A stretch of DNA of 64,000 bases from an uncultured virus (IMG/VR IMGVR_UViG_3300025913_000002) (IMGVR_UViG_3300025913_000002); one strand, 5' to 3'. Positions 1 through 64,000 are shown, counted from the stretch's first letter. Numbers and translations: made by a program. Notes: a model not told the origin generated them from the letters alone.

Positions 1-118
1 AACATTCTCTTGGAAGAGACGTTGAACGGCTTGAACGTGCAGGTGGTGATGCCATGACCGACCCCGAACTCACCGCCGCCGTCGAACTCGGCTGCCAGCG
101 GGCGTACGAGGCAAGCAA

Positions 119-583
119 ATGATCCAGCCTAACACACCGGCTCGTCCTATCGACCTGTCGAACCACATCCACTACGGTTGCCTGGTGCCGAACTGGGTGC
201 ATTGCGCTTTCGGGCACGACCGCTACCAAGCAGCCGTTTTTCTCTGCCCTGTCTGCGGCTCTGCGAAGATGGGCGTTGACCCGGACGTGCCTGCAAGCGT
301 GTTCACTGAGCGCACTCACCACGAGGTTGACTTCCAGAACGGAACCGTCACGGAAGCGTTCGACAGCGGGAAGTTGACCGGATTCTTTTCTTTCATAGCG
401 TGCCTTGTGTGCGATCAAGGGCACCGTTGCCAGATCGACCTGAACTTCGAAAGGTCGTATGGATCAAACAGCATCACGTTCGACGTGCTGCTCACAAAGC
501 AAGAATACGCAGAACTCCACGCCGTCGAAGCAGGGAAATGGGGCGACGACGAGGACCGCGAACCCGGCCCCGACTTTCCGTAA
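119..583 (+). CDS. hypothetical protein with CxxC motifs
   Basis: 154-aa ORF with CPVC and CLVC motifs, co-oriented with neighbours. Confidence 0.6.
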   Translation: MIQPNTPARPIDLSNHIHYGCLVPNWVHCAFGHDRYQAAVFLCPVCGSAKMGVDPDVPASVFTERTHHEVDFQNGTVTEAFDSGKLTGFFSFIACLVCDQGHRCQIDLNFERSYGSNSITFDVLLTKQEYAELHAVEAGKWGDDEDREPGPDFP

Positions 584-597
584 ACAGGAGACACACG

Positions 598-870
598 ATG
601 ACCACAGAACACTTCGTGCCGCTCACAAAATGGCCGCAGGCGTCGATTGACCGCCTACTAGCCGACGTAATGGCCGCACCCGACGAGCCCCTCGCCTACT
701 CCCCTTGCGCCACCCGCCGCGCGGAGTTTCTGGAGGCGCACGATGAGGCCAACACGCCGTACCAGCGGATGCGGAGGCGGGCGGTTGTGGCGGAGGCGCG
801 ATGCGTGGATTTGGAGGCGGAGGTCGTGAGGCTGAGGGCGCTTTTACAAAAGGAGACACGATGCAACTAG
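598..870 (+). CDS. hypothetical protein, C-terminal coiled coil
   Basis: AGGAG RBS before ATG 598 (MTTEHFVPL...); overlaps next gene. Confidence 0.6.
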   Translation: MTTEHFVPLTKWPQASIDRLLADVMAAPDEPLAYSPCATRRAEFLEAHDEANTPYQRMRRRAVVAEARCVDLEAEVVRLRALLQKETRCN

Positions 871-1169
871 CAAGGTTCTTGACGGGCATTCGCGAGGGAG
901 TGGCCGCAATCGAATTCGAGGAGCAACTTCAGCGCGTGGCTTCGGAGGTATCGGATACCGGCAAAGCGGGCACAGTGACTTTCAAAATCACGATCGAGCC
1001 TGCGGGCGGAAACCGGCTGACGATCCGCGACGAAATAGTCGGCACGCCGCCGAAGCGAGCAAAGGAGAGCACGCAGTTTTTCTTCGACGAGGAACGCGGC
1101 GACCTTACCCGCACTGATCCGCGACAGGCCAACATGGGCGAACTACTGGAGATCAATAAAACACGATGA
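861..1169 (+). CDS. conserved phage protein usually paired with DUF2303
   Basis: AAGGAG RBS; TGKAGTVTFKITI...FF...GDLTRTDPRQ pattern; ATGA overlap with DUF2303 gene. Confidence 0.75.
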   Translation: MQLARFLTGIREGVAAIEFEEQLQRVASEVSDTGKAGTVTFKITIEPAGGNRLTIRDEIVGTPPKRAKESTQFFFDEERGDLTRTDPRQANMGELLEINKTR

Positions 1170-1975
1170 GCGAAGAGAGAACCGAGTACGACGCCGCATT
1201 TGAGCACGGCGCGGCCGTTCACGACATCCACAGCGACGGCATGACGGTACCGTTTGCAATTCTGCCGGACGCTTATGCGCCGAAGAGCCTGGAAGACCTT
1301 CTGCTGACGCCGACGCGCATTCGTGCAAAGGTCGCACTGACTGACGAAGCGTCGTTTCAGACCTATGTCGATCAGTTCAAGACGGAGAACACCCGCATCT
1401 TTGCCAAGCGCACCGAGAACTCGTTTACCGCCGTCATCGACTACCACGGCGGCGAAGACGAACCGTCATGGTGCACCCATACCGCAAAGCTGACCTTAGA
1501 GCTATCGATTGAGTGGCGAACGTGGATGAGCAAGAACAATCAGCCGATGAAGCAAGTCGATTTTGCCGAGTTTCTTGAGGACAACCTCGCCGATATTGCC
1601 GAGCCTGAGAGCGCGACGATCATGGAGAGTGCGACAAAGTTGGAGGCCAAGAAGTCGGTCGCGTTCAAGTCCGGCATCAATCTCGACAACGGTGCTGTTC
1701 AGTTCGAGTTCGCCGAAGAGATCAACGGTACGGCGACAAAAGGTCATCTCAAAGTCCCAACCAAGTTCACTCTCGGACTATCGCCGTTCGTTGGCGGTCC
1801 ACTCATTAAAGTTCCCGCACGGCTCCGTTACCGCATCTCTGGCGAAGGTTTGCTGACATTCACCTATATTATCGAACGGCCCCACAAGGTCATCGAATTC
1901 GCCTTTGACAACGTGCTCGATAGCGTCGCGACGGGAACGCAAATCCGGCCCCTGCTCGGATCGTGGAGTATCTGA
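1166..1975 (+). CDS. DUF2303 (YfdQ-like) family protein
   Basis: AVIDYH...W..HTA, QVDFAEFLEDN, ARLRYRI motifs. Confidence 0.85.
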   Translation: MSEERTEYDAAFEHGAAVHDIHSDGMTVPFAILPDAYAPKSLEDLLLTPTRIRAKVALTDEASFQTYVDQFKTENTRIFAKRTENSFTAVIDYHGGEDEPSWCTHTAKLTLELSIEWRTWMSKNNQPMKQVDFAEFLEDNLADIAEPESATIMESATKLEAKKSVAFKSGINLDNGAVQFEFAEEINGTATKGHLKVPTKFTLGLSPFVGGPLIKVPARLRYRISGEGLLTFTYIIERPHKVIEFAFDNVLDSVATGTQIRPLLGSWSI

Positions 1976-2172
1976 TGACCGCCCCCCGCCCCACCACGCC
2001 CGCCGAACGCCGCCAGCACCGCCGCGCCGTCGAAGCACGCTACGCGGCCGAGGAAGCAGCGGGGCTGATATGCACCGACCTGCGGCGTAGCGAGCGGTTA
2101 CGTCGGCAGCAAAGGCTTAACCTCAGTGCGGCAGGTGTGGCGGCGAAGAGGCAGAGGAGGGCAGCAGCATGA
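1975..2172 (+). CDS. small Arg-rich hypothetical protein
   Basis: TGATG and ATGA overlaps with both neighbours. Confidence 0.5.
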   Translation: MTAPRPTTPAERRQHRRAVEARYAAEEAAGLICTDLRRSERLRRQQRLNLSAAGVAAKRQRRAAA

Positions 2173-2408
2173 GCAACTACGTTACCTGTGCGATTTGCGG
2201 CGTCGTTGACGACCCTGCAAACTTTGATTTGATTTTCCAGGAAGGCTCCACATACCCTGACTATTGGCAATGCAAAGACGATTGCGAGCGGCACGATTAT
2301 GTGGCAAGTCCGCTAGATTACGACAAACTCTCTCCTTCGGAGCGCGCACTTCTCGACGCGGCAGAAGGCGCATGCGAGCGTCAGCAGAGGGGAGCAGGAT
2401 ACAGATGA
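2169..2408 (+). CDS. small hypothetical protein (CxxC)
   Basis: ATGA overlaps at both ends. Confidence 0.55.
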   Translation: MSNYVTCAICGVVDDPANFDLIFQEGSTYPDYWQCKDDCERHDYVASPLDYDKLSPSERALLDAAEGACERQQRGAGYR

Positions 2409-2629
2409 GCGCACGAGCAAGGTATCGCGACGAATACGGCACCACCGGCTCCTTCATCGATCAGGGCGACACCCAGGACGCCCACGAAGCCCACCTAGAG
2501 GCCCGCAGAGCCGCGTGGAGGCAGTCGCGGCGCATCTATCGCCGTCAAGTGCTTGTGTTCGCGCTGGCGGCGGTCGGGTTTGTAGTTGCGCTCGGTTGGG
2601 CGATGGGCGGTGTGGTGATGGGGCGATGA
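2405..2629 (+). CDS. small membrane protein
   Basis: C-terminal hydrophobic helix VLVFALAAVGFVVALGWAMG; ATGA overlaps. Confidence 0.6.
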   Translation: MSARARYRDEYGTTGSFIDQGDTQDAHEAHLEARRAAWRQSRRIYRRQVLVFALAAVGFVVALGWAMGGVVMGR

Positions 2630-3375
2630 CACAAGACCTCGTGTTCTACAGCATGGGGATTTGTTCGGCCTACATCGCTTGCCGCCTACAAGACGAGTGC
2701 CGCGCTCCAATCTGCCTTTTCAGCGACACGAAGCGCGAAGACGAAGACACGTATCGGTTCGGGCGGGAAGTCGCGGATCGGTGGGGGCTGAACGTCGTGG
2801 AAGCGAGCGACGGGCGCGACCTGTTTCAGTATTTCGCGGACAAGCACATGATCCCTGCTCGCCAGTTGTCGCCGTGCAGCCGGGACCTCAAGATCATTCC
2901 GAGCCGAGCCTACCTGAACGCCCACACAGAGCCGCTGCGTGTCGCCTACGGCTACGACGTGGATGAACAAAGGCGAGCAGATCGCACGGTTGCGAACTGG
3001 GACTTGGAACGGCACAGCGTCTGGTTTCCGCTGATTGAGTGGGGCGTCAGCAAGCCGCAGTGTTTCGGGTACTTCGCAAAGCACGGCATAAAGCCGCCCC
3101 GTGTCTACAAGTTCATGCAGCACGCCAATTGCACTCCCTGCAAAAACTATCGAAAGAATGATTGGATTGCGCTGGCTTACCACATGCCAGAGAAGTTCGC
3201 GGAAGCCGCCGCGCTCGAAACAGCGAACGGCCTGCGGTGGATGCAGGATGGCCCAACGCTGATTGAACTTGCATTGTCCGACGAAGTGCCGAGCCGCAAA
3301 GGACGGCGCAAACTCGCAGGCGACGAACCGGCGTTCAGTTTTGATATGGGGTGTGACCGATGCGCAATCGACTGA
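2626..3375 (+). CDS. PAPS reductase-like / PP-loop (adenine nucleotide alpha hydrolase) protein
   Basis: Variant PP-loop YSMGICS, LFSDTKREDEDTYRF, CSRDLK, HANCTPC, C-terminal CDRC. Confidence 0.75.
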   Translation: MTQDLVFYSMGICSAYIACRLQDECRAPICLFSDTKREDEDTYRFGREVADRWGLNVVEASDGRDLFQYFADKHMIPARQLSPCSRDLKIIPSRAYLNAHTEPLRVAYGYDVDEQRRADRTVANWDLERHSVWFPLIEWGVSKPQCFGYFAKHGIKPPRVYKFMQHANCTPCKNYRKNDWIALAYHMPEKFAEAAALETANGLRWMQDGPTLIELALSDEVPSRKGRRKLAGDEPAFSFDMGCDRCAID

Positions 3376-3517
3376 CACAGCAACAGCAAGACGCCGCCTC
3401 TGACTACGACCCCGAGCGCCACGACGAAGGCGCGGGCGCGGTTGCCTGGGGTTGCCTCTCGGTAGTCGGGTGGATATTGATCGGGCTGGTGTGGCTGGTT
3501 GTGAAGGGGGTGTGGAG

Positions 3518-3733
3518 ATGACTAGGCTGTTCAACTTCAGAACACAAGATGCGCCCACGTGGTATCTGCGCGTACTGTGGCTGCGCGTGATGTACTGGCG
3601 ACCGCGCAAGGCGACAGCCATTGTCAAGCCGATACTGGGGCCGTGGTTTTCCGTCAGGCTTCGACGCAAGACGAATGGTACTCGCCTCCACTTTGATATT
3701 GGCCCGATCGAGGGCATCATTGCGAAACTTTGA
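3518..3733 (+). CDS. hypothetical protein
   Basis: ATG after G-rich RBS-like sequence, within the operon. Confidence 0.45.
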   Translation: MTRLFNFRTQDAPTWYLRVLWLRVMYWRPRKATAIVKPILGPWFSVRLRRKTNGTRLHFDIGPIEGIIAKL

Positions 3734-3745
3734 GGAGATAAGCAA

Positions 3746-3934
3746 ATGACCCGAACCGACACCCTGCGCGAACGCCGCCTTAAGAAGCAGATGCAAATGA
3801 GGGCGCTCCAGGCGCAGATAGATGACATCGACGCGGAAATCCTCGTCGCGCACCGGCGAGAGACGCACGCCGGGTTGCGTGAGCGGCGGCTGGCGATTGG
3901 GCTTGTACCGGCGGTACAGGAGGCAGCGGCATGA
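3746..3934 (+). CDS. small coiled-coil protein
   Basis: GAGGAG RBS; ends QEAAA with ATGA overlap. Confidence 0.6.
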   Translation: MTRTDTLRERRLKKQMQMRALQAQIDDIDAEILVAHRRETHAGLRERRLAIGLVPAVQEAAA

Positions 3935-4182
3935 CCACAATCGCTGCCGACGACCCCCGCGCCGACTATCCGACCTACGTTGCCGTCTGCCGGTCCTGTG
4001 GCGGCTGGTCGTACCTCTGTGACGGACGAACCGAGGATGCACAACTCAAGCGCGACAATAAGCGCGCGGCGGCGTGGTGTGTTGACCACGGCCACGATTT
4101 CAAGTTGATGCGGTACGGCGACATCAACCTCAATTCGTGCGAGTGCCGGAAGAAGCCGAAGCAGAACCACCTTGATTTGTGA
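3931..4182 (+). CDS. small Cys-rich hypothetical protein
   Basis: GGAGG RBS; CRSC and CEC motifs. Confidence 0.6.
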   Translation: MTTIAADDPRADYPTYVAVCRSCGGWSYLCDGRTEDAQLKRDNKRAAAWCVDHGHDFKLMRYGDINLNSCECRKKPKQNHLDL

Positions 4183-4221
4183 GATGTGCGCCCACCGGAA
4201 CACCACCCACCGGAACACGAC

Positions 4222-4691
4222 GCCGACCCCGCTCTGGAGGCCACTGCGGGGACGGCCCCTACGTTCCACCGACGAAGGGAGGACGGCTATGTGAATGACG
4301 CTGATACCGGGGCGCGATCGGGGATACGCGAGCAACGATCGAAAAACACCGAGGCCGTGGACGCCCATAACGGACGCGGCATTAGACATGCACTTTGCGT
4401 GAAGCAGTTCGACATTCCTGCAAGACTACCGCTCCCAGATTGCCGGCGGAGACGCGGAACCGGAGCAAGGGTACAGGTCTTCTCTTGTTGGCGAACAGGA
4501 CTGCTTCACGGAGCGTGTACATGCTCCAACCGGCGCAACCTGCCGGACGCTGCTGCAGCGGCCTGAAGTGGTTGCCTTTCTGAGAGATCAGTCAGGGAAC
4601 AGGCCGCGGTGACGTAACACGAGCGGCCAACTTCGGCGGATGGATTTTTACAGGCTTGTGCCCGTGCCGTAAGGCGCGATTTCATCCGCCG
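4222..4691 (+). ncRNA. candidate large structured non-coding RNA
   Basis: Consecutive hairpins: 11-bp perfect helix 4398-4408/4500-4510, 9-bp helix 4634-4642/4683-4691, three GNRA-capped stems; no convincing ORF. Confidence 0.55.
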
Positions 4692-4699
4692 CTTAATCG

Positions 4700-4788
4700 G
4701 GCGCGACGCCGAGTGTTTCAAGGTTGCCGAGCGCAGGATAGCGCACGCCGCCGCACAGGGCAACCTGTTCACCGACGAAGCGGCCTAG
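4700..4788 (+). pseudogene. 3' remnant resembling the C-terminus of an N4/N6 DNA methyltransferase
   Basis: Frame 1 reads ...GRDAECFKVAERRIAHAAAQGNLFTDEAA*; no ATG/GTG/TTG start after the upstream TAA at 4615. Confidence 0.5.
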
Positions 4789-4794
4789 CCTCCC

Positions 4795-4992
4795 TCACCC
4801 CGACGACCCCGGCGGCGGTTGCGGCGAGGGGGAGGGCGAGGGGAATTGCTCGCGGTGAAGTGAGGCGATCGCCATGCGGATAAGTGCCGACCTATCCAGG
4901 TTCAGCTTGTTATTCAGGTCGGCCAGTTGACGAGTTGCGACTTCGTTGAGCCGGATGTTGACTTGGTAGCTTTTGGTATCTTGATCGGACAT
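4795..4992 (-). CDS. ribbon-helix-helix (CopG/Arc-like) regulator
   Basis: QVNIRL beta-ribbon, LDRSALIRMAI helix; AGGAG RBS; divergent from bet. Confidence 0.75.
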   Translation of the reverse strand: MSDQDTKSYQVNIRLNEVATRQLADLNNKLNLDRSALIRMAIASLHREQFPSPSPSPQPPPGSSG

Positions 4993-5014
4993 AGCAAACG
5001 GTCTCCTTTTGTGT

Positions 5015-5110
5015 GCAGAGCACAACATAAAACAACATATTACCATACTATTCTATACAATGGCGTATACTTTATGCTACTGTATGTGCTATACTGTATA
5101 TATTTCGATG
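5015..5110. promoter_or_regulatory. AT-rich divergent promoter region with repeated TATAC/CATAC motifs (putative RHH operators)
   Basis: Very AT-rich; TATACT-like hexamers on both strands between the RHH gene and bet. Confidence 0.55.
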
Positions 5111-5126
5111 TTTCAAGGAGAGGCAA

Positions 5127-6062
5127 ATGAGCGCAGACGACATCGTATTGCACAAGCCGCAACCGGTGGAATTGGATGTGGAGTTAATCAAGCGCACGAT
5201 CTGTAAAGGCGCGGACGACTTGGAACTTAAACTGTTCCTCAATCAGTGCCAGCGCACCGGACTTGATCCCTTTGCCCGCCAGATCCACGCCGTGAAGCGT
5301 TGGGATGCGAGCGTCGGCAAAGAAGTTATGCAGGCCATGATCGGTATTGACGGCTTCCGTCTGATTGCCGACCGATCGGGCCGGTACGTTCCGGGTCGCG
5401 AGCCGACGTTCTGTTACGACAAAGAAGGCTTCCTCCTTAAAGCCACGGCCTATGTGAATGTATATCGGCAAGGAACCTGGCACGAGGTTTCCGACAGTGC
5501 GCTGTATGCCGAGTATGTGCAGACGAAGAAGAGCGGCGAGCCGAATTCGATGTGGGCCAAGATGCCTCACAGCCAACTCGCAAAATGCGCTGAGAGCCGA
5601 TGCCTTCGCAAAGCCTTCCCCGCCGAACTCTCCGGTCTCTACACATCCGAAGAAATGGCGCAATCCGACAATCCCGTTCCATCGGTCTACATTCCGCACG
5701 CCGACGGCCAGCGGGTAGATACTTCAACCGGCGAGATCGTGGAAACGCAAACCGCTCCCGAACCCACCGAGGAAGAAAAAGCAGCGGCCAAGGCAGAGGC
5801 AAAAACCGCCGACAAAGCCGCATTCGACAAGTTCTCCACCACTGCCGCGAACTACGAATTCAAATACACCGACCGCACCAACCTACTTCTCTTGGCGCGC
5901 ACGATCTGCAAGAAGGAAAGGCCGACTGCGACGGACCTGAACAATGTCTGCCTGCTTCGCAACGCCGATTGGAAAGCCGCTATCGCCGCCGTGTACGCGA
6001 AGATCGGACATGTCGAACCTGCCGTTGCAAAAGACGAGACGGCAGAAGACCGACTGGAGTAG
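5127..6062 (+). CDS. bet: phage recombination protein Bet (RecT/Red-beta single-strand annealing protein)
   Basis: FLNQCQRTGLDPFARQIHAVKR, IGIDGFRLIADRSG, WAKMPHSQLAKCAESRCLRKAFP motifs; frame stays open to 6332 after the TAG. Confidence 0.9.
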   Translation: MSADDIVLHKPQPVELDVELIKRTICKGADDLELKLFLNQCQRTGLDPFARQIHAVKRWDASVGKEVMQAMIGIDGFRLIADRSGRYVPGREPTFCYDKEGFLLKATAYVNVYRQGTWHEVSDSALYAEYVQTKKSGEPNSMWAKMPHSQLAKCAESRCLRKAFPAELSGLYTSEEMAQSDNPVPSVYIPHADGQRVDTSTGEIVETQTAPEPTEEEKAAAKAEAKTADKAAFDKFSTTAANYEFKYTDRTNLLLLARTICKKERPTATDLNNVCLLRNADWKAAIAAVYAKIGHVEPAVAKDETAEDRLE

Positions 6063-6400
6063 TTTACTGACCGCATCAGATCGCTCGGCTATCCTGGCGA
6101 CGCTACGTACCTCGCGAAAGCACTCTGTAAGAAGGACAAGCCGACTGACGGCGATATTCGCCTGGTGATGCTTCTCACAGACCAAGCCTGGGTTCAGTCG
6201 CTTGCAGAGGCGGGGATTAAGCCTGAGCCTGCTGCACCAGACCTGGAATTGAACGGTGAAGACGAAGAAGATGTGTTTGCTGAAGAACAGCCTACGTCTT
6301 CCGCAGCGACAATGGCTGCTATCGCCCGATAGGAATCTTTTCGGTATAGCGGCTCGCACCCGACTATACTAAACAGACGGATGCTCATGCAGCATTCCGA

Positions 6401-6450
6401 GGGCAGGTGTTCCGAGCGGGTGCGAGCCGCGAGGAGCATCTGCCCGTTTT
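6401..6450 (+). terminator. intrinsic terminator with alternative anti-terminator pairing
   Basis: 13-bp stem 6401-6413/6433-6445 followed by GTTTT; loop 6417-6430 is the exact reverse complement of 6349-6362. Confidence 0.6.
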
Positions 6451-6473
6451 CATTCTTGTAGAGGACTTCCGAA

Positions 6474-7217
6474 GTGGAAATAAAGGCGATTCAGGCGCAC
6501 TACAAAGGGTACAAATTTCGCTCAAGGCTGGAAGCACGTTGGGCGATTTGGCTCGATAACATCAACGAGAAATGGGAATACGAGGCAGAGGGATTTCAGA
6601 TTGGAAAAATGCGTTATCTGCCGGATTTCTTTTTACCCGATCGCAATATTTTCGTAGAGGTAAAGGGCCCGAGCTACTCGGATGTGGACCGGCAAAAAGT
6701 GCTTGCGCTTGAGGAAGCATCAAAGAAGTACGTCATCGTTGTCGGCGACATCCCTGCACCCGGAGAAGCGATTATCCCTGTAGACCGAAACACTAAGTTC
6801 TCAATTAAGAACTGGGTTAGTATTGAACCGTTCAGGACTGAGAAGGGCCATGATCCTGGCGGCGTTCTCGAATACTCAGGAATATCGGCTGACCTCAAAG
6901 CGCGCGTTTATCATCATGTTTGCAAAGTTTGCGGTTCGCGAGATATTCATATTGATGACGGTGTGATGGGCGTTGACGCGTTTGGAATGCGCCAACCAAA
7001 TGCAAATTTCGCATTTAGGCTGCATTGCCAGAATAACCACAGATGGGAAGTCGGTATATTCGCAACCCCAACCGCTCTTGGATTTGGAATATCTCGTTAC
7101 GAGGAATGTATTGAATGTTTCGGTCTGACATTGACTTGGGGAGACATTGCAATGAGGGATGCGGCATGTGCAGCGGCTCGTTCAGCACGGTTCGAACATG
7201 GCGAAACACCTAAGTAG
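6474..7217 (+). CDS. PD-(D/E)XK nuclease-family protein
   Basis: FRSRLEARWA, YEAEGF, YLPDF...VEVKG, C-terminal ARSARFEHG. Confidence 0.8.
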   Translation: MEIKAIQAHYKGYKFRSRLEARWAIWLDNINEKWEYEAEGFQIGKMRYLPDFFLPDRNIFVEVKGPSYSDVDRQKVLALEEASKKYVIVVGDIPAPGEAIIPVDRNTKFSIKNWVSIEPFRTEKGHDPGGVLEYSGISADLKARVYHHVCKVCGSRDIHIDDGVMGVDAFGMRQPNANFAFRLHCQNNHRWEVGIFATPTALGFGISRYEECIECFGLTLTWGDIAMRDAACAAARSARFEHGETPK

Positions 7218-7230
7218 CTAAGGATCAAAG

Positions 7231-8196
7231 ATGAGCCGCAAGCGTGAAGTCTCAACAGACGTTAGCCAAGACGCCAGAATTGCCGACCTTTCGATATTCG
7301 GTCACAACGCTGTCGCAATGTACCTCATGGCAATTCCGCAGGCGGATGACTGGGGCCGCCTGCCTGGAAATCCTCGCGAGTTCAAGATGCTGGTTTGCCC
7401 AGGCTTCGATGAGACCACCGCTCAGATACAAGCCGTGCTGGAGAAGATTGCCGAGTTGGGCCTGTGGGATCGGTACGAAGTGGATGGCAAGCAGTACATT
7501 GCGTTCCCGCCGCAGACATGGTTTAAACGGCAAAGCTATATCAATTCCGACAAGCGCGTTGCTGATACTGGGTCTAGGTTCCCTGCCAATCAGCAATATA
7601 TAGCATACGCGGAAGCACTTCGTGACGGCAGTAGCAAGAAACAGCAAGAAACGGCAGAAAACAGCGTTTCTCTTTCACCTTCTCCTTCTCTTTCTATTTC
7701 ACCTTCTATTTCACCTTCTGAAGAGAGAGTTGAGGCGCAAGCGCCTGCCCTGACGGGCGAAAATCACGCCACGCACGGCACTTCGAATTCGAATGTGCAG
7801 AAAATTCGCCGAAAATTCGAGCCGCCTGCTGCGAAGACTGTCGGTGATTTCTTCAGGGCGAACGGTTCGACTGGGGCAGAAGCCCGATTTTATTTCGACC
7901 ACTACACCGGCAACGGCTGGATGGTGGGGCGAAACCCGATGCGTGACTGGCAAGCGACCGCCCGGAATTGGATACGGCGCAGCGGAAATGGCAAGCCTGT
8001 CATTCCCGATGAAGTCGTGGAGGACGAAGCCGAACTGTCGGCACGGGAGGCGCAAGAGCGAGCCGATGCCGAACGGGAACGCGAAGCAAAGTTACTTGCC
8101 GAGCAAGAAGAACGCCGAAGGAGGGCAAAGGCGGCTGTTGTGCCGCCGCCGCCGCTGGCAGAAAGTGAGAAGCCATGCCTGCTGCCGTCAATGTGA
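7231..8196 (+). CDS. phage replication initiator / replisome organiser
   Basis: N-terminal ADDWGRL domain, SPSPS linker, C-terminal FDHY..NGWMVGRNPMRDWQATARNW domain. Confidence 0.75.
   Translation: MSRKREVSTDVSQDARIADLSIFGHNAVAMYLMAIPQADDWGRLPGNPREFKMLVCPGFDETTAQIQAVLEKIAELGLWDRYEVDGKQYIAFPPQTWFKRQSYINSDKRVADTGSRFPANQQYIAYAEALRDGSSKKQQETAENSVSLSPSPSLSISPSISPSEERVEAQAPALTGENHATHGTSNSNVQKIRRKFEPPAAKTVGDFFRANGSTGAEARFYFDHYTGNGWMVGRNPMRDWQATARNWIRRSGNGKPVIPDEVVEDEAELSAREAQERADAEREREAKLLAEQEERRRRAKAAVVPPPPLAESEKPCLLPSM
7673..7719 (+). repeat. tandem TTTCACCTTCT repeats within the initiator (possible origin iterons or simple S/P linker)
   Basis: Three copies in a pyrimidine-rich tract. Confidence 0.45.
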
Positions 8197-8807
8197 AAGC
8201 TCGGTTGCCGCGCCCTCGAAACTTCGAGGCGGATGTAAACGCTGCCGAGCGACTGAAAGAAACCAATCAGCGAATGCCGCCCCGACTATGGGCCGCATGG
8301 ATTGGGCGACTTGCAGGAATTCAAGTCAACCAACCGTGTTTTACAGCGTCCGGTGACTGCGTGGGATTTGCCACAGACAACTCCGGTGAAGCGCATAGCC
8401 ACCCAATATCCTACCTGCGTCCTTCGGAAGTGGCGAGAAGTATCTTCCGGCTGATAGGCACGCCAAACGAGATATGGACGCTCAAAGAACTCTCAGACTT
8501 GGTAATGTGGCTGGACAGTCAGGAACATCGCAACTACTGCTACGAGGCAATGGGAATGCTTGCCAAGGATGACGAGCACGATCCGCCCGGCCGCGCTGTC
8601 ATTCAAAAAGTCATCGGCCAATTGGCGGTTAAGCAGACGATGCTGGACATGAACAGCGAGCCTGCAAAGTTACATCGTGAACATGTGAGACAGTCGCCGG
8701 TGCTCACCGAACCCGCAGAGAAGTTTGCGGAAGCGCTGGACGCGCTAGCAAAAAACCCGCCCCGCGATATAGTTAACAACTTTTTCGGTGAAGGCAACGC
8801 TGCATAA
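8175..8807 (+). CDS. hypothetical protein (position of a helicase-loader-type gene)
   Basis: 210-aa ORF overlapping the initiator; no motif recognised. Confidence 0.55.
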   Translation: MPAAVNVKARLPRPRNFEADVNAAERLKETNQRMPPRLWAAWIGRLAGIQVNQPCFTASGDCVGFATDNSGEAHSHPISYLRPSEVARSIFRLIGTPNEIWTLKELSDLVMWLDSQEHRNYCYEAMGMLAKDDEHDPPGRAVIQKVIGQLAVKQTMLDMNSEPAKLHREHVRQSPVLTEPAEKFAEALDALAKNPPRDIVNNFFGEGNAA

Positions 8808-8822
8808 AAAGGAAGGTGTGTA

Positions 8823-9173
8823 ATGTCCGGTTTTATCATGGTTCCAGAAGATATGCGGAAGGCAGTTATTCGAGCCGTTGAGCAAACGATCCCGAACGCG
8901 AACAGAATTCTAGCGGTGCTGAACGGGAAGCCAATCAAGCTGCCGATGCACTACGTTTACAGCACCGGAGACGGCGACAGATGCCGGGTGGTTGCATGGT
9001 CGAAAGAGCACGCCGTGGAGCAGATACGCCGCGACGGACGGTTCATCGGAGACTTCATATTTGAGAGCAGTGAACCGGCATGGCCGGATACGGGAGTGAC
9101 GCGTGTAACCTGCCCGGACTATTTCGATGAAGACCCCGACCACGACGCGCCGGGACCGAACGACAACTGGTAA
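8823..9173 (+). CDS. hypothetical protein
   Basis: AAGGAAGGT RBS. Confidence 0.6.
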   Translation: MSGFIMVPEDMRKAVIRAVEQTIPNANRILAVLNGKPIKLPMHYVYSTGDGDRCRVVAWSKEHAVEQIRRDGRFIGDFIFESSEPAWPDTGVTRVTCPDYFDEDPDHDAPGPNDNW

Positions 9174-9284
9174 GCCGCCGCCCCGCCGCCCCGCGCGCAC
9201 GGAGCAGCAGCAGCCAAGGTGGGAGGGAGGACAGGGGGGCGGGCGGGGGAGAGTGGTGCGGGTGGGGAAAAGGAGAGAAGGATT

Positions 9285-9617
9285 ATGAGCGAGACAAAGG
9301 TTTACGGGGCGTCGGACGACCTGATTGAACTTGAGGGCCAGATAACCGAAGAGTTCAGCCATTCCACGTACCAGGATGACGCGCAATCTGCGATCCTGGC
9401 GTTTTCGGACGGGACGCTGCTGGAAGTCAGGTGCGACGACGACGGGATATGGCGCATCTCGAAGCTCGCCGACGGCGCTTGCGAGTACAGCCACAAGAGC
9501 GGTTCCGTGAGCGAGGATACGCCGGACGAGGCGGTTCTGCGCGGGGACTTGAAGTGGTGCGTTAAGTCGGAGCGCGGGCAGTACAGTCCGGCGTTCGCGA
9601 AGAAGCGAGGGGCGTGA
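9285..9617 (+). CDS. conserved phage hypothetical protein (YGASDDLIELEG motif)
   Basis: AAGGAG/AAGGA RBS; recurrent phage motif. Confidence 0.7.
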   Translation: MSETKVYGASDDLIELEGQITEEFSHSTYQDDAQSAILAFSDGTLLEVRCDDDGIWRISKLADGACEYSHKSGSVSEDTPDEAVLRGDLKWCVKSERGQYSPAFAKKRGA

Positions 9618-10051
9618 TGTCATCCCCGAGCGACAACGACCTGAACCGCGCGATGGCGCTGGAGTGTGGGTACCGCTGGTACCGCGTCATGCGATGCACG
9701 CACGATAGCGGGCCGGAAGGTATTCCGCACCGTATGTTGGCGACAGAGGAAAGTATGTCGGAATGGGACGCCACCATCCTGGCTACAGGCGACGAACCAA
9801 TCTACGATGATTACGCACAGCCGCACTACTGCTCGGACCGAAATTCCCACGGTGAGATCAAACGGGCAATCGACACCGCGCAAGCCTGGTACGACTTCTC
9901 GCACGAGATGCGAAACGTCTGCATCGGGTTGCCGGACTGGGAGAACTCGCGCACGTTCACAGTGACGTTCGCACCGCCGAGGCTGGTCGTGATAGCCGCG
10001 CTCCGGGCGTTGGGGAAGTGGGAGTGGGACAGTGAGGAGGGGGAGGCGTAA
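9614..10051 (+). CDS. phage ABA-sandwich-like protein
   Basis: DLNRAMA...PHYCSD...PPRLVVIAALRALG pattern. Confidence 0.55.
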   Translation: MMSSPSDNDLNRAMALECGYRWYRVMRCTHDSGPEGIPHRMLATEESMSEWDATILATGDEPIYDDYAQPHYCSDRNSHGEIKRAIDTAQAWYDFSHEMRNVCIGLPDWENSRTFTVTFAPPRLVVIAALRALGKWEWDSEEGEA

Positions 10052-10308
10052 TGGACACCTATCGAAAACTGCTTAGAATGGTAGTGGATCAGCAAAGCAG
10101 GTGCCGCTCATGTAACGCCAAGGTAGTTGCGCGAGCAGAACGAGCGGCGATGATTTGCGAGGTCGGCACGGAGGATAGTTGCCGGGGAATGATCCGCTTC
10201 CTCGTGTACGCATCCGACGATGAGGCGCGTGATAGGATACCGGAGTGCGATGAGGTGTACCGGGCTTGCAAATCGGCGATGGAAGCGGAGGCAAAGGATG
10301 GACGCTAA
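10051..10308 (+). CDS. hypothetical protein
   Basis: GGAGG RBS, TAATG overlap. Confidence 0.55.
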   Translation: MDTYRKLLRMVVDQQSRCRSCNAKVVARAERAAMICEVGTEDSCRGMIRFLVYASDDEARDRIPECDEVYRACKSAMEAEAKDGR

Positions 10309-10479
10309 AAGAGTGCTGGCGGTGTTGCGGCAGTTTGAATTCCAGTGCGGATGTTTCCCAGTGAACGAGACGTTTCCTTGTTCAACACCGCATAAAGATG
10401 GGTGTTCGCTCGCTGCCCTCATCACCGAAGCCGAACAGGAGGCGCGAGAAGGCGGGTGGAAGCCGGGAAGTGAGCCGCC
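10296..10479 (+). repeat. 184-bp direct repeat, copy 1
   Basis: Four mismatches to 14968..15151, all in the first 35 nt. Confidence 0.95.
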
Positions 10480-10663
10480 TAACATTGCTCGTGTTGTAGC
10501 TATCCGCTTCCATGTCACGGATAGCTATGGAGGCGTAGAGCTGATTGAAGCAAAAGGACTGCACAGCCTTGACGGTTGGCGTCGTGTAGACCTATTCGGG
10601 AATTGTTATCCGGTACAGGTTATAGAGTGGCGTGAGTTGTCGCCGCTGCCGGAGGCGGCGTGA
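10298..10663 (+). CDS. hypothetical protein, Cys-rich N-terminus plus DUF551-like C-terminus (paralog A)
   Basis: N-terminal ~60 aa nearly identical to 14970..15332; W...EPP...EWRELSPLP pattern. Confidence 0.65.
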   Translation: MDAKRVLAVLRQFEFQCGCFPVNETFPCSTPHKDGCSLAALITEAEQEAREGGWKPGSEPPNIARVVAIRFHVTDSYGGVELIEAKGLHSLDGWRRVDLFGNCYPVQVIEWRELSPLPEAA

Positions 10664-11085
10664 TGGAATATCGAGACGCAGTTATCAAAGCCGCCGACAC
10701 GATCCGCAAAGACGGCTCCCTGAGCGTGATTGACGTAGCAGATGCGCTCGTGGAGGCGTACAACGCCGGCCGCGCCGAACCGCTCGACCTCAGCCCCGAC
10801 GAGCGGATCGTAAGCGCCCAGGCGTGGGAGGCGTTTCAGTGCTGGCAGCGCGACGCGGAGGCGCGTGCCGAGTTCGAAGCGTGGCGGGCATTGCCGAGCC
10901 GTGGGACATTGAACGGTCTGATGGCGGACCGGGCGAGAATGAACTTCCTCGCAAACCTCGCGAACGACCGCATCTACAGCGCGACGTTCAGCCGGTCGAA
11001 CATCTGTCTGACGCTCCGCGATGGATGCGGGTTCGAGACGTTCCGCGATTGTGTGGACGCGGCGATCAAGGAGGCAGTCAAGTGA
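10660..11085 (+). CDS. hypothetical protein
   Basis: GGAGG RBS; overlaps at both ends. Confidence 0.6.
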   Translation: MMEYRDAVIKAADTIRKDGSLSVIDVADALVEAYNAGRAEPLDLSPDERIVSAQAWEAFQCWQRDAEARAEFEAWRALPSRGTLNGLMADRARMNFLANLANDRIYSATFSRSNICLTLRDGCGFETFRDCVDAAIKEAVK

Positions 11086-11282
11086 ACCATCCCTACGCCC
11101 TTTGTAGCAGGCCAGACCTGCGCCATACCCATATCCGCCACCACGCGAGCGACCAATCGCTGTGCGGGGCTGCTGTGAGCGATTGGCGCATAGCGGAGCC
11201 GGGAGAGAAGCCCGCTTGCAAGAGGTGCATCTCTGAAATGGAAGACAGAGAGTATCGCGCCAAGTGGAGCAAGCAAAGATGA
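11082..11282 (+). CDS. small His/Cys (Zn-binding-like) protein
   Basis: H...LCG...CKRC; GTGA overlap. Confidence 0.6.
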   Translation: MNHPYALCSRPDLRHTHIRHHASDQSLCGAAVSDWRIAEPGEKPACKRCISEMEDREYRAKWSKQR

Positions 11283-11668
11283 GCGTTCAACACTGCTGGA
11301 CAGTAAAGCACGGTGGCATGACCAAGTTTCTTTCGAGCGAGGAAGAGGCAGCATTAGAGAGAAGGAGATTGATTGATCGTGGCATCAAGCCGCAGAGGAT
11401 TACGATCCAGTATTTGCCGGAATGGCCGACGCACGATCCGCCCATGACGGCTGATAAGATTATGGCCGCTTGGCGTCGTCTTCAAGCGGAATGTGTAGAG
11501 GTTACATTCGAAAGCGATTTCCTTCCGTGGGATGGTGTCGTGGTATGTCGCATCCACAATGACCAACTTGCTAACGACTTCGTGGAGGCAAGAGACAAAG
11601 ACCCGCAGGTAGCATTTGAGCGAGCGTACAAAGCATATAAAGATACGCCACAAGGAGGCAGGGTTTGA
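11279..11668 (+). CDS. hypothetical protein
   Basis: ATGA overlap; lower GC. Confidence 0.55.
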   Translation: MSVQHCWTVKHGGMTKFLSSEEEAALERRRLIDRGIKPQRITIQYLPEWPTHDPPMTADKIMAAWRRLQAECVEVTFESDFLPWDGVVVCRIHNDQLANDFVEARDKDPQVAFERAYKAYKDTPQGGRV

Positions 11669-11688
11669 TCTCAAACATACAGACAAAA

Positions 11689-11735
11689 GGGTATAATAAT
11701 AGTATGTGCGGGAGCGTGCTGGTAACACCCCCCGC
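11689..11735 (+). promoter_or_regulatory. GGGTATAAT -10 promoter plus leader hairpin of the HNH gene
   Basis: TATAAT at 11692-11697; hairpin with CTGGTAA loop at 11708-11735. Confidence 0.55.
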
Positions 11736-11769
11736 GCGAACAATCAACCTTCCAAGAAAGGCGATCATC

Positions 11770-12480
11770 ATGGCTAGTGTACCCCCGTTTACCGGCTTTA
11801 CGGCTGGACTTTCCGCATGGACACCGGAAGAGGAAACTCTTCTGCGTAACCTCTTTCGATCTCACACGCATCAAGAAATCGCAAACATGTTAGGCAGAAC
11901 ACTGCGTGCAGTCAAAGCGCGATGCGTGCTACTTAGGCTGATTCAACGTCCCGGATGGACAGTTGAGCGGTTCTGGTCAATGGTGGACAAGCGTCCGAAT
12001 GGATGCTGGATTTGGACCGGACGAAGAGACGAAAACGGATATGGTGTTCTGAACTATTGCAAAGTATTCTGGCGTGCGCACAGATTTAGTTATGAAGTTT
12101 GCTCCGGTCTGACCGTCACCAATGACCACTTGCATCACACATGCGAAAACAGGGCATGCGTTAATCCTGAGCATCTTCAAGACCTTACCGTGTTACAACA
12201 CTCACTGGTTACAAGAACATCCGCTTGTTCAATCCACCGCGAAAAGACGCACTGTATTCACGGACACCCATTCTCAGAAGAAAACACCTACATCCGCAAA
12301 GATAATGGAGGAAGAATGTGCAGAACTTGCGGTTTGGCGCGTGCCAAGGAAAAGCGGCTACGTCTGAGCGTAGAACGGAAGCGCAAACGCTTAGAGACTT
12401 TGCAGGACCGCGAATACCGCTCGCGCTGGGCACGGGACGGCGGCGGGAGTGGGATGGGAGTGGGGAGGGGCACAACGTGA
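11770..12480 (+). CDS. HNH endonuclease (HNH_3 type) with N-terminal HTH
   Basis: CWIWTG...GYG...AHRFSY...HHTCENRACVNPEHL; KTHCIHGH...CRTC; WTPEEE HTH. Confidence 0.9.
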   Translation: MASVPPFTGFTAGLSAWTPEEETLLRNLFRSHTHQEIANMLGRTLRAVKARCVLLRLIQRPGWTVERFWSMVDKRPNGCWIWTGRRDENGYGVLNYCKVFWRAHRFSYEVCSGLTVTNDHLHHTCENRACVNPEHLQDLTVLQHSLVTRTSACSIHREKTHCIHGHPFSEENTYIRKDNGGRMCRTCGLARAKEKRLRLSVERKRKRLETLQDREYRSRWARDGGGSGMGVGRGTT

Positions 12481-12716
12481 ATACCAATGACAGGTTTGTC
12501 GCTGCCAAGATCATTCGATGCCTGAACAAATGCGTGGACTTGTACCCAAGTAACCCCTGCGACATCAAAAAGCTGGCTGCAAACGCCATGACCTTGCGCT
12601 ATGCACACAGAGAACTGGCGTTTGCCTTAACAAGCCTTCGGTACGGCGACTACGAAGACGCTAACGAGGAAGCGGATAAAGCGATGCAGGTCTTAGGATT
12701 GGAGCAAGCGCTATGA
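12477..12716 (+). CDS. hypothetical protein
   Basis: GTG start after GGAGG, overlaps HNH stop. Confidence 0.55.
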   Translation: MNTNDRFVAAKIIRCLNKCVDLYPSNPCDIKKLAANAMTLRYAHRELAFALTSLRYGDYEDANEEADKAMQVLGLEQAL

Positions 12717-13108
12717 GCGCCGAACACGACTGGCCGAACGGCGACTACATGTGCAAGACCTGCTGCATCTGCGGCGTGCGCTTCAGCGGTCCGCACAACG
12801 CCGGGAAATGCTATCTGCATAAGGACGAGCCGACGCCGAAATCCGAATGGGGCGGCTACGTGTTGGCGTCCACAGATGAGATTATCAGGCAACGCGACGA
12901 GACAGAAGCATTCGCTGAACTCGGCAGGCTTATACTTGCGATGCCGGTCGGCGCGACTCTCGAACACCGCTTTGTAGGCGGAGACGATCAAATTACGTGG
13001 TTGCTCCACATGCCAGGCAATCTCACGTATTGGCGGGAGACGCCGACACAAGCGTTGATTGCGGCTGGTGTGGGACAGGAGGAGGAAGCAGATGAGCTTT
13101 CACGCTGA
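12713..13108 (+). CDS. hypothetical protein with Zn-ribbon
   Basis: NGDYMCKTCCICG...C pattern. Confidence 0.6.
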   Translation: MSAEHDWPNGDYMCKTCCICGVRFSGPHNAGKCYLHKDEPTPKSEWGGYVLASTDEIIRQRDETEAFAELGRLILAMPVGATLEHRFVGGDDQITWLLHMPGNLTYWRETPTQALIAAGVGQEEEADELSR

Positions 13109-13463
13109 AGGTTCGGACGGTGCAGCATTGAACATAGTACTAGACAATTCCGACGCCACATATGCAGCCGCATACGCAGAAGGCTCGCGCAACGAAAGCG
13201 CGTCGCTTCAGAACTTGCTGTCCATCAGAGACGATGCGATCGGTCGTCTCATAGCCGAGCGTGACGCATTCACCGACGCGCTGGCGGGGATGGTAAGGCT
13301 GCACTGTCCGCCCGACTTTACAATGTTCGAGGTCAACGCGCCGGAAACTATTGTCGCCGTTCAGTTACTCGCTGACGCCGGAAAGGTGGAGATCGTGAAG
13401 GATTACGCGCCGTCGTGGGTAAGGGCGAGGTGGGTTGAGCAGGAGGAAGCGAATGCCGGGTGA
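13092..13463 (+). CDS. hypothetical protein
   Basis: GGAGG RBS. Confidence 0.55.
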   Translation: MSFHAEGSDGAALNIVLDNSDATYAAAYAEGSRNESASLQNLLSIRDDAIGRLIAERDAFTDALAGMVRLHCPPDFTMFEVNAPETIVAVQLLADAGKVEIVKDYAPSWVRARWVEQEEANAG

Positions 13464-13674
13464 ACAGACTTACTCGCTCTGGAAGGGCAAAGGCGGGAGC
13501 GAGTTCCAACGACTACCGTTCTCTGATTTGCCAGTAGCAGTTGAAATCTTCGCCGACGTGGTCAGAGATTTTATGAAGGCACATCCGCGAATTTATGATT
13601 TCTCTTGGAAAGATGATGAAGGCGAGGTTTGGGTGATCCGGCGTGACGGCGCAGAGAGAGGCGGGGAGGAGTAA
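13453..13674 (+). CDS. hypothetical protein
   Basis: AGGAGG RBS; TAATG overlap. Confidence 0.55.
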   Translation: MPGEQTYSLWKGKGGSEFQRLPFSDLPVAVEIFADVVRDFMKAHPRIYDFSWKDDEGEVWVIRRDGAERGGEE

Positions 13675-13943
13675 TGAAACTGACAACCGCTGAGTTCTTA
13701 GCACTCGGCAAACTCATGGAATTCGAGATCGCTTCATCCTTCGACAAGACGCGGCTCCCTGTTGCGCTCCCTGCCACAATCGCAAAACGCCTGGTCGATA
13801 AGGGTCTTGTTCAGGAAATCGAGACAACCCTACCCGGCAGGTTGCCGGTGACGATTAAGTATCACGCGTTCACGGCGGTGGGGCATATGACTTATTGCAT
13901 GGAGTGTTCTGAGATCGAAGAGGAACCATGCCCGTCCACATGA
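13674..13943 (+). CDS. small winged-helix-like protein
   Basis: AKRLVDKGLVQ...Y.FTAVG pattern. Confidence 0.55.
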   Translation: MKLTTAEFLALGKLMEFEIASSFDKTRLPVALPATIAKRLVDKGLVQEIETTLPGRLPVTIKYHAFTAVGHMTYCMECSEIEEEPCPST

Positions 13944-14407
13944 CCGCCGCCGCCGTCAAGCGCCTGCAAGGTGGCACGAATGTACCGAAAGCGGGCAAAC
14001 GTGCCACAGAAGCCAACGTCGTAAGCCGTAGTGTTATTCCCGAGGTACGCGCCGACTTCCCGCGCGGCCTGGACTTGCCGCTTCCGCCGACGCTGAACCA
14101 CTTGTTCGCGACTGTGAACGGAAATCGGGTCAAAAGCGCAGAGGGGCGTGCGTACGCCCTAGAAGCAGGCAAACTCGCGCGCATCATGTTCCCTGAGCCG
14201 ATCACGGTTCCGGTCGAGGTCGCTATCGTGGTGCATCCGAAACGCGGTATTGGCATGGACCTGGATAATTGCTGCAAAGCACTTCTAGACTCGCTCACTG
14301 GCATTGTATGGCGCGACGACAGCCAGGTGTGGCGGCTCGTGATTGAGCGCGGCGCGGTCATTCCGGGCGGCAGGCTGGTGATGGTTGTTAAAGCCTTTGA
14401 AAGATGA
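13928..14407 (+). CDS. rusA: RusA-family Holliday junction resolvase
   Basis: PPTLNH, DLDNCCKALLDSL, DDSQV catalytic motifs. Confidence 0.9.
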   Translation: MPVHMTAAAVKRLQGGTNVPKAGKRATEANVVSRSVIPEVRADFPRGLDLPLPPTLNHLFATVNGNRVKSAEGRAYALEAGKLARIMFPEPITVPVEVAIVVHPKRGIGMDLDNCCKALLDSLTGIVWRDDSQVWRLVIERGAVIPGGRLVMVVKAFER

Positions 14408-14572
14408 GCGAGTTGTCATCTGTTTCACCTGCCGCCAACCCTTCACCGCCGCCTGGACCCGCATCCTGCGCTGGTGCTACGTATTCGATCCGCCGAAGAA
14501 GGCGAGGCTGGTGCAGAAGTGGATGCTTGTGCTTCCAGCGAATTGCTCGGAGTGTCGGGGAGGTGAACTACG

Positions 14573-14842
14573 GTGAACACGCTACACAGAATTGCACGGT
14601 TCTTTAGGAGGCTATTCGCGATGTCTATCGGCAGAAGGTTTGCAAAAAGGGATACGCTTTCAATCCGCGTGACCGTGCAGCACAACGGCGACGTGAGTAT
14701 CGAGTCTCTCGAAAACTGGATAACGAGCCAAATCTGCGGGTTCAGGCAAAATGACGAAAATGACCCGTGGGTGCTCACAGGCCCGACTTTTACTGTGCTC
14801 GAAAGTAACGACGATGTGTCATTGAAGGACTTGGGCCGGTGA
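14573..14842 (+). CDS. hypothetical protein
   Basis: GGAGGTG RBS; GTGA overlaps. Confidence 0.5.
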   Translation: MNTLHRIARFFRRLFAMSIGRRFAKRDTLSIRVTVQHNGDVSIESLENWITSQICGFRQNDENDPWVLTGPTFTVLESNDDVSLKDLGR

Positions 14843-14967
14843 AACCCCGCACCCCACCCCGCGACAATTCACTCTGCGCCAACCTAGGATGCAGACCCGA
14901 CGAGATGCGGACGGTGGATGGAAGGCGTGTGTGCGGATTTGTGGGAGTGTGCGGGAGGAGGGGAGAC

Positions 14968-15151
14968 GGATGGACGCTAAGAAAGTGCTGCCGGTGCTGC
15001 GGCAGTTTGAATTCCAGTGCGGATGTTTCCCAGTGAACGAGACGTTTCCTTGTTCAACACCGCATAAAGATGGGTGTTCGCTCGCTGCCCTCATCACCGA
15101 AGCCGAACAGGAGGCGCGAGAAGGCGGGTGGAAGCCGGGAAGTGAGCCGCC
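14968..15151 (+). repeat. 184-bp direct repeat, copy 2
   Basis: Matches 10296..10479. Confidence 0.95.
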
Positions 15152-15332
15152 GGAGGATGACAGGCTTGTGGAAATTACAACTTTGGCTTATTACTCAAAC
15201 GGGCAGTGGTACAGCGAAAATGATTGCCGTGTTCCAATGATGTACGAATGGAGACGCCGCCGCACGCCGCCGCCATTTCCCGGCAATCCCGACCTCCCGC
15301 CGCTGCTGGAGCAGAGCGAGGTGAAATCGTGA
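14970..15332 (+). CDS. hypothetical protein (paralog B of 10298..10663) with a different C-terminus
   Basis: GGAGG RBS; shared N-terminus. Confidence 0.65.
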   Translation: MDAKKVLPVLRQFEFQCGCFPVNETFPCSTPHKDGCSLAALITEAEQEAREGGWKPGSEPPEDDRLVEITTLAYYSNGQWYSENDCRVPMMYEWRRRRTPPPFPGNPDLPPLLEQSEVKS

Positions 15333-15904
15333 GCAAGTACCATTGTTCTGCCTGCGGCGTCGAACTCACGCCGTGGACACAGACGCCCTGCCCGAATAGT
15401 GAAAGTGGATTGCACCCGATCAACGATGAAGACTTCAAAGCGCACAAGATTGAACAGCAAAAAGAATGGGAACGACTTCAGGTTGAGGCGGGTGTGCCGA
15501 CATTTGAACCGAGCGCAGACGAGATGCTGGATTGGCTTCAGAAGAAGCGTGAAGACGATGACCAATTCACGCAATGGTGCATCGATCTTGACCGGGAGGA
15601 ACCGCTTCTGAGTTTCGCTGTGAGTGCGTACAAAGCGCGGCATGGAGAATTTCTGTCGCTGGACATTCGCGAAGCAATCCGAGCAGCGATGAAAGCCGAG
15701 GAGATAAGCACGACCAGTCGCCCAGGCATCCACGCAGCATTCTTGTGTCCCCAATGTAAACAGCGAGCAGTCACGCCGCATCGATGCGACAAGGACGGGC
15801 CGGGCGAGTACGTCGTGGCGTTTGTGCGCGATCCTGTGGTGCGTAGACCGCCTGTATTCCTTGACCCTCGAGACTTTGAAGACGACGAGGAGGCGGATCG
15901 ATGA
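15329..15904 (+). CDS. hypothetical protein with two CxxC modules
   Basis: GAGGTG RBS, GTG start; CSAC and CPQC. Confidence 0.55.
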   Translation: MSKYHCSACGVELTPWTQTPCPNSESGLHPINDEDFKAHKIEQQKEWERLQVEAGVPTFEPSADEMLDWLQKKREDDDQFTQWCIDLDREEPLLSFAVSAYKARHGEFLSLDIREAIRAAMKAEEISTTSRPGIHAAFLCPQCKQRAVTPHRCDKDGPGEYVVAFVRDPVVRRPPVFLDPRDFEDDEEADR

Positions 15905-16119
15905 CCGGCCCGCGCCGCCTCTGCAATTCCTGCCGCCTCCGGCACGCTGAACCGTGGTCCACAGATTGCAAATTGTGCATGGGGCTAGAGAGGGAGCGGA
16001 GGAAGCCGAGGAGTTTCGTTCCACTTTTCGGTTCAGAGATCAGGGTGCTCCCAAACGTCGGCGAGTGTATACGGCACAGGCGCAGGGGATGTCAGGAATG
16101 TGTGGGGGAGAACAAATGA
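15901..16119 (+). CDS. small Cys-rich protein
   Basis: GGAGG RBS; CNSC, CKLC, CQEC. Confidence 0.5.
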   Translation: MTGPRRLCNSCRLRHAEPWSTDCKLCMGLERERRKPRSFVPLFGSEIRVLPNVGECIRHRRRGCQECVGENK

Positions 16120-16331
16120 CGTTCCCCGTTGAACGCCGATGCTTCTTTTGCCACAAGCCCTTCACGTCCCATGAATTGAGAGAGATCTATTGCTCAGCCG
16201 ATTGTGTTCGGGCACGTGAGACGCAGGAGCGCGAGTCTAGGTGTCAAAAGCAGTGGGCTACTAGAAGGTCACTGCCGCAAACTGCCCGAACACGACCGTC
16301 TGAGCCGCACCGCCGCCCTTCGAATACGTGA
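16116..16331 (+). CDS. small Zn-finger-like protein
   Basis: CFFC.KPF...YCS..C motif; converges on the late region. Confidence 0.5.
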   Translation: MTFPVERRCFFCHKPFTSHELREIYCSADCVRARETQERESRCQKQWATRRSLPQTARTRPSEPHRRPSNT

Positions 16332-17664
16332 CGACCAGTTCCTTCAAAATCTGAGGGTACGGGTCTTTCGGATTGACGCCCCAACTCGGATCGCTCAGGC
16401 ACGGGCCGTTGCCGTTGACGCTCGCATCCGAGTACACGAAGAAGGGTTTGCCAGCAGCCACAAGCGCCTGCACGACCGCCGTACAGTCTTTGAACGTCGT
16501 CGTGTTGGCTACCTGGCGGTACTTGGCGCTCAGGATCGTGATGGCGGTTCCGGTGTCGGTCGTTCCGCCGCCGCCGGTTCCTGCCAGCACCGCGTCAATC
16601 TTGGGCTGAACAGAAGTCTTCCACGCCTTGAGGTCGTTGATGTCGTTTTGAGCCTGTACTAAGGCTAACTGTGGATCAAGTAACATGTGCGCACAACTCC
16701 CTTGGATCGTTCCGTACATTTTCTTGGCGTAGTAGCCCGCCGCCCTCTGGACCGCACCGACAGGCTGACCCGCGAAAAACAAATGCAGCTGCTCCTGCCC
16801 CCACCAGTCGATGTAGCAGCAATTGCAGTAGGGCGTCGAGATCGCAGTGACCATCAGGTTGTCATCCGACCACCATTCATCTTGTTCGGAGCCGAAGATC
16901 ACCTCCAGGTAAGCACCGGGGTTCGCGGCTCGCCATTCCTTGCTCGACCCGGTGTTATAGAGCCGGTTCCAAAACCCGCCGTCCAGGTTGATGTTACACA
17001 TCACCGGCCGCGCCGCAATGATCGCCCACTCGCCGTCCTGAAAGTCGTTGTTATCGCCTGTCTCGGTCAGGCCCGTCATCTCGTGCACGGTCCAGCCGGC
17101 AGGGATCTGCGCGCTTGCCCCTGCGCCAATGTCGGCATAGGGTGGAAACGCGAAATGATCGTCTACCGCGACTTCCGGCGCATACAGAAATGGAAGCGGG
17201 TTCATCTGGTCGGTAAGCCAGTCCCTGTATTTCTGCGCGCTTATCCGCGTATCCGTGCTCTCGACGTTGAATGGCCCGATTCGCCCGAACGCCCCGAAGG
17301 GATCAGCCTCAGGCTTGCTCGTCACGATATTTCCGCTATCGACCGTCATCGGCCCCGGCGCGAAGTAAATGCCGTCTCCAGGCACCGCGTCCGGCACGTG
17401 ACCGAATGGGAACTCGTGAAGCACAGGGAATGGGATACTATCTCCCATCAAGTCGTTATAGTCGCATTGCCCCTGCGCTAGTATCCGATCCCGCAAAGCC
17501 GAAAGGCTCTCGCCTGGCTGCATGGTGATGCGCGGCAGGACGGTGAAGCCGGAAGGGCAGGCCACGCTCTGCCGGAAATCGCGAAGATACTGCTCATAGG
17601 CCGGCAGCAGGTCGGCGCAGTCGGTTTCGATTTGCTGGTCTGTGATCAGCCTGTACGTGGGCAT
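16261..17664 (-). CDS. multidomain protein: alpha/beta (peptidase C25-like?) N-terminus, coiled coil, C-terminal SUEL/DUF3395-like lectin
   Basis: ITILSAKY...DCTAVVQALV...DPYPQILKELVVTY lectin-like motif; LMGDSIPFP...D..Y...GRI. Confidence 0.6.
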   Translation of the reverse strand: MPTYRLITDQQIETDCADLLPAYEQYLRDFRQSVACPSGFTVLPRITMQPGESLSALRDRILAQGQCDYNDLMGDSIPFPVLHEFPFGHVPDAVPGDGIYFAPGPMTVDSGNIVTSKPEADPFGAFGRIGPFNVESTDTRISAQKYRDWLTDQMNPLPFLYAPEVAVDDHFAFPPYADIGAGASAQIPAGWTVHEMTGLTETGDNNDFQDGEWAIIAARPVMCNINLDGGFWNRLYNTGSSKEWRAANPGAYLEVIFGSEQDEWWSDDNLMVTAISTPYCNCCYIDWWGQEQLHLFFAGQPVGAVQRAAGYYAKKMYGTIQGSCAHMLLDPQLALVQAQNDINDLKAWKTSVQPKIDAVLAGTGGGGTTDTGTAITILSAKYRQVANTTTFKDCTAVVQALVAAGKPFFVYSDASVNGNGPCLSDPSWGVNPKDPYPQILKELVVTYSKGGGAAQTVVFGQFAAVTF

Positions 17665-17824
17665 TTCATCCCCCTCACCACGCCCCTCACCACCGCCTCA
17701 TCCATCAACCTTCTCCGCTCAACATAAGCCGCCAGAATGCGCTGCCTCGCGGCACGGCGGGCTGGAGGTTCGGGAGTGGGAAGGCGTTTGCGGTAGTTGG
17801 CGGTGTTGAAAGTTGGCACGCGGG

Positions 17825-18178
17825 TTACTCCTTCACGCCTCTGCGCACAAACCCGCCTAGCCGATCAGCGGCGTCACTGAAAGCCTTAAGCCGCTTGTCA
17901 ATCTCGGCCCGAAGTTCCGGCGTCTGTTCCGCACTCTCGTAAAGATGCTCAAACGTTTCTCGTTCACAAACGTACGTCTCACCCATCGCGCCCTTGATGA
18001 CCCAATCTCCAAGCCTGCACTCGTGGTCTCCACGAGGACAGGTAACGCGTATGGAGCCGCTGTTTCCGGGAAGTCCGTACGTCGGCAAATCGTGACCGAT
18101 TAATGCAATGATGGGAGCCGTGTCGCCGGTCCACTGAACCGCTTCAATGACAATTGGCGTTCGGCGGAACTTGGGCAT
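17825..18178 (-). CDS. conserved phage protein (KFRRTPIVIEAVQW...GDWVIKG family)
   Basis: Recognisable motif; TGATG overlap with endolysin. Confidence 0.75.
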   Translation of the reverse strand: MPKFRRTPIVIEAVQWTGDTAPIIALIGHDLPTYGLPGNSGSIRVTCPRGDHECRLGDWVIKGAMGETYVCERETFEHLYESAEQTPELRAEIDKRLKAFSDAADRLGGFVRRGVKE

Positions 18179-18780
18179 CAGACCTTCACCATCCATCCGC
18201 CGCCGTTGCCACGGCTCACATCACCGTCCGCATTCATGCCCGCGATTGTGGCCGACGGGAGTTGCTTGAGGTTCCAATCGGCATAGTCGGCCCCGCTGTG
18301 TCCCGGTGATTGGTCTATCCATGTGAACGAAACTAACCCTGCATCGTGCAGGAACTTGCAGACTGCGCCGGGTCCGTACACACCGACCTCGTACGTCGTC
18401 TTACCGATTTGACCGTGCCGCTGAAGGCTCTCTCGGACTGCCTGAAAATACTGGACTACTTTGGTCGGGTTGATGTCGAGATCGACCGCGTAGTAAATCG
18501 GTGAGTTGAACGGCTGTCCTAGATGTTGGCAAAAAGCGAATGAACCTGCTCCGTCCATTAGTCCCTGCGCCCGCGTGAAGTAGCTTTCCTGGTCGCCTAT
18601 CTCCCACACGGTGCAGATGTAGATACCCGCCTTCGAAAGTGCCCGCACTTCCTCCGGTGTCATGTTCTTCCACGCACTGTGGGAGGCGTACCTGCACACG
18701 AAGGAGATGCCTGCCGCCTTGATCGCTGGAATATGGGGCGTGCAATCTTGAGTTGTATCGAGGCCGCGTGATGTGCTCAT
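18178..18780 (-). CDS. endolysin, DUF1906/Rv2525c-like (GH25-like) glycoside hydrolase
   Basis: GISFVCRY, KNMTPEE, IYYAVD, VGVYG motifs. Confidence 0.85.
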   Translation of the reverse strand: MSTSRGLDTTQDCTPHIPAIKAAGISFVCRYASHSAWKNMTPEEVRALSKAGIYICTVWEIGDQESYFTRAQGLMDGAGSFAFCQHLGQPFNSPIYYAVDLDINPTKVVQYFQAVRESLQRHGQIGKTTYEVGVYGPGAVCKFLHDAGLVSFTWIDQSPGHSGADYADWNLKQLPSATIAGMNADGDVSRGNGGGWMVKV

Positions 18781-18983
18781 CTTATCGCACTCCAATCCTT
18801 GCCAGTCGTATCCACTCTCACCGGCCCCCGATTGTGCAGGATGTTCTCGCGCTTGCGCTCTTCTTCTGCGACGTTGTAGGGGATCGGTCCTATCTTTGGA
18901 AACCTGAACGGTGCGCGCAAGTGCAGAACGATGCGTCTTTCGCCGCGCCATTGATCTTGGCGGGTTGTGGTGTCGATGCTCAT
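18777..18983 (-). CDS. hypothetical protein
   Basis: ATGA overlaps at both ends. Confidence 0.5.
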   Translation of the reverse strand: MSIDTTTRQDQWRGERRIVLHLRAPFRFPKIGPIPYNVAEEERKRENILHNRGPVRVDTTGKDWSAIR

Positions 18984-19414
18984 GGCGATTCGGCTCCAGA
19001 CAAAGAAAAATCCGCCACCCGTTTGAGTAGCGGAACGTCGGGTACGTATTCGGTTTCGGCCTCGTGATAGCCGAACGGAGGTTCCTCGTTCAGCGGCGGA
19101 TCGTGCTCCCACGGCGTGCCGCGCAGGTCGTAAGCCATCGCCTCGTTTCGGCGGCGCGTGTTCGATCCGTAGCATTCGCATTTACCGACGATACGCCAGC
19201 ATTTCCCGCATTCGCGCCAACGCAAGCGATCGCAATTCCAATTGCGGCCCTCGTTCCTCATGAACGAACGAAGTATGTCCTGCCAGCGCGCCCCGCGATA
19301 ACGAGGGAACATGCTGCGCGCAACCTGGTCGTCGTTGAAATCATCCACGGCGCGGTTGTAGGCGGCCTTCGTGCGCTTCTCACGCTGCGGCCGCCGCCAG
19401 TCTCTTGTTCTCAT
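18980..19414 (-). CDS. hypothetical protein with CGKC...CEC
   Basis: AGGAGG RBS, partly inside a hairpin. Confidence 0.6.
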   Translation of the reverse strand: MRTRDWRRPQREKRTKAAYNRAVDDFNDDQVARSMFPRYRGARWQDILRSFMRNEGRNWNCDRLRWRECGKCWRIVGKCECYGSNTRRRNEAMAYDLRGTPWEHDPPLNEEPPFGYHEAETEYVPDVPLLKRVADFSLSGAESP

Positions 19415-19497
19415 TCGTCTCCTCCTGTAAGTGCTAAGACAGCCTTACAGGAAGGTAAATCGCGGGGGCATGTGTGTTCTCCGGGTCTGGGCATGGG

Positions 19498-19529
19498 AAA
19501 AGCCTCCGCTCGGTGGTGAACGGAGGCTT
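19498..19529 (-). terminator. intrinsic terminator after tRNA-like RNA 1
   Basis: AAGCCTCCG/CGGAGGCTT stem followed by a short T run. Confidence 0.6.
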
Positions 19530-19537
19530 GATGGAAA

Positions 19538-19692
19538 TGGTTTTGATCCTGCGGGCCGGGTCGTGTCCGGCTACAGTCGGCGGCTTTGCGGGCCACTTGC
19601 AAACGCCGCTTGGTTTATCTAGAATTGAAAGCGGTCGGACTGTCAGGCTTTGCTTGAACGTGGACAACCCACGTTGCCGCAGGGTCAAATCG
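19538..19692 (-). ncRNA. tRNA-like structured RNA 1 (non-canonical)
   Basis: Long closing stem, D-arm-like AACGTGG/CCACGTT, T-arm-like GCCGG-7nt-CCGGC, ends ACCA; homologous to 19913..20094. Confidence 0.65.
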
Positions 19693-19765
19693 CTAATCCC
19701 AGCTCTACGTTTAAGTTCGCACGGCGGAGCGGGTCACGCCTCGATCACACCGGGGGCGGTTGGCC

Positions 19766-19912
19766 TTAATGCGAGCTTCTCTTTACGGTTTTAATCAGGG
19801 AGTTCAATTCCTTCACTATGCCGCTTACGCAATAGCAGATATACCACCAGAGCAATTGCGTTTGCAGAACTACGAGTAGTGTAAGTACAAGCCATATTAA
19901 CACTTGCCGCAT
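19766..19912 (-). CDS. 48-aa single-TM membrane peptide
   Basis: MRQVLIWLVLTLLVVLQTQLLWWYICYCV...; ATG directly after the CCA of RNA 2. Confidence 0.55.
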   Translation of the reverse strand: MRQVLIWLVLTLLVVLQTQLLWWYICYCVSGIVKELNSLIKTVKRSSH

Positions 19913-20094
19913 TGGTTTTGATCCTGCGGGCCGGTCGCTACTCCGGCTTCCCTGTTGCACATCGGTGGCACGTCGGCCTTTTGCCCTGAACCGTCGCTCA
20001 GAACTCAGCCGCGCGTGTGTCTACTAACCCCGTAAGGTCGGGCGCCTCGTACTGGCAGCGTGTCTGCTTTCCACGCTGCCGCAGACCAAATCGG
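19913..20094 (-). ncRNA. tRNA-like structured RNA 2 (non-canonical)
   Basis: CTGCGG/CCGCAG stem, GCGTG-GAAAGCAGA-CACGC arm, GCCGG-AGTAGCGA-CCGGC arm, ends ACCA; -10 box just upstream. Confidence 0.65.
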
Positions 20095-20118
20095 TAAATT
20101 GAACGAGTGTCTGTGACT

Positions 20119-20127
20119 ATTATACCC
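20119..20127 (-). promoter_or_regulatory. GGGTATAAT -10 element driving the tRNA-like cassette
   Basis: Perfect TATAAT about 25 nt upstream of RNA 2. Confidence 0.55.
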
Positions 20128-20132
20128 TGCCA

Positions 20133-20519
20133 CTAAACTTCTTCTATGCTCAACGTCACCCAGTCGATAGCGTTTATGGCTTTCTTCAATCCTTCTGAAC
20201 GGGGCGTGTCTCCGTAGACATCGTTCAGAATTATCTTGAGATTCCAGTTGTAGCCTTCAGCAACAATGTGTTTGCTGAATACAGTTGAGTGTGCCCGTTT
20301 ACTATCAATCTCAGATACCATGATTCGGCGCGCAAGGTGTTCGACTACCGTATCATCCTCGTGAGTGAACCACACGCTAGGCCAATCTACGCCATGCCCC
20401 GAGCACGAAGAATTGGTCACAAATCCAATCGCGTTCATGGCATCACAAAGAGGTACAATCTCTTCATCCAACTTTTCGGGATAGTCGGGATCATATCTGA
20501 CTGTATGCCAATCAGCCAT
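20133..20519 (-). CDS. TYW3-like-motif phage protein
   Basis: LDEEIVPLCDAMN...TNSSCSGH resembles the TYW3 N-terminal D..I..L...N...TTSSCSGR motif; lower GC. Confidence 0.55.
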   Translation of the reverse strand: MADWHTVRYDPDYPEKLDEEIVPLCDAMNAIGFVTNSSCSGHGVDWPSVWFTHEDDTVVEHLARRIMVSEIDSKRAHSTVFSKHIVAEGYNWNLKIILNDVYGDTPRSEGLKKAINAIDWVTLSIEEV

Positions 20520-20793
20520 TTCCACCGCCCCCACTGCCCGCCGTCTCCACCGGCTCGGCAGGTTTCTCTATCATATCAGGCCCGACCGGAACCGGAACAT
20601 CGCTCTGATGAATAGGACTGGGCGTGATGTACAGACCACTCGCAATCAGCCCAACCAGGATCGCATCGATCGTCACGCGCCATTCTTCGGGCAGTTGGTG
20701 CGTGTTGGCGGAGTAGTAGCCGACCCCGGCACAGATAGCCGTGCCTATCATCTTCGCGACCCGGTAGAACGTGCGCCATTGATCTTGTGTCAC
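20512..20793 (-). CDS. putative holin (2 TM)
   Basis: Two hydrophobic segments, near the endolysin. Confidence 0.55.
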   Translation of the reverse strand: MTQDQWRTFYRVAKMIGTAICAGVGYYSANTHQLPEEWRVTIDAILVGLIASGLYITPSPIHQSDVPVPVGPDMIEKPAEPVETAGSGGGGNG

Positions 20794-21011
20794 GGCTGCG
20801 CATCTCCTGGTTGTGGCGGAGTAGGAGGGTCCGGTATCACCGGCTGCATCGTGTGGTAGATTGCGGGCGGGTTGGTCGTCAAGATCGGCGGCAGGTCAAC
20901 GTCCACCATCGGCGCGAAGTGAAGCGCGATCTCCGCAATTTCCTCGGCGGTTGCTTCGATGCGCTTGCCGGTCTTGAGTGTCCAGATTTCGCGGGTGCTT
21001 TGGACTTTCAT
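20790..21011 (-). CDS. hypothetical Pro-rich protein
   Basis: GAGGAG RBS. Confidence 0.5.
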   Translation of the reverse strand: MKVQSTREIWTLKTGKRIEATAEEIAEIALHFAPMVDVDLPPILTTNPPAIYHTMQPVIPDPPTPPQPGDAQP

Positions 21012-21030
21012 GGAGTGCTATAATCTCCTC

Positions 21031-21222
21031 ATGGAACCTAATCTTGACGGCTGGCTAATCAGCGACGCTATCGCCCACCTGCTGAAACTCGCAGCCCCGC
21101 CTCTAAAAGCCCCGGAACCGCACGTAGAAGCCACGCACAGCGTCAATACGGACGAGGGTGGGCATTGGGGCTTCTGTGACGTGTGCGAGCATACGTGGCA
21201 GTTCTGTGAGTGTGACGACTGA
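21031..21222 (+). CDS. antisense-oriented leaderless moron ORF with C-terminal CDVC...CEC
   Basis: TGCTATAAT extended -10 six nt before ATG. Confidence 0.55.
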   Translation: MEPNLDGWLISDAIAHLLKLAAPPLKAPEPHVEATHSVNTDEGGHWGFCDVCEHTWQFCECDD

Positions 21223-21229
21223 CCGCCAA

Positions 21230-21329
21230 ACAGCAAACAGCCCGCATCTAAAAATAGTGCGGGCTGTCGCCAGGAAGTAACTTGAAACAAAACAACGGTC
21301 TGAGGGCCGAAGTTGCGTACAGTATACCC
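21230..21329 (-). ncRNA. candidate ~80-nt sRNA (promoter plus terminator)
   Basis: GGGTATACT at 21329-21321; 10-bp stem 21237-21246/21258-21267 with T-rich tail. Confidence 0.4.
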
Positions 21330-21334
21330 GACGA

Positions 21335-21739
21335 CTAGGGAAAAGCTCTGCCGTCTAGCCGCACATCCTGCCTCACCCCGTTCAAATCATAGATCAACTC
21401 GATCGAGAACTTCACCGAAAAGAGTTGAATAATCGGCCTCACCGCAATCCGCGCATTCGCCTCGGAAACGCCGTCGAGCGTGATCGTCGCGTGCCCCTTC
21501 GCGTCAATCGTCGCCTTGATCGTATCGACCTTCGAAGGGTCTACGAGGTCGGCGTACGTCCACGAGGCAGTCGCGACCTGATGAACAACATCGAAGCCCA
21601 CGCTGTGCGCCGTGACCTTCGCCTTCTGGACGCCCTGGAAAGAAACGTGATCCCACCGATCAGGCGGCAGGGCTTTGAACGCGCCGACCGGCAGGTTCCC
21701 GGCAAGCCCCTTGATTTCGTTGAATAGGTCTATGCTCAT
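21335..21739 (-). CDS. hypothetical protein
   Basis: GAGGAG RBS; phage-like codon usage. Confidence 0.65.
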   Translation of the reverse strand: MSIDLFNEIKGLAGNLPVGAFKALPPDRWDHVSFQGVQKAKVTAHSVGFDVVHQVATASWTYADLVDPSKVDTIKATIDAKGHATITLDGVSEANARIAVRPIIQLFSVKFSIELIYDLNGVRQDVRLDGRAFP

Positions 21740-21749
21740 TGTTTTCTCC

Positions 21750-21938
21750 TCAGTACCTCGGATACCAGAACCCCGGCGCGATGTGCAGGAACACCTGCAA
21801 CAGCCAGATCAAGCACAGGACCGCAAGCACGACCTGCACGACCTGCTTCACCTTCGCGTCGAGCGGTAGTTGCCCCAATATGTAAAAGAACAGCCATATC
21901 ACCAGTGCTGTTATAAGTAAACTGATTATCAAACTCAT
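21750..21938 (-). CDS. small 2-TM membrane protein (Thivi_2564-like)
   Basis: LIISLLITALVIWL...LP...K..VQVVLAVLCLIWLLQVF. Confidence 0.65.
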   Translation of the reverse strand: MSLIISLLITALVIWLFFYILGQLPLDAKVKQVVQVVLAVLCLIWLLQVFLHIAPGFWYPRY

Positions 21939-22339
21939 TTCTTGCCTCCGTCTACCTCGTGTACCAAGATCGGGTTCTCTGGCGTTTGGATCAGCTCAAC
22001 CTGCTGGATCACCGGCAACGCCGCCGCGAGTTCCGCGACGGCCGCAATCTTCTCGTTAAAGCCGTTCGCTTTTTCAAGCGCCTCGACGTTGACCTGCGTG
22101 TTCGCACGCAACTCACGCTTTACATCCTCGATTTCCCGCTTCAATAGCGCCGCGTGCTCTTCCACGAGCTTTTGGGACAGTTCAAGGTTGCTTGCGATCT
22201 CGGACTGCCTTTTCTCCTCCCGCGCTTCCATGCGTCGCTTCTGGAGCCACGAGAAGATGCTGTTAATCAAAATAAGAACGGCCAGCAGAAGCTGGCCGTA
22301 GATTTGCGGGAGATGCAGCGCCCAGTGCGGGAGTGTCAC
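21935..22339 (-). CDS. membrane protein, N-terminal TM plus coiled coil (holin/spanin-like)
   Basis: One TM then heptad region, in the lysis region. Confidence 0.6.
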   Translation of the reverse strand: MTLPHWALHLPQIYGQLLLAVLILINSIFSWLQKRRMEAREEKRQSEIASNLELSQKLVEEHAALLKREIEDVKRELRANTQVNVEALEKANGFNEKIAAVAELAAALPVIQQVELIQTPENPILVHEVDGGKK

Positions 22340-22351
22340 AGTTTCAGTCCT

Positions 22352-22591
22352 CTAGTGATGGAGTAGTTGCCGGATACTGTCGAGCAGCCAATACGCTGCA
22401 AGCGCGCACATCGCGATACGCGAGATGTCTTTCACGAGACCGAATAGGCAGATGTGTTCGACCACCTGCTTAAGAACAAACGCTTTCATCGTTCTTGCCT
22501 TGCCGAAAAGTGCGACAGGCAGGGCCGCAGGTATCTCCATCACGACAATGCGGGGCCGCGACGGAGAGCATCTATTGTCAAGCGTCGTCAC
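22352..22591 (-). CDS. moron-like small hydrophobic protein with its own promoter
   Basis: GAAAGGT RBS, GTG start; TTGCAA-16-TATAAC upstream (22687-22660). Confidence 0.45.
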   Translation of the reverse strand: MTTLDNRCSPSRPRIVVMEIPAALPVALFGKARTMKAFVLKQVVEHICLFGLVKDISRIAMCALAAYWLLDSIRQLLHH

Positions 22592-22727
22592 AGAGTTTCC
22601 ACCTTTCAAGGTTTTTCTTTGTTGTTAGCGGATAATGACGCGCCAGATATGTAACTTAGGTTATACCACTCTTTGCGATGATTGCAAGATTAAATTTTAG
22701 AGCGTGACCCGAACCGCACACGTAATC

Positions 22728-22872
22728 GGGTATAATAGATACTGTTGTACGGCATTGCGAAGCGGCGCGTGCTACGGTCCAGCCTGGTCTTCTATTGCAA
22801 AGCCGAGTTTCGTCCTCCGATGTTAAGTCATGTAGTGCAAGGAAAGCCCGTCTAATCTTTCAGACGGGCTTT
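22728..22872 (+). ncRNA. candidate ~130-nt sRNA
   Basis: GGGTATAAT at 22728-22736; ends at the 11-bp hairpin 22843-22872. Confidence 0.4.
22843..22872. terminator. bidirectional intrinsic terminator
   Basis: AAAGCCCGTCT/AGACGGGCTTT. Confidence 0.7.
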
Positions 22873-23215
22873 ATAACGTGACCCTGATCCCGAGCGCGCC
22901 AACCTGCCTGTCGTCCCCGTCGCTCGGTGTCGCCGTAAACTTCATCACATACAGGTCGCTCACAAGGCCCACCGTGGACGGATCGAAATCCTCGAACCCG
23001 ACCGTCCAGACGGTATCCGTCCCGCTCCCGCCGCTCGAATTCAGGAACGTACCAGGGGCGTCGTCGATCGGATCGCTCCCGGCGAGCGTCGTCTCATCGG
23101 CCTTATAGAGCGAGCACGAGACGGCGCTGACGATCGTGGTGCTCTTGAACGTGACGATAATCGCGAGGTTGGTCACGCTCGTCAGTCGGCGCTCACAGTA
23201 GGCATCGCAAGGCAT
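22871..23215 (-). CDS. small Ig-like virion/tail-associated protein
   Basis: Beta-rich, Y.MKFTAT.SDG motif; end of tail module. Confidence 0.65.
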   Translation of the reverse strand: MPCDAYCERRLTSVTNLAIIVTFKSTTIVSAVSCSLYKADETTLAGSDPIDDAPGTFLNSSGGSGTDTVWTVGFEDFDPSTVGLVSDLYVMKFTATPSDGDDRQVGALGIRVTL

Positions 23216-23227
23216 GGGCTGTTCCTT

Positions 23228-23413
23228 CTAGTCTGCCGAACCGAATGTCGCGTTGTTGGGTGCGCTGCTAAACGTAGCGTCGTCGGTTGCGCCGCTGAAT
23301 TTGGCGGGGTTGTAGGGTGGTGTGACAGCGGGCGCACCCGGAGTGAACCCGCGCAGGACGAGTTTAGGCGTGCTGCCGAACCCGCGTAGGATGATCGTGC
23401 TCTGAAGCGCCAT
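23228..23413 (-). CDS. small tail-associated protein
   Basis: IILRGFG...LVLRGF repeat; TAATG overlap. Confidence 0.6.
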   Translation of the reverse strand: MALQSTIILRGFGSTPKLVLRGFTPGAPAVTPPYNPAKFSGATDDATFSSAPNNATFGSAD

Positions 23414-24510
23414 TACGTCGCTCTCGTGATGCTCGTGGGGGTCGTAGCATCATTGGTATTGAGCGTGAAGGCGGTCGTTGTGCCGTCGAGCTTCTTGACA
23501 GTAACGACCGTCCCAGCCGCGCTCATTTCTGTAAGCATCTGCATGAGTACGAAGAGGGATTGAACCGGTGTCGGTGCCGCGCCGTCTGCGTTGTAACTCT
23601 CGGCCATCGCGACCGTGCCTTTTGCGAAGTCGTAGGCATTCGTGAGTGTCATTGCGGACCCGACAGCGGCGGGTGAGGAAGGTAGGTTGTCGGTTTTCGC
23701 TTTAATCGCTGCGATCTCGGTATCCACGAGTGGGTAAACGTCGCCAGTCTGTGGAGTGTTGCCGGTGAGCGTTGTCACGGTATCGACCAACACCAGGTGA
23801 TCCATCGTCGCAGCAGGAGTAGCGATGTTGAAGAACTTTTTGAACGCCGCCGCGATCTGGCCCGCCGTCTCAGTCAGCGCGGTGCCAAGAATCTGCGCGA
23901 GATTGGCTTTCACCACGCCGTTGGTGAAGTCGAGCTGCCCGGTTCCCGTCCCCGTACTCAGAAGCACGCTCGCGCCAATATCGCGCCCGGTCTGCGCCGT
24001 TCCGCCGATGTTGACCGCGTTGACCCCGATCTGCGCCGAGGAGGCTGAGACAGCCGCCCCCGCCACGCCCACCATATCGGTCTTGACGAGCGCCGAGCCT
24101 GCCGTGCCGGTGAAGTTGGTTGGCTGGGTGGTGCCAACGTTGGCGTTGACCGTGGTCGCTGTCGAAGCCGCGAGCAGTCCGCCATTGGTATTTGTGGCAT
24201 TCGTGACGATCGCATCGTAGACCGTCGCCGGAACCACCTGCCGCTCGATCATCGGCATCTGATAAGTTGACTTGTTGCAGGTAATCTGGAAAGCACCGAG
24301 GGTGTCGGTGTTGCCGGTCGTGAGCACGAGAATATATTGACCGTTCGCGATGACTGTCAGAGAAGCAGCAGAAGCAAGTGCAGTGAGCGTCCCGCCGTTC
24401 TTCGAGATCGACAGGTCGCCGATGACGGCGCTCGCGTACTCTGCGCCCGTGCTGTCGAGGATGGGGCCGACGACAAGCGTTAGGGCTGTTGATTGTTTGG
24501 CGAGCAACAT
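23413..24510 (-). CDS. tail fibre-like / minor structural protein
   Basis: Thr/Ala/Gly-rich; IAAIKAKTDNLP..PAAVGSAMTL motif; TGATG overlap. Confidence 0.75.
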   Translation of the reverse strand: MLLAKQSTALTLVVGPILDSTGAEYASAVIGDLSISKNGGTLTALASAASLTVIANGQYILVLTTGNTDTLGAFQITCNKSTYQMPMIERQVVPATVYDAIVTNATNTNGGLLAASTATTVNANVGTTQPTNFTGTAGSALVKTDMVGVAGAAVSASSAQIGVNAVNIGGTAQTGRDIGASVLLSTGTGTGQLDFTNGVVKANLAQILGTALTETAGQIAAAFKKFFNIATPAATMDHLVLVDTVTTLTGNTPQTGDVYPLVDTEIAAIKAKTDNLPSSPAAVGSAMTLTNAYDFAKGTVAMAESYNADGAAPTPVQSLFVLMQMLTEMSAAGTVVTVKKLDGTTTAFTLNTNDATTPTSITRAT

Positions 24511-25352
24511 CAGGCGATACTCCCTGCACAGAGGATGCGGCGGCGGCGGTTGCCGGTTGCGATGACGACTGGTATCGACCAAAACCGCCCCGTCTCCAGC
24601 CAGTTCCAGCGGTTGGGGTTGCCAGCCTTGGTTTCTTGGTAGAGAGCTTTACACTCCGCGTCTACAAGTCCTCGGTTGTAAATCGAAACACGACTCACCC
24701 ATGATCCATTGGCAAGAGGAAAGGTGCCTGTTGACCGCTTGCCAATCGTTGTTGCTAAGCTCCTGCTCGTAAAAGTTAAAGTCGGTGACGATCCGGCTTT
24801 ATTCACGCCGTTCAAAAATGTCTTGCCAAGATTATTCACCGCGCCTGAAACCGACACGATTAAATTGTATGGCGTGTTTGTCGCAATAGAGCCCGCAGTA
24901 GTAAACGAGTTAGCTCCGTAGCATCCCGCCATAAGCCGCGTGGTGCCATCAACAAAAACCTCAAATGAATTACCGTCGCTGGTGTACGAGGACAATAGGC
25001 CCTGGAAGGCAGACGTGCTAGTAACCAGAAAGTCAACGACGACTGTAAAATCGCTACTCGGCCAAATTCCCGCGGGTAACGAAATCTTGCTTGATCCGTC
25101 GAACTGGACGCGGCCATAGCTTCCAGGTGCTGCGCCACCGCGCCACCCAGACGGTGTGATCGCAGTGTCCAACGTGCCATCATGTGCATTCCTGCCCCCA
25201 CGCACCAGGTCGCGGAAAGTCTGGCCGCCGCGCCACCCTGAGTTTGGCGGGATTGCCCACTCACTAGTTAGGCCAATGTTCAGCGGGTGCGACCAGTCAA
25301 TCGGGCACGCAGGGTCCACTATCGCAGAAGTGCCGGGAATAATCCTCGCCAT
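24510..25352 (-). CDS. LamG / concanavalin-A-like domain protein
   Basis: DL..G...GTL, FDG, VSIYNRGL..E...LY. Confidence 0.75.
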   Translation of the reverse strand: MARIIPGTSAIVDPACPIDWSHPLNIGLTSEWAIPPNSGWRGGQTFRDLVRGGRNAHDGTLDTAITPSGWRGGAAPGSYGRVQFDGSSKISLPAGIWPSSDFTVVVDFLVTSTSAFQGLLSSYTSDGNSFEVFVDGTTRLMAGCYGANSFTTAGSIATNTPYNLIVSVSGAVNNLGKTFLNGVNKAGSSPTLTFTSRSLATTIGKRSTGTFPLANGSWVSRVSIYNRGLVDAECKALYQETKAGNPNRWNWLETGRFWSIPVVIATGNRRRRILCAGSIA

Positions 25353-25364
25353 CTAAGGCACTCC

Positions 25365-25883
25365 TTACGCGATTGGCGTCCTTCGATACCAGGGCCTTAT
25401 CGTGATGATTGTCTCGCCGTCTACGTTGCTCGTGGTTTGCCCTGACGAGTTTTGGAAAACGGGGATGACGTACTCGGCTTTCGGCTTGACCTCGAACCGC
25501 TGCCTCTGCACGCCCGTTCCAAGCGCGTTACTCAGAATAATGCTTCCGACTAATACCAACTGCGGCAACTGATCGGCATTACCTACCGCTGCGTCCGCGC
25601 CCGTCAAGCCGCCTGGGTTTTCACTGCCGGCGGTCGCGTTCTTGGAAAATCCGAGATAGATAGGACACTCATTTCCAGCAGTCGGCGCTGACTGAACTTT
25701 GGTCTCAGCGATGATCTCCAGCACTTCGGGAAACCCCTTCGTGCCATCAACCAGCGTTGTTGACTTGCCTCCCTCGCGAATTCCCGCCGTCGCAAGTGCC
25801 TTCATGTTCATCAGGTTAGTGCCGCCTGTGTTCATCCAGGTAATCGCAGTTCCCGGCGTCAGGTCGGAATAGTTCACAGCCAT
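25365..25883 (-). CDS. virion-associated jelly-roll-like protein
   Basis: In the tail-tip cluster; beta-rich. Confidence 0.65.
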   Translation of the reverse strand: MAVNYSDLTPGTAITWMNTGGTNLMNMKALATAGIREGGKSTTLVDGTKGFPEVLEIIAETKVQSAPTAGNECPIYLGFSKNATAGSENPGGLTGADAAVGNADQLPQLVLVGSIILSNALGTGVQRQRFEVKPKAEYVIPVFQNSSGQTTSNVDGETIITIRPWYRRTPIA

Positions 25884-25888
25884 CTAAA

Positions 25889-26200
25889 CTAGCCTCCTGC
25901 CGAGAACGCGAACACGTTGACAGCGCTGTTCACTGCGGCCTGAATTGATGCATCAGAAACACCCTGCAACTGCGCCAGTGTCAGGGTAGAGTTCGCCGCA
26001 AGCACTGCCGGGAGCATTCGAGAGGCTTCAGCAGCAGGATTGGCAAAGGTTGCCTTAGCCCAATTGAGCCGAGCGGCGTGATTTGCCGTATTCGTCGCTT
26101 CGACATATATCGCTTGGGCTGCAATGACGCAAGCCGCCTGCACTTTTGGCAGGAGACCCGCGTCGGCAAAAAGCCCCTGAAGTTCTGAAAGTGTCGCCAC
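25889..26200 (-). CDS. conserved small tail-associated protein
   Basis: GGAGG RBS; E...TANHAARL.WA...SDA.IQ.AV motif. Confidence 0.7.
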   Translation of the reverse strand: MATLSELQGLFADAGLLPKVQAACVIAAQAIYVEATNTANHAARLNWAKATFANPAAEASRMLPAVLAANSTLTLAQLQGVSDASIQAAVNSAVNVFAFSAGG

Positions 26201-26225
26201 TGCTTACCTCCCGTGATGATCCGAA

Positions 26226-26252
26226 CAAAAAAAGACCGGGTATAATCCGGCC
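26226..26252. terminator. minus-strand intrinsic terminator overlapping a plus-strand -10 box
   Basis: GGCCGG/CCGGTC stem plus T7 on the minus strand; GGGTATAAT on the plus strand 6 nt before ATG 26253. Confidence 0.65.
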
Positions 26253-26438
26253 ATGCCACCAACCAGCAAACAAATCGGCTTCTGCTCCTGCATCACCATC
26301 CTGGCCCTCTTCGTCGCCGCCTTCGCCATCCTCCGCCTGTTCGTAGACCGCGAGACGGCCGCCAACATCGAGGCGGGTGTGATCCTCGGGGCGATTGTGG
26401 TGGTGGGCTTGGTGGCGGGGGTGACTAAAAGAACGTAG
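26253..26438 (+). CDS. antisense leaderless 2-TM membrane moron
   Basis: Two hydrophobic helices; leaderless promoter geometry. Confidence 0.6.
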   Translation: MPPTSKQIGFCSCITILALFVAAFAILRLFVDRETAANIEAGVILGAIVVVGLVAGVTKRT

Positions 26439-27117
26439 ACCCGCACCGCCGTCTTGCCACCGCCGTTACCACCGTCTCGAATAGGAAGTCGTCGCTGTAA
26501 ACAAAGTCGGCCCCAGTTCCTCGCTGCATCGAGATGCCCGATTTCCCGACCCCGGAGATGCTGCTGTCCGTCACGGTTATCGCATCCTGCTGACCGGTCA
26601 CGAATGATCCGCTGCTATTCAGCCACTTGCCGTCTGAGACCCGCTTCACGCGCAAGATGATGGTCGTACCGACCGTGCGGCAGTAAAGTACGTAACTGTC
26701 AGTGAGCGAGAGCGTGAGGCTGCCAATCGTCCCGAGTAGTGTCGCGGTACCGCCGACGAGCTTCCGCAGAAACACCGCAGGTCCGCCCGCTCCCGCAAAG
26801 TGGAGTTGCGAGACGTAGCTCGTGATCCCCGACTGAAGCGTGCTCGCCGTCGTCATCCTGCAGAAGACATAGCACGCGATGTTCGTCCCCGCGCCGCTGA
26901 ACAGGAAGGTGGCGCTCGTCATCGCATCGCCGCCGTTGCCGTCGTTGTTCGTATTCCAGAAGGCGACCGTCGTAACGGCAGTAGTCGTATTCTGAACGCC
27001 GTTTGCAGCCGAAGCGAAAACCGATGTCTCGCTCCCCCACGCCGCAACGGTAGACCATCCCGATGGGATCGCCGGTGCCGTGACACCATCCCAGCTTTCG
27101 GCCTTCACGATTGCCAT
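26425..27117 (-). CDS. beta-sandwich (lectin-like) tail-associated protein
   Basis: Ends ITVTDSSISGVGKSGI...DDF, typical of concanavalin-like virion modules. Confidence 0.7.
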   Translation of the reverse strand: MAIVKAESWDGVTAPAIPSGWSTVAAWGSETSVFASAANGVQNTTTAVTTVAFWNTNNDGNGGDAMTSATFLFSGAGTNIACYVFCRMTTASTLQSGITSYVSQLHFAGAGGPAVFLRKLVGGTATLLGTIGSLTLSLTDSYVLYCRTVGTTIILRVKRVSDGKWLNSSGSFVTGQQDAITVTDSSISGVGKSGISMQRGTGADFVYSDDFLFETVVTAVARRRCGSTFF

Positions 27118-27120
27118 CGA

Positions 27121-28557
27121 CTACTGCTGCTCCAAGATTACGTCGATATTCCATCCAGTCGCGGTAGCCAAGGTCGTAACAGAAAATCTCAACTTGTCGC
27201 CGGATGCAACCGTTCCAAGCGCAGATGTAACCTCACCCTCATAATCTCCGCTACTGAACGTAATCGTTCCGACTGTCGAGCCGCTCCCGAACACAGCATT
27301 TCCCACGGTACTCTTCTGGATAACCACGACCGGTGCCCCGCCCGCCGTGTTCACTCGCAGGAAGATGCTCTTGACGTTCCACGTGATCGAACTACCGTCG
27401 GTCGGATTGAACGGGACGCGCTTCTCACCGATGTCGGCTCCGGTCCCCGCCGGAGTAAACGCCTCGCACAGTGAAATCACGCAGGCACGTTTCTGCGAAA
27501 TTCCGTAGGCGTCGTTCGTGATAATCCACTCATCTGCCGCGATCTTGCTCAAGATCATCGAAGCGTACTGCTGGATCGCACTCAACCCACCGCTGTTGTG
27601 GAGCGTGACGCCGCCTGCTGGAGAGAGCGTGACGAGCCCGGTCCCTAGCTGTCGAACCACGATTCTTGCGCCGATCGGGATCGCTACCGAGGCGAACGTT
27701 GGAACCGTCACCGTGATCGCCGAAGAGTTGTTGAACGCCTGCACGCTGCCCGTGTCGCCCGCCGCCAGCGTATAGGTCGTGCCCGTCCTGATGCGTAGGT
27801 ATTCGAGGCTCGGGTTCAGCGTCGTCACGCGCCAAATCCCGTCTGAGCCGGAACCTTTCAGCCCCCTTAGTTCCCAATACTGACCCGGCCCCATCGTCAG
27901 CGTGCTCACCGCTTCGATCATATCGCCCGAGAACGCGGCCACGATGATGTTGAAAGCACTGTTGTTGACGAACATGTACGTGATCTGCTTATCGCCGCTC
28001 GCGATCAACTGCGGGAGCGTGAAGTTCACATCCGCCGCCACGCCGGAATTGTACATGTAGGTGTAGAGGTCGCCGTTGCTCGTGATCGTGACGCCGGTAT
28101 CGAGCAGTCCGCCGATGGTTGCGGTGTTGGTCTCGCCGATCGTGAACGTCTTGCCTGACCGCGAGATCGTGACGTTAGCGCCCGGATCGAGGATCAGGTC
28201 GCCTTGCTGCCCGGTCGTCTCGCCGGTCTTCCTGATGCTGTTGACGCCCGCGCTCTCGACGACCTGATTGGTGTTACCGCCGCCGACCTGAGCGCCCGAC
28301 CCCGAAACAACTGAGTACGGGCTGCTGTTCGTCCGCAAGAGCGGCACGATGTCGTTGAACTGCGGTGGCGTCTGAGGCGTGTACGGAACGCCGTGCATGT
28401 AGACCCCGCCCCCGTTCGCATCGATCATCCCGACATCGAGGATGAGTTCCTTGGCAGTCTTGTCGATCAAGATGACGCGGCCGGATTGGATCGACCGGTC
28501 GGCACGAGCGCCGTAATCGCTCTTGTCTGCGGTCTGGATGAGGTTCTTGATAAGCAT
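27121..28557 (-). CDS. tail fibre / receptor-binding protein
   Basis: TYTL...D.G...NSSAITVTVP...IPIG..I...Q.GTG.VT module. Confidence 0.75.
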   Translation of the reverse strand: MLIKNLIQTADKSDYGARADRSIQSGRVILIDKTAKELILDVGMIDANGGGVYMHGVPYTPQTPPQFNDIVPLLRTNSSPYSVVSGSGAQVGGGNTNQVVESAGVNSIRKTGETTGQQGDLILDPGANVTISRSGKTFTIGETNTATIGGLLDTGVTITSNGDLYTYMYNSGVAADVNFTLPQLIASGDKQITYMFVNNSAFNIIVAAFSGDMIEAVSTLTMGPGQYWELRGLKGSGSDGIWRVTTLNPSLEYLRIRTGTTYTLAAGDTGSVQAFNNSSAITVTVPTFASVAIPIGARIVVRQLGTGLVTLSPAGGVTLHNSGGLSAIQQYASMILSKIAADEWIITNDAYGISQKRACVISLCEAFTPAGTGADIGEKRVPFNPTDGSSITWNVKSIFLRVNTAGGAPVVVIQKSTVGNAVFGSGSTVGTITFSSGDYEGEVTSALGTVASGDKLRFSVTTLATATGWNIDVILEQQ

Positions 28558-28560
28558 TGG

Positions 28561-31038
28561 CTACGGTATCACGCACGATGTGTGGTTGCCACGCACCGGT
28601 TTCCACGAGCGCGTATTCACGCTATTCCAAATCTGCCAATATAGGGTCACACCGGAAAGGTTCGTAGTGGTCCTCATAGTGATCCTAAAATCTAATTGGC
28701 CGAATGTTACGTTGTCCCACTCACGCCCTTGTAAAATCCGATTTGGAGCCCACCAGTGCCACGCTCCGTCGCCGATAAGCCATCCGTGGTCGAGATCAGC
28801 AGGAACGCTCAGATTAGCGCGCCAGTACCCTTGCGTGAAGCCACATCCAGGCGCAGTATGCAGGCTCAGGAATTGGTAGGTGTAGTAGCCTTGCGCGTCA
28901 GGGCCTTCGACTGAAACTACGCCGATAGTAAAATCGGTGATCGTGTAGCAAGTGATGTTTCCGCTGATGCTTCCCGGCGTAGCCGAAAGGACCGCGCTTG
29001 CTAAACTCTCGTTTCCTTCGGCATCCACTGAAGTGAGGTACACCCACACCTGCCCGGAAAGTCCAGGGCCGAGGATGCGGGCACCGGCTGCAGGGGTTGC
29101 GGTCGTGTAGAGAGAAAATCCGGTAAACTCGCTGGTGGTCGAAAGGTAGACGTTGATGCTCACCACGAGCGGGTCGGTCGGAATGTCGTAAATCGCGGTC
29201 AACTCCGTGGGATCGCCTCCCACGATGTTGAGTTGCGTAAAGTTCGGTGCAGCAGTCGGCTGCGAAACGTAGGGAACCCACTCGGCATCTGCCGTCCACT
29301 GGCCGTACGTGATGTTGTGCTGCACGCTCACGAGGCTCCAGAGTTCACGGTTCCGTTTCGCTCCGGCGACGGTGCTCGGGCGAGAGAATAAGTTTGGGCG
29401 GGCAGGCGCGCGAAACCCGAAGATTTGCTTCAGCGCCGTCTCGAATGTCGGGCGAATGGTGTTCGTGAGTGTCTGCAGGTTCCACGCGTAGTCGCGGAGG
29501 AAGAACTGCGCGACCTTCAGGCGCAGGTCGGTTGTCGCTGCGAGCGGATCGGTGATCCTCGTCGTGCGCGTCCCGAACCTCGCGATGCTGTTTGGGTCGG
29601 AAAGTGTCAGGCTCCCGCTCCCGCTCTCCTTGCTCTTCCCGGTTTGAACGATCACGCGATTGCGCATGTTTTTGCCGGTACGATGCCGCTGACAGTTATA
29701 GACATCGTAGTTGCCGTCTGTAGCGGAAACGCACACTCGATCGGGCAGTTTCTGGGTGTACGGCGGCTCGGTCGCGGTCATTGTGCCGTTTCCGTCGGCC
29801 AAGAAGTTCCAACCGACGACCGCAAATAGTTCCTGGCAGTACCCGAGGATGCTGTTCGTTTGCCCCTGCCACAGCGGGTACTGCAGGCCGGTCAGCCCGC
29901 TTCCACTCGACCACGCGATCTCCGAAAGCAGGAGCGGGTCGTTGTACCCCTCCTTCGCCGATTGGTTCCAATAAGCGGTCGAGGTCAACAGGCTGTGAAC
30001 GATGTCGCCGAGTTCGACGCCGCCCGCACTCGTGAGACGGTACGGGGCCGTCAGAAAAACGTCGTTGTTGTCTGCGAGCTTCTTGAGTGCATCGACCGCC
30101 ACGCACTTCACGAGGCCCGCATTGCTGAAGTCGATCTGGTCGCCCATGTAACCGGTGAACAGATTTCCGCCGAGCGCGGTAAACTGACTGCCCCCGTAGA
30201 CCGAGAGTTCGTCAATCCAGATCGTCTGAGCGCTGGTCGGTGTGACCGTAAACTTCACGTAGCGACCGGTCGTCTGCAAATCGCAGAACGCGAACTCCGG
30301 GATGTTCCCGGACGCGCTGTCGTCCCAGTCTCCGGGAGTGACGCCAGGGCTTCCCGCCCCGCCCACAGGACGCGCAGGCCAATCACGATAAACAAAACTG
30401 TCCGTGCTGACGCTCACCTGCACAGAAGAGGGGAGCGTGCAGGTGCCGGTCAGCGTTGCGAACCGGATCGCGGCGTGTTTTACATCTTTGCTTGATCCAA
30501 GATCGACGATCAGGGCAAACGGCGACGCGCTCGGTGCGTTGAAATGGCAATAGAGCGACGGCGCAAGAACCGCAGTCGTATCAAGTACGCCGTCGGTGAG
30601 CGCCGAGAGCGCAGCGGAACTGCCGCCTGAAGTCGCGAGCGTGCTGGTCGGAGTGATCCCGCTCGCGAGGTTGCTGTAGCAGTGCGCGCCGACGCGCAGG
30701 ACGATCTTCCTCGCCTCGTCGAGCAATGGATCGTAGGCACCCGCTCCGTTGTAGTTGTAGGTGCTGTTTAAGTTCTCGCTGGCGTAGTTCCCGTCCGGGT
30801 CGGGCAGCGTAAATCCGAGCGTTGCGGGCTGCTTGAATGCCTGCGTCAGCACGAGCCCGGTGTCGGGTCCCGCGAACGGCTGCAGCGGGAATAGGTGCCA
30901 CAGCGAGTCGCGCTTATACCAGAGTTCGATTTCGTGCTCGACGTGAGCGGCGATCCGGTGCGTGCGCGCGGAGAGAGATTGCGCTGTGTTTCCGATCTCC
31001 GTGACTTTTGTGCCGGTAAGCGTGAAGGGGTTTGCCAT
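28561..31038 (-). CDS. tail tip / hub protein with discoidin (F5/8-like) insertion and FN3-like C-terminus
   Basis: LTDG...LIVDLG...RYVKF...IDEL.VYG; D.NSIARFG; YLTSVDAEGNES. Confidence 0.75.
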   Translation of the reverse strand: MANPFTLTGTKVTEIGNTAQSLSARTHRIAAHVEHEIELWYKRDSLWHLFPLQPFAGPDTGLVLTQAFKQPATLGFTLPDPDGNYASENLNSTYNYNGAGAYDPLLDEARKIVLRVGAHCYSNLASGITPTSTLATSGGSSAALSALTDGVLDTTAVLAPSLYCHFNAPSASPFALIVDLGSSKDVKHAAIRFATLTGTCTLPSSVQVSVSTDSFVYRDWPARPVGGAGSPGVTPGDWDDSASGNIPEFAFCDLQTTGRYVKFTVTPTSAQTIWIDELSVYGGSQFTALGGNLFTGYMGDQIDFSNAGLVKCVAVDALKKLADNNDVFLTAPYRLTSAGGVELGDIVHSLLTSTAYWNQSAKEGYNDPLLLSEIAWSSGSGLTGLQYPLWQGQTNSILGYCQELFAVVGWNFLADGNGTMTATEPPYTQKLPDRVCVSATDGNYDVYNCQRHRTGKNMRNRVIVQTGKSKESGSGSLTLSDPNSIARFGTRTTRITDPLAATTDLRLKVAQFFLRDYAWNLQTLTNTIRPTFETALKQIFGFRAPARPNLFSRPSTVAGAKRNRELWSLVSVQHNITYGQWTADAEWVPYVSQPTAAPNFTQLNIVGGDPTELTAIYDIPTDPLVVSINVYLSTTSEFTGFSLYTTATPAAGARILGPGLSGQVWVYLTSVDAEGNESLASAVLSATPGSISGNITCYTITDFTIGVVSVEGPDAQGYYTYQFLSLHTAPGCGFTQGYWRANLSVPADLDHGWLIGDGAWHWWAPNRILQGREWDNVTFGQLDFRITMRTTTNLSGVTLYWQIWNSVNTRSWKPVRGNHTSCVIP

Positions 31039-31041
31039 AGG

Positions 31042-34000
31042 TCAGATCGGAATGTAGCGGTCGCGGGTCGTGTTGCCGAGATTGACGTTCAGGCTGCTGC
31101 CCTGGCTATTGATAACCTGCTGCGCCGCCACTTTCGCGCCATCGACGAATACATTCACGATTGGCACGTTCGTCGGCTTGACGGCAAATCCGACGTTCTG
31201 GAGAGTGGGGAACTTACCGTAAGCCGAATAATCGTAAGCGGCGACGTTGAAGTTGCTGGGCGCGTTGTAGTACGCAGGGTTCAGGTCCTGCGGGGTTGCC
31301 GTCGGCTTATTGCTCTTGTGGAAGAGACCGCCGATGAGATCGACCACACCGCCAATGCCTGCGCCAATAAGTGCGCCCGCTCCGCCAAACGTCGCGCCAA
31401 TCGAGGAGCCGGTGGCTACGCCGCCAAGGAGATTGCCGAGATTAACTCCTTGTGACGCGCTGGTTGAGGCAATGCTATAAGCCGCCAAACCTGCGCCGAG
31501 ACCTTTTTGTAGGTCGCTCTGTCCGGTGTTTCCCCGCTTCTTCGCGCCCGGTGCCTGCGTGCCGTCTGCTCCGGCTTCCAGTCCGCCAACCGCACCAGCA
31601 GCCGCCGCTGCCGCTCCCGCACCGAGTGCCTCCGCGACGCCGCCCGTGCTTGTCAGGTTGCCCGTGAAGGTTCCGGGGCCGCTTCCTGACAATGTGCTGT
31701 TGAGCGTGTCTAGCGAGACGCTTACCTTATCCAGCGACAAGATTTCCTTCGTCGTTGCAATCACGAGCGGGTTGGTCAGTGATTTCACGAACGGCTGAAG
31801 CGCCGCGTTCACAATCTCGTCGCCCAGCCCCTTGAAGAGATCGCCGACATTCCCCTGACCATGTAAGAAACCGAGCACGGTTTGTTGTGCTCGGTTCTGG
31901 ATCGGGCCGAGTACGCCCTGAACCTTGGCGCGGTCGAATTGTTCGAGTGCGAGGTTCGCCTGCTTGCGCGCGATGTCGGCGTTCTCGATGTCTTGCTTCG
32001 TCTTCTGCGACTGAGGCGCGCCATTCAGGAACGTAGAGACGAGGCTGAGTTGCGTGATGTCGGTGTACTTCTGTTGCGCAAACTCGGCCTGCTTGACGAG
32101 TTTCTGACGCTCCGGGAGAAGGGAACTCTCGATGTCGTTGATCTTGCGGGCGTACTTATCGTTGACTTCGGCGAACGTGGTCACGATGCCGCGCTGAAGG
32201 GTCTCTTCGGCAAGCCGCCTCTGCTGCGCCGCGTTATCTTCAAGCGCGTCGCGGAAGTGGGCAAGCCCTGCGACCACTTCCGGCAGGAATTGGTTCATCC
32301 CGCTCAGTTTGTCAATCGTGGCCTGAATGTCGGCGGCATCCGCCTTGAGTGCATCCGACTGCGCAGCGGACTGGTCGCCGTAGAGGTCAGTAGACGGCAG
32401 TCCGCGCTGTCGCGACCGAATACTTTGATCCGTCGCCTCTCCGAGATTGCGCGCCACGGCGTCGAGTATCTTGTCCCACGGGATCGACATATCTCCAAAC
32501 GACGGTATCTGCCGCTCAAGCACGCCTTGGCGCTTGCTCGCAAATTCCGCCCCCGTGCCCTCTAAGCCGCCCCGAAGCCTGCGAAGCTTGTCCGTGTCAC
32601 CTGACGCGATTGCGGCCGCTTCTTCGGCGCGCTGTGCCGCCGCTGCCGCCGCGCCCGTTGCGCCTCCGTTCGGTCCACTGAACAGCCCGTGCTTCTGGAG
32701 CGCGAGGTCGTAGTCAGTACGCGCGGATTTCTCCATGCTGTCGCGCAGATTACGGTACTTCTCTTGCGCGTCCTTGAGTTGTTCTTCGGTCTGTTGCTTA
32801 CTCTCAGCGTTCGTATCCGCGAGGTTTCCAGAAAGCCCGAGCCGCAATCGTCGGCGCGTGTCTTCATCGCCCGCCGCTGCCGCCGCTGCATCTGCCGCCG
32901 CCGCTGCCTGTTTTGTTTCCGGGAAGTCGGGGCCATAAAGTTTCTTGACGAACTCGAACTGCGTTTGCAGGCGCTTCGCTGTTTCGTCGAGCGCCTCCTG
33001 GCGCGCTTTCTCGGCTTCGTCGGCTGCTTTCTGCGCCGCTTTGTCGGGAGGCGGAGTGTAGCCCCCCTTGACGTGGAGTGTGCTGGAATTTGGGTTTGCA
33101 GGCTGAAGTCCGGAATTTCGACCGAAAGATGGTGACTGGAGTTGCCCGTTCAATCGATCGTATTCTGCTTGCATGGCCGCAAGATCAAACGTTACGTCGC
33201 GTACTCCAGGACCCGCCAAGGCACCCTGCGTGGGCGCAAACTGCATAAACCGCTGAAGATATCCTCGTTCCTGGGCCGTCTTGTTGCGATACAGATCGTA
33301 CACGCCGCCGTCGTTACCGAAGTGTGCAGCGCCCCCGAACATTTCGGTAGTGGTTACGTTTCCGTGTACGCCCGCTCCTCGCGCAGCCTCAAGCATCTCC
33401 TGCAGAGTGGCGCGCTGCATCCTTGCCTGGCTGTTAACTGCTCTAGGGTCGCCGGGGAACGCACCTCGCCCAGACAATATGCCGCCCATTGTGCCGTTGT
33501 TCGTCGCTATGTTTCGCGACTCGTTGTTGATCCTCTGAATGCCGTCGGCGATGTCCCGCAGGAAGTTGCGCAGCCCGCTAGCGTCGATCGCATTCGAAAT
33601 CGCCGTCATTGCACCGCCCCAGGCTCTTTGAAACTCCTGCGCGGTCGTGGTCATTGTCTGGCGAAGTTTATCGGTCTCGGTAGTCAGTCCATGCGTGCTC
33701 TTTGTGGCATCGTCTAGCTTTTCCTGAATAACACGGAGGAACTCGGGATTGACGGTCCCGAAGAGCCTCCACGCGTTTTGCGTCCCACTGATCGCTTGCG
33801 AAAACTTCTGAGCAGTCGCGACCGGCATATGGCTCGCGACTTCGTTGAAGTTCTTCATCGTCTGGATAAGGTCGAGACCGCCGGAAGGAGTTAGCCCTGC
33901 CTGCAGAGTCGCGCCCTTATTCGAGATCATGCCCGTCGCGGGATTGAAGTTCTTGATGATCTGGCTGATTAACTGGCCGGACTCTGTTCCTCCCATTCGA

Positions 34001-34812
34001 CCCCGGACACCTTCGAAGGTGAGTGCGGAGATCGTCGCCGCAACCTGCTCAAGCGGAACGTGTGCGGCTTCAGCGATCGGGCCAAGATATTTGAGCGCCG
34101 CCGTTATCTCTGAAATCTCAGCCGCTGAACCCTTCCACATAATCGCAAGCAGTTCGCCCGCCCGCCTCATTTTCTCGCTCTGGTCAACGTTCTTGCCAAG
34201 CTGGTCGCCGAACTGGTTGTAGACCTGCAGCATGGCGCGCGTCGTGTCGCGGGCGTCGCTCTCGGTGCCGATCACGAGATTGAGCGAGGTTCGTAGAGCC
34301 GAGAACGCGACCGTGTTATCCTTGATCTGCGTCTTGAGCTGGTAGTAAGCCTCGCCAATGTCCTTGACATCGGCCCCGGTCCGCGCCGCCTCTTCTGCGA
34401 TGTCGGCTCGAATGCTCGGAGTGCTCCCGCTCGGAGACACCCGCTGAACCCGCGCCGCCTGCTTCTCCATCTCGCGCATTGCGTCGATGGTGCCGGTGAT
34501 CGCTTTCGTAACGCCTTCGAACACAAGCCCGACGGCACGGTACTGCAGCATCGTGCCGAGCAAGCCACTCATCGACCGACCCATGCTGTTCACGTTGTTA
34601 GTCGTGGTGTTGGTCGTGTTATTGAAGGTGTTGAAGTTGTTCGTGATCGTGGTGATCGACGATCCGAGTTGACCGGTCGCGCCGTTGAACGCCTGGTAAC
34701 TCGACGTGAGCTGCTGGATAATCTTGTTGTGGGCGTTTAAGGCGGTGTTCGCCTGCTGAAGAATTGCAAGGCCCTGAACATCGATCGTTATAGTCGTTCT
34801 TCGGTCTGCCAT
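31042..34812 (-). CDS. tail tape measure protein
   Basis: ~1256 aa, Ala/Gly-rich helical; TP901-type core (ALKYLGPIA...A.ISAL...GVRG..GGT). Confidence 0.9.
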   Translation of the reverse strand: MADRRTTITIDVQGLAILQQANTALNAHNKIIQQLTSSYQAFNGATGQLGSSITTITNNFNTFNNTTNTTTNNVNSMGRSMSGLLGTMLQYRAVGLVFEGVTKAITGTIDAMREMEKQAARVQRVSPSGSTPSIRADIAEEAARTGADVKDIGEAYYQLKTQIKDNTVAFSALRTSLNLVIGTESDARDTTRAMLQVYNQFGDQLGKNVDQSEKMRRAGELLAIMWKGSAAEISEITAALKYLGPIAEAAHVPLEQVAATISALTFEGVRGRMGGTESGQLISQIIKNFNPATGMISNKGATLQAGLTPSGGLDLIQTMKNFNEVASHMPVATAQKFSQAISGTQNAWRLFGTVNPEFLRVIQEKLDDATKSTHGLTTETDKLRQTMTTTAQEFQRAWGGAMTAISNAIDASGLRNFLRDIADGIQRINNESRNIATNNGTMGGILSGRGAFPGDPRAVNSQARMQRATLQEMLEAARGAGVHGNVTTTEMFGGAAHFGNDGGVYDLYRNKTAQERGYLQRFMQFAPTQGALAGPGVRDVTFDLAAMQAEYDRLNGQLQSPSFGRNSGLQPANPNSSTLHVKGGYTPPPDKAAQKAADEAEKARQEALDETAKRLQTQFEFVKKLYGPDFPETKQAAAAADAAAAAAGDEDTRRRLRLGLSGNLADTNAESKQQTEEQLKDAQEKYRNLRDSMEKSARTDYDLALQKHGLFSGPNGGATGAAAAAAQRAEEAAAIASGDTDKLRRLRGGLEGTGAEFASKRQGVLERQIPSFGDMSIPWDKILDAVARNLGEATDQSIRSRQRGLPSTDLYGDQSAAQSDALKADAADIQATIDKLSGMNQFLPEVVAGLAHFRDALEDNAAQQRRLAEETLQRGIVTTFAEVNDKYARKINDIESSLLPERQKLVKQAEFAQQKYTDITQLSLVSTFLNGAPQSQKTKQDIENADIARKQANLALEQFDRAKVQGVLGPIQNRAQQTVLGFLHGQGNVGDLFKGLGDEIVNAALQPFVKSLTNPLVIATTKEILSLDKVSVSLDTLNSTLSGSGPGTFTGNLTSTGGVAEALGAGAAAAAAGAVGGLEAGADGTQAPGAKKRGNTGQSDLQKGLGAGLAAYSIASTSASQGVNLGNLLGGVATGSSIGATFGGAGALIGAGIGGVVDLIGGLFHKSNKPTATPQDLNPAYYNAPSNFNVAAYDYSAYGKFPTLQNVGFAVKPTNVPIVNVFVDGAKVAAQQVINSQGSSLNVNLGNTTRDRYIPI

Positions 34813-34825
34813 TAATCCACCCAAC

Positions 34826-34855
34826 AAAAAAGCCCGCCGACACCCGGCGGGCTTT
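34826..34855. terminator. intrinsic terminator immediately upstream of the TMP start
   Basis: AAAGCCCGCCG/CGGCGGGCTTT with a T run on the minus strand. Confidence 0.75.
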
Positions 34856-34869
34856 CAATGCTTATCGTC

Positions 34870-35103
34870 TTAGACGCTTCTTAGCAATTCGTCTTCATCG
34901 CTCGGTGGCGGCTTCTTGCGCGTGATCGCCTTTACTGCTTCGATCATCGTCTGAACCAGACCGGTGCGCGGCGGATCATACATGACTGGCGCACCACTGC
35001 GCTGACTCGGCACCACGATGAAGTTATTCGTGACGTTATTGACCGTGTTGTTCACGATCTTGACATTGTTCGTCACGATGACGATTTTCGGCGGCTCGCT
35101 CAT
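34870..35103 (-). CDS. hypothetical moron protein
   Basis: ATGA overlap with the lipoprotein gene. Confidence 0.5.
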   Translation of the reverse strand: MSEPPKIVIVTNNVKIVNNTVNNVTNNFIVVPSQRSGAPVMYDPPRTGLVQTMIEAVKAITRKKPPPSDEDELLRSV

Positions 35104-35525
35104 TGGCGTACCAGGTCAATCGCCATGTTCGACGGTACATCCGCCTGCGGGTTCTGGATGCGAAGCGAGCCTGTGAGATGACTGTCGGTTGCTGCGAGCT
35201 CGCCCGTTCCGGGTAGCACTGTTTGATCGGGACCGGTCACGAGAATATTGACGCTCTGACTCCCGTTTCCTGAAATCGTCCACGTCGCGCCGTTCACGAG
35301 ATAGGTTCCGGTAATGTGGTCGGATGCATCGTACATCAGCGTCATTGCCCCGGATTGGGACGGAACGCCGCCGTACCGCCAGCCGCCTACAGTGCCCTTC
35401 CAGGTTCCTGCGCGGCTCGTGTTGACCACGGGAGGCGGGTTGTTCCCTCCACCTGTGGCCGGAGCCGACCCTCCACCACACCCCGCAAGAATGCACAGCC
35501 CTAACAGCAAAAATAGTCGTCGCAT
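35100..35525 (-). CDS. lipoprotein moron
   Basis: Signal peptide with lipobox LAGC; AAGGAG RBS; AGTWKGT beta-barrel-like motif. Confidence 0.75.
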   Translation of the reverse strand: MRRLFLLLGLCILAGCGGGSAPATGGGNNPPPVVNTSRAGTWKGTVGGWRYGGVPSQSGAMTLMYDASDHITGTYLVNGATWTISGNGSQSVNILVTGPDQTVLPGTGELAATDSHLTGSLRIQNPQADVPSNMAIDLVRQ

Positions 35526-35579
35526 GGCAATCTCCTTTTCAAGAGACGCCGTTTCTGTGTGCGGCCCGACAATTCCTTG

Positions 35580-36032
35580 TTACAGCCCCATCTCCTGCAC
35601 AATGATGTCTCCCATGAGATCGGCAAGTTTATCTTCTACTAAGTCGAGACCTTTACCGAGATAATCAGTAATATCCTCAAAGTGCTGGGCGTAATCGAAT
35701 CCTTCAGGGGATGTACCCGCCTTGTCATCCACGTGAACGATGAACCCGTCGCCGTCAGCCACGACATCGATGTTGTCATATATTCCTTGCCCGCTTAGGA
35801 TAAGCGGCTGATCCGCCGATTTTCCCGCGACCCGCCGAAACCCCTTCATGTGCGGCTTGCGCGCGGCGTACTCGGGCGAAAGGCTGTAGATCGACGACTG
35901 CCCGAGTATCGAACGTACGCTATCCACGATCAGCGCACCCGCCTCCTGCATGAACCGGGCACGCACCCGCGCGACGATCGACGGTCCGATGTTGAACGGA
36001 ACGGCAGGAGCGGTAATCTTCAGTTGGATCAC
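35580..36032 (-). CDS. virion morphogenesis / tail completion-like protein
   Basis: LSPEYAARK...PLI.SG..Y...YA..H motif. Confidence 0.65.
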   Translation of the reverse strand: MIQLKITAPAVPFNIGPSIVARVRARFMQEAGALIVDSVRSILGQSSIYSLSPEYAARKPHMKGFRRVAGKSADQPLILSGQGIYDNIDVVADGDGFIVHVDDKAGTSPEGFDYAQHFEDITDYLGKGLDLVEDKLADLMGDIIVQEMGL

Positions 36033-36372
36033 TTGTTCGCCTCCGCCTCAAGCCGCAGTCCGTATTCCTGGTGGAGTGCGTAGATCGCAGCGGGGCCGTG
36101 GAGCATGGTTGTCTTGTTCGTGTTCGTGTTTACGTACTCATAAGAATGCCCTTCCTCAAGGCACATTCTCAAGAACTCACGATACATCTTCAGTTCACCA
36201 CTCGCCTGCTGAAGCGCCTGGACCCGCGCCAGCCAGTCGAGGATGCCGACGCACCAATACGGCAGGTCGGGCTGATTGATGACGATCCCGGTCATTCGAA
36301 GATTGAGCGGGTCGCCGAGCCGGTACAAACCCGAAAGCCCCGCCGTGCCGAGTACACGACGGGCTAGGTAGG
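36029..36372 (-). CDS. tail chaperone GT extension (-1 frame)
   Basis: Open -1 frame across the TAC stop; no good independent start. Confidence 0.6.
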
Positions 36373-37041
36373 GATGTCGGCGTGCGTCACCGTCGCGAGT
36401 TCCTCGAAGTAGAAGCGGCAGAGCGATTGCAGAACGTCGTCGTCCGCATCCTCTACTGCGACGACGTTCGGGAAGTAGCGCACGGAGTGATCGTAGTCAC
36501 GCCGTACGGCGCGCTGAAGGGTCTCCAGCACAAATCGCTTACTGTAGGCGGTCGCCCACTGCAGAGATACCCAGGCCGCGTAAGCACGATCGATGCGCGT
36601 CTTCGCGGTCAGCGTGAGCGCCTTCTTCACTTCCTCGGCGTACCGCTTCTGCTGAAACGCGAGCCGCTTCTCTTCCGCCTTCCTGCACTCTTCCTCCCAC
36701 TTCGTGACTGCTTCGATGTCCTTGACCGCATCCTCGCCCGACGCGTTCGGTTTCTCGGGAACCGGGTGCTTCGCTTCCGACTCGCTCTTGATCGCTCGGA
36801 ACTCGCCGTCGGCGATCAGTTCCGCTTGCTCGGTCGCAGGCTTGCCGCGTATCTCGGCCATGACCGCCGAATAGTCGGCACCGCCCTTCGAGATCGGCCT
36901 GCACTTTTTCGCAGTAAAGAAACTCGTCTCTTCGCGGACTTCATCGCTTAGGAGTGAATTAAGGGTACAAACCCATACCGTGTCGTCGTTCGGGAGCCTT
37001 AGTTCGGCCGCCGTGCGACGCGGGAACGTAGCATCACTCAT
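36364..37041 (-). CDS. tail assembly chaperone (G)
   Basis: Between tube and TMP; ends DIPT*; slippery CCCT plus downstream hairpin. Confidence 0.7.
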   Translation of the reverse strand: MSDATFPRRTAAELRLPNDDTVWVCTLNSLLSDEVREETSFFTAKKCRPISKGGADYSAVMAEIRGKPATEQAELIADGEFRAIKSESEAKHPVPEKPNASGEDAVKDIEAVTKWEEECRKAEEKRLAFQQKRYAEEVKKALTLTAKTRIDRAYAAWVSLQWATAYSKRFVLETLQRAVRRDYDHSVRYFPNVVAVEDADDDVLQSLCRFYFEELATVTHADIPT

Positions 37042-37121
37042 AGATCGCGCCGCCTCCTATACGGCTTGATCTTCCCGCCCGAACACGCGATAGGAGCGCG
37101 GTCCAGGCGGGAAGAGGGGAA

Positions 37122-38342
37122 TTAGCTCGCGTCCCAGCCACCCATACCACCACCGGTGTAAGTCCCGCTGCCACCGAGCAGCGCGGCGTGGGTGTAGCTG
37201 TTCTGGAGGGTGATCTTACAGGAGTAGCCGAACGACGGGTCTTTCTCGGCCTGGAAGGTCGAGTTAACCATCATCGTTTTCTGCATTCTGGTCACAGGCG
37301 CGTTCAGTAGTTTCACGCGCGGCAGATGGACTTCGTAGCTGTAGTAGAAGCCAGTCGATCCGATCTGAGCGCCGATGTACTGGCAGTTGATGCCGAACTT
37401 GCAGTTCGTGAGATTGGCCCGCGCAATCGTGTTGTCGAGGAACAGGAAGTCCATCTTCCCGCTTGCGCTAAAAACGTTGCCAACAGGGTCGGTCGGGTCG
37501 AACCCACTCCCCCCCGACATGTGGCTCTCAATGTCGCGGATGAGGTCAAGAACCCACCCCGGCTGAATGCGCGCATCGACCGCCGAATCGTTGAGCGTTA
37601 CGAAGGTGTTCGAGAACCCCGACTCGTTGCCGAACCGCATGTTCCCCCACACCAGCGGCCCGTTCCCACAGTTTCCCTCGGCCACGTCGATTGCGGTCGG
37701 TGCGAGGTTGAGTTTCACCTGCTTCGTTCCATCCCCGCCGAGCTGCGATGGAAGAAGTGCGGCTGCGTTCGTGAAATCGTAGTCCGTGTCAACGTTGCCG
37801 CCCGCAGGATAGCGGTTGGGTATCTGCCGGTGCGCGTAATAGTCGGCCTGCCATGTCAGGACCGCTCCGTGCGTGATGTGAAGACCAGGGAAAATCAGTC
37901 CGGTCGAGAGTCGTCCGCTCGACGCATCCCCGTACTGCTCCTCCATCACAAAAGAGGGCATGTGCCGCACTGTCGGCGTAAAGACGTGCTTGAGGGCACC
38001 CGCTGCAAGCGTCGATTCTACATCGCGCCCGAAGACACCGAGTGCCGGATAATACAGATTTTCAGGGTCGAGCTTGGCGCTGTCCTTCCCCTGGTAATTC
38101 TTCCCGGTGAGTGTTACGCGATGGATTTCGGAGTCACCGTCCTGCTCGTCCGTTCCGACATCCTTCGTCGTGCCATCGGAGAAGCCGCCGCCCGGCTCCG
38201 CGATGAAGAAGCGCATCGGGTTTGTGTTAACGATCCCGACGTTGTAAACGTTCCCACCAAGCGAGGTAAGCGGTGCGGACCGGAACGCCGATTCGATGCC
38301 AAGTCCCACGATGCTCTGACGACCTGATTGCGGGTTTGCCAT
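37122..38342 (-). CDS. major tail tube protein
   Basis: N-terminal G..S.VGLGIE..F, HVFTP...PSF..E..., LPRVKL, ITLQN. Confidence 0.8.
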   Translation of the reverse strand: MANPQSGRQSIVGLGIESAFRSAPLTSLGGNVYNVGIVNTNPMRFFIAEPGGGFSDGTTKDVGTDEQDGDSEIHRVTLTGKNYQGKDSAKLDPENLYYPALGVFGRDVESTLAAGALKHVFTPTVRHMPSFVMEEQYGDASSGRLSTGLIFPGLHITHGAVLTWQADYYAHRQIPNRYPAGGNVDTDYDFTNAAALLPSQLGGDGTKQVKLNLAPTAIDVAEGNCGNGPLVWGNMRFGNESGFSNTFVTLNDSAVDARIQPGWVLDLIRDIESHMSGGSGFDPTDPVGNVFSASGKMDFLFLDNTIARANLTNCKFGINCQYIGAQIGSTGFYYSYEVHLPRVKLLNAPVTRMQKTMMVNSTFQAEKDPSFGYSCKITLQNSYTHAALLGGSGTYTGGGMGGWDAS

Positions 38343-38393
38343 GTCATTCTCCTCAAACCGCCAGAGCGGTATGCATACGGTAATAAGACCTGC

Positions 38394-38951
38394 TTACGCG
38401 TCGCAGGTCGGGTTCCAACTGTAGTGAATGCGGACCGGTACGATCGCGATCCCTTCCGCCGATTGCTGAGTGCCGCCGCCGGTGGCCGTCGTCCAGACGC
38501 GTTCGTTCGTGATGCTCCCGGCCCCGCCGGGCATCTCTAGTCCGTACCAGTAGTCCGTCACGACGATCTGGGTCATCAGGATCACCTTCACGTTTCGGCG
38601 CAGTTGGTTGCGCATCTTCCGAGCGGTGTACTTGTCCGTCGCGAGGCACGTGATGTAGAGCGGCACGGTGAGGAGGCGTAACTCGACGCGCCCGGCCCCG
38701 GATTGCACTTCGAACTCCTCGTCGTCGGTCGCTTCCAGTCCGCGCGTCCCGACGTAGATACCCGGACTATGCCCCACGCCATCCGTGTCGTGCGACTTGT
38801 CGAAGAGGTTCACATAGCCTGCTGTCGGTGTGTCCCCGAGCGACTCGCGCTTGACGCCCGTCCAGCCAGGGGCATAAGAATTCCCGCCTGCGTAAAGGCG
38901 GGAATCGGCAGCGAGGATCGTTAGCAGTTTTTCGCTTATCTTCTGGATCAT
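38394..38951 (-). CDS. tail terminator-like protein
   Basis: Synteny; I...L.TIL.AD..L...P.IYV. Confidence 0.65.
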   Translation of the reverse strand: MIQKISEKLLTILAADSRLYAGGNSYAPGWTGVKRESLGDTPTAGYVNLFDKSHDTDGVGHSPGIYVGTRGLEATDDEEFEVQSGAGRVELRLLTVPLYITCLATDKYTARKMRNQLRRNVKVILMTQIVVTDYWYGLEMPGGAGSITNERVWTTATGGGTQQSAEGIAIVPVRIHYSWNPTCDA

Positions 38952-39289
38952 TGAGTAGTCAGCACCACGAGAACCGTAACCGCTGCGAATGTGTTCCCGA
39001 CGTGGTGGGGGATCATGCCCCTTACCACGCCCGTCCATCCGTCGAGCGTCCGCTTGATCTCAGAACCGTTCGAGAGCAGGTATGGGCTTGCGAGCGCACT
39101 CGCCTGGAACCGTATCTCGTAGCTCTCTTTGTTGTATTCATTCTCGCTGAGGAAGGTTTGAATGCGCTCCATCCCGGCTTCCGTCCACACAGCAGGAACT
39201 GCGGCCGAACCATTAATGGTTGTCAGACAGCCCTTCTGCTTGATGCGCTTCGTCGCGAGCCGCTTCGCCTTCGCCGCAGAGATGCCCAT
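38948..39289 (-). CDS. head-tail joining (stopper-like) protein
   Basis: Synteny and size. Confidence 0.6.
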   Translation of the reverse strand: MGISAAKAKRLATKRIKQKGCLTTINGSAAVPAVWTEAGMERIQTFLSENEYNKESYEIRFQASALASPYLLSNGSEIKRTLDGWTGVVRGMIPHHVGNTFAAVTVLVVLTTQ

Positions 39290-39290
39290 G

Positions 39291-40007
39291 TCAGCTCATC
39301 CTCTTGCCCGCTGCAATGCGCTTGAGTTTATCGTTGCCACGGCTTCGGTAGGCCATAATGACGTTTGCGAAATTCTTCTGAAGCTGCGGCACGCTCGCGG
39401 AGTTCATCCAGTTCTTAGCGCCCCCGCTCGTGTCAACCTCAAAACTCCCGATCTTCAGCGACTCGCCAGCGCCGTCCAACCCCAGGTCCTGATACCGCAG
39501 GATGCGTGCCGTGCACTCGTCGAGAATGGCCTGCGAAACGTCGTTCGGAAGCGTCGCCGCGAAGCCCCACGTCGTCGTGACGCTGATGTTCTGGATGCCG
39601 AGCGCAAAGATGCCCGAAAGCCCGTAGGAGGCCCCGAGGATCGCGCCCGACGACTGCGGACGGATGAGAGTGTTATGGCCGCGATTGTAGCCGTTGTACT
39701 TCAAGAGCACGTCGGGATAGGCAGCGCCGTAACAGGTCACGGTGAGTGGCGTGCCCGGAACGATGTCGTCCACTGGTAGTTCAGGATAGCCATTGCCGTC
39801 GAAAATGCGCGTCTCGGTCGTCGGAACGAACTGCCTCCCTGTGCCGCCCGCCCCGTGCAGTCCGACCGGCGCTTGCAGTTCACCGAGCACCTGCACGAGC
39901 ACGCGCTCCGCCTGCACCCCCACCCACGTCTGATCGAGGTCTGGGTCCTGGATGTGGACCTCAAGCCCGATTTCCGAGACGTAGGGTATGTTCAGCGAAT
40001 CGGGCAC
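39291..40007 (-). CDS. head-tail connector/adaptor
   Basis: R.F...TETRIFDGNG...NI.VT..WG...LP.DV..A...IG.F. Confidence 0.75.
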   Translation of the reverse strand: MPDSLNIPYVSEIGLEVHIQDPDLDQTWVGVQAERVLVQVLGELQAPVGLHGAGGTGRQFVPTTETRIFDGNGYPELPVDDIVPGTPLTVTCYGAAYPDVLLKYNGYNRGHNTLIRPQSSGAILGASYGLSGIFALGIQNISVTTTWGFAATLPNDVSQAILDECTARILRYQDLGLDGAGESLKIGSFEVDTSGGAKNWMNSASVPQLQKNFANVIMAYRSRGNDKLKRIAAGKRMS

Positions 40008-41011
40008 GGTTCTACCTCTTCCAGCCACGGATACACGGCGTTCAGGAAGTCGTCGAATTCGGTGTCAACGCCCATATACTTCATGCGCTCGCCTCGCATC
40101 AGGAACCGCGTGTAATAGCTCGTGATGAACTTCGACGCCATGTTCCCGACGCAAAACGCCTTCTGCTTCTGGATCACCGACCACAGCGCGACGTTGTTCG
40201 GCGTGCTGATGACCGCATCGCACCGCTCGGAGAGCGCGAGCATCTCCATGTTTCCCGGCGTCTTACCGATCATGTTCACGAGCCGGTCGTTCTCACAGAG
40301 TCGGTCGATGGGCTGTAATCCGGTCACGACGTAGGTATGCGGCGTCGTCAGAAGGAGGCGCTCGATCGCTGCCTTCCAGTGCGGCCAGTGGTTCTGAGAA
40401 GTCTCGCTCCACGTGCTTACCGGATGGATGTGGATTACTTTTCCGGGGCCGTCGAGACCGTTTTCAATGCTCGCGTTCCGAGCCCACCGTCGCGCGCTCT
40501 CGGGCAGTTTCGCGTCATGCCAGAGTTGCACCGCCTGTTTGTGGAACCACTTCATGTTGATGTGGGTCTGCGTGACTTTGCACGGATCTGGCAGGTTCGG
40601 CTCGATCGGTTGAATGACTGCAAGCCAATCGGCAGGTTCCGTGCCAGGGCGAGCGGCAATCTGCCAGAACCTCGGATATACGTCCACGCCGGTGATCTTG
40701 ACCGCGATCACGTCGCAAACAAACTCCTGTTCACGAAACCAATCCGCGATCGAAGGGTCGGGGCCAACGTAGAGCACATTGCACAGCGGTTGCCCTGTGT
40801 GCTTGAGCATGGCTTTCATAACGCCCGCACACATAAAGGCATCGCCCCAGTGCCCGAACGCCGTCGTCCACGTGATCGGTCGCTCGGGTAGATCGACGCC
40901 TCCCATAAAACTCTCGACGAGTTCGATGTCGTCGGTCATAAACTGGTTGCAGCCGGGGCAGAGTGGCGTTTCCAGCGTCCATCGGCACTGCGAGCAGGTA
41001 TATTGAGCCAT
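39992..41011 (-). CDS. GT9 (heptosyltransferase-like) glycosyltransferase with N-terminal Zn ribbon
   Basis: GHWGDAFM, IHIHP......WPHW, NMIGKT...LALSERCDAVIS; N-terminal CSQC/CPGC. Confidence 0.7.
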   Translation of the reverse strand: MAQYTCSQCRWTLETPLCPGCNQFMTDDIELVESFMGGVDLPERPITWTTAFGHWGDAFMCAGVMKAMLKHTGQPLCNVLYVGPDPSIADWFREQEFVCDVIAVKITGVDVYPRFWQIAARPGTEPADWLAVIQPIEPNLPDPCKVTQTHINMKWFHKQAVQLWHDAKLPESARRWARNASIENGLDGPGKVIHIHPVSTWSETSQNHWPHWKAAIERLLLTTPHTYVVTGLQPIDRLCENDRLVNMIGKTPGNMEMLALSERCDAVISTPNNVALWSVIQKQKAFCVGNMASKFITSYYTRFLMRGERMKYMGVDTEFDDFLNAVYPWLEEVEPCPIR

Positions 41012-41012
41012 C

Positions 41013-41213
41013 TCAGGCGGCCTGCCCCTTCGGGCCTTCGGACTTCTGCATCATAGGCGCAACAATCTGCTCAAGCGCCTCGACCCGCTTCGCGAGATCG
41101 TCGAGGGTGTTCCCGCCAATCGCCCCGCACTGCGGACACTTCCACTCCCGCAAGCCCCACGGGTGCTTCTCGACATTGCATTCCGGGCACTTCGGCCCTT
41201 GCACCAGTCCCAT
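41013..41213 (-). CDS. small Zn-ribbon plus coiled-coil protein
   Basis: CPEC...WKCPQCG, LAKRVEALE. Confidence 0.65.
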   Translation of the reverse strand: MGLVQGPKCPECNVEKHPWGLREWKCPQCGAIGGNTLDDLAKRVEALEQIVAPMMQKSEGPKGQAA

Positions 41214-41313
41214 TGTTCCCTCCCCAGAGAACGACCTAATCGAAGGCTGCGCACCGGCTGCGGTAGGTCGCCGCTTTTCCCCGTCGGGTGCCGGTGCGCA
41301 AGGTGAGAACGAC

Positions 41314-42282
41314 TTACGCGGCGGTCTGGATCTGGACGCCGTGGGTCGGTCGCATCATCGTGTAGCCGTACAGGACATCCAGAGTCAGGACGTGCGCGCC
41401 CTGGAGGTGCTGGTAGGAGTGCATGAGGCGCAGAGAAATCCCGCTCTCGGGATCGGTGATGACCGTCGCCTGCACGCCAAGGTTGCCGTCCGGGTTCTCC
41501 AGTGGACGAGAGGCGAACAGTATCGCATCCTCCGAGAAGAACGCGTTCCTGTCGTAGAGCGGGCTGGCGGCGTTCGGGATGAGCTGCGTCACCGCGAGTT
41601 CGAAGTTGTACAGCTTGCCGAGCGCGCCCGCCATCGTAAACGGACCGGCCCCACTCGCGCCGCCGACCTGCGCGTTCGTGATGTCGTTGGACACACCGAG
41701 CGAGTCGTAGCGCACGAGCCGGTCGATCTGGAAGAGCGCCTGCGCCTGGCTGACGCCGCAGATGCCGTACTTCTTCATGCTCGCGGGAACCTGCGCGGTC
41801 ACGAGGTACCCCCACGCTGTGATGATGTTCGCTTCCGTGATGTTGCCCGCGTTGACAATCGTGCCGCCCGTGAAGGAGGTCACGAGGCTCAACAGATCGA
41901 CATCGATCTGTTCTGCCAATGCGATGCACGCATCCTCGACATACCCCTGGATCACGTTCTGATTGGCCGTCGCGATTGCGCGCGACTCCACGCCGAACGT
42001 GACTTCCTTGTGCTTGTTGAGTGTCAGGTCAACGGTCGAGGAAGAGGGGTTCTGAACCGTGTAGTTCTGGTTCTCCGCCTTGTCGTTGACCGAGAGGCTG
42101 CCGCGCTTCGGCAGGTGCAGGGTCTGCCCGACGTTGAACTTCTGCGTGCTGTCGAGATCGGTGTCCCGAGTAACACACTTCTGGATTGTCAGGTAGTTGC
42201 GCAGTCGTCCGAGTGCGACGTTCAGCCAGACTTCGGGGATGAACCCGCTGGCTTGAGAAGTCGTGATGTTGGTATTTGCCAT
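41314..42282 (-). CDS. major capsid protein (HK97 fold)
   Basis: FIPEVW, G.TLHLP, ALAEQID.D, DVLYG...RP. Confidence 0.9.
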   Translation of the reverse strand: MANTNITTSQASGFIPEVWLNVALGRLRNYLTIQKCVTRDTDLDSTQKFNVGQTLHLPKRGSLSVNDKAENQNYTVQNPSSSTVDLTLNKHKEVTFGVESRAIATANQNVIQGYVEDACIALAEQIDVDLLSLVTSFTGGTIVNAGNITEANIITAWGYLVTAQVPASMKKYGICGVSQAQALFQIDRLVRYDSLGVSNDITNAQVGGASGAGPFTMAGALGKLYNFELAVTQLIPNAASPLYDRNAFFSEDAILFASRPLENPDGNLGVQATVITDPESGISLRLMHSYQHLQGAHVLTLDVLYGYTMMRPTHGVQIQTAA

Positions 42283-42309
42283 GTCCGATTACTCTCCCAG
42301 GCAGGCAAC

Positions 42310-42335
42310 AAAAAAGCCCCGATCGCTCGGAGCCT
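42310..42335 (-). terminator. intrinsic terminator between scaffold and capsid genes
   Basis: AGGCTCCGA-GCGA-TCGGGGCTT followed by a T run. Confidence 0.7.
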
Positions 42336-42386
42336 GTTCATCTGCCTATTCGATTGTTAGCCTGCCCGTGAGAGGGTCAGGAGGGG

Positions 42387-42980
42387 TTAGCGGTTGATGC
42401 GCCCTTCGCGCATCGCCGCCATGATGTCTTTCTCGTTCGCTCTAAAAAACACGGGGTCTGAGAGCTGCTCCTTGGTGTAAGTCGCGCCCTTCGGCCCCTG
42501 GTCGTTCGTCGGGTTGGTGGGAGTGCCCACCTTCGGCCGCGCCTTCGTGAAACCTTTCTGCACAAGGTCCTCGGCGTCAGCACGGATAGCCGCCTCGTCA
42601 GTCCCGATGAGGCGCGGGATCATCTCGTCGCGCAGGTTGAACTCGCGGCCTATCTTGTCGCGTAGGGCGTTCATTCGGAACCCCTCGACTTCTGCGGCAA
42701 GTTGGTCGCGCTCTTCCTTGATGCGGGCTTCGTCGGAGAGCTTCGCTTTACGCGCCTCTTCCGCTGCCGCCTTCGACTCTTCGTCGCGACGCTTGTAGGC
42801 TTCGTTTTCACGGCGAAGGGCTTCGAGTTCTGCCTTCCGCTTTTCCTCACGAGCCGCATACGCCTCGCGCGCTCGCTCAGCTTCCGTCTTGACAACTGCC
42901 TCGGGTTCCTGCCCGGCAGATTCATCAACCGTCTCCGCCGTGGTGTCTTCAGCGGGATTCGCTACTTCGAGATCGGCCAT
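42387..42980 (-). CDS. capsid scaffolding protein
   Basis: Acidic/coiled-coil; RLIGTDE..I.ADAE.L; upstream of MCP. Confidence 0.85.
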   Translation of the reverse strand: MADLEVANPAEDTTAETVDESAGQEPEAVVKTEAERAREAYAAREEKRKAELEALRRENEAYKRRDEESKAAAEEARKAKLSDEARIKEERDQLAAEVEGFRMNALRDKIGREFNLRDEMIPRLIGTDEAAIRADAEDLVQKGFTKARPKVGTPTNPTNDQGPKGATYTKEQLSDPVFFRANEKDIMAAMREGRINR

Positions 42981-43084
42981 ATTCGTTGCAACCCTTCTCC
43001 CGTTTTAGAGCCTGGGGGAGGCTTCGTCTCATGCGTTTCGGGCCTGCATGGTGGGCGCTATTTTCCTGGTGCGCTTCTTCTTCG

Positions 43085-43423
43085 TTAAACTGGCGGCGCT
43101 TCGTCCGCTGGTGGAGGGTTTTCAGGTGCCGGGGCCGGTGCGGGTGCAGGCGGGATAAGCGCCTCAAGAGCATCGACCTGCGCGTTCAGCCGAGCGGCGT
43201 CTGCACTCTCGCCAGCGGCGATCTGTGCCTGCAGGTCGGCGATTGTCGCATCATCTGCGACCGACTTGGCTTCCAGGTCGCTAACGACCTTGTTGAGTGC
43301 TGGAATATCTTTGTCCAGTCTGTCGAGGGCATCCGTTAATAGGCTCAAGATTTGCTCCATTCTGTGCATGTACATCCCGCGAAGGATGCGGTACGCTTCG
43401 TCGATGTCGTGGGTCTTACTCAT
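43085..43423 (-). CDS. coiled-coil hypothetical protein, Pro-rich tail
   Basis: GGAGG RBS. Confidence 0.6.
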   Translation of the reverse strand: MSKTHDIDEAYRILRGMYMHRMEQILSLLTDALDRLDKDIPALNKVVSDLEAKSVADDATIADLQAQIAAGESADAARLNAQVDALEALIPPAPAPAPAPENPPPADEAPPV

Positions 43424-43445
43424 GCGCCCTCCCAATCCGGCGCTC

Positions 43446-43643
43446 TTACTTCTGCGCTTTCATCGCCGCCGCAGTCCCGGCGTCCTGCGGCCCCGTCTTG
43501 CTCGGCCCTGCAGGAGCATCGCCTGCCCCTGCCACGCCGCCTTTGTTTCTTAGCGCCGCCTGCGTACCCGCCTCCAGAGTGCCCGTAGGTTGCCCCGCAG
43601 TCGCCGCGTTCGGATTGCGGTTCGCTCCGTCAGTGATTGCCAT
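43446..43643 (-). CDS. small Ala/Gly-rich protein
   Basis: GAAAGG RBS. Confidence 0.55.
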   Translation of the reverse strand: MAITDGANRNPNAATAGQPTGTLEAGTQAALRNKGGVAGAGDAPAGPSKTGPQDAGTAAAMKAQK

Positions 43644-44071
43644 AACTGTTTAACCTTTCTGATTTGGTTCGTGCCGATATGTCGCCACGAAGGTATTTCG
43701 TAGGCTGGCACATCGGCCAACGCCCATACGTGAAGTGTCAGGATGATGCGCATGAAAAACCATCGCCATGCGTTCACGACGATAAGTGCCGTTTTATGCA
43801 ACATCCACCGGTACGGCCACGGTGTGACGCACATGTAAAGAGCGTCTGCGTACGCCATTCGCTCTTCCAGAAGTCGCCAGTCAAGGCCCATCATTCCGAT
43901 CTTCTTCGGGAACGCTTTGCAATCTAGCGAGATGTGTCTTAACGCGTAATATGAAATGGCGATAGGTGCTCGCAGGTCGCCTTCAATGCGGACAGGAATG
44001 TGATGATGCACGTTTGCCCGCAAAGGGTCAGGAACGGCTTCCATAACGATCTGACAAGTCTTCATGGTCAC
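43550..44071 (-). CDS. hypothetical protein
   Basis: GTGA overlap with the upstream 51-aa ORF (44068-44223). Confidence 0.45.
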   Translation of the reverse strand: MTMKTCQIVMEAVPDPLRANVHHHIPVRIEGDLRAPIAISYYALRHISLDCKAFPKKIGMMGLDWRLLEERMAYADALYMCVTPWPYRWMLHKTALIVVNAWRWFFMRIILTLHVWALADVPAYEIPSWRHIGTNQIRKVKQLWQSLTERTAIRTRRLRGNLRALWRRVRRRR

Positions 44072-44223
44072 GGCTTCTTCTTCGACTTTCGGTTTTTCGC
44101 CTTGGGAGGCGTTGTACGCGCCTTAATCTCGCGCATCCCCCATTGAAATAGTTCTGTTGCAGCGAGGCTCAGAACAGCGATTAGAACAGCCTCGGTTATC
44201 TGCTTCTTGCCATTAGCCTGCAT

Positions 44224-45255
44224 CTATCCCACCTCATCCTGTTCTCGAAACAACCCTAAATCGAGTCCCGTCGGCCTGTTCCAATCGTGCGCCGCCACGG
44301 TATCCAGCACATACTGCGCCGTCGCGCGCTCGGTGAGGTGCGTCATGCAGTGGTCGTAACCGCGTTCGTAGATGCCGAACGACCGTTCCGGGTCGGCAAG
44401 TGCGGAGTGCAATTTCTGGCAAACATCCGTCCCGAGGAACTCCTCACCGTCGCTTTCGACATCGTAGGCGACGGACGTCACACCATCTTCTAAGGGCGCG
44501 CGCGTGCGAATCGACAGCGGCCCTTGCAGGAGGAGCGTTCGCACGAGAACCTCGGTCATCCGAAACGAACCGGAACCGTAGCCGTCGAAGGAAACGCTTG
44601 CCTTCGCGGATCGCGTGCGGCTGAAGAACTCGTCTTGCGGCATCCTCGGAACCTGCTCGCCTGCCTGGTCATTCAGGACGCGGATTTCCGATTTTACGTG
44701 ACACCCACGCAGCGCGTCCGTGATGTGCATCCGCCACGGGTGCGATGCGCCCCAGCTTACGAACAAATCCTGCTCGCGGCGTAAGTACTCCTCGCGGTCA
44801 GGGCGATCGTGACAGACCGAGAATGCGTAGAGCGGGTAGTCGATCGGATGGTACTCGCTCGGAAACTCGATGTACTTGCTGTGCTCGCGCAGGAAGTAGG
44901 GGAACGACTTGCCCTGCAAGAACCGCCTCAGTTTCTCCTGCTCACCGCAATCCTTCGTGTCGTGGCTCATGCTTCCCGGCGCAAAAGCGTTCGCGTAGTG
45001 CCGGATGATGTTCGGGAGCCGCTTGTAGTACCCGTACTCAGCACAATCGACGAATGCGATCGGCACGCTATCGTCCGGGAACGTCGGGTAGATGTATTCG
45101 CGGGTGTGGGCGGTCTGATTAAAAATCAGGACAAGATCGTAACCATTGCCGGGATTGAAGTACGTGACTTCGTGGCCGAGTTCTTGCAGGCCCCGGAAGA
45201 GACCGACTTGCAGCGGGCTCCCGCCGAGTGTCGAGAGGTAGAGTGCGATCTTCAA
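44224..45255 (-). CDS. glycosyltransferase (GT-B, CgeB/GT1-like)
   Basis: GLQELGHEV, DLFVSWG...R, F......K..V...GYG..SFRMTE. Confidence 0.7.
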   Translation of the reverse strand: MKIALYLSTLGGSPLQVGLFRGLQELGHEVTYFNPGNGYDLVLIFNQTAHTREYIYPTFPDDSVPIAFVDCAEYGYYKRLPNIIRHYANAFAPGSMSHDTKDCGEQEKLRRFLQGKSFPYFLREHSKYIEFPSEYHPIDYPLYAFSVCHDRPDREEYLRREQDLFVSWGASHPWRMHITDALRGCHVKSEIRVLNDQAGEQVPRMPQDEFFSRTRSAKASVSFDGYGSGSFRMTEVLVRTLLLQGPLSIRTRAPLEDGVTSVAYDVESDGEEFLGTDVCQKLHSALADPERSFGIYERGYDHCMTHLTERATAQYVLDTVAAHDWNRPTGLDLGLFREQDEVG

Positions 45256-46754
45256 GCGTTCACCAACTGCCTCTCGGTTGTCCTCAAGATGTTCGGCGGC
45301 AGCGGCCCCGACTGACCCATGCTGTGCTCGTACGAAAGCCCGACGCCGCCCGCGTTGTACGGAATTCCGAGCGCCGCCCGCACTTCCGCCTCCAGCGCGT
45401 CGCGCAACTCCACGATCCGCTCAGCGCTCAGATGATCGGTGAAGACGTAGGACACGTAATCGCCAGGCACGCCTTTGTAGTACTCCGCCACGCGGTTAAA
45501 ATCGACCTCGTAGGCGTGGAGACGGTCGCCGGACTTCGGCGCGGTGTACGTCCATGTTCCCGGAGCGGTCTCGGTCGCCTCATCGTAATACGGCGTTCCT
45601 GGATAGGTGCTGATCACCGTGCAATCAAAATCGTCGGGCCGCTCTTGCAGAAGCCACTGCTTCGTCGCTCCGATCGTCTCGGCGCTCTCCCCGGCGTGCC
45701 CGATGGACATTAGGGCTTTCACCTTCAGCCCGTGCCGCCTCGCAATCGCCATGCACTCGCTGTTCTGCTCGCGCGTCGCCTTCTTCTGGATGTTCTCCAG
45801 GATGCGCGGACTACCGCTCTCGAAGCCGATCAGTATCCACCGGAACCCGGCGCGGACCATCGCTCGCGCTTGCTCGTCGGTGAAGAGGTTACTCTTGACG
45901 AAGCCGCGAAGCCGAAACTCGACGCCCAATTCCGCCTGCAGTGCCGCAATCGCGTCCATCAGTTCGACCATGCTCTTGCTGACGTTGAGTTCGTCGTCGT
46001 AGAACATGAAGCCGGTAACGCCGTACAGCTCGTAGAGGTGCCGCACTTCCGCGACCACATTCTCGGTCGAGCGGGTGCGGATGCGTCGCAGCATCGGGGA
46101 GTTGCGGCCCCCACAAAAGGCACACATGTACGGGCATCCGAGCTGTCCGATCAGCGACGTTGCGCGGTGGCTCTCGATCGCGTAATGATAGCTCTCCATG
46201 TCCACGAGGTGACGCGCCGGGAGCGGGAGTTCGTTGAGCCGGAGAGCTATCATTACGAATCTGCTCGCGGCATCGTCGCCGTCGATTAACTTCGGCGCAT
46301 CCGGCATGAGTGCATGAAAGATGCTATCTTCGCCGTCACCTGCCACCAGCACATCGAACATTTCTGCCAGAACGTCAAACGCACGAACCGCGCGCCCCGT
46401 GATCTCATGCTTCACCTCTCGCTTCCGTGCTGCATTTACGAGCGTGACGTGCGGACCGCCGAGGATCACCTTCGCATCCGGCCGTGTTTCTCTCAGAACC
46501 GCTGCAATCTTGGCTGTGGCGGGCATCTGCGGGGTCGTCGCGGTCAAACCGAACACCGTCGCGTTCGTGCGGCTCGCGTGGTCCCGAACGGCCTCCTCGT
46601 AGTTCTCGACACCATTTAGGTCCAAATGCTCGACGGTGTATCCGTCTGCCTCCAGAACCGCCCCGACCCGGAGTATGCCGAGCGCAACAAAAACCCGAGC
46701 GTCTAAGAGGAAGACGCTCGGGGGAGTGATGAGACAGATTGTCGGCTTATTCAC
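45252..46754 (-). CDS. cobalamin-binding radical SAM enzyme (class B methyltransferase-like)
   Basis: B12-binding domain (LGILRVGAVL, VILGGPHVT, GDGE); CPYMCAFC; IGFESGS; YPGTPY. Confidence 0.9.
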   Translation of the reverse strand: MNKPTICLITPPSVFLLDARVFVALGILRVGAVLEADGYTVEHLDLNGVENYEEAVRDHASRTNATVFGLTATTPQMPATAKIAAVLRETRPDAKVILGGPHVTLVNAARKREVKHEITGRAVRAFDVLAEMFDVLVAGDGEDSIFHALMPDAPKLIDGDDAASRFVMIALRLNELPLPARHLVDMESYHYAIESHRATSLIGQLGCPYMCAFCGGRNSPMLRRIRTRSTENVVAEVRHLYELYGVTGFMFYDDELNVSKSMVELMDAIAALQAELGVEFRLRGFVKSNLFTDEQARAMVRAGFRWILIGFESGSPRILENIQKKATREQNSECMAIARRHGLKVKALMSIGHAGESAETIGATKQWLLQERPDDFDCTVISTYPGTPYYDEATETAPGTWTYTAPKSGDRLHAYEVDFNRVAEYYKGVPGDYVSYVFTDHLSAERIVELRDALEAEVRAALGIPYNAGGVGLSYEHSMGQSGPLPPNILRTTERQLVNA

Positions 46755-47281
46755 TTGTGGACCCATCGGAGCGTGACGACCGTCGTCCCTTCGGGTGCGG
46801 GGCCGAAAACTTCATCGACCGCCCGCTTCACGCCCTGAAAGTGATCGTGGCCGTAGTCGTGGAAGACGATCACGCCGCAGGGCCTCACTCGCGGCCACCA
46901 CCTCGCGATGTCGGCGACCACATCCTCGTACGTGTGCATCGCATCGAGGAAGATCATATCGTAGTCGTCGGTCAGGCATCCCGCCGCCGTCTCGCTCGAA
47001 TAGAGGCGGTATTCGACGTTCAGGAACCGCGCCGTGGCCGTCCGGAAGTCGTCGAGCGTCTGAACGCTCTCCATCTGTTCCTGCCCGGCGGAATTGGCCG
47101 AAAACGTGTCGCAGCACATCAGCGATTTCGCGGTGATCGCCATGCAGAACGCCGACAGCCCCTTGAACGAGCCGATTTCGAGCACGTCGCGGTTTGCAGC
47201 CAGTTCCGCGAGCTTGTCCATCTCGCTCGGATGGAGGAACCCTTCAATCCCTATTGATTTCGTCGTCTCAAGTAGGTCCAA
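46751..47281 (-). CDS. class I SAM methyltransferase (Methyltransf_24-like)
   Basis: VLEIGSFKGLS, IFLDA.HTYE.V..D, GVIVFHDY. Confidence 0.85.
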   Translation of the reverse strand: MDLLETTKSIGIEGFLHPSEMDKLAELAANRDVLEIGSFKGLSAFCMAITAKSLMCCDTFSANSAGQEQMESVQTLDDFRTATARFLNVEYRLYSSETAAGCLTDDYDMIFLDAMHTYEDVVADIARWWPRVRPCGVIVFHDYGHDHFQGVKRAVDEVFGPAPEGTTVVTLRWVHK

Positions 47282-47282
47282 T

Positions 47283-48011
47283 TTAAGACAGTCCCCATTT
47301 CTTCAGAAACTTCGGCATGAGCTTGTCCTTAGACCCGCCATTAAAATGAAAAACACCGGGTGTCGTCCCGGTGATCCGGTTACGAATACGTTCGCCTCGC
47401 GTATCGAACTCTTTCACGAACGACGCGCTCAGGCACTGCGCCAGCTCGCACGCGGTATCGACGACCATATCGACCGGCTGCGCGATATAGGCGATCTGGC
47501 CCTGTTCCTGGTCGTCGGGGTAGATCCATCCGGTATCGTCTGCGTTTCGCCGGTCAAAACCGAGCGCATCGAGGTTCTGCCACTCTAGGCACGCGAGCAT
47601 CTTCTCGGCCGGGCCACAAAAGAAGCCGTTGTTCAAGAACCGCCACGGCGACCCGGTATCCGGGAAGTGGTCGGCAAGATCAGTGCGCGGCCAGCACGCT
47701 TTTTCTGCGTTGAACACGATCGCATCGCCGTAGAGAGACGCGGCGCGCTCGTCGATCGACTGCGGGTGCTCGCAGAACACGATGTCCCAGGCGTCGCACA
47801 CAATAATCCGATCCGCTTTGTTCTTTCCAGCCCGCAGCCAGTTGCGCAGCAGGTTCGGCTTGGTAATCAAACCGCCCCACGGCTCGTTCATCCCTAAAAT
47901 CACAGGCTTGAACTGGAAGCGCTTCAGGCTTTCGAGGTAGGTCGAGAAACGATAGTACGGCTCCGTTGGCACGCGGCTCGAAACCGACACAACTTGCACC
48001 GATTTAACCAA
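47283..48011 (-). CDS. PLOD/LH-type glycosyltransferase domain protein (paralog 2)
   Basis: CDAWDIVF, VFNAEKACWP, RFLNNG..G, DDQ, FHFNG. Confidence 0.8.
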   Translation of the reverse strand: MVKSVQVVSVSSRVPTEPYYRFSTYLESLKRFQFKPVILGMNEPWGGLITKPNLLRNWLRAGKNKADRIIVCDAWDIVFCEHPQSIDERAASLYGDAIVFNAEKACWPRTDLADHFPDTGSPWRFLNNGFFCGPAEKMLACLEWQNLDALGFDRRNADDTGWIYPDDQEQGQIAYIAQPVDMVVDTACELAQCLSASFVKEFDTRGERIRNRITGTTPGVFHFNGGSKDKLMPKFLKKWGLS

Positions 48012-48711
48012 GTGCGAGCCTTCCGTAGAACGCGGGACCGCAAATCTCCTTCGCGCCGCCGTTGAAGTGGAAGACGCCAGGGGCCGAACCCGCGATTTTG
48101 TTCGTGATTTCGTCTCCCGAGAGGTCAAACTCGCTCAAATCACACGCCGAAAGTGTCTGCGCGAGCCTGCACTGCGTGTCAACGACCATTTCGACCGGCT
48201 GTTTGGCAAAAAGCGCCTGATATTCGCCCTGATCGTTAGGATAGGGACCGCCAGGCGGGTCAAAACCGATGCTTTCGATGTCCATCGCGTTCAAAAGTGC
48301 GAGAATTTGGCTTGCGGGACCACACATGAATCCGGAATTCAAAAACCGCCACGGACTGCCATCGTCCGGGAAGCAGTCGCGCAGGTCTTCGCGCGGCCAA
48401 CAGCCCTTTTCACCGTTAAACACCACTGCGTCCCCGAACCACTCGGCGCACCGGTCGCCGATCCCGTGCGGATGCTTCGCGAAGATGATGTCGAAGGCGT
48501 CACAGACGATCAGTCGGTCACTCGTGTTGTGCCCGTTCCGCAGCCATTCGCGAAGAAGGTAGGGCTTCGTCATCAATCCCTGCCACGTGCCGTTCATTCC
48601 GAGGACCGTCGGCGTCTCAGCGAAGCGCGCGAGGCTTTCGATGAACAGGTCGAAGCGATAGTACGGCTCTGCGGGAACCCGGCTCGCTACGGTAACAACT
48701 TGTGCGTTCAT
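48004..48711 (-). CDS. PLOD/LH-type glycosyltransferase domain protein (paralog 1)
   Basis: CDAFDIIF, VFNGEKGCWP, RFLNSGFMCG, NDQ, VDTQCRLAQTL, FHFNG. Confidence 0.8.
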   Translation of the reverse strand: MNAQVVTVASRVPAEPYYRFDLFIESLARFAETPTVLGMNGTWQGLMTKPYLLREWLRNGHNTSDRLIVCDAFDIIFAKHPHGIGDRCAEWFGDAVVFNGEKGCWPREDLRDCFPDDGSPWRFLNSGFMCGPASQILALLNAMDIESIGFDPPGGPYPNDQGEYQALFAKQPVEMVVDTQCRLAQTLSACDLSEFDLSGDEITNKIAGSAPGVFHFNGGAKEICGPAFYGRLALG

Positions 48712-49469
48712 GCCACCCTCGCCGACACAGTTTCGTGCCCTGAAGTCCATCGACCGAACTTGATCGCCTCAAAAGCCGCCCATTCCAACATCATAGTCAC
48801 GTGCTTGACACTGTGGACGTAGACATGCTCGGCAGGGCAGAAGAACCGCTCTGTGACTTCCTCGCCCGGACTGACCATCGGAAGCATGAGCAGCAACTGC
48901 CCGCCATCCTTCAGCAGCCGTTTGCATTCGGTCAGGAACGGACCGGGATCGTGAATGTGCTCAAAGAGGTCGAGCGCGACGATCAGAGAAAACGAGCCGG
49001 GATTGATCCGCGCCGTAACCTCCGGGAAGTACCCGAACATTAAGTGCGCTTCCGGCCCCGCCGTTTCCTGGATGTACTCGCGGTACGAGCGATCAACGTC
49101 GATCCCGAAGACAGGCGTAAACCCGGCATCGTGAAGCCTGCGAAGGAGGTTCCCAGGAGCGCAGGCGATTTCAAGCGCGCCCCCGCCCGCTCCCTCGATC
49201 TGCCCCATCACGTACTCGTTCTTCGTGACGCCGCACTCGTGGTGACTGTCTACGTTGAAGGACTGCTCGGCGATTGTGGAACGACCATTCTCGTGCGTCC
49301 AGTAGTCACGCTCGTAGATCGCCGCAGGGTCCACTGGAGCCATGCTGACGTACGTCCCACACAGCGTGCAGATTTGATAGTCCTGCACGCTGCACGGGCA
49401 CAGATTGTGTGCGCATGGGATGATCGGTGTACGCGGGTCTTCGGCTATCGGCGCTGCTTTTCTCCTCAT
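48708..49469 (-). CDS. class I SAM methyltransferase with N-terminal Cys cluster
   Basis: LEIACAPG, DLFEHIHDP..FL...LLKDGG.L, PAEH. Confidence 0.85.
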   Translation of the reverse strand: MRRKAAPIAEDPRTPIIPCAHNLCPCSVQDYQICTLCGTYVSMAPVDPAAIYERDYWTHENGRSTIAEQSFNVDSHHECGVTKNEYVMGQIEGAGGGALEIACAPGNLLRRLHDAGFTPVFGIDVDRSYREYIQETAGPEAHLMFGYFPEVTARINPGSFSLIVALDLFEHIHDPGPFLTECKRLLKDGGQLLLMLPMVSPGEEVTERFFCPAEHVYVHSVKHVTMMLEWAAFEAIKFGRWTSGHETVSARVA

Positions 49470-50014
49470 CCTGGCACCTGCGGTTCCGGGACCGGCTTTC
49501 TGCCGATGTACAGGATACTGTAGCAGTCCGGGTTGTCATCTACGAAGTCGTCGCGGATCGCTTCGTAGGTATGCAGGTAGGCGGTCAGTTCTCCGACGTG
49601 GCTCTCGTGTCGGTGATTCCCGTTGTCGCAGTCGTAGGGCGGGTTCGCCTCCAATCCGCGCAGGACGTTGCGCCGAAAACGCAACCGGTCCGGGACCGCA
49701 ATCAGCATGTACCCGCCCGGCTTCAGCACCCGATCCCACTCGCGCAGGACCGGCCCCCAGTCCGCGAAGTCTTCGAGGAGGTGGCTCGCGTGCACGAAGT
49801 CGAGGGTGTGATCCTTGAACGGCAGGTCAGTCGCGTCGCCCTGGTAGTGGATGTTGCCACGCTCCCGGTTCGGGTTATACGACTTGAACTGCTCGTCGGG
49901 GAGGTCGAGCTGGATCGCCCACGGCGCGATTGGAGACCCGTCGCTGCCAAGATCGACGCCGTTCCCTTGAACGTACTCGGTCACAAGATGACGATGCCTG
50001 TCTGTCTCGCTCAT
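49466..50014 (-). CDS. class I SAM methyltransferase (Methyltransf_11-like)
   Basis: GVDLGS, DATDLPFKD.TLDFVHASHLLED, EW.RVLKPGG. Confidence 0.85.
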   Translation of the reverse strand: MSETDRHRHLVTEYVQGNGVDLGSDGSPIAPWAIQLDLPDEQFKSYNPNRERGNIHYQGDATDLPFKDHTLDFVHASHLLEDFADWGPVLREWDRVLKPGGYMLIAVPDRLRFRRNVLRGLEANPPYDCDNGNHRHESHVGELTAYLHTYEAIRDDFVDDNPDCYSILYIGRKPVPEPQVPG

Positions 50015-50202
50015 CGTCCCGTCTCGACTTTCTGCAGACGGGCTTCCGTCAACAGTATTGGGAATAACGTCTCCATCTCAAGTAACTGAGTGTAGCGCTC
50101 CCTCGTGATAGTTACGCCGACCACTCCTTCAACCAGTTTGGAAAGTCGTTCGACTTCACGCTCCAATTCTGACAATCTGTCGTTCGTACTTGGTTTTCTC
50201 AT
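50011..50202 (-). CDS. small coiled-coil protein
   Basis: GGAGG RBS, overlaps at both ends. Confidence 0.5.
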   Translation of the reverse strand: MRKPSTNDRLSELEREVERLSKLVEGVVGVTITRERYTQLLEMETLFPILLTEARLQKVETGR

Positions 50203-50939
50203 CAGTCGCCGCCTCCTATTCGGCCCTTGATCCTCTCCATCAGCCCGAGAAACAGCATGTGAAGGATCACCATGTGAACGTCTTCCGCTTGCTGCATACT
50301 CTCGGTGGGAACGTGGATCGAGATGTCAACCGTCTTCGCCAGCACGCCGCCGTCGAAGCCTGAAAGTCCGATCGTCGTCACACATTCACTCTCACTCGCG
50401 ACCTGTACGGCGTTGAGAACATTCGCGCTGTTCCCGCTCCCCGACACGGCCACCAGGACCGCCCCGCATTCGTTCCACGTTGCCACTTGCGGGGCAAAGA
50501 CGTTCGACCATGCGCTGTCGTTGGCCCATGCGCTCACAAGCGGCGTAGCGTCGTTCAGACAGATCGCCTTCAGCGGCTTGCCGGTCTCTAGGCCGATATT
50601 CTTTTGCAGATCATTAACGATGTGGGAACATGATGACCCGCTACCGCCGTTGCCGCAGAACATGACGACTTTGTTGTTTTGCCAGGCTCCGTAGAGTGCG
50701 TCTACAGCCTTAATCACCTCGAATATGTCTATCCACTGTACAAGCGTCGCAACCTGCTCGCTGTACTTCACAAAGCGCCGAACAATCGGACTATCTGTGC
50801 CGTACTGTCCGTATCCCTCGTGCTGAGACATCTTGGTGCACTCTTGCAATTTCTGTTTGAGGCGTACTCGTTTGTCGCCCCTCAATTCCTCCGAAATCTC
50901 TGGTAAAGCCATCGTTCCGCCGCCTCCTACACGGCTCAC
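50202..50939 (-). CDS. gmhA: SIS-domain phosphoheptose isomerase (GmhA-like)
   Basis: CGNGGS...SH...DL, AWAND...F..Q, SGSGNS.NV, GFDGG, QQAEDVH; true start may be further downstream. Confidence 0.85.
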   Translation of the reverse strand: MSRVGGGGTMALPEISEELRGDKRVRLKQKLQECTKMSQHEGYGQYGTDSPIVRRFVKYSEQVATLVQWIDIFEVIKAVDALYGAWQNNKVVMFCGNGGSGSSCSHIVNDLQKNIGLETGKPLKAICLNDATPLVSAWANDSAWSNVFAPQVATWNECGAVLVAVSGSGNSANVLNAVQVASESECVTTIGLSGFDGGVLAKTVDISIHVPTESMQQAEDVHMVILHMLFLGLMERIKGRIGGGD

Positions 50940-52486
50940 GCGCTGATGTTACTCCCCTGGCTCGCGTCAACAAGCAGCGAACTCGCTTCGCCTGCAGTAT
51001 CCGCACTCGTCGGGGTCATCCCCTTCGCCTGCATCGCGATGATCTTCGCTTCCGTCTCCTGCTTCTGCGTCAACGACTCCGCCTGAACGGTCTTGATCTC
51101 GTTCGGCGGAATTTTCTCCGCCCGCGCTACCCGCTCGACGCCGCGAGCGTGCGGCAGGAGGTGGTTGTTGACCTGGCTTATCGTCCGGTCGGTCGTTGCC
51201 TGCAAATCCCTCGGCGTCTCTGCGAAGTACGTGGGCCAATCGCACGAGACTTCCATCTCCGGGTCCCACGTCCGAATTTGTGGAAATCCGCCCATGTTCT
51301 GCAGGGCGGTCAGGACCTGGTGAAAGAAGAGGCACAGGCCAGACGCGCCCCAGAGTTCGCGCTTGCGATCGGCGGTCGCGATCGTCCGGGAAAACGTCAT
51401 CGCGAAAGCCAGGCTCGTCATGTTCCCTTTGTTCGTGATCGCGGCAGGGTCCACCCGCGAACGGCCAACGCCCCGGTACAGCAAATCCTCCATCCGGTCG
51501 GCGTATGATCCGCTGTATGCGCGCGCCGCCCCGGAGGGTTCCAGCAGTTTCGCGTCGGCCCGGACATCCGGGTTATCGTTACGAATGCTCAGTGGTTCAC
51601 CGGGCAGCAGCGGCCCCTCGTTATCGACATCTGCATTCGTGACCACCAGGTTCGGCTCGCTGTGCATCTGGTTGCCGCGATCTTCGCCGTGCATCGTGAG
51701 GGCGATACGATCGATCAGGCGAAACACGCGCCAGCAGTCGCCTTCTCCGAGCGGATTACCGGCCACGGCTTTGTTGCGAATGACCGTGATCGGAATGACG
51801 CCGAGCGGGTTCTCCTCCTCGCTCTCGATCTGCCAGCGTCCTGGGTCGTCGGTGTCGCCAAGGTGCGTCCTGTAGCCGGGCAGGGAACCGATCCCCGCAA
51901 TATCCGACGCGCCTGCAGGCAGCGGCACGTACTTGACGAACTTCTCGTCTGTCCACTCCTCGCGGTAGTAGTACCAGTTGCCGTCGGTAAGGCTCCGGTA
52001 CGGGTACTGGATGCGCGCCATAAGTAGGTTCAGGCGGTCGTGCGGGTCGATCCAGACGCGACACTCGGTCGGGATCTTCAAGAAACTGATCTTGACCGGG
52101 CAAGCCTTGTCATTCGGATCGACCATGAACTTCGCCGCGAGCGCGCCCTGGTTGCCTGCGTCCTCCGCGAGCGGGATGTACTGGCTCGGCAATCCGTTGC
52201 GCTTGATGATCGTCTGCAGGAAGTCGTCGAGGTTCGGGTCGTCCGGGACCGAGAAGGTCGGGACGCCGTTCCTGAACGTGAATTCCGCGAGTTCCGAGAC
52301 CATCATGCCCACGTAGGGTAGGGGCGTCGGCTGCGGCCCCTTTTCTCTCGGCCACTGGCTCGTGCCGAACGCGTGGGTCGGGTACGGGCGCATGTTATAG
52401 TAGTCAAACGACTGCCAGGCGGCGAGTGCGGTTTCCAACTGAAACGGGGCAGGCGTCGTCGTGTTTATGAGATCGTTACCGGTCAC
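50936..52486 (-). CDS. portal protein (SPP1 gp6-like)
   Basis: Follows terL; ~516 aa; ENPLGVIPI..I.N, LIDRI. Confidence 0.85.
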   Translation of the reverse strand: MTGNDLINTTTPAPFQLETALAAWQSFDYYNMRPYPTHAFGTSQWPREKGPQPTPLPYVGMMVSELAEFTFRNGVPTFSVPDDPNLDDFLQTIIKRNGLPSQYIPLAEDAGNQGALAAKFMVDPNDKACPVKISFLKIPTECRVWIDPHDRLNLLMARIQYPYRSLTDGNWYYYREEWTDEKFVKYVPLPAGASDIAGIGSLPGYRTHLGDTDDPGRWQIESEEENPLGVIPITVIRNKAVAGNPLGEGDCWRVFRLIDRIALTMHGEDRGNQMHSEPNLVVTNADVDNEGPLLPGEPLSIRNDNPDVRADAKLLEPSGAARAYSGSYADRMEDLLYRGVGRSRVDPAAITNKGNMTSLAFAMTFSRTIATADRKRELWGASGLCLFFHQVLTALQNMGGFPQIRTWDPEMEVSCDWPTYFAETPRDLQATTDRTISQVNNHLLPHARGVERVARAEKIPPNEIKTVQAESLTQKQETEAKIIAMQAKGMTPTSADTAGEASSLLVDASQGSNISA

Positions 52487-52498
52487 GCGCGCCCCTTC

Positions 52499-54037
52499 TC
52501 AAGCAAACGTAAACTTATTCCGAACCTTGCCGCTCGCCCGCTCGACCCGGTTCACCTGTGGCGGAAGTGCGAACGCCAGATTGAGCGCGTCCGCGTCGTC
52601 CGGGCTTCTCTTGATCCGCTTCTTCGTGTCCGCCTTCTTTTCGACTTCGCGACGGCCCTGGCTGTCCACCTTCCATGTCGGCGACATGCACTGGGAGCGC
52701 AGGAGGGACTTGGAGTGGGGGGTCAGGCGCGATAGGTCGAGGTCGCCCGCATCGGCTCTCTCGGCGACCGTAAACCACAACTCCGACCGCTTGTTCGGAT
52801 AGTCCTTACGCGCAACTGCGTTGTTCGCGCTGTTGATTTCCTTGAAATCGTAGGGGCCGCGCAGGTCCACGACGCCTCCCTGAACGTCGTCGATCTGGCA
52901 CTTGACCTGGTGCGGACTCTCACCCTTCGCGTGGAAGCGCTCCGCGAGCTGCTTGAGACGGCCAGCAATCTGCAGGTTATCCCAGCCGTTGTGCGTCTCG
53001 TGGTGCAGGACACAGCAATCGCGGCGCACGATGAAGCTCGTGAAGTCGTCGCCGAAACGCGCCTTGTCGCACCCGATAAACGTCGTTCCTTCTTCCGGCA
53101 ACTCCTGCTCGTGCATGGCTGCCTGCCACGCCGCATCACTCCAGACCGAGGTTGCACCGGTAGACGGCCACCTGCCCAGCAACCGGCTCTCGCCGAGCGG
53201 CCCAGGCCGGTACCACGTCCCGCTCCCTTTCGGAAACTCGAAGTCCCGGCTCCTCTTGTCCTCGTGGCTGACCGGCTCGCACCACTCCCGGATGCGCCCC
53301 TCCACCCAGTCGAGGTCAACCGCCTTAGGGAAGGGCTTCGGCTTGCCTGCGAGTTCAGCGGCGATATTCGGGTGGTCGAGGCACGAGATGTCAATGACGT
53401 GCCACTTGCCGGAGCTGATGCATTCGTCGTACGCGACTGACGAGGTGTCGGTCGGATTGCAGAGCGCCAGCCAGTACGCGACATCCGAAGACATCATCGC
53501 CTCGCCCGCTATCCAGTAATCCGACTGGATGCCCACGCACTCATCGTAGAGCAGGAATACCGCCTGCTCGTGCCGTCCCTGGAAAGCCGCGTCACTGGAG
53601 GCCGTCAAGCCCATCGCGACATGATCGGGGCTGCTCTCCATCCTCGGCGCTTTCGGCAACATGCAGTGACGGAGCGACGGCGGCCGCTGCAGTCGTATCT
53701 CTTTCCAGATGACATCGACCACAGAGTTCTTTGTCGGGGCCGTCGTGATGCACTGTCCGACCGGATAGGCGTCGTAGAACCAGTTCACGAGGCCGCCCGC
53801 AAGGTGGGACTTCCCTACACTGTGTCCGGCCTTGACCAGCACTCTCTTGTGCTTCAGGAGCGCCTCGACAATCTCGACCTGCTTCGGCCACCACACGACC
53901 TTCAGGACTTCACGCGCGTACGTCACCGGATCGGTCCGGTACTCCTGGCACGCGATGTCGGCCACGAGGCGCGACGAGAGGTCCGAGAACCACGATTGGG
54001 CGAGCGTGCGGCCGTCTTTTAGTGTGGCTGCTGGCAT
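52499..54037 (-). CDS. terL: terminase large subunit
   Basis: Walker A GHSVGKS, Walker B LLYDE, NPT, nuclease GCDKARFGDD and SPDDADAL. Confidence 0.95.
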   Translation of the reverse strand: MPAATLKDGRTLAQSWFSDLSSRLVADIACQEYRTDPVTYAREVLKVVWWPKQVEIVEALLKHKRVLVKAGHSVGKSHLAGGLVNWFYDAYPVGQCITTAPTKNSVVDVIWKEIRLQRPPSLRHCMLPKAPRMESSPDHVAMGLTASSDAAFQGRHEQAVFLLYDECVGIQSDYWIAGEAMMSSDVAYWLALCNPTDTSSVAYDECISSGKWHVIDISCLDHPNIAAELAGKPKPFPKAVDLDWVEGRIREWCEPVSHEDKRSRDFEFPKGSGTWYRPGPLGESRLLGRWPSTGATSVWSDAAWQAAMHEQELPEEGTTFIGCDKARFGDDFTSFIVRRDCCVLHHETHNGWDNLQIAGRLKQLAERFHAKGESPHQVKCQIDDVQGGVVDLRGPYDFKEINSANNAVARKDYPNKRSELWFTVAERADAGDLDLSRLTPHSKSLLRSQCMSPTWKVDSQGRREVEKKADTKKRIKRSPDDADALNLAFALPPQVNRVERASGKVRNKFTFA

Positions 54038-54279
54038 CAGACGATCTGCAATCCCTGCATCGGCCCTCGATAGATCGCATCAACGAACGGCTGGAACACA
54101 ATATCGCGCCAGTTCGTCCCCCACAGCACCTTTTGTTCGATCTCGTAATTTTCGAGTTGAAACGCCTTACTCAACTGCTCGTTAAGCGCGGAGCAAATTG
54201 CATCGCGGATTTGCTGGATGGCTTCCTTCTTCATCTTTCGAATATCGTCGTCAATGAACTCATCGATTGGGTTTAGCAC
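54037..54279 (-). CDS. hypothetical protein
   Basis: TGATG overlap with terL. Confidence 0.55.
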   Translation of the reverse strand: MLNPIDEFIDDDIRKMKKEAIQQIRDAICSALNEQLSKAFQLENYEIEQKVLWGTNWRDIVFQPFVDAIYRGPMQGLQIV

Positions 54280-54393
54280 GCCTCACAATCCCCCTCAAAA
54301 ACCACCACTGGCACAGCACGTCCATGTCCGCAACCGTCTGCATACGGGCGTACGGGGTCTTCAGGAAGGCTTGCCAGATGCGGTCGCGGTGGG

Positions 54394-54681
54394 TCACTTG
54401 TTGTAATTCACGCGCCAGCACGCGCCTTTCAACTCAGGATCGACAAGCACCGGCAGCCCCATCAACCCCTTCACGTCTGTGGTTCTCACAAAACCTTCTT
54501 CACGCAGGTTCGCCTTGAACAAGTCGATGTAGTCAGGATGGACCGAAACCGAAACCGCCATCGCAGGCATTCGGTCGGCGAACCAATCCATGATCTGCTT
54601 AACGGTTTCCAGCGAGCAAGGCTCAGTCGCGGCATCTGAATAGGTACTGTTCGTGAAGTCGATCACTTCAATCCATCCCAC
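54394..54681 (-). CDS. hypothetical protein
   Basis: In the terS-terL interval. Confidence 0.5.
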   Translation of the reverse strand: MGWIEVIDFTNSTYSDAATEPCSLETVKQIMDWFADRMPAMAVSVSVHPDYIDLFKANLREEGFVRTTDVKGLMGLPVLVDPELKGACWRVNYNK

Positions 54682-54935
54682 CGCTTAAACGTCACCATCG
54701 GGACTTCCGGCACTTCCGCGTACTCCGGCACCAACTCGTATGCCGCACTGTGAATAAACACCTGAAAGCAGTTCCGCATGGCGTCGTACGACGATCCGAC
54801 CGCGCGGGCATCTTCCGGCAGCGCATTCCCGATCACCTGCCACGGCTCGTTCGACCGGCACATTAAGACGAGCATTTCCGGCGTCACCGGCATTCGCATG
54901 ACACGGCGGTCTGTGTGTTCGCGCTTGATTATCAT
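54663..54935 (-). CDS. hypothetical protein (LPEDARAVG motif)
   Basis: GAGGTG RBS. Confidence 0.6.
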   Translation of the reverse strand: MIIKREHTDRRVMRMPVTPEMLVLMCRSNEPWQVIGNALPEDARAVGSSYDAMRNCFQVFIHSAAYELVPEYAEVPEVPMVTFKRWDGLK

Positions 54936-55186
54936 CGTTTCACCTCGCGATACTCCAGACACCGGCGGCAGTAGAACAAATCAACGTCGCCGATCCGTAT
55001 CTTCTTGTCCGATTCAGGAACATCAGCAAGGACAGTATCTGACCGTAAATGCTCGAAATAGTGCTCGCACGGCTTCGTCGGCCGCTGACCGATCGGAATG
55101 CCGTCGGGCACAATCTCCGTCACGCTCGATGACGGTGGAACACGATCCTCTGGCTTCGCAGTATTGATTGGTCGGTATCCGGTCAT
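54932..55186 (-). CDS. small protein with CEH...FYCRRCLE
   Basis: ATGA overlaps. Confidence 0.5.
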   Translation of the reverse strand: MTGYRPINTAKPEDRVPPSSSVTEIVPDGIPIGQRPTKPCEHYFEHLRSDTVLADVPESDKKIRIGDVDLFYCRRCLEYREVKR

Positions 55187-55761
55187 TCCGCCACCACTTT
55201 CCCGACATACCGCCGCCCGTAATGATCCACAAGCCGAACCTCCCAGACACCCTCGACTTCCAGCGTTTCGACCACCTTGAGCGGAATATCCGGTCGTTGT
55301 TTCTCGATCTTCGCTGGACCGTCCGGCGGCGTCTTGATGTGCCAGTTCCAACTCTTGTCCGCGCGGCGCTTGCCGATTGGCCACTTCTCGGCGACCCAGC
55401 CACACCGCCGAACGTCGTTGAAGACCTTCGACCCGAACTTCCGCTTGAAAGCCTTCGCAAACTGGATTTCGTTGCCGAAACGCCTGCGTGCCTGGCTGTA
55501 GGCGTCTCCCTGGCAGAAGCAGGACCGGAGCCGCGTCTGAGCCTCCACGTCACGCACCGCGCTTATCGCCGCAAACACCTCTTCGTCAGAACTCTCTGAC
55601 GAAACACTCATCCCGATCTCGTGAACACGGACAGCGTGACCCGTCAGCGCATCCACGATCACATTCTTGACACGCAAACCCATAGCAGGTACACTTGAAC
55701 CGTCGGTCGTTGTAGCCAGCACTGCAACCTCCTTCACGTTATAAGAGCCGATCCTCCGCAA
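55183..55761 (-). CDS. hypothetical protein
   Basis: 192-aa ORF; start uncertain. Confidence 0.45.
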   Translation of the reverse strand: MRRIGSYNVKEVAVLATTTDGSSVPAMGLRVKNVIVDALTGHAVRVHEIGMSVSSESSDEEVFAAISAVRDVEAQTRLRSCFCQGDAYSQARRRFGNEIQFAKAFKRKFGSKVFNDVRRCGWVAEKWPIGKRRADKSWNWHIKTPPDGPAKIEKQRPDIPLKVVETLEVEGVWEVRLVDHYGRRYVGKVVAE

Positions 55762-56151
55762 AAGGATCGGCTCTCGTTGTTTCTTTACCCAAACTCTGTT
55801 CAGAGTCTGAACACTTTTCTAACCTTCTAAAACGCGCACGCGCGCTATCTACACTGTATTAGTATATTAACTCTCTAATACATAGGCAGAACAGAATTCC
55901 CAAGGTGGTACTAATCCGCCACCATCGCCGTATTTACGATCCAACCTCGACCGAAAAATTACCGCGACTTTTTTGGGGGTCGTTTCCCACCACGGCCTAC
56001 CCCCTCGCCGTTCATGACGCCACGGGTACCGGGTAGGGGTCCTGACTTGCAGCCACGCGTCTACTGTTAGGAATGACTGGTACTAGACTACGTAACATAC
56101 CGTTTATTATCGGACGTTGCGCACACGTGATAACTGCAGACGTGTGTCTGC

Positions 56152-56844
56152 CTACTTTGGAGGGGCGTTGACCAGTTGCGCAAGCTCGCGACTGATGCCG
56201 TCAAGGGCTTTCGGGTCCGTCACGTGCGTACGTATGATGTGAGTTACCGCGCCGAGCATAACCATTGCCTGCTGTACGCTTATCATTTGCTGGCTGTCTA
56301 CGAGGTGTTTCCGCTCGCTCTCCTTCAGCAGCCGTATTTCCTGCGTTATCTGGCGTAACTCTTGCCACGCAGCCCGCTCGTTGTATCCTGCGTCTATCGC
56401 ATCCAGGATGGCATTTAAGGCGCGTTCGCGTGTCTGTGCTGCATCCTTGCCAAAGGCGTTACGGTAGGTCTGTGCGTGGTCGTGAAGGGCTTGCCAGAGC
56501 GCTCCACTCTCCTCTTGTGAAGTGGCGGATAGTACATCCCAGAAGCGTGCCTGAAGCAGAGCAATAGCAGATGTGAGCGAAAGGATGTTCGGATCGTTCA
56601 TCGATTCACGGTAGCTGTCCTGCAGTCTAGCCGGGATGAACTTGCTACTGCCACCATGTTTATAGGTAGCAGATGCGATACCGCCAGGCGACCTTCCGCC
56701 GTGGTGATAGCAGACCGACTTGCCTATCATCGCGGGTCGTCCGCACGGTCCTCCGTGGCGTTTTGACTTTGCTGTACACATCCGATTGACACCGGGTGTC
56801 TGTTGTGACATAGACTGTTGCACGGCTATCGCCAGGTCTTCCAC
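56152..56844 (-). CDS. terminase small subunit-like protein (HGGxSTG domain)
   Basis: CTAKSKR.G.PC..PA..G..VC..HGGRS.G; first gene of the late strand. Confidence 0.75.
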   Translation of the reverse strand: MEDLAIAVQQSMSQQTPGVNRMCTAKSKRHGGPCGRPAMIGKSVCYHHGGRSPGGIASATYKHGGSSKFIPARLQDSYRESMNDPNILSLTSAIALLQARFWDVLSATSQEESGALWQALHDHAQTYRNAFGKDAAQTRERALNAILDAIDAGYNERAAWQELRQITQEIRLLKESERKHLVDSQQMISVQQAMVMLGAVTHIIRTHVTDPKALDGISRELAQLVNAPPK

Positions 56845-56866
56845 GGTATTACCTATCCCTCATTAT

Positions 56867-56895
56867 TTGACAAACCCTAACAGATAGTGTATCCT
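56867..56895 (+). promoter_or_regulatory. sigma70-type promoter with operator in the spacer
   Basis: TTGACA-17-TATCCT; contains CTAACAGATAG. Confidence 0.7.
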
Positions 56896-56917
56896 CTTAT
56901 ACGGAGGATTATCGACA

Positions 56918-57121
56918 ATGGACGAAACCGAGAAAATTCGCGAAGTGATGTCTATCCTCGGATCGCGAACATCCGAGAAGAAGAAGAAACAGAGTGCCGA
57001 CAACGGCCGCGCTTCTGCTGATCTCCAACGTGGCCGCGTATTCAGCGCCGAGACGCGCGCCAAGATGAAGGCAGCGCAAGCGGCACGGCGAGCGCGAGAA
57101 GCGGCCGAAGAGACCACCTAG
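56918..57121 (+). CDS. small basic protein with NUMOD3-like motif (putative repressor)
   Basis: GGAGG RBS; RGRVFSAETRAKMKAA. Confidence 0.65.
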   Translation: MDETEKIREVMSILGSRTSEKKKKQSADNGRASADLQRGRVFSAETRAKMKAAQAARRAREAAEETT

Positions 57122-57161
57122 GTTTTTTTCAACTATTTTCTACATGTAGACAAAATATGTC

Positions 57162-57190
57162 TTGACACACGCTAACAGATAGCGTATACT
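57162..57190 (+). promoter_or_regulatory. strong sigma70-type promoter with palindromic operator
   Basis: TTGACA-17-TATACT; ACGCTA-ACAGA-TAGCGT. Confidence 0.8.
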
Positions 57191-57375
57191 GTAGATGTGA
57201 GAACGAACTAAATACAGAGACATCCCGGAACGGTACCAACCTCTACCTGCAACCCCGAAGTGGACAAGCAGGAAAAGCCGAGATGTGACCACTAGCAGAC
57301 AGAGGATGGATTGCAGGCTCGCTGCCTGCCTGCTGGTTTATCGTACGCATCGACAAACACAAGGAGCCAGAGACA

Positions 57376-57624
57376 ATGGCAAGCACGAACGGCATGGGCG
57401 CTCACTACCACGCGCTAGTCATCATGCAAAACGGAACCGTTCACCGGGTCGCAACAAAGCAGACGGCCGAACAATGCGCAACGTACCTTGCGTTACGGTT
57501 TACCCCTCCGCTTTGGAATGAGGCTCGGGTTCGCCGCGATCTCATCAAAATTGGTACGGTAGAGATCGAAGACGACAAGTCGCTCATCGTTGAAAGCTGC
57601 AACGACGTTTGTTGCCACATCTAA
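57376..57624 (+). CDS. hypothetical protein
   Basis: AAGGAG RBS. Confidence 0.65.
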   Translation: MASTNGMGAHYHALVIMQNGTVHRVATKQTAEQCATYLALRFTPPLWNEARVRRDLIKIGTVEIEDDKSLIVESCNDVCCHI

Positions 57625-57721
57625 GACTGTTACCGCCGTCAGAGAATGGACCCTCCGCTCGCTGCGGAACGGCGGTTTGATCCTGGTATCGCACACATCA
57701 CATCATGGAGGTTTTGAGACA

Positions 57722-57934
57722 ATGACACGGCAGGAACAAATCGAATTCGTTCGCGAGCTTTCGAACAACGTCGCGAACAGCATCATTGAGCAAATCGAAC
57801 GAGATCGCGTTCTGGCAGACTGGGACGGCAAGGAGTTGCGTCTGCTGCTCGCAGACAAGCATTCCGAATGGGACATGGCAACACGCGCAGACAAGCGCCG
57901 ATACCGCAACACGGTCGCCATTCGCGGCTTGTAA
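57722..57934 (+). CDS. hypothetical protein (MTRQEQIEFVREL...WDGKELR)
   Basis: GGAGG RBS. Confidence 0.65.
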   Translation: MTRQEQIEFVRELSNNVANSIIEQIERDRVLADWDGKELRLLLADKHSEWDMATRADKRRYRNTVAIRGL

Positions 57935-58023
57935 GTCACACAAGCAAAAGCGGCCGGGTTTCGAACCTGCACAGTTCCCCCGGCCGCACGTCCCCTCATG
58001 GTCACGAAAGGACAGTTAAGATT

Positions 58024-58191
58024 ATGGCACAGACGGATTATGAGCGCGCCGTTCAGCGCGTGGCAGAAGTTCTCAAGCGCAAATCGCCGCAAACGTTGGC
58101 TGCTATTCGCTCATGGGTTAAGGCGGTCGGATCGGACGCTATCCTATCCGCAACGAAGCGCGATATTCGCGAATGCGCAGGAGCGTTCTAA
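58024..58191 (+). CDS. small hypothetical protein
   Basis: GAAAGGA RBS. Confidence 0.5.
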   Translation: MAQTDYERAVQRVAEVLKRKSPQTLAAIRSWVKAVGSDAILSATKRDIRECAGAF

Positions 58192-58193
58192 CC

Positions 58194-59342
58194 ATGAACG
58201 ACCGAATATTACAGATCCCACTCCATGAGATCATAGCCGGTGAAAACGACCGGCTGCAATTCAATCAGGACGCGCTCCGCGAACTGGCAGAGAGCATTCA
58301 ATCAATAGGGCTTGCGCAACCGATTACCGTTCGGCCGATCATGCAGGACGGCGAACACATCGGACTGTACGAGATCGTAGCGGGCGAACGGCGATTCCGA
58401 GCGTGCAAGCTGCTAGGGATGGAAACAATTCCGGCGCTCGTTCGCGAAATGACCGACGAGAGTGCAGCCGCAATTATGCTGGCTGAGAACCTACAGCGCG
58501 TAGACATCAGCCCGCTTGAGACCGCGAAAGCGTTCCGCAAACGGATCGATCAATTCGGATGGACGCACGAAGAGATAGCCAGTCACGCGAACGTCAGCGC
58601 GTCCCTAGTCGCGCGCCGTCTTAAACTCCTCGGCTTATGCCCGGAAGCCGCATTCCTACTCGAAAAGCAGAACCTTCCGATCGGACATGCCGAAGTCATG
58701 GCGCAACTCGACAGTAACCGGCAAATGCTTGCGCTCCGGCTATTCCAGGGCAGCCGCGCACCGAGCCTGCAAGAGTTCAGAACTTATTGTTCGCATCTCA
58801 TGGCCGAACAGACACAAGAGTCTATGTTCGATCTTACCGAGTGCATGTATCAGACGCAGGTCGCAGCCGTGGCGGAAGTCACCACGAAACGCGGCGCGGG
58901 CGTGCAGACACACCCGAACTTGCCGACCGCGAAAGCGAAAAAGACGATCGCGGAGACAATCGAGCAGTACATCGCGGATCTATCCGCCGTCGGGCAGTCG
59001 GGTATGGCGCTCGCGATATGCAATCTGTACGACGCGCTCGTATCGAACGGAATGACGAACGTTCCGGCCTCTCGCCTCTTGCCGTCGTCGCTGATTGATA
59101 GCGGCGAAGTTGTCAGACCGACCTACTTTAACCGCGCACGACCGGCGCAGAATGGCACAGGTGACAGCATGAACACGACTACCGCCGAACTGCTATCCGC
59201 ACTCGAAACCGCACAGAAGATCATTGCCACCGCGCGCCAATACTTCCCGAAGTCAATTCGGAACTCGGATCGGTTCGCGCTTGAGGCCGCATCAGCAGAG
59301 ATCGGCAAAGCTATTCATAAGGCAACGGAGGTAGAAGCATGA
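58194..59342 (+). CDS. parB: ParB/Spo0J-family protein, apparently fused to a downstream small ORF
   Basis: LRELAESI...GLAQPITVRP, IVAGERRFRA, ENLQRVDISPLE.A, HTH. Confidence 0.85.
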   Translation: MNDRILQIPLHEIIAGENDRLQFNQDALRELAESIQSIGLAQPITVRPIMQDGEHIGLYEIVAGERRFRACKLLGMETIPALVREMTDESAAAIMLAENLQRVDISPLETAKAFRKRIDQFGWTHEEIASHANVSASLVARRLKLLGLCPEAAFLLEKQNLPIGHAEVMAQLDSNRQMLALRLFQGSRAPSLQEFRTYCSHLMAEQTQESMFDLTECMYQTQVAAVAEVTTKRGAGVQTHPNLPTAKAKKTIAETIEQYIADLSAVGQSGMALAICNLYDALVSNGMTNVPASRLLPSSLIDSGEVVRPTYFNRARPAQNGTGDSMNTTTAELLSALETAQKIIATARQYFPKSIRNSDRFALEAASAEIGKAIHKATEVEA

Positions 59343-59409
59343 TCCTAACCACGCTCGCCGGCCTCCTCCTGCTGCTCTGCGTCGTGTTCGGCGCGAAAGG
59401 AGATACGCC

Positions 59410-59715
59410 GTGAACGAGATACCACTCCACATCCAACACGCCATCAGCAACAGCCCGGTGTTCGCCGAAATGACGATCAAGCTAAACCAGATCGTACAGC
59501 TCTGCAACCACGAAGGCACGACGCTCGCCACGGAACAGCGCGAAAGCTTGGAGGTTGTTCGCGTGCTGACGACGATCAAAGATGATCCGCGCGTGTTCCG
59601 GCTTTACGCGGACTACGTGGCGGAACAGGTACACGCAGAGATCAACAAGAGGGAGACAAATGAATTCGCGCGATCTCGACAAAGCCAGCAGACTTGCCGA
59701 CAAACACACTTCTGA
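59410..59715 (+). CDS. hypothetical protein
   Basis: AAGGAG RBS, GTG start. Confidence 0.5.
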   Translation: MNEIPLHIQHAISNSPVFAEMTIKLNQIVQLCNHEGTTLATEQRESLEVVRVLTTIKDDPRVFRLYADYVAEQVHAEINKRETNEFARSRQSQQTCRQTHF

Positions 59716-59875
59716 AGAACTGGGACAGATGTGCATGGAAACTGTTGGCAACAAGAAACAATCCGATATTCTCGCGTGGGCCGTGACCCTGCGACTCGCC
59801 GCGAACCGGGCCGCTGCTGGCAATCCTGTTCCCACTTGCGGATACTCTGGACGACAAACTAACCGGCGGCGCTAA
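59660..59875 (+). CDS. hypothetical protein
   Basis: GGGAG RBS (MNSRDLDKA...). Confidence 0.5.
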   Translation: MNSRDLDKASRLADKHTSEELGQMCMETVGNKKQSDILAWAVTLRLAANRAAAGNPVPTCGYSGRQTNRRR

Positions 59876-59889
59876 CAAGGAGATTGGAA

Positions 59890-60084
59890 ATGGAAACACT
59901 CTGCACGATCATCTGCAAAGGTAACGACCTGTACGAAGACTACGTTTATACCTGCGTGCCTCTCAAAGAGGCTATCGAAAACGCCGAAGAAGCACTCTGC
60001 ACCGAGAAATACAAATTCGTCCGCGTCTACGCCGAGACCAACAACGGCACAACGCTAACGCTCATCTACTCACCCACACCCTGA
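59890..60084 (+). CDS. small acidic protein
   Basis: AAGGAG RBS. Confidence 0.6.
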   Translation: METLCTIICKGNDLYEDYVYTCVPLKEAIENAEEALCTEKYKFVRVYAETNNGTTLTLIYSPTP

Positions 60085-60186
60085 GAAAAGGAAGCGGCCA
60101 CGCCCGGAAAGGAGTAAACCGAGCGCGGCCGCTTTAGAGCCGTCGGGGGACAGGCGACGGGAGTGGGGCGGAAGGAAGGCGGACAC

Positions 60187-60295
60187 AAAGAAAACAGGCT
60201 CGCGTCCACAATGGATGGCGAGCCTGCTCTGTGCAAAGGTGTGAGACGCAACTATCTCCACTGCAATTCTACTGCAAGCAGTTCAATTTTGTCAA
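60187..60295 (-). ncRNA. candidate ~75-nt sRNA with its own promoter and terminator
   Basis: TTGACA-18-TAGAAT (60295-60266); CAGGCTCGC/GCGAGCCTG stem plus TTTTCTTT. Confidence 0.5.
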
Positions 60296-60336
60296 GTGCT
60301 CGGTTTTTTGTGTAACTATTTTTCAGTTTTTTACAA

Positions 60337-60383
60337 AATACCTAGTTTTACCCCTTGACAACCGGTACTAGGTATTGTAAAAT
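60337..60383 (+). promoter_or_regulatory. sigma70-type promoter with inverted-repeat operator
   Basis: TTGACA-17-TAAAAT; AATACCTAGT...ACTAGGTATT flanking the -35. Confidence 0.8.
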
Positions 60384-60454
60384 TAACCTATCACAAACAC
60401 ACAGGCGAGCCGCGCTGGAACCGCGATCGCCGCGACGAAGAGGAGACTACGAAG

Positions 60455-60670
60455 ATGATTAAGGCAAAACTGTTTGACAGCCCAGCAGACAAGTATGGAT
60501 GCGATGTGATCGCGCATTTTCCAACAGACGGTAAGCCTTATCTGACCTATAGTGACGGCACGCGAATTCGCGGCAAGGCAATCGCCGACGTTTTCGCGTC
60601 TGGCTTGACCGCAAGCCAGATCGAACTTCTGAAGTCCGCAAATTACCCCATCGTCGGAACTAAGGAGTAA
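60455..60670 (+). CDS. small hypothetical protein
   Basis: GAGGAG RBS. Confidence 0.65.
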   Translation: MIKAKLFDSPADKYGCDVIAHFPTDGKPYLTYSDGTRIRGKAIADVFASGLTASQIELLKSANYPIVGTKE

Positions 60671-60672
60671 TC

Positions 60673-61017
60673 ATGGACACATTAAGCCCAGTTGAGTTTT
60701 TAAAGTCGTTTGACAACACGAGACTCGTCCACTGCATCCAGACGCCGTTATCCGTCGCAGGGCTGAATAACCTGCTGGAAGAGCATAACGGCGCAGGGGA
60801 CTTCATTTCGAAATCTGATTGGCCGAGGGCTGTAGAAGCAGCAACTTACAATGAGCGGTTAATCCGAGACGGGATCGGATTGACCTACGAAAACGGATGG
60901 CTCGTGATGTACCACGGCTCGCAGCGCAAAGCGTATCGAGGATCGTCGGTGGAAGGTTGGGGCAGCGGTCTAACTGACAGCGACCGCGAATATGCCAGAT
61001 CGTTTTTCGAGAAGTAG
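60673..61017 (+). CDS. hypothetical protein
   Basis: AAGGAG RBS. Confidence 0.65.
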   Translation: MDTLSPVEFLKSFDNTRLVHCIQTPLSVAGLNNLLEEHNGAGDFISKSDWPRAVEAATYNERLIRDGIGLTYENGWLVMYHGSQRKAYRGSSVEGWGSGLTDSDREYARSFFEK

Positions 61018-61074
61018 GGTTAGTCGGGGCGCGCCGCTGGAACCGGCCGCCCCCGGACGACAAAGGACAAAAAA

Positions 61075-61341
61075 ATGAACTATGTGATTTCATCCAAGCA
61101 ACGATTTAACACCGCCGAAGAGGTGTTCTCGGCAGCATCGGACCCGATCGGTATGCGCGGTAACCTCTGCGTAGAGCAAATCACGCAATCGCCGCGCCGC
61201 ACTCGCATTGTGGTTGAGTGCAACGCTAAAGGGGCATGGTACGGATCACTTGGCGGCTACTACAATGCCGCGCAATTACTGGCCCATGACATGGGCGCAA
61301 AAATTAGGGAAGCAAAAGAGAGTGATTTGCGGGGCGCGTGA
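61075..61341 (+). CDS. hypothetical protein
   Basis: AAAGGA RBS after leader hairpin. Confidence 0.65.
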   Translation: MNYVISSKQRFNTAEEVFSAASDPIGMRGNLCVEQITQSPRRTRIVVECNAKGAWYGSLGGYYNAAQLLAHDMGAKIREAKESDLRGA

Positions 61342-61407
61342 CTGGACTCACCGCCCCCGGCCCGCCAGGAGACAGCGGGCATACTCAGTTTACCAGGGAG
61401 ACAACCA

Positions 61408-61584
61408 ATGCCGCGATACATCCTATCCAACATCAAAGGCCGCGTCGTGTTCGTGCGGCCAGATATGCCCCGGACGCCGATTATCCAGGTGTTTAGCCAC
61501 TACGGACAGGCCGAAACGAAACGCGCGGTAGAGCTGATCCAGAAGGCCCTTGAGGCGGAGGAACAAACCAGTGGGCAAGATTAA
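61408..61584 (+). CDS. 58-aa hypothetical protein (not in the ORF track)
   Basis: GGGAG RBS; MPRYILSNIKGRVVFVRP... Confidence 0.55.
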   Translation: MPRYILSNIKGRVVFVRPDMPRTPIIQVFSHYGQAETKRAVELIQKALEAEEQTSGQD

Positions 61585-61768
61585 GGACCGTCGCGCCGTC
61601 ACCAGCCCGGTCAACGCCCGCAAGGGTGGCAGGCCGCGCACAGTCGGCGACGGCGAAATCTACAGCATCAAACTCCCGCGCACGCTCTACGACTGGCTGC
61701 GCTCCTTGCCCACCGAGGAGGTGCGGAGCCGTCTGACGCGGTGGATGGTCGAAGAGCATATTGTCTAG
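61571..61768 (+). CDS. small DNA-binding protein (GGRPR plus RHH-like)
   Basis: GGAGG RBS; KGGRPR...YSIKLP..LYDWL. Confidence 0.6.
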   Translation: MGKIKDRRAVTSPVNARKGGRPRTVGDGEIYSIKLPRTLYDWLRSLPTEEVRSRLTRWMVEEHIV

Positions 61769-62241
61769 AGACGTTTCCGGCTGTGACGGTCTACGGCCCC
61801 GACCACGCGCAGCCGGTCGTCGTCCCACGTAGACTTATCTGTCGTCACGACCCCCGCCGCCGTCGGGTTACCTACATCACGGACTTTGCTGCCTTGTGCA
61901 ATCGCGATCTTGTATCGCTCGCGCTCGATCGGGTCCGACGGGTCGCGCATAATCATCTTCGCCTCTCGTATCTTATCGCGCACAAGCTCCGCCCACCGAA
62001 ACAGCGTACTCTCGTGACGGTACCGGTCCTTACGCACCAGGCTCGGATAATCGCACTGCATCTCCTTAAACGTTTCGCCGTCTTGACTGCGCCGCCAGAC
62101 TTCCACCTTCAACTGCCACGACGCTGCGCCCGTTTCGCGCTCGGACAAGAAACCGTTCCTGCCGAGCCAGCGCGCTAAATCGACATCGCGCGACACGCAC
62201 AGCCGCCGCGCAATAACCTCGTCCGTGTTTGATTTGTCCAT
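61765..62241 (-). CDS. hypothetical protein, possible HTH regulator
   Basis: 158 aa; weak HTH-like segment. Confidence 0.5.
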   Translation of the reverse strand: MDKSNTDEVIARRLCVSRDVDLARWLGRNGFLSERETGAASWQLKVEVWRRSQDGETFKEMQCDYPSLVRKDRYRHESTLFRWAELVRDKIREAKMIMRDPSDPIERERYKIAIAQGSKVRDVGNPTAAGVVTTDKSTWDDDRLRVVGAVDRHSRKRL

Positions 62242-62275
62242 AAATCAAAATCAGTCGAGATTTGGAAATGTCCTT

Positions 62276-62479
62276 CTACTGATGCTCAAGCCCCTCCCGC
62301 GCCAGCGCGATCAACTCCCGACACCGATCGCACGGCGCTTCGTAGTAGCCGTGTGCGAGGATCGTGGCAGGTTCCGTGTCGGCGATTGCCTGGAGTGTAT
62401 TGCTAAATCGGGCATTCTGTGCGAGCAATTCGTGAATAGCTTCCCAAGCGGTTTCCAAGTCCGTAATTGGTCGGTTCAT
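62276..62479 (-). CDS. small hypothetical protein
   Basis: GGAGGTGG RBS; ATGA overlap. Confidence 0.55.
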   Translation of the reverse strand: MNRPITDLETAWEAIHELLAQNARFSNTLQAIADTEPATILAHGYYEAPCDRCRELIALAREGLEHQ

Positions 62480-63039
62480 TCTGCTCCACCTCCTCCCTCT
62501 CGCCCCGCTCGCCGTCGCTGTCGTCGTGCCCCGCTCGCGCCGTCGGTGGTGGTGGGCGTGGTGGGGCGGCGTGGATAGTAAACGCGGGTACGCGCTTTAT
62601 AGGCAACAACGTCAGCACGACTGAGCATCTTGCGACCTTCGATATGGGTCAGAATACGGATGTGACCCCTCTTGATTGCCTGATAAACAGTGATCGTTTT
62701 TAACTGAAGCAGATCAGCAGCAGCGGGAATATCGATAAGATCGGCTATGTCAACACCGTTGTTATATGCGCAAGCGCCATTGAATGACGAAGGGTCCTTG
62801 CCACACTTGCGAATGTTGCAGGCAGGATGCGTTACCTGCATGTTTTCAGCGTTGTTCGATCCACCTAGCACCTCAGGCTGTCGGTGGTCTAGGTGCATTC
62901 GATCAAAATCAACCGGCGTACCGCACAAAGCACAGATGCCGCCGTCACGCTCATAAATCATCCGCCGAAATAAATGATCCTTCTCCGCATGCAGCAAAGA
63001 AGTAAAACGTGAATCTGTAATGCCGCGATAGTATTTCAC
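62476..63039 (-). CDS. HNH endonuclease fused to an excisionase-like HTH
   Basis: IYERDGGICALCG...DH..P...GG.N..EN.Q..H..CN..K; DLIDIPAAADLL...TVYQAIKRG. Confidence 0.8.
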   Translation of the reverse strand: MKYYRGITDSRFTSLLHAEKDHLFRRMIYERDGGICALCGTPVDFDRMHLDHRQPEVLGGSNNAENMQVTHPACNIRKCGKDPSSFNGACAYNNGVDIADLIDIPAAADLLQLKTITVYQAIKRGHIRILTHIEGRKMLSRADVVAYKARTRVYYPRRPTTPTTTDGASGARRQRRRAGREGGGGAE

Positions 63040-63191
63040 TTCTGCTCACCGTCCTTCTGTATCTTCTGCTCCAAAGAACGGATCAACTCGCGCACAATCT
63101 CGGTCTGAGAACGACCTTCCTGCGCTGCGTACGTCTCAAGGATTTGCTTCTCCTTGGGCGTAATCCTAATACCAATCATGTTCTTCTCCAT
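63036..63191 (-). CDS. CopG/RHH regulator
   Basis: IGIRIT..E...L..YA...GRSQTEIVRELIRSL. Confidence 0.8.
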   Translation of the reverse strand: MEKNMIGIRITPKEKQILETYAAQEGRSQTEIVRELIRSLEQKIQKDGEQK

Positions 63192-63280
63192 GCTAACAAT
63201 TTTACTGCAAAAATTAAAACTTCCGAACACATCCTATGATAGCATATTTATTGACAAATTGCTAGCGATCGTGCTACAAT
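63190..63280. promoter_or_regulatory. divergent promoters with GCTA(A/G)CAATT inverted repeat
   Basis: TTGACA-18-TACAAT (63251-63280); operator-like arms near 63192 and 63257. Confidence 0.65.
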
Positions 63281-63305
63281 ACTAAAACATCGAAAGGATA
63301 CTACA

Positions 63306-63539
63306 ATGCCCAAGACTTACGAAATCGTACCGTGCAACCCGTTCTACAATTCGGCGTTCGAGCAAGTGGCAGGCTACTGCGCCGCCGCGCCGAATTGTAG
63401 GCTCGAAGACAAGGATGAAGCGATTCGCCGATGCAATGCATTGCAAGCAGAATTCCCGGCGTGGCAATGGGAAGTCAACGAGCACGAGGGAAGGTTCTAC
63501 AATCGCATCCATTCGGCACAGAAGAAAGCAGCGCAATGA
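63306..63539 (+). CDS. hypothetical protein
   Basis: GAAAGGA RBS. Confidence 0.65.
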   Translation: MPKTYEIVPCNPFYNSAFEQVAGYCAAAPNCRLEDKDEAIRRCNALQAEFPAWQWEVNEHEGRFYNRIHSAQKKAAQ

Positions 63540-63847
63540 GCAGAAGTATATTCGGATGGTCGTATCCGCCAGGATGCAGCGGGCCGCCTGATTATCCCGA
63601 CGAAGCGGACGCTGTTCAACCGCAATGCTCGTGCGGCGCGTATCTCTCGTGGAAGCCGCACAGAACCGAGCGCGTAGACATCATGGCTAACTGTCCAGGG
63701 TTTACCGAGGAGGATGCTGAATTCATGTGGGAATCTGAATGCGGGAACAATAAGCCGCATGAGCCACACAAGTTTTTGTACGAGTACCGCACCGTGCTGA
63801 TATGGGATTGCAAGCGATGCAAGAAGGAATATCGGTACACCGGATAG
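63536..63847 (+). CDS. hypothetical protein (FGWSYPPGC motif, Zn-ribbon)
   Basis: ATGA overlap; CSCG...CKRC. Confidence 0.65.
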   Translation: MSRSIFGWSYPPGCSGPPDYPDEADAVQPQCSCGAYLSWKPHRTERVDIMANCPGFTEEDAEFMWESECGNNKPHEPHKFLYEYRTVLIWDCKRCKKEYRYTG

Positions 63848-64000
63848 GAACAGGGGCGGAAGCAGGGAGAGAGCGAGACGCCGTGAAACACATATCAACA
63901 GTGGTCGATTACATCATTACATGCTCTAGGTGCGGTGAAAACCAGAGCATCATCGACGCGGGCTTAGTAGCATCATCAAAACGAGAAGCGGAAATAATGT

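Follow-up and report, generated by a model that had tools for sequence, protein, structure and literature searches.

The minus strand of a 64-kb stretch of viral DNA (64,000 nucleotides, hereafter the window) carries, between positions 20127 and 19498, two similar sequences that end in CCA and are separated by a small reading frame. An earlier note on this DNA took them for homologous RNAs with a tRNA-like frame and exchangeable middles, possibly linked to the membrane peptide encoded between them. The locus raises the question of whether such an RNA family exists and is kept by selection, what it has to do with tRNAs and with the peptide, and what such a molecule might do for the phage.

The phage and the genes around the locus

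By its gene content (ORF annotation) the window belongs to an uncultivated siphovirus-like phage, in which the large terminase (52499-54037), the portal (50936-52486), the tape measure (31042-34827) and the tail genes are all located on the minus strand. Its terminase shares less than 30% identity with that of every cultured phage. Following the tail genes, the minus strand contains small accessory and membrane proteins, the RNA locus, a gene for a 144-aa protein (18980..19414, minus strand), the endolysin gene and further unknown genes. The endolysin (18178..18951, minus strand) possesses an Rv2525c-like glycoside hydrolase domain (PHROG 13480, E 1.6e-22; PF08924, E 2e-26), and a search of IMG/VR with this protein returned the sister phage described below as the sole match. 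Upstream of the locus there are a gene for a 62-aa membrane protein with two helices (21750-21938) and, upstream of RNA2, a gene for a 133-aa protein (20133..20534, minus strand) with a sub-threshold TYW3 N-terminal motif. The latter protein gave one weak match only in IMG/VR, located in an unrelated contig, and its AlphaFold model (pLDDT 43) was too poor for a fold search.

Two RNAs with a common frame

Read from 20127 to 19498, the minus strand consists, just as the earlier note had it, of a promoter box, RNA2, a 48-aa ORF, RNA1 and a terminator. RNA2 (19913..20093, minus strand, 181 nt, CGATTTGG...ACCA) includes a terminal helix, a 5′ hairpin, a central domain of about 107 nt (type beta), a 3′ hairpin and the ACCA tail; its end at 19913 stands as first given, and its start was shifted to 20093, the former 20094 having taken in one extra C. 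RNA1 (19538..19692, minus strand, 155 nt) has the same frame with a central domain of type alpha. Both molecules begin with CGATTTG..CTGCGGCA and end in an identical 22-mer, as first described, and this 22-mer occurs exactly twice in the 64 kb and not at all in 100 shuffled sequences, even with three mismatches.

Fold prediction provides both RNAs with the long closing stem, the 5′ hairpin and the 5-bp GCCGG/CCGGC 3′ hairpin proposed previously, the MFE z-scores being -3.5 and -3.0, and places a four-way junction with 2-nt and 0-nt linkers beside the terminal helix. The compensatory change reported for the 5′ hairpin, A-U in RNA1 versus G-C in RNA2, is indeed there. The covariance model R1, the construction of which is given below, scores RNA1 at 123 bits and RNA2 at 47.2 bits (E 1e-11). 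A search of the remaining window for antisense targets gave stretches complementary to RNA1 or RNA2 of at most 13 nt, which is the chance level, and the motif CGATTTR is not clearly enriched in the window.

The promoter box GGGTATAAT (20119..20127, minus strand), separated from RNA2 by a 25-nt leader, is of the -10 type and has no -35 box, which is why the sigma-70 scan made no call there; the window contains six matches to it against 3.7 expected, so there is no enrichment. RNA1, lying behind a 73-nt spacer after the 48-aa ORF and lacking a promoter of its own, must be co-transcribed with RNA2. Nine nucleotides past RNA1 there is an intrinsic terminator (19497..19528, minus strand) with an 11-bp GC-rich stem followed by TTTT, which is plain in the fold and was missed by the terminator scan since for the scan its loop exceeds 8 nt (in the fold the loop is given as 6 nt).

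A rhizosphere RNA library contains one 151-nt contig with a depth of 2 that matches positions 19915-20065 in RNA2 with no differences, which shows presence in an RNA library only, as DNA carry-over is possible. In the RNA-library run X5, the ORFs flanking RNA2 have no cover, an observation with no weight either way.

Copies in related phages and their exchanged centres

With DNA and protein anchors, eight copies were found in six contigs, namely the two in the window and six in five related phage contigs, with one or two copies per phage and copy lengths of 148-185 nt. The sister phage G002 (complete, 72.5 kb) harbors a sole copy (L004:2652-2833), and the remaining four, L015 to L018, are metagenome contigs fetched with the 144-aa protein. 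Copies are located there at L015:86-268, L017:2670-2854 and, in a divergent form, at about L016:2656-2839, while L018 possesses two, copy A (L018:440-622) and copy B (L018:1231-1378), with the gene for the 133-aa protein sitting between them.

All eight copies share the 3′ end GATCAAAACCA, the final four bases of which (ACCA) are unpaired, and a terminal helix of 9-13 bp, with 9 bp in L016. Seven of the eight begin with CGATTTG at the 5′ end and have a 5′ hairpin with the stem GCGUG/CACGC as well as a 3′ hairpin of 4-5 bp (GCCGG/CCGGC) placed directly against the terminal helix, with no linker between. In the divergent L016 copy, the terminal helix and the tail remain along with no more than portions of the hairpins, and R1 does not detect it; the model did find L018 copy B at 27 bits and no further copy in the window.

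The part between the hairpins is of at least five kinds that are unrelated or have strongly diverged, those of RNA1, RNA2, L018 copy B and L016 and the L004 type, the last of which is present in L004, L015, L017 and L018 copy A. The flanking 144-aa proteins are mostly 91-97% identical despite these differing centres. The presence of at least five unrelated centres on the same ends, along with the compensatory changes, bears out the proposal of homologous structured RNAs with a common frame and swappable middles.

The halves of the molecule have been recombined as well: L004 has a centre resembling that of RNA1 next to a 3′ hairpin resembling that of RNA2, RNA2 and L018 copy B have their first 28 nt in common and diverge after that, and public DNA runs contain other variants that are joined at the conserved 22-mer. 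The terminal helix has 13 bp where CC meets GG (L015 and L017) and 12 bp where C meets G (L018 copy B), so that a base pair is gained or lost jointly, and mixed C/G combinations leave a bulge in L004, L018 copy A and RNA2. A pair that appears and vanishes jointly, with bulges in the mixed forms, indicates that halves were recombined between copies. Homology between the copies begins at CGATTTG (7/8) and ends exactly at ACCA, whatever lies outside.

No match to the locus was found with BLASTN in 50,697 phage records. A scan of IMG/VR with the 3′-end pattern gave seven loci, with only the sister phage being real, and one more scan with such a pattern gave a single locus, a chance match in AT-rich DNA. 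Another viral scan resulted in at least 119 stretches, 80 of which were fetched, none of these having a closing stem beyond chance, and over the genomes of 185,579 species the pattern hit nine loci, all by chance, with no real copy. To judge from these searches, the RNA family is narrow, with copies seen only in a small clade of uncultivated siphovirus-like phages from soil and rhizosphere, where it is located between accessory or holin-like genes on one side and the endolysin module on the other.

Selection on the fold

RNA1 and the L004-type copies can be aligned throughout (MAFFT, alignment A5), and RNAalifold predicts 59 pairs for them, seven of which are altered on both sides and yet still paired. 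Four of these seven are consecutive pairs of the central stem, ACAGUC/GACUGU versus GUGUUC/GAACAC. The model R1 was made from A5, and seven sequences fitted to it constitute alignment A7, in which 98.2% of 338 cells are paired and eight both-sided paired changes are found versus 1.9 +/- 1.1 in shuffles (0/500 reach 8) and 0-2 in slid controls, with the reservation that A7 leans towards its model and that, among sequences so closely related, the covariation represents a few events only. Covariation among homologues had been suggested as a check on the proposed stems, and in both alignments the internal helices stay paired through both-sided changes.

Cells with G.U outnumber those with A.C by 34 to 1, which is why the folded molecule is taken to be the minus-strand transcript, and the TATAAT boxes and U-runs are found on the same side. 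The MFE favours the sense strand inconsistently, the antisense z-score of RNA1 being -4.7. Owing to indels of 1 and 26 nt there is no common reading frame across the copies. It is the RNA structure that is under selection.

Some of these features could also be expected of a repeat acting at the DNA level, either a MITE-like element bounded by terminal inverted repeats or a recombination "linker" by which neighbouring modules are shuffled, with no RNA function. The ends of the copies do form imperfect inverted repeats of about 13-15 bp, copies A and B of L018 occupy different intergenic places, and the recombined halves and the variants joined at the 22-mer would fit such an element too. It is nevertheless quite improbable, as helices far from the ends keep their pairing through both-sided changes and the prevalence of G.U points to a folded RNA of one strand. 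Furthermore, no flanking target-site duplications or direct repeats were seen on reading the window and the related loci, and the element has not spread, with one or two copies per phage and real copies at one of the seven IMG/VR loci, none of the 80 fetched stretches and none of the nine loci from the species genomes.

The reading frame between the copies

The 48-aa ORF (19766..19912, minus strand, ATG at 19912) is translated into a peptide with one hydrophobic helix (residues 2-20) and a charged tail. As had been pointed out, an AGGA lies in the 3′ strand of the RNA2 closing stem, 11 nt before the ATG, which directly follows ACCA. Such an arrangement together with the composition of the peptide would suit an RNA-gated membrane toxin resembling a type I toxin-antitoxin system, in which the RNA2 stem hides the ribosome-binding site and RNA1 or RNA2 serves as antitoxin or gate. 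Several results make this highly improbable. No homologue of the peptide and no Pfam or PHROG match was found, the 220-nt segment containing the ORF is missing at all related loci, and the ORF follows one of the eight copies but none of the six in the relatives, where terminators follow, so no conserved small toxin ORF is linked to the RNA as it would be in a type I system.

Since the copies in the relatives have no ORF after them, the RNA family exists independently of the peptide, which is probably not a part of the RNA system. The ORF is probably a passenger peculiar to this phage and incidental to the RNAs, to judge from its absence elsewhere; AGGA does overlap with the stem, but this is not a conserved design. 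As a candidate holin, the 62-aa protein at 21750-21938 is preferable to the 48-aa ORF.

Transcription signals and the 144-aa gene

In the relatives, promoter boxes are present before L018 copy B (GGGTATAAT), L016 and L017 (GGGGTATAAT) and L004 (GCGATATAAT). Altogether, a TATAAT box is located 14 to about 150 nt upstream of five of the eight copies, the length of the leader being variable and the conserved unit not. A GC-rich hairpin with a U-run follows 9-25 nt after seven of the eight, with the only exception of RNA2, which is followed by the ORF. The terminators are represented by three unrelated sequences, one shared by the window RNA1, L015 and L017, another by L004, L016 and L018 copy B, and the third found after L018 copy A. 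Ahead of this last copy, at a distance of 63 nt and in the same orientation, there is a 77-nt tRNA-like gene, which ARAGORN calls tRNA-Leu(UAA) with a perfect T-arm and Rfam detects weakly (18 bits). The terminators (7/8), the TATAAT boxes (5/8), the frame-breaking indels and the covariation are what would be expected of a free-standing small RNA gene.

A copy of the RNA is located directly upstream of the 144-aa gene in 6/6 loci with upstream sequence. Between the two there is a conserved 5′-UTR hairpin (19424..19451, minus strand), the 3′ strand of which enters the ribosome-binding site AGGAGGAG of the gene; it is kept in L004 and L015-L018, with an inverted loop in L015. The encoded protein has eight Arg/Lys in its first 16 residues, an almost invariant stretch of the first 60 or so residues and a Cys cluster. 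Its N-terminus presumably resembles the Arg-rich motif of lambda N, and the protein could bind RNA. Only two relatives were detected among 5.8 billion proteins, and only that of the sister phage in IMG/VR. Pfam, PHROG, the PDB sequence search and the protein atlas gave no match, and the AlphaFold model (pLDDT 41) is unusable.

The neighborhood suggests a cis-acting leader, in which the RNA between promoter and terminator would control read-through or processing into the 144-aa gene and the endolysin. It is known that the put RNAs of HK022 act on RNA polymerase by themselves, and the present RNA might do the same, or it might be the site of the 144-aa protein in a positive loop of the lambda N/nut kind that times lysis. 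The order of promoter, RNA, terminator, 5′-UTR hairpin, 144-aa gene and endolysin in 6/6 loci and the Arg-rich, near-invariant N-terminal part of the protein with its Cys cluster both speak for such a role, as does the second RNA copy of L018 with its terminator before another gene, that of the 133-aa protein, which recalls putL/putR and nutL/nutR. On the other hand, wholesale replacement of the centre while the 144-aa proteins remain 91-97% identical would be odd for a conserved site of polymerase or protein, the RNA 3′ strand shows on reading no alternative pairing to any of the three terminator types, RNA2 precedes an ORF rather than a terminator, L018 copy A stands behind a tRNA-like gene, and Pfam and PHROGs assign the 144-aa protein to no antiterminator family. 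All in all, we regard a leader function as rather unlikely, though as the main rival of the explanation preferred below.

Resemblance to tRNA

The name "tRNA-like" used by the earlier note does not hold in the sense of a family. ARAGORN found no genes in the window and, in intron mode, none in the RNA regions of the window, L004 and L016, and its calls at relaxed thresholds do not coincide with the RNAs. In Rfam 15 nothing reached the gathering score in the window, only spurious rows appeared up to E 10 on the locus and the related loci, and the tRNA and tmRNA models were silent even at E 10. The supposed 7-bp acceptor stem turned out to be a part of a continuous helix of 12-13 bp, the 7-bp register not being kept in the relatives; ACCA follows the outer end of this helix, and in RNA1 it is AUCAAAACCA that comes after the inner 7 bp. 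The loops of the 3′ hairpins (ACACGAC, AGUAGCGA and UAACCAAU), when compared with the T-loop and D-loop consensus, are no T-loops, and the D-loop signature is also absent. A 5-bp complementarity between loops exists in RNA1 only (1/6 copies) and is not conserved.

A real tRNA with a long insertion or intron in the anticodon region, or a tmRNA-like molecule, would explain the four-way junction with its 2-nt and 0-nt linkers and the ACCA end, but given the silence of ARAGORN in both modes and of the Rfam models, the loops without T- or D-signatures and a helix of 12-13 rather than 7 bp, its probability is practically negligible. Neither ARAGORN nor Rfam revealed the combination of a tRNA-like domain and a tag reading frame that makes up a tmRNA. 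The RNAs are tRNA-like by loose resemblance, consisting in a four-way junction, a stacked hairpin and an ACCA tail, and not by family membership.

Proposed processing of an RNA with a variable core

Bacterial RNase P recognises a helix with an unpaired 3′ RCCA, according to PMC4919922, which names 4.5S RNA, tmRNA, phage regulatory RNAs and the C4 precursor among its non-tRNA substrates. All eight copies possess this feature, the 3′ strand of the helix running into unpaired ACCA. The explanation we prefer, tentatively and at a little less than an even chance, is a small stable RNA with both ends matured, the one by RNase P and the other by trimming to CCA, which acts in trans via its variable core.

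According to this explanation, a primary transcript would be trimmed down to the conserved unit: RNase P would cut the 5′ end at CGA|UUUG with the helix and RCCA as its recognition feature, and host exonucleases would trim the 3′ end back to ACCA. Host 3′ exonucleases halt at CCA. The invariant ends would serve maturation and stability, and the centre, which changes fast, would confer specificity by binding a molecule of the host or of a competitor. Processing is called for since the leaders vary and since one copy stands behind a tRNA-like gene and another behind an ORF. That homology ends at ACCA and CGATTTG regardless of the flanks fits a unit cut from longer transcripts, the putative processing sites being placed solely where homology stops, with which recombination joints would agree equally well. 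The rapid replacement of the centre suggests a trans-acting specificity domain, and the position upstream of the 144-aa gene in 6/6 loci fits a role in cis just as well.

The boldest reading concerns immunity directed at tRNAs. The terminal helix, ACCA and the abutting 5-bp hairpin could imitate the acceptor and T-arm of tRNA and soak up immune enzymes that attack tRNA ends, acting as a counter-defence decoy, and the hypervariable centre would then diversify in an arms race or bear a second bait, e.g. the 7-nt CCGCAAA loop of RNA1. Acceptor-modifying toxins are another possible target of a decoy. According to PMC12851939, the tail-cleaving nuclease Cas12a3 accepts a simple hairpin with 3′ CCA, viral tRNAs do not offer a ready escape from tail cleavage, and no other ways of resisting it are known so far. 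We consider the decoy improbable, and the family could be a candidate for RNA-based counter-defence against tRNA-targeting immunity.

The family combines an invariant frame with a centre that is replaced as a whole from one near-identical phage to the next, a pattern suggestive of diversifying selection acting on an RNA. Should RNase P and CCA-directed trimming produce the ends, the family would represent a natural scaffold RNA that relies on the machinery of tRNA maturation, and should it act in cis, it would represent a novel type of switch ahead of the lysis module, paired with an uncharacterised Arg-rich protein with a Cys cluster. Few non-coding RNAs of phages are understood, and this family is clean, absent from Rfam and known from one narrow uncultivated clade.

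Comparison with known systems

Being absent from Rfam 15 and from the 50,697 phage records, the RNA family is previously undescribed. No description of such an RNA was found in the literature, including the portions of the survey PMC10690425 that were searched; the identifier of the sister contig had no match in the searched supplements of that survey, and the RNA may be among its 8,495 IMG/VR candidates.

With tRNA, the tRNA-like domain of tmRNA and YrlA, a bacterial Y RNA said in PMC4201824 to mimic tRNA, the present RNAs share a four-way junction, a terminal helix with ACCA at its end, and a 5-bp hairpin abutting this helix. Unlike YrlA and other Y RNAs, they have no Rfam match, and no Ro60 (rsr) domain was detected by a Pfam scan of 47 ORFs in the window.

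The put and nut sites are small and conserved, with two homologous sites per phage (putL/putR, nutL/nutR). Like put of HK022 and nut of lambda, the RNAs described here are structured homologous sites in at most two copies per phage, lying between promoter and terminator; they differ in the hypervariable centre and in one copy being placed behind a tRNA-like gene. No proteins of the N, Q or Nun families were detected.

In T4, the stable RNA species 1 and 2, or RNAC and RNAD, belong to the tRNA gene region and undergo tRNA-like processing. PMC9697503 refers to them as "RNAs of yet unknown functions". They are small phage RNAs made late, and L018 copy A resembles them in standing behind a tRNA-like gene; there is, however, no relation in sequence or in Rfam, and T4 is a myovirus with true tRNAs whereas G002 has no tRNA at all.

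The regulatory RNAs C4 of P1/P7 and CI of P4 are matured by RNase P, C4 being a small RNA excised from a longer transcript upstream of a small ORF and more genes. The present RNA is likewise a small phage RNA with paired ends and a CCA-type tail that could be an RNase P substrate, and it also has a small ORF and genes downstream. Unlike C4, it has no Rfam match (E up to 10), is twice as long and has a multi-branched variable centre; in the window there are no sites complementary to it near the downstream ribosome-binding sites, and no immunity genes are found nearby. The closest known counterparts of the family are the phage RNAs matured like tRNAs, namely C4 of P1/P7 and RNAC and RNAD of T4.

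Environmental diversity of the RNA family

In contigs from the public DNA sequencing runs X2-X4, which come from other rhizosphere metagenomes, the sequence breaks away from that of the window precisely where the conserved RNA ends give way to the central part, with the joints located at positions 19558-19563 and 20067, and runs on into different central domains. One or more of these were not among the fetched loci. The RNA family is therefore more diverse in the environment than the eight copies studied here.

Recurrent sequences and non-coding elements around the RNA copies

A CGATTTAC-like word lies shortly upstream of the RNA start in most copies and is also found in the 5′ UTR of the 144-aa protein gene (window 19454-19462), while the locus of the sister phage G002 carries it in the tandem form CCGATTTA-CCGATTTG. 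The window as a whole is only marginally enriched in this word, with 15 matches where 9 would be expected. Two of the related metagenome phage contigs, L017 and L018, share an 84-nt structured segment (L017:2539-2622 and L018:111-194) with 96% identity. In L017 this segment separates the GGGGTATAAT box from the RNA, and in L018 it precedes a tRNA-like gene; it may belong to the transcription unit of the RNA as an additional non-coding element.

The tRNA-like gene of L018 (301-377, plus strand) lies 63 nt ahead of RNA copy A and was called by ARAGORN as a 77-nt tRNA-Leu(UAA). It is atypical: the T-arm GTTCGAATC is perfect and the long variable arm is absent from the ARAGORN call, with Rfam giving only 18 bits to the tRNA-Sec model (E 0.99).

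Neighboring protein genes

The gene coding for the 144-aa protein, together with its 5′-UTR hairpin, occupies positions 18980-19451 on the minus strand. The N-terminus of the protein is rich in Arg/Lys, a cysteine cluster (C-x7-C-x2-C-x6-C-x-C) is present, and only two relatives were found among 5.8 billion proteins. The hairpin overlaps the ribosome-binding site of the gene and is kept in all relatives, the loop being inverted in the related contig L015 (GCTGTCTTAGC vs GCTAAGACAGC).

Two genes on the minus strand, 2 kb upstream of the endolysin gene, encode a protein of 62 aa that contains two hydrophobic helices (21750-21938) and one of 134 aa in which an N-terminal helix is combined with a coiled coil (21935-22339). 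Both are likely to be holin- or spanin-like members of a lysis module split by the RNA locus. Elsewhere in the window, a block of modification-type genes (45252-50939, minus strand) is located between the portal and head genes and includes genes for a B12-binding radical SAM protein (504 aa), two to three methyltransferases, a PLOD-type glycosyltransferase and a SIS-domain protein; the presence of such genes within a structural operon is unusual.

The 133-aa protein gene, which adjoins the RNAs (20133-20534, minus strand), has a counterpart in L018 (776-1190). The protein family comprises 197 representatives (E ≤ 0.001). Profile PF02676 matches the protein with 20.6 bits, below the cut-off of 27, and the same stretch of the profile is matched by 19 of the 45 relatives scanned, with two relatives above the cut-off; PDB entry 2drv is matched at E 0.89. 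The protein has in common with the tRNA-wybutosine methyltransferase TYW3 a short N-terminal motif, the TNSSCSGHG region. It could be an RNA-related partner, but the sister phage G002 lacks it.
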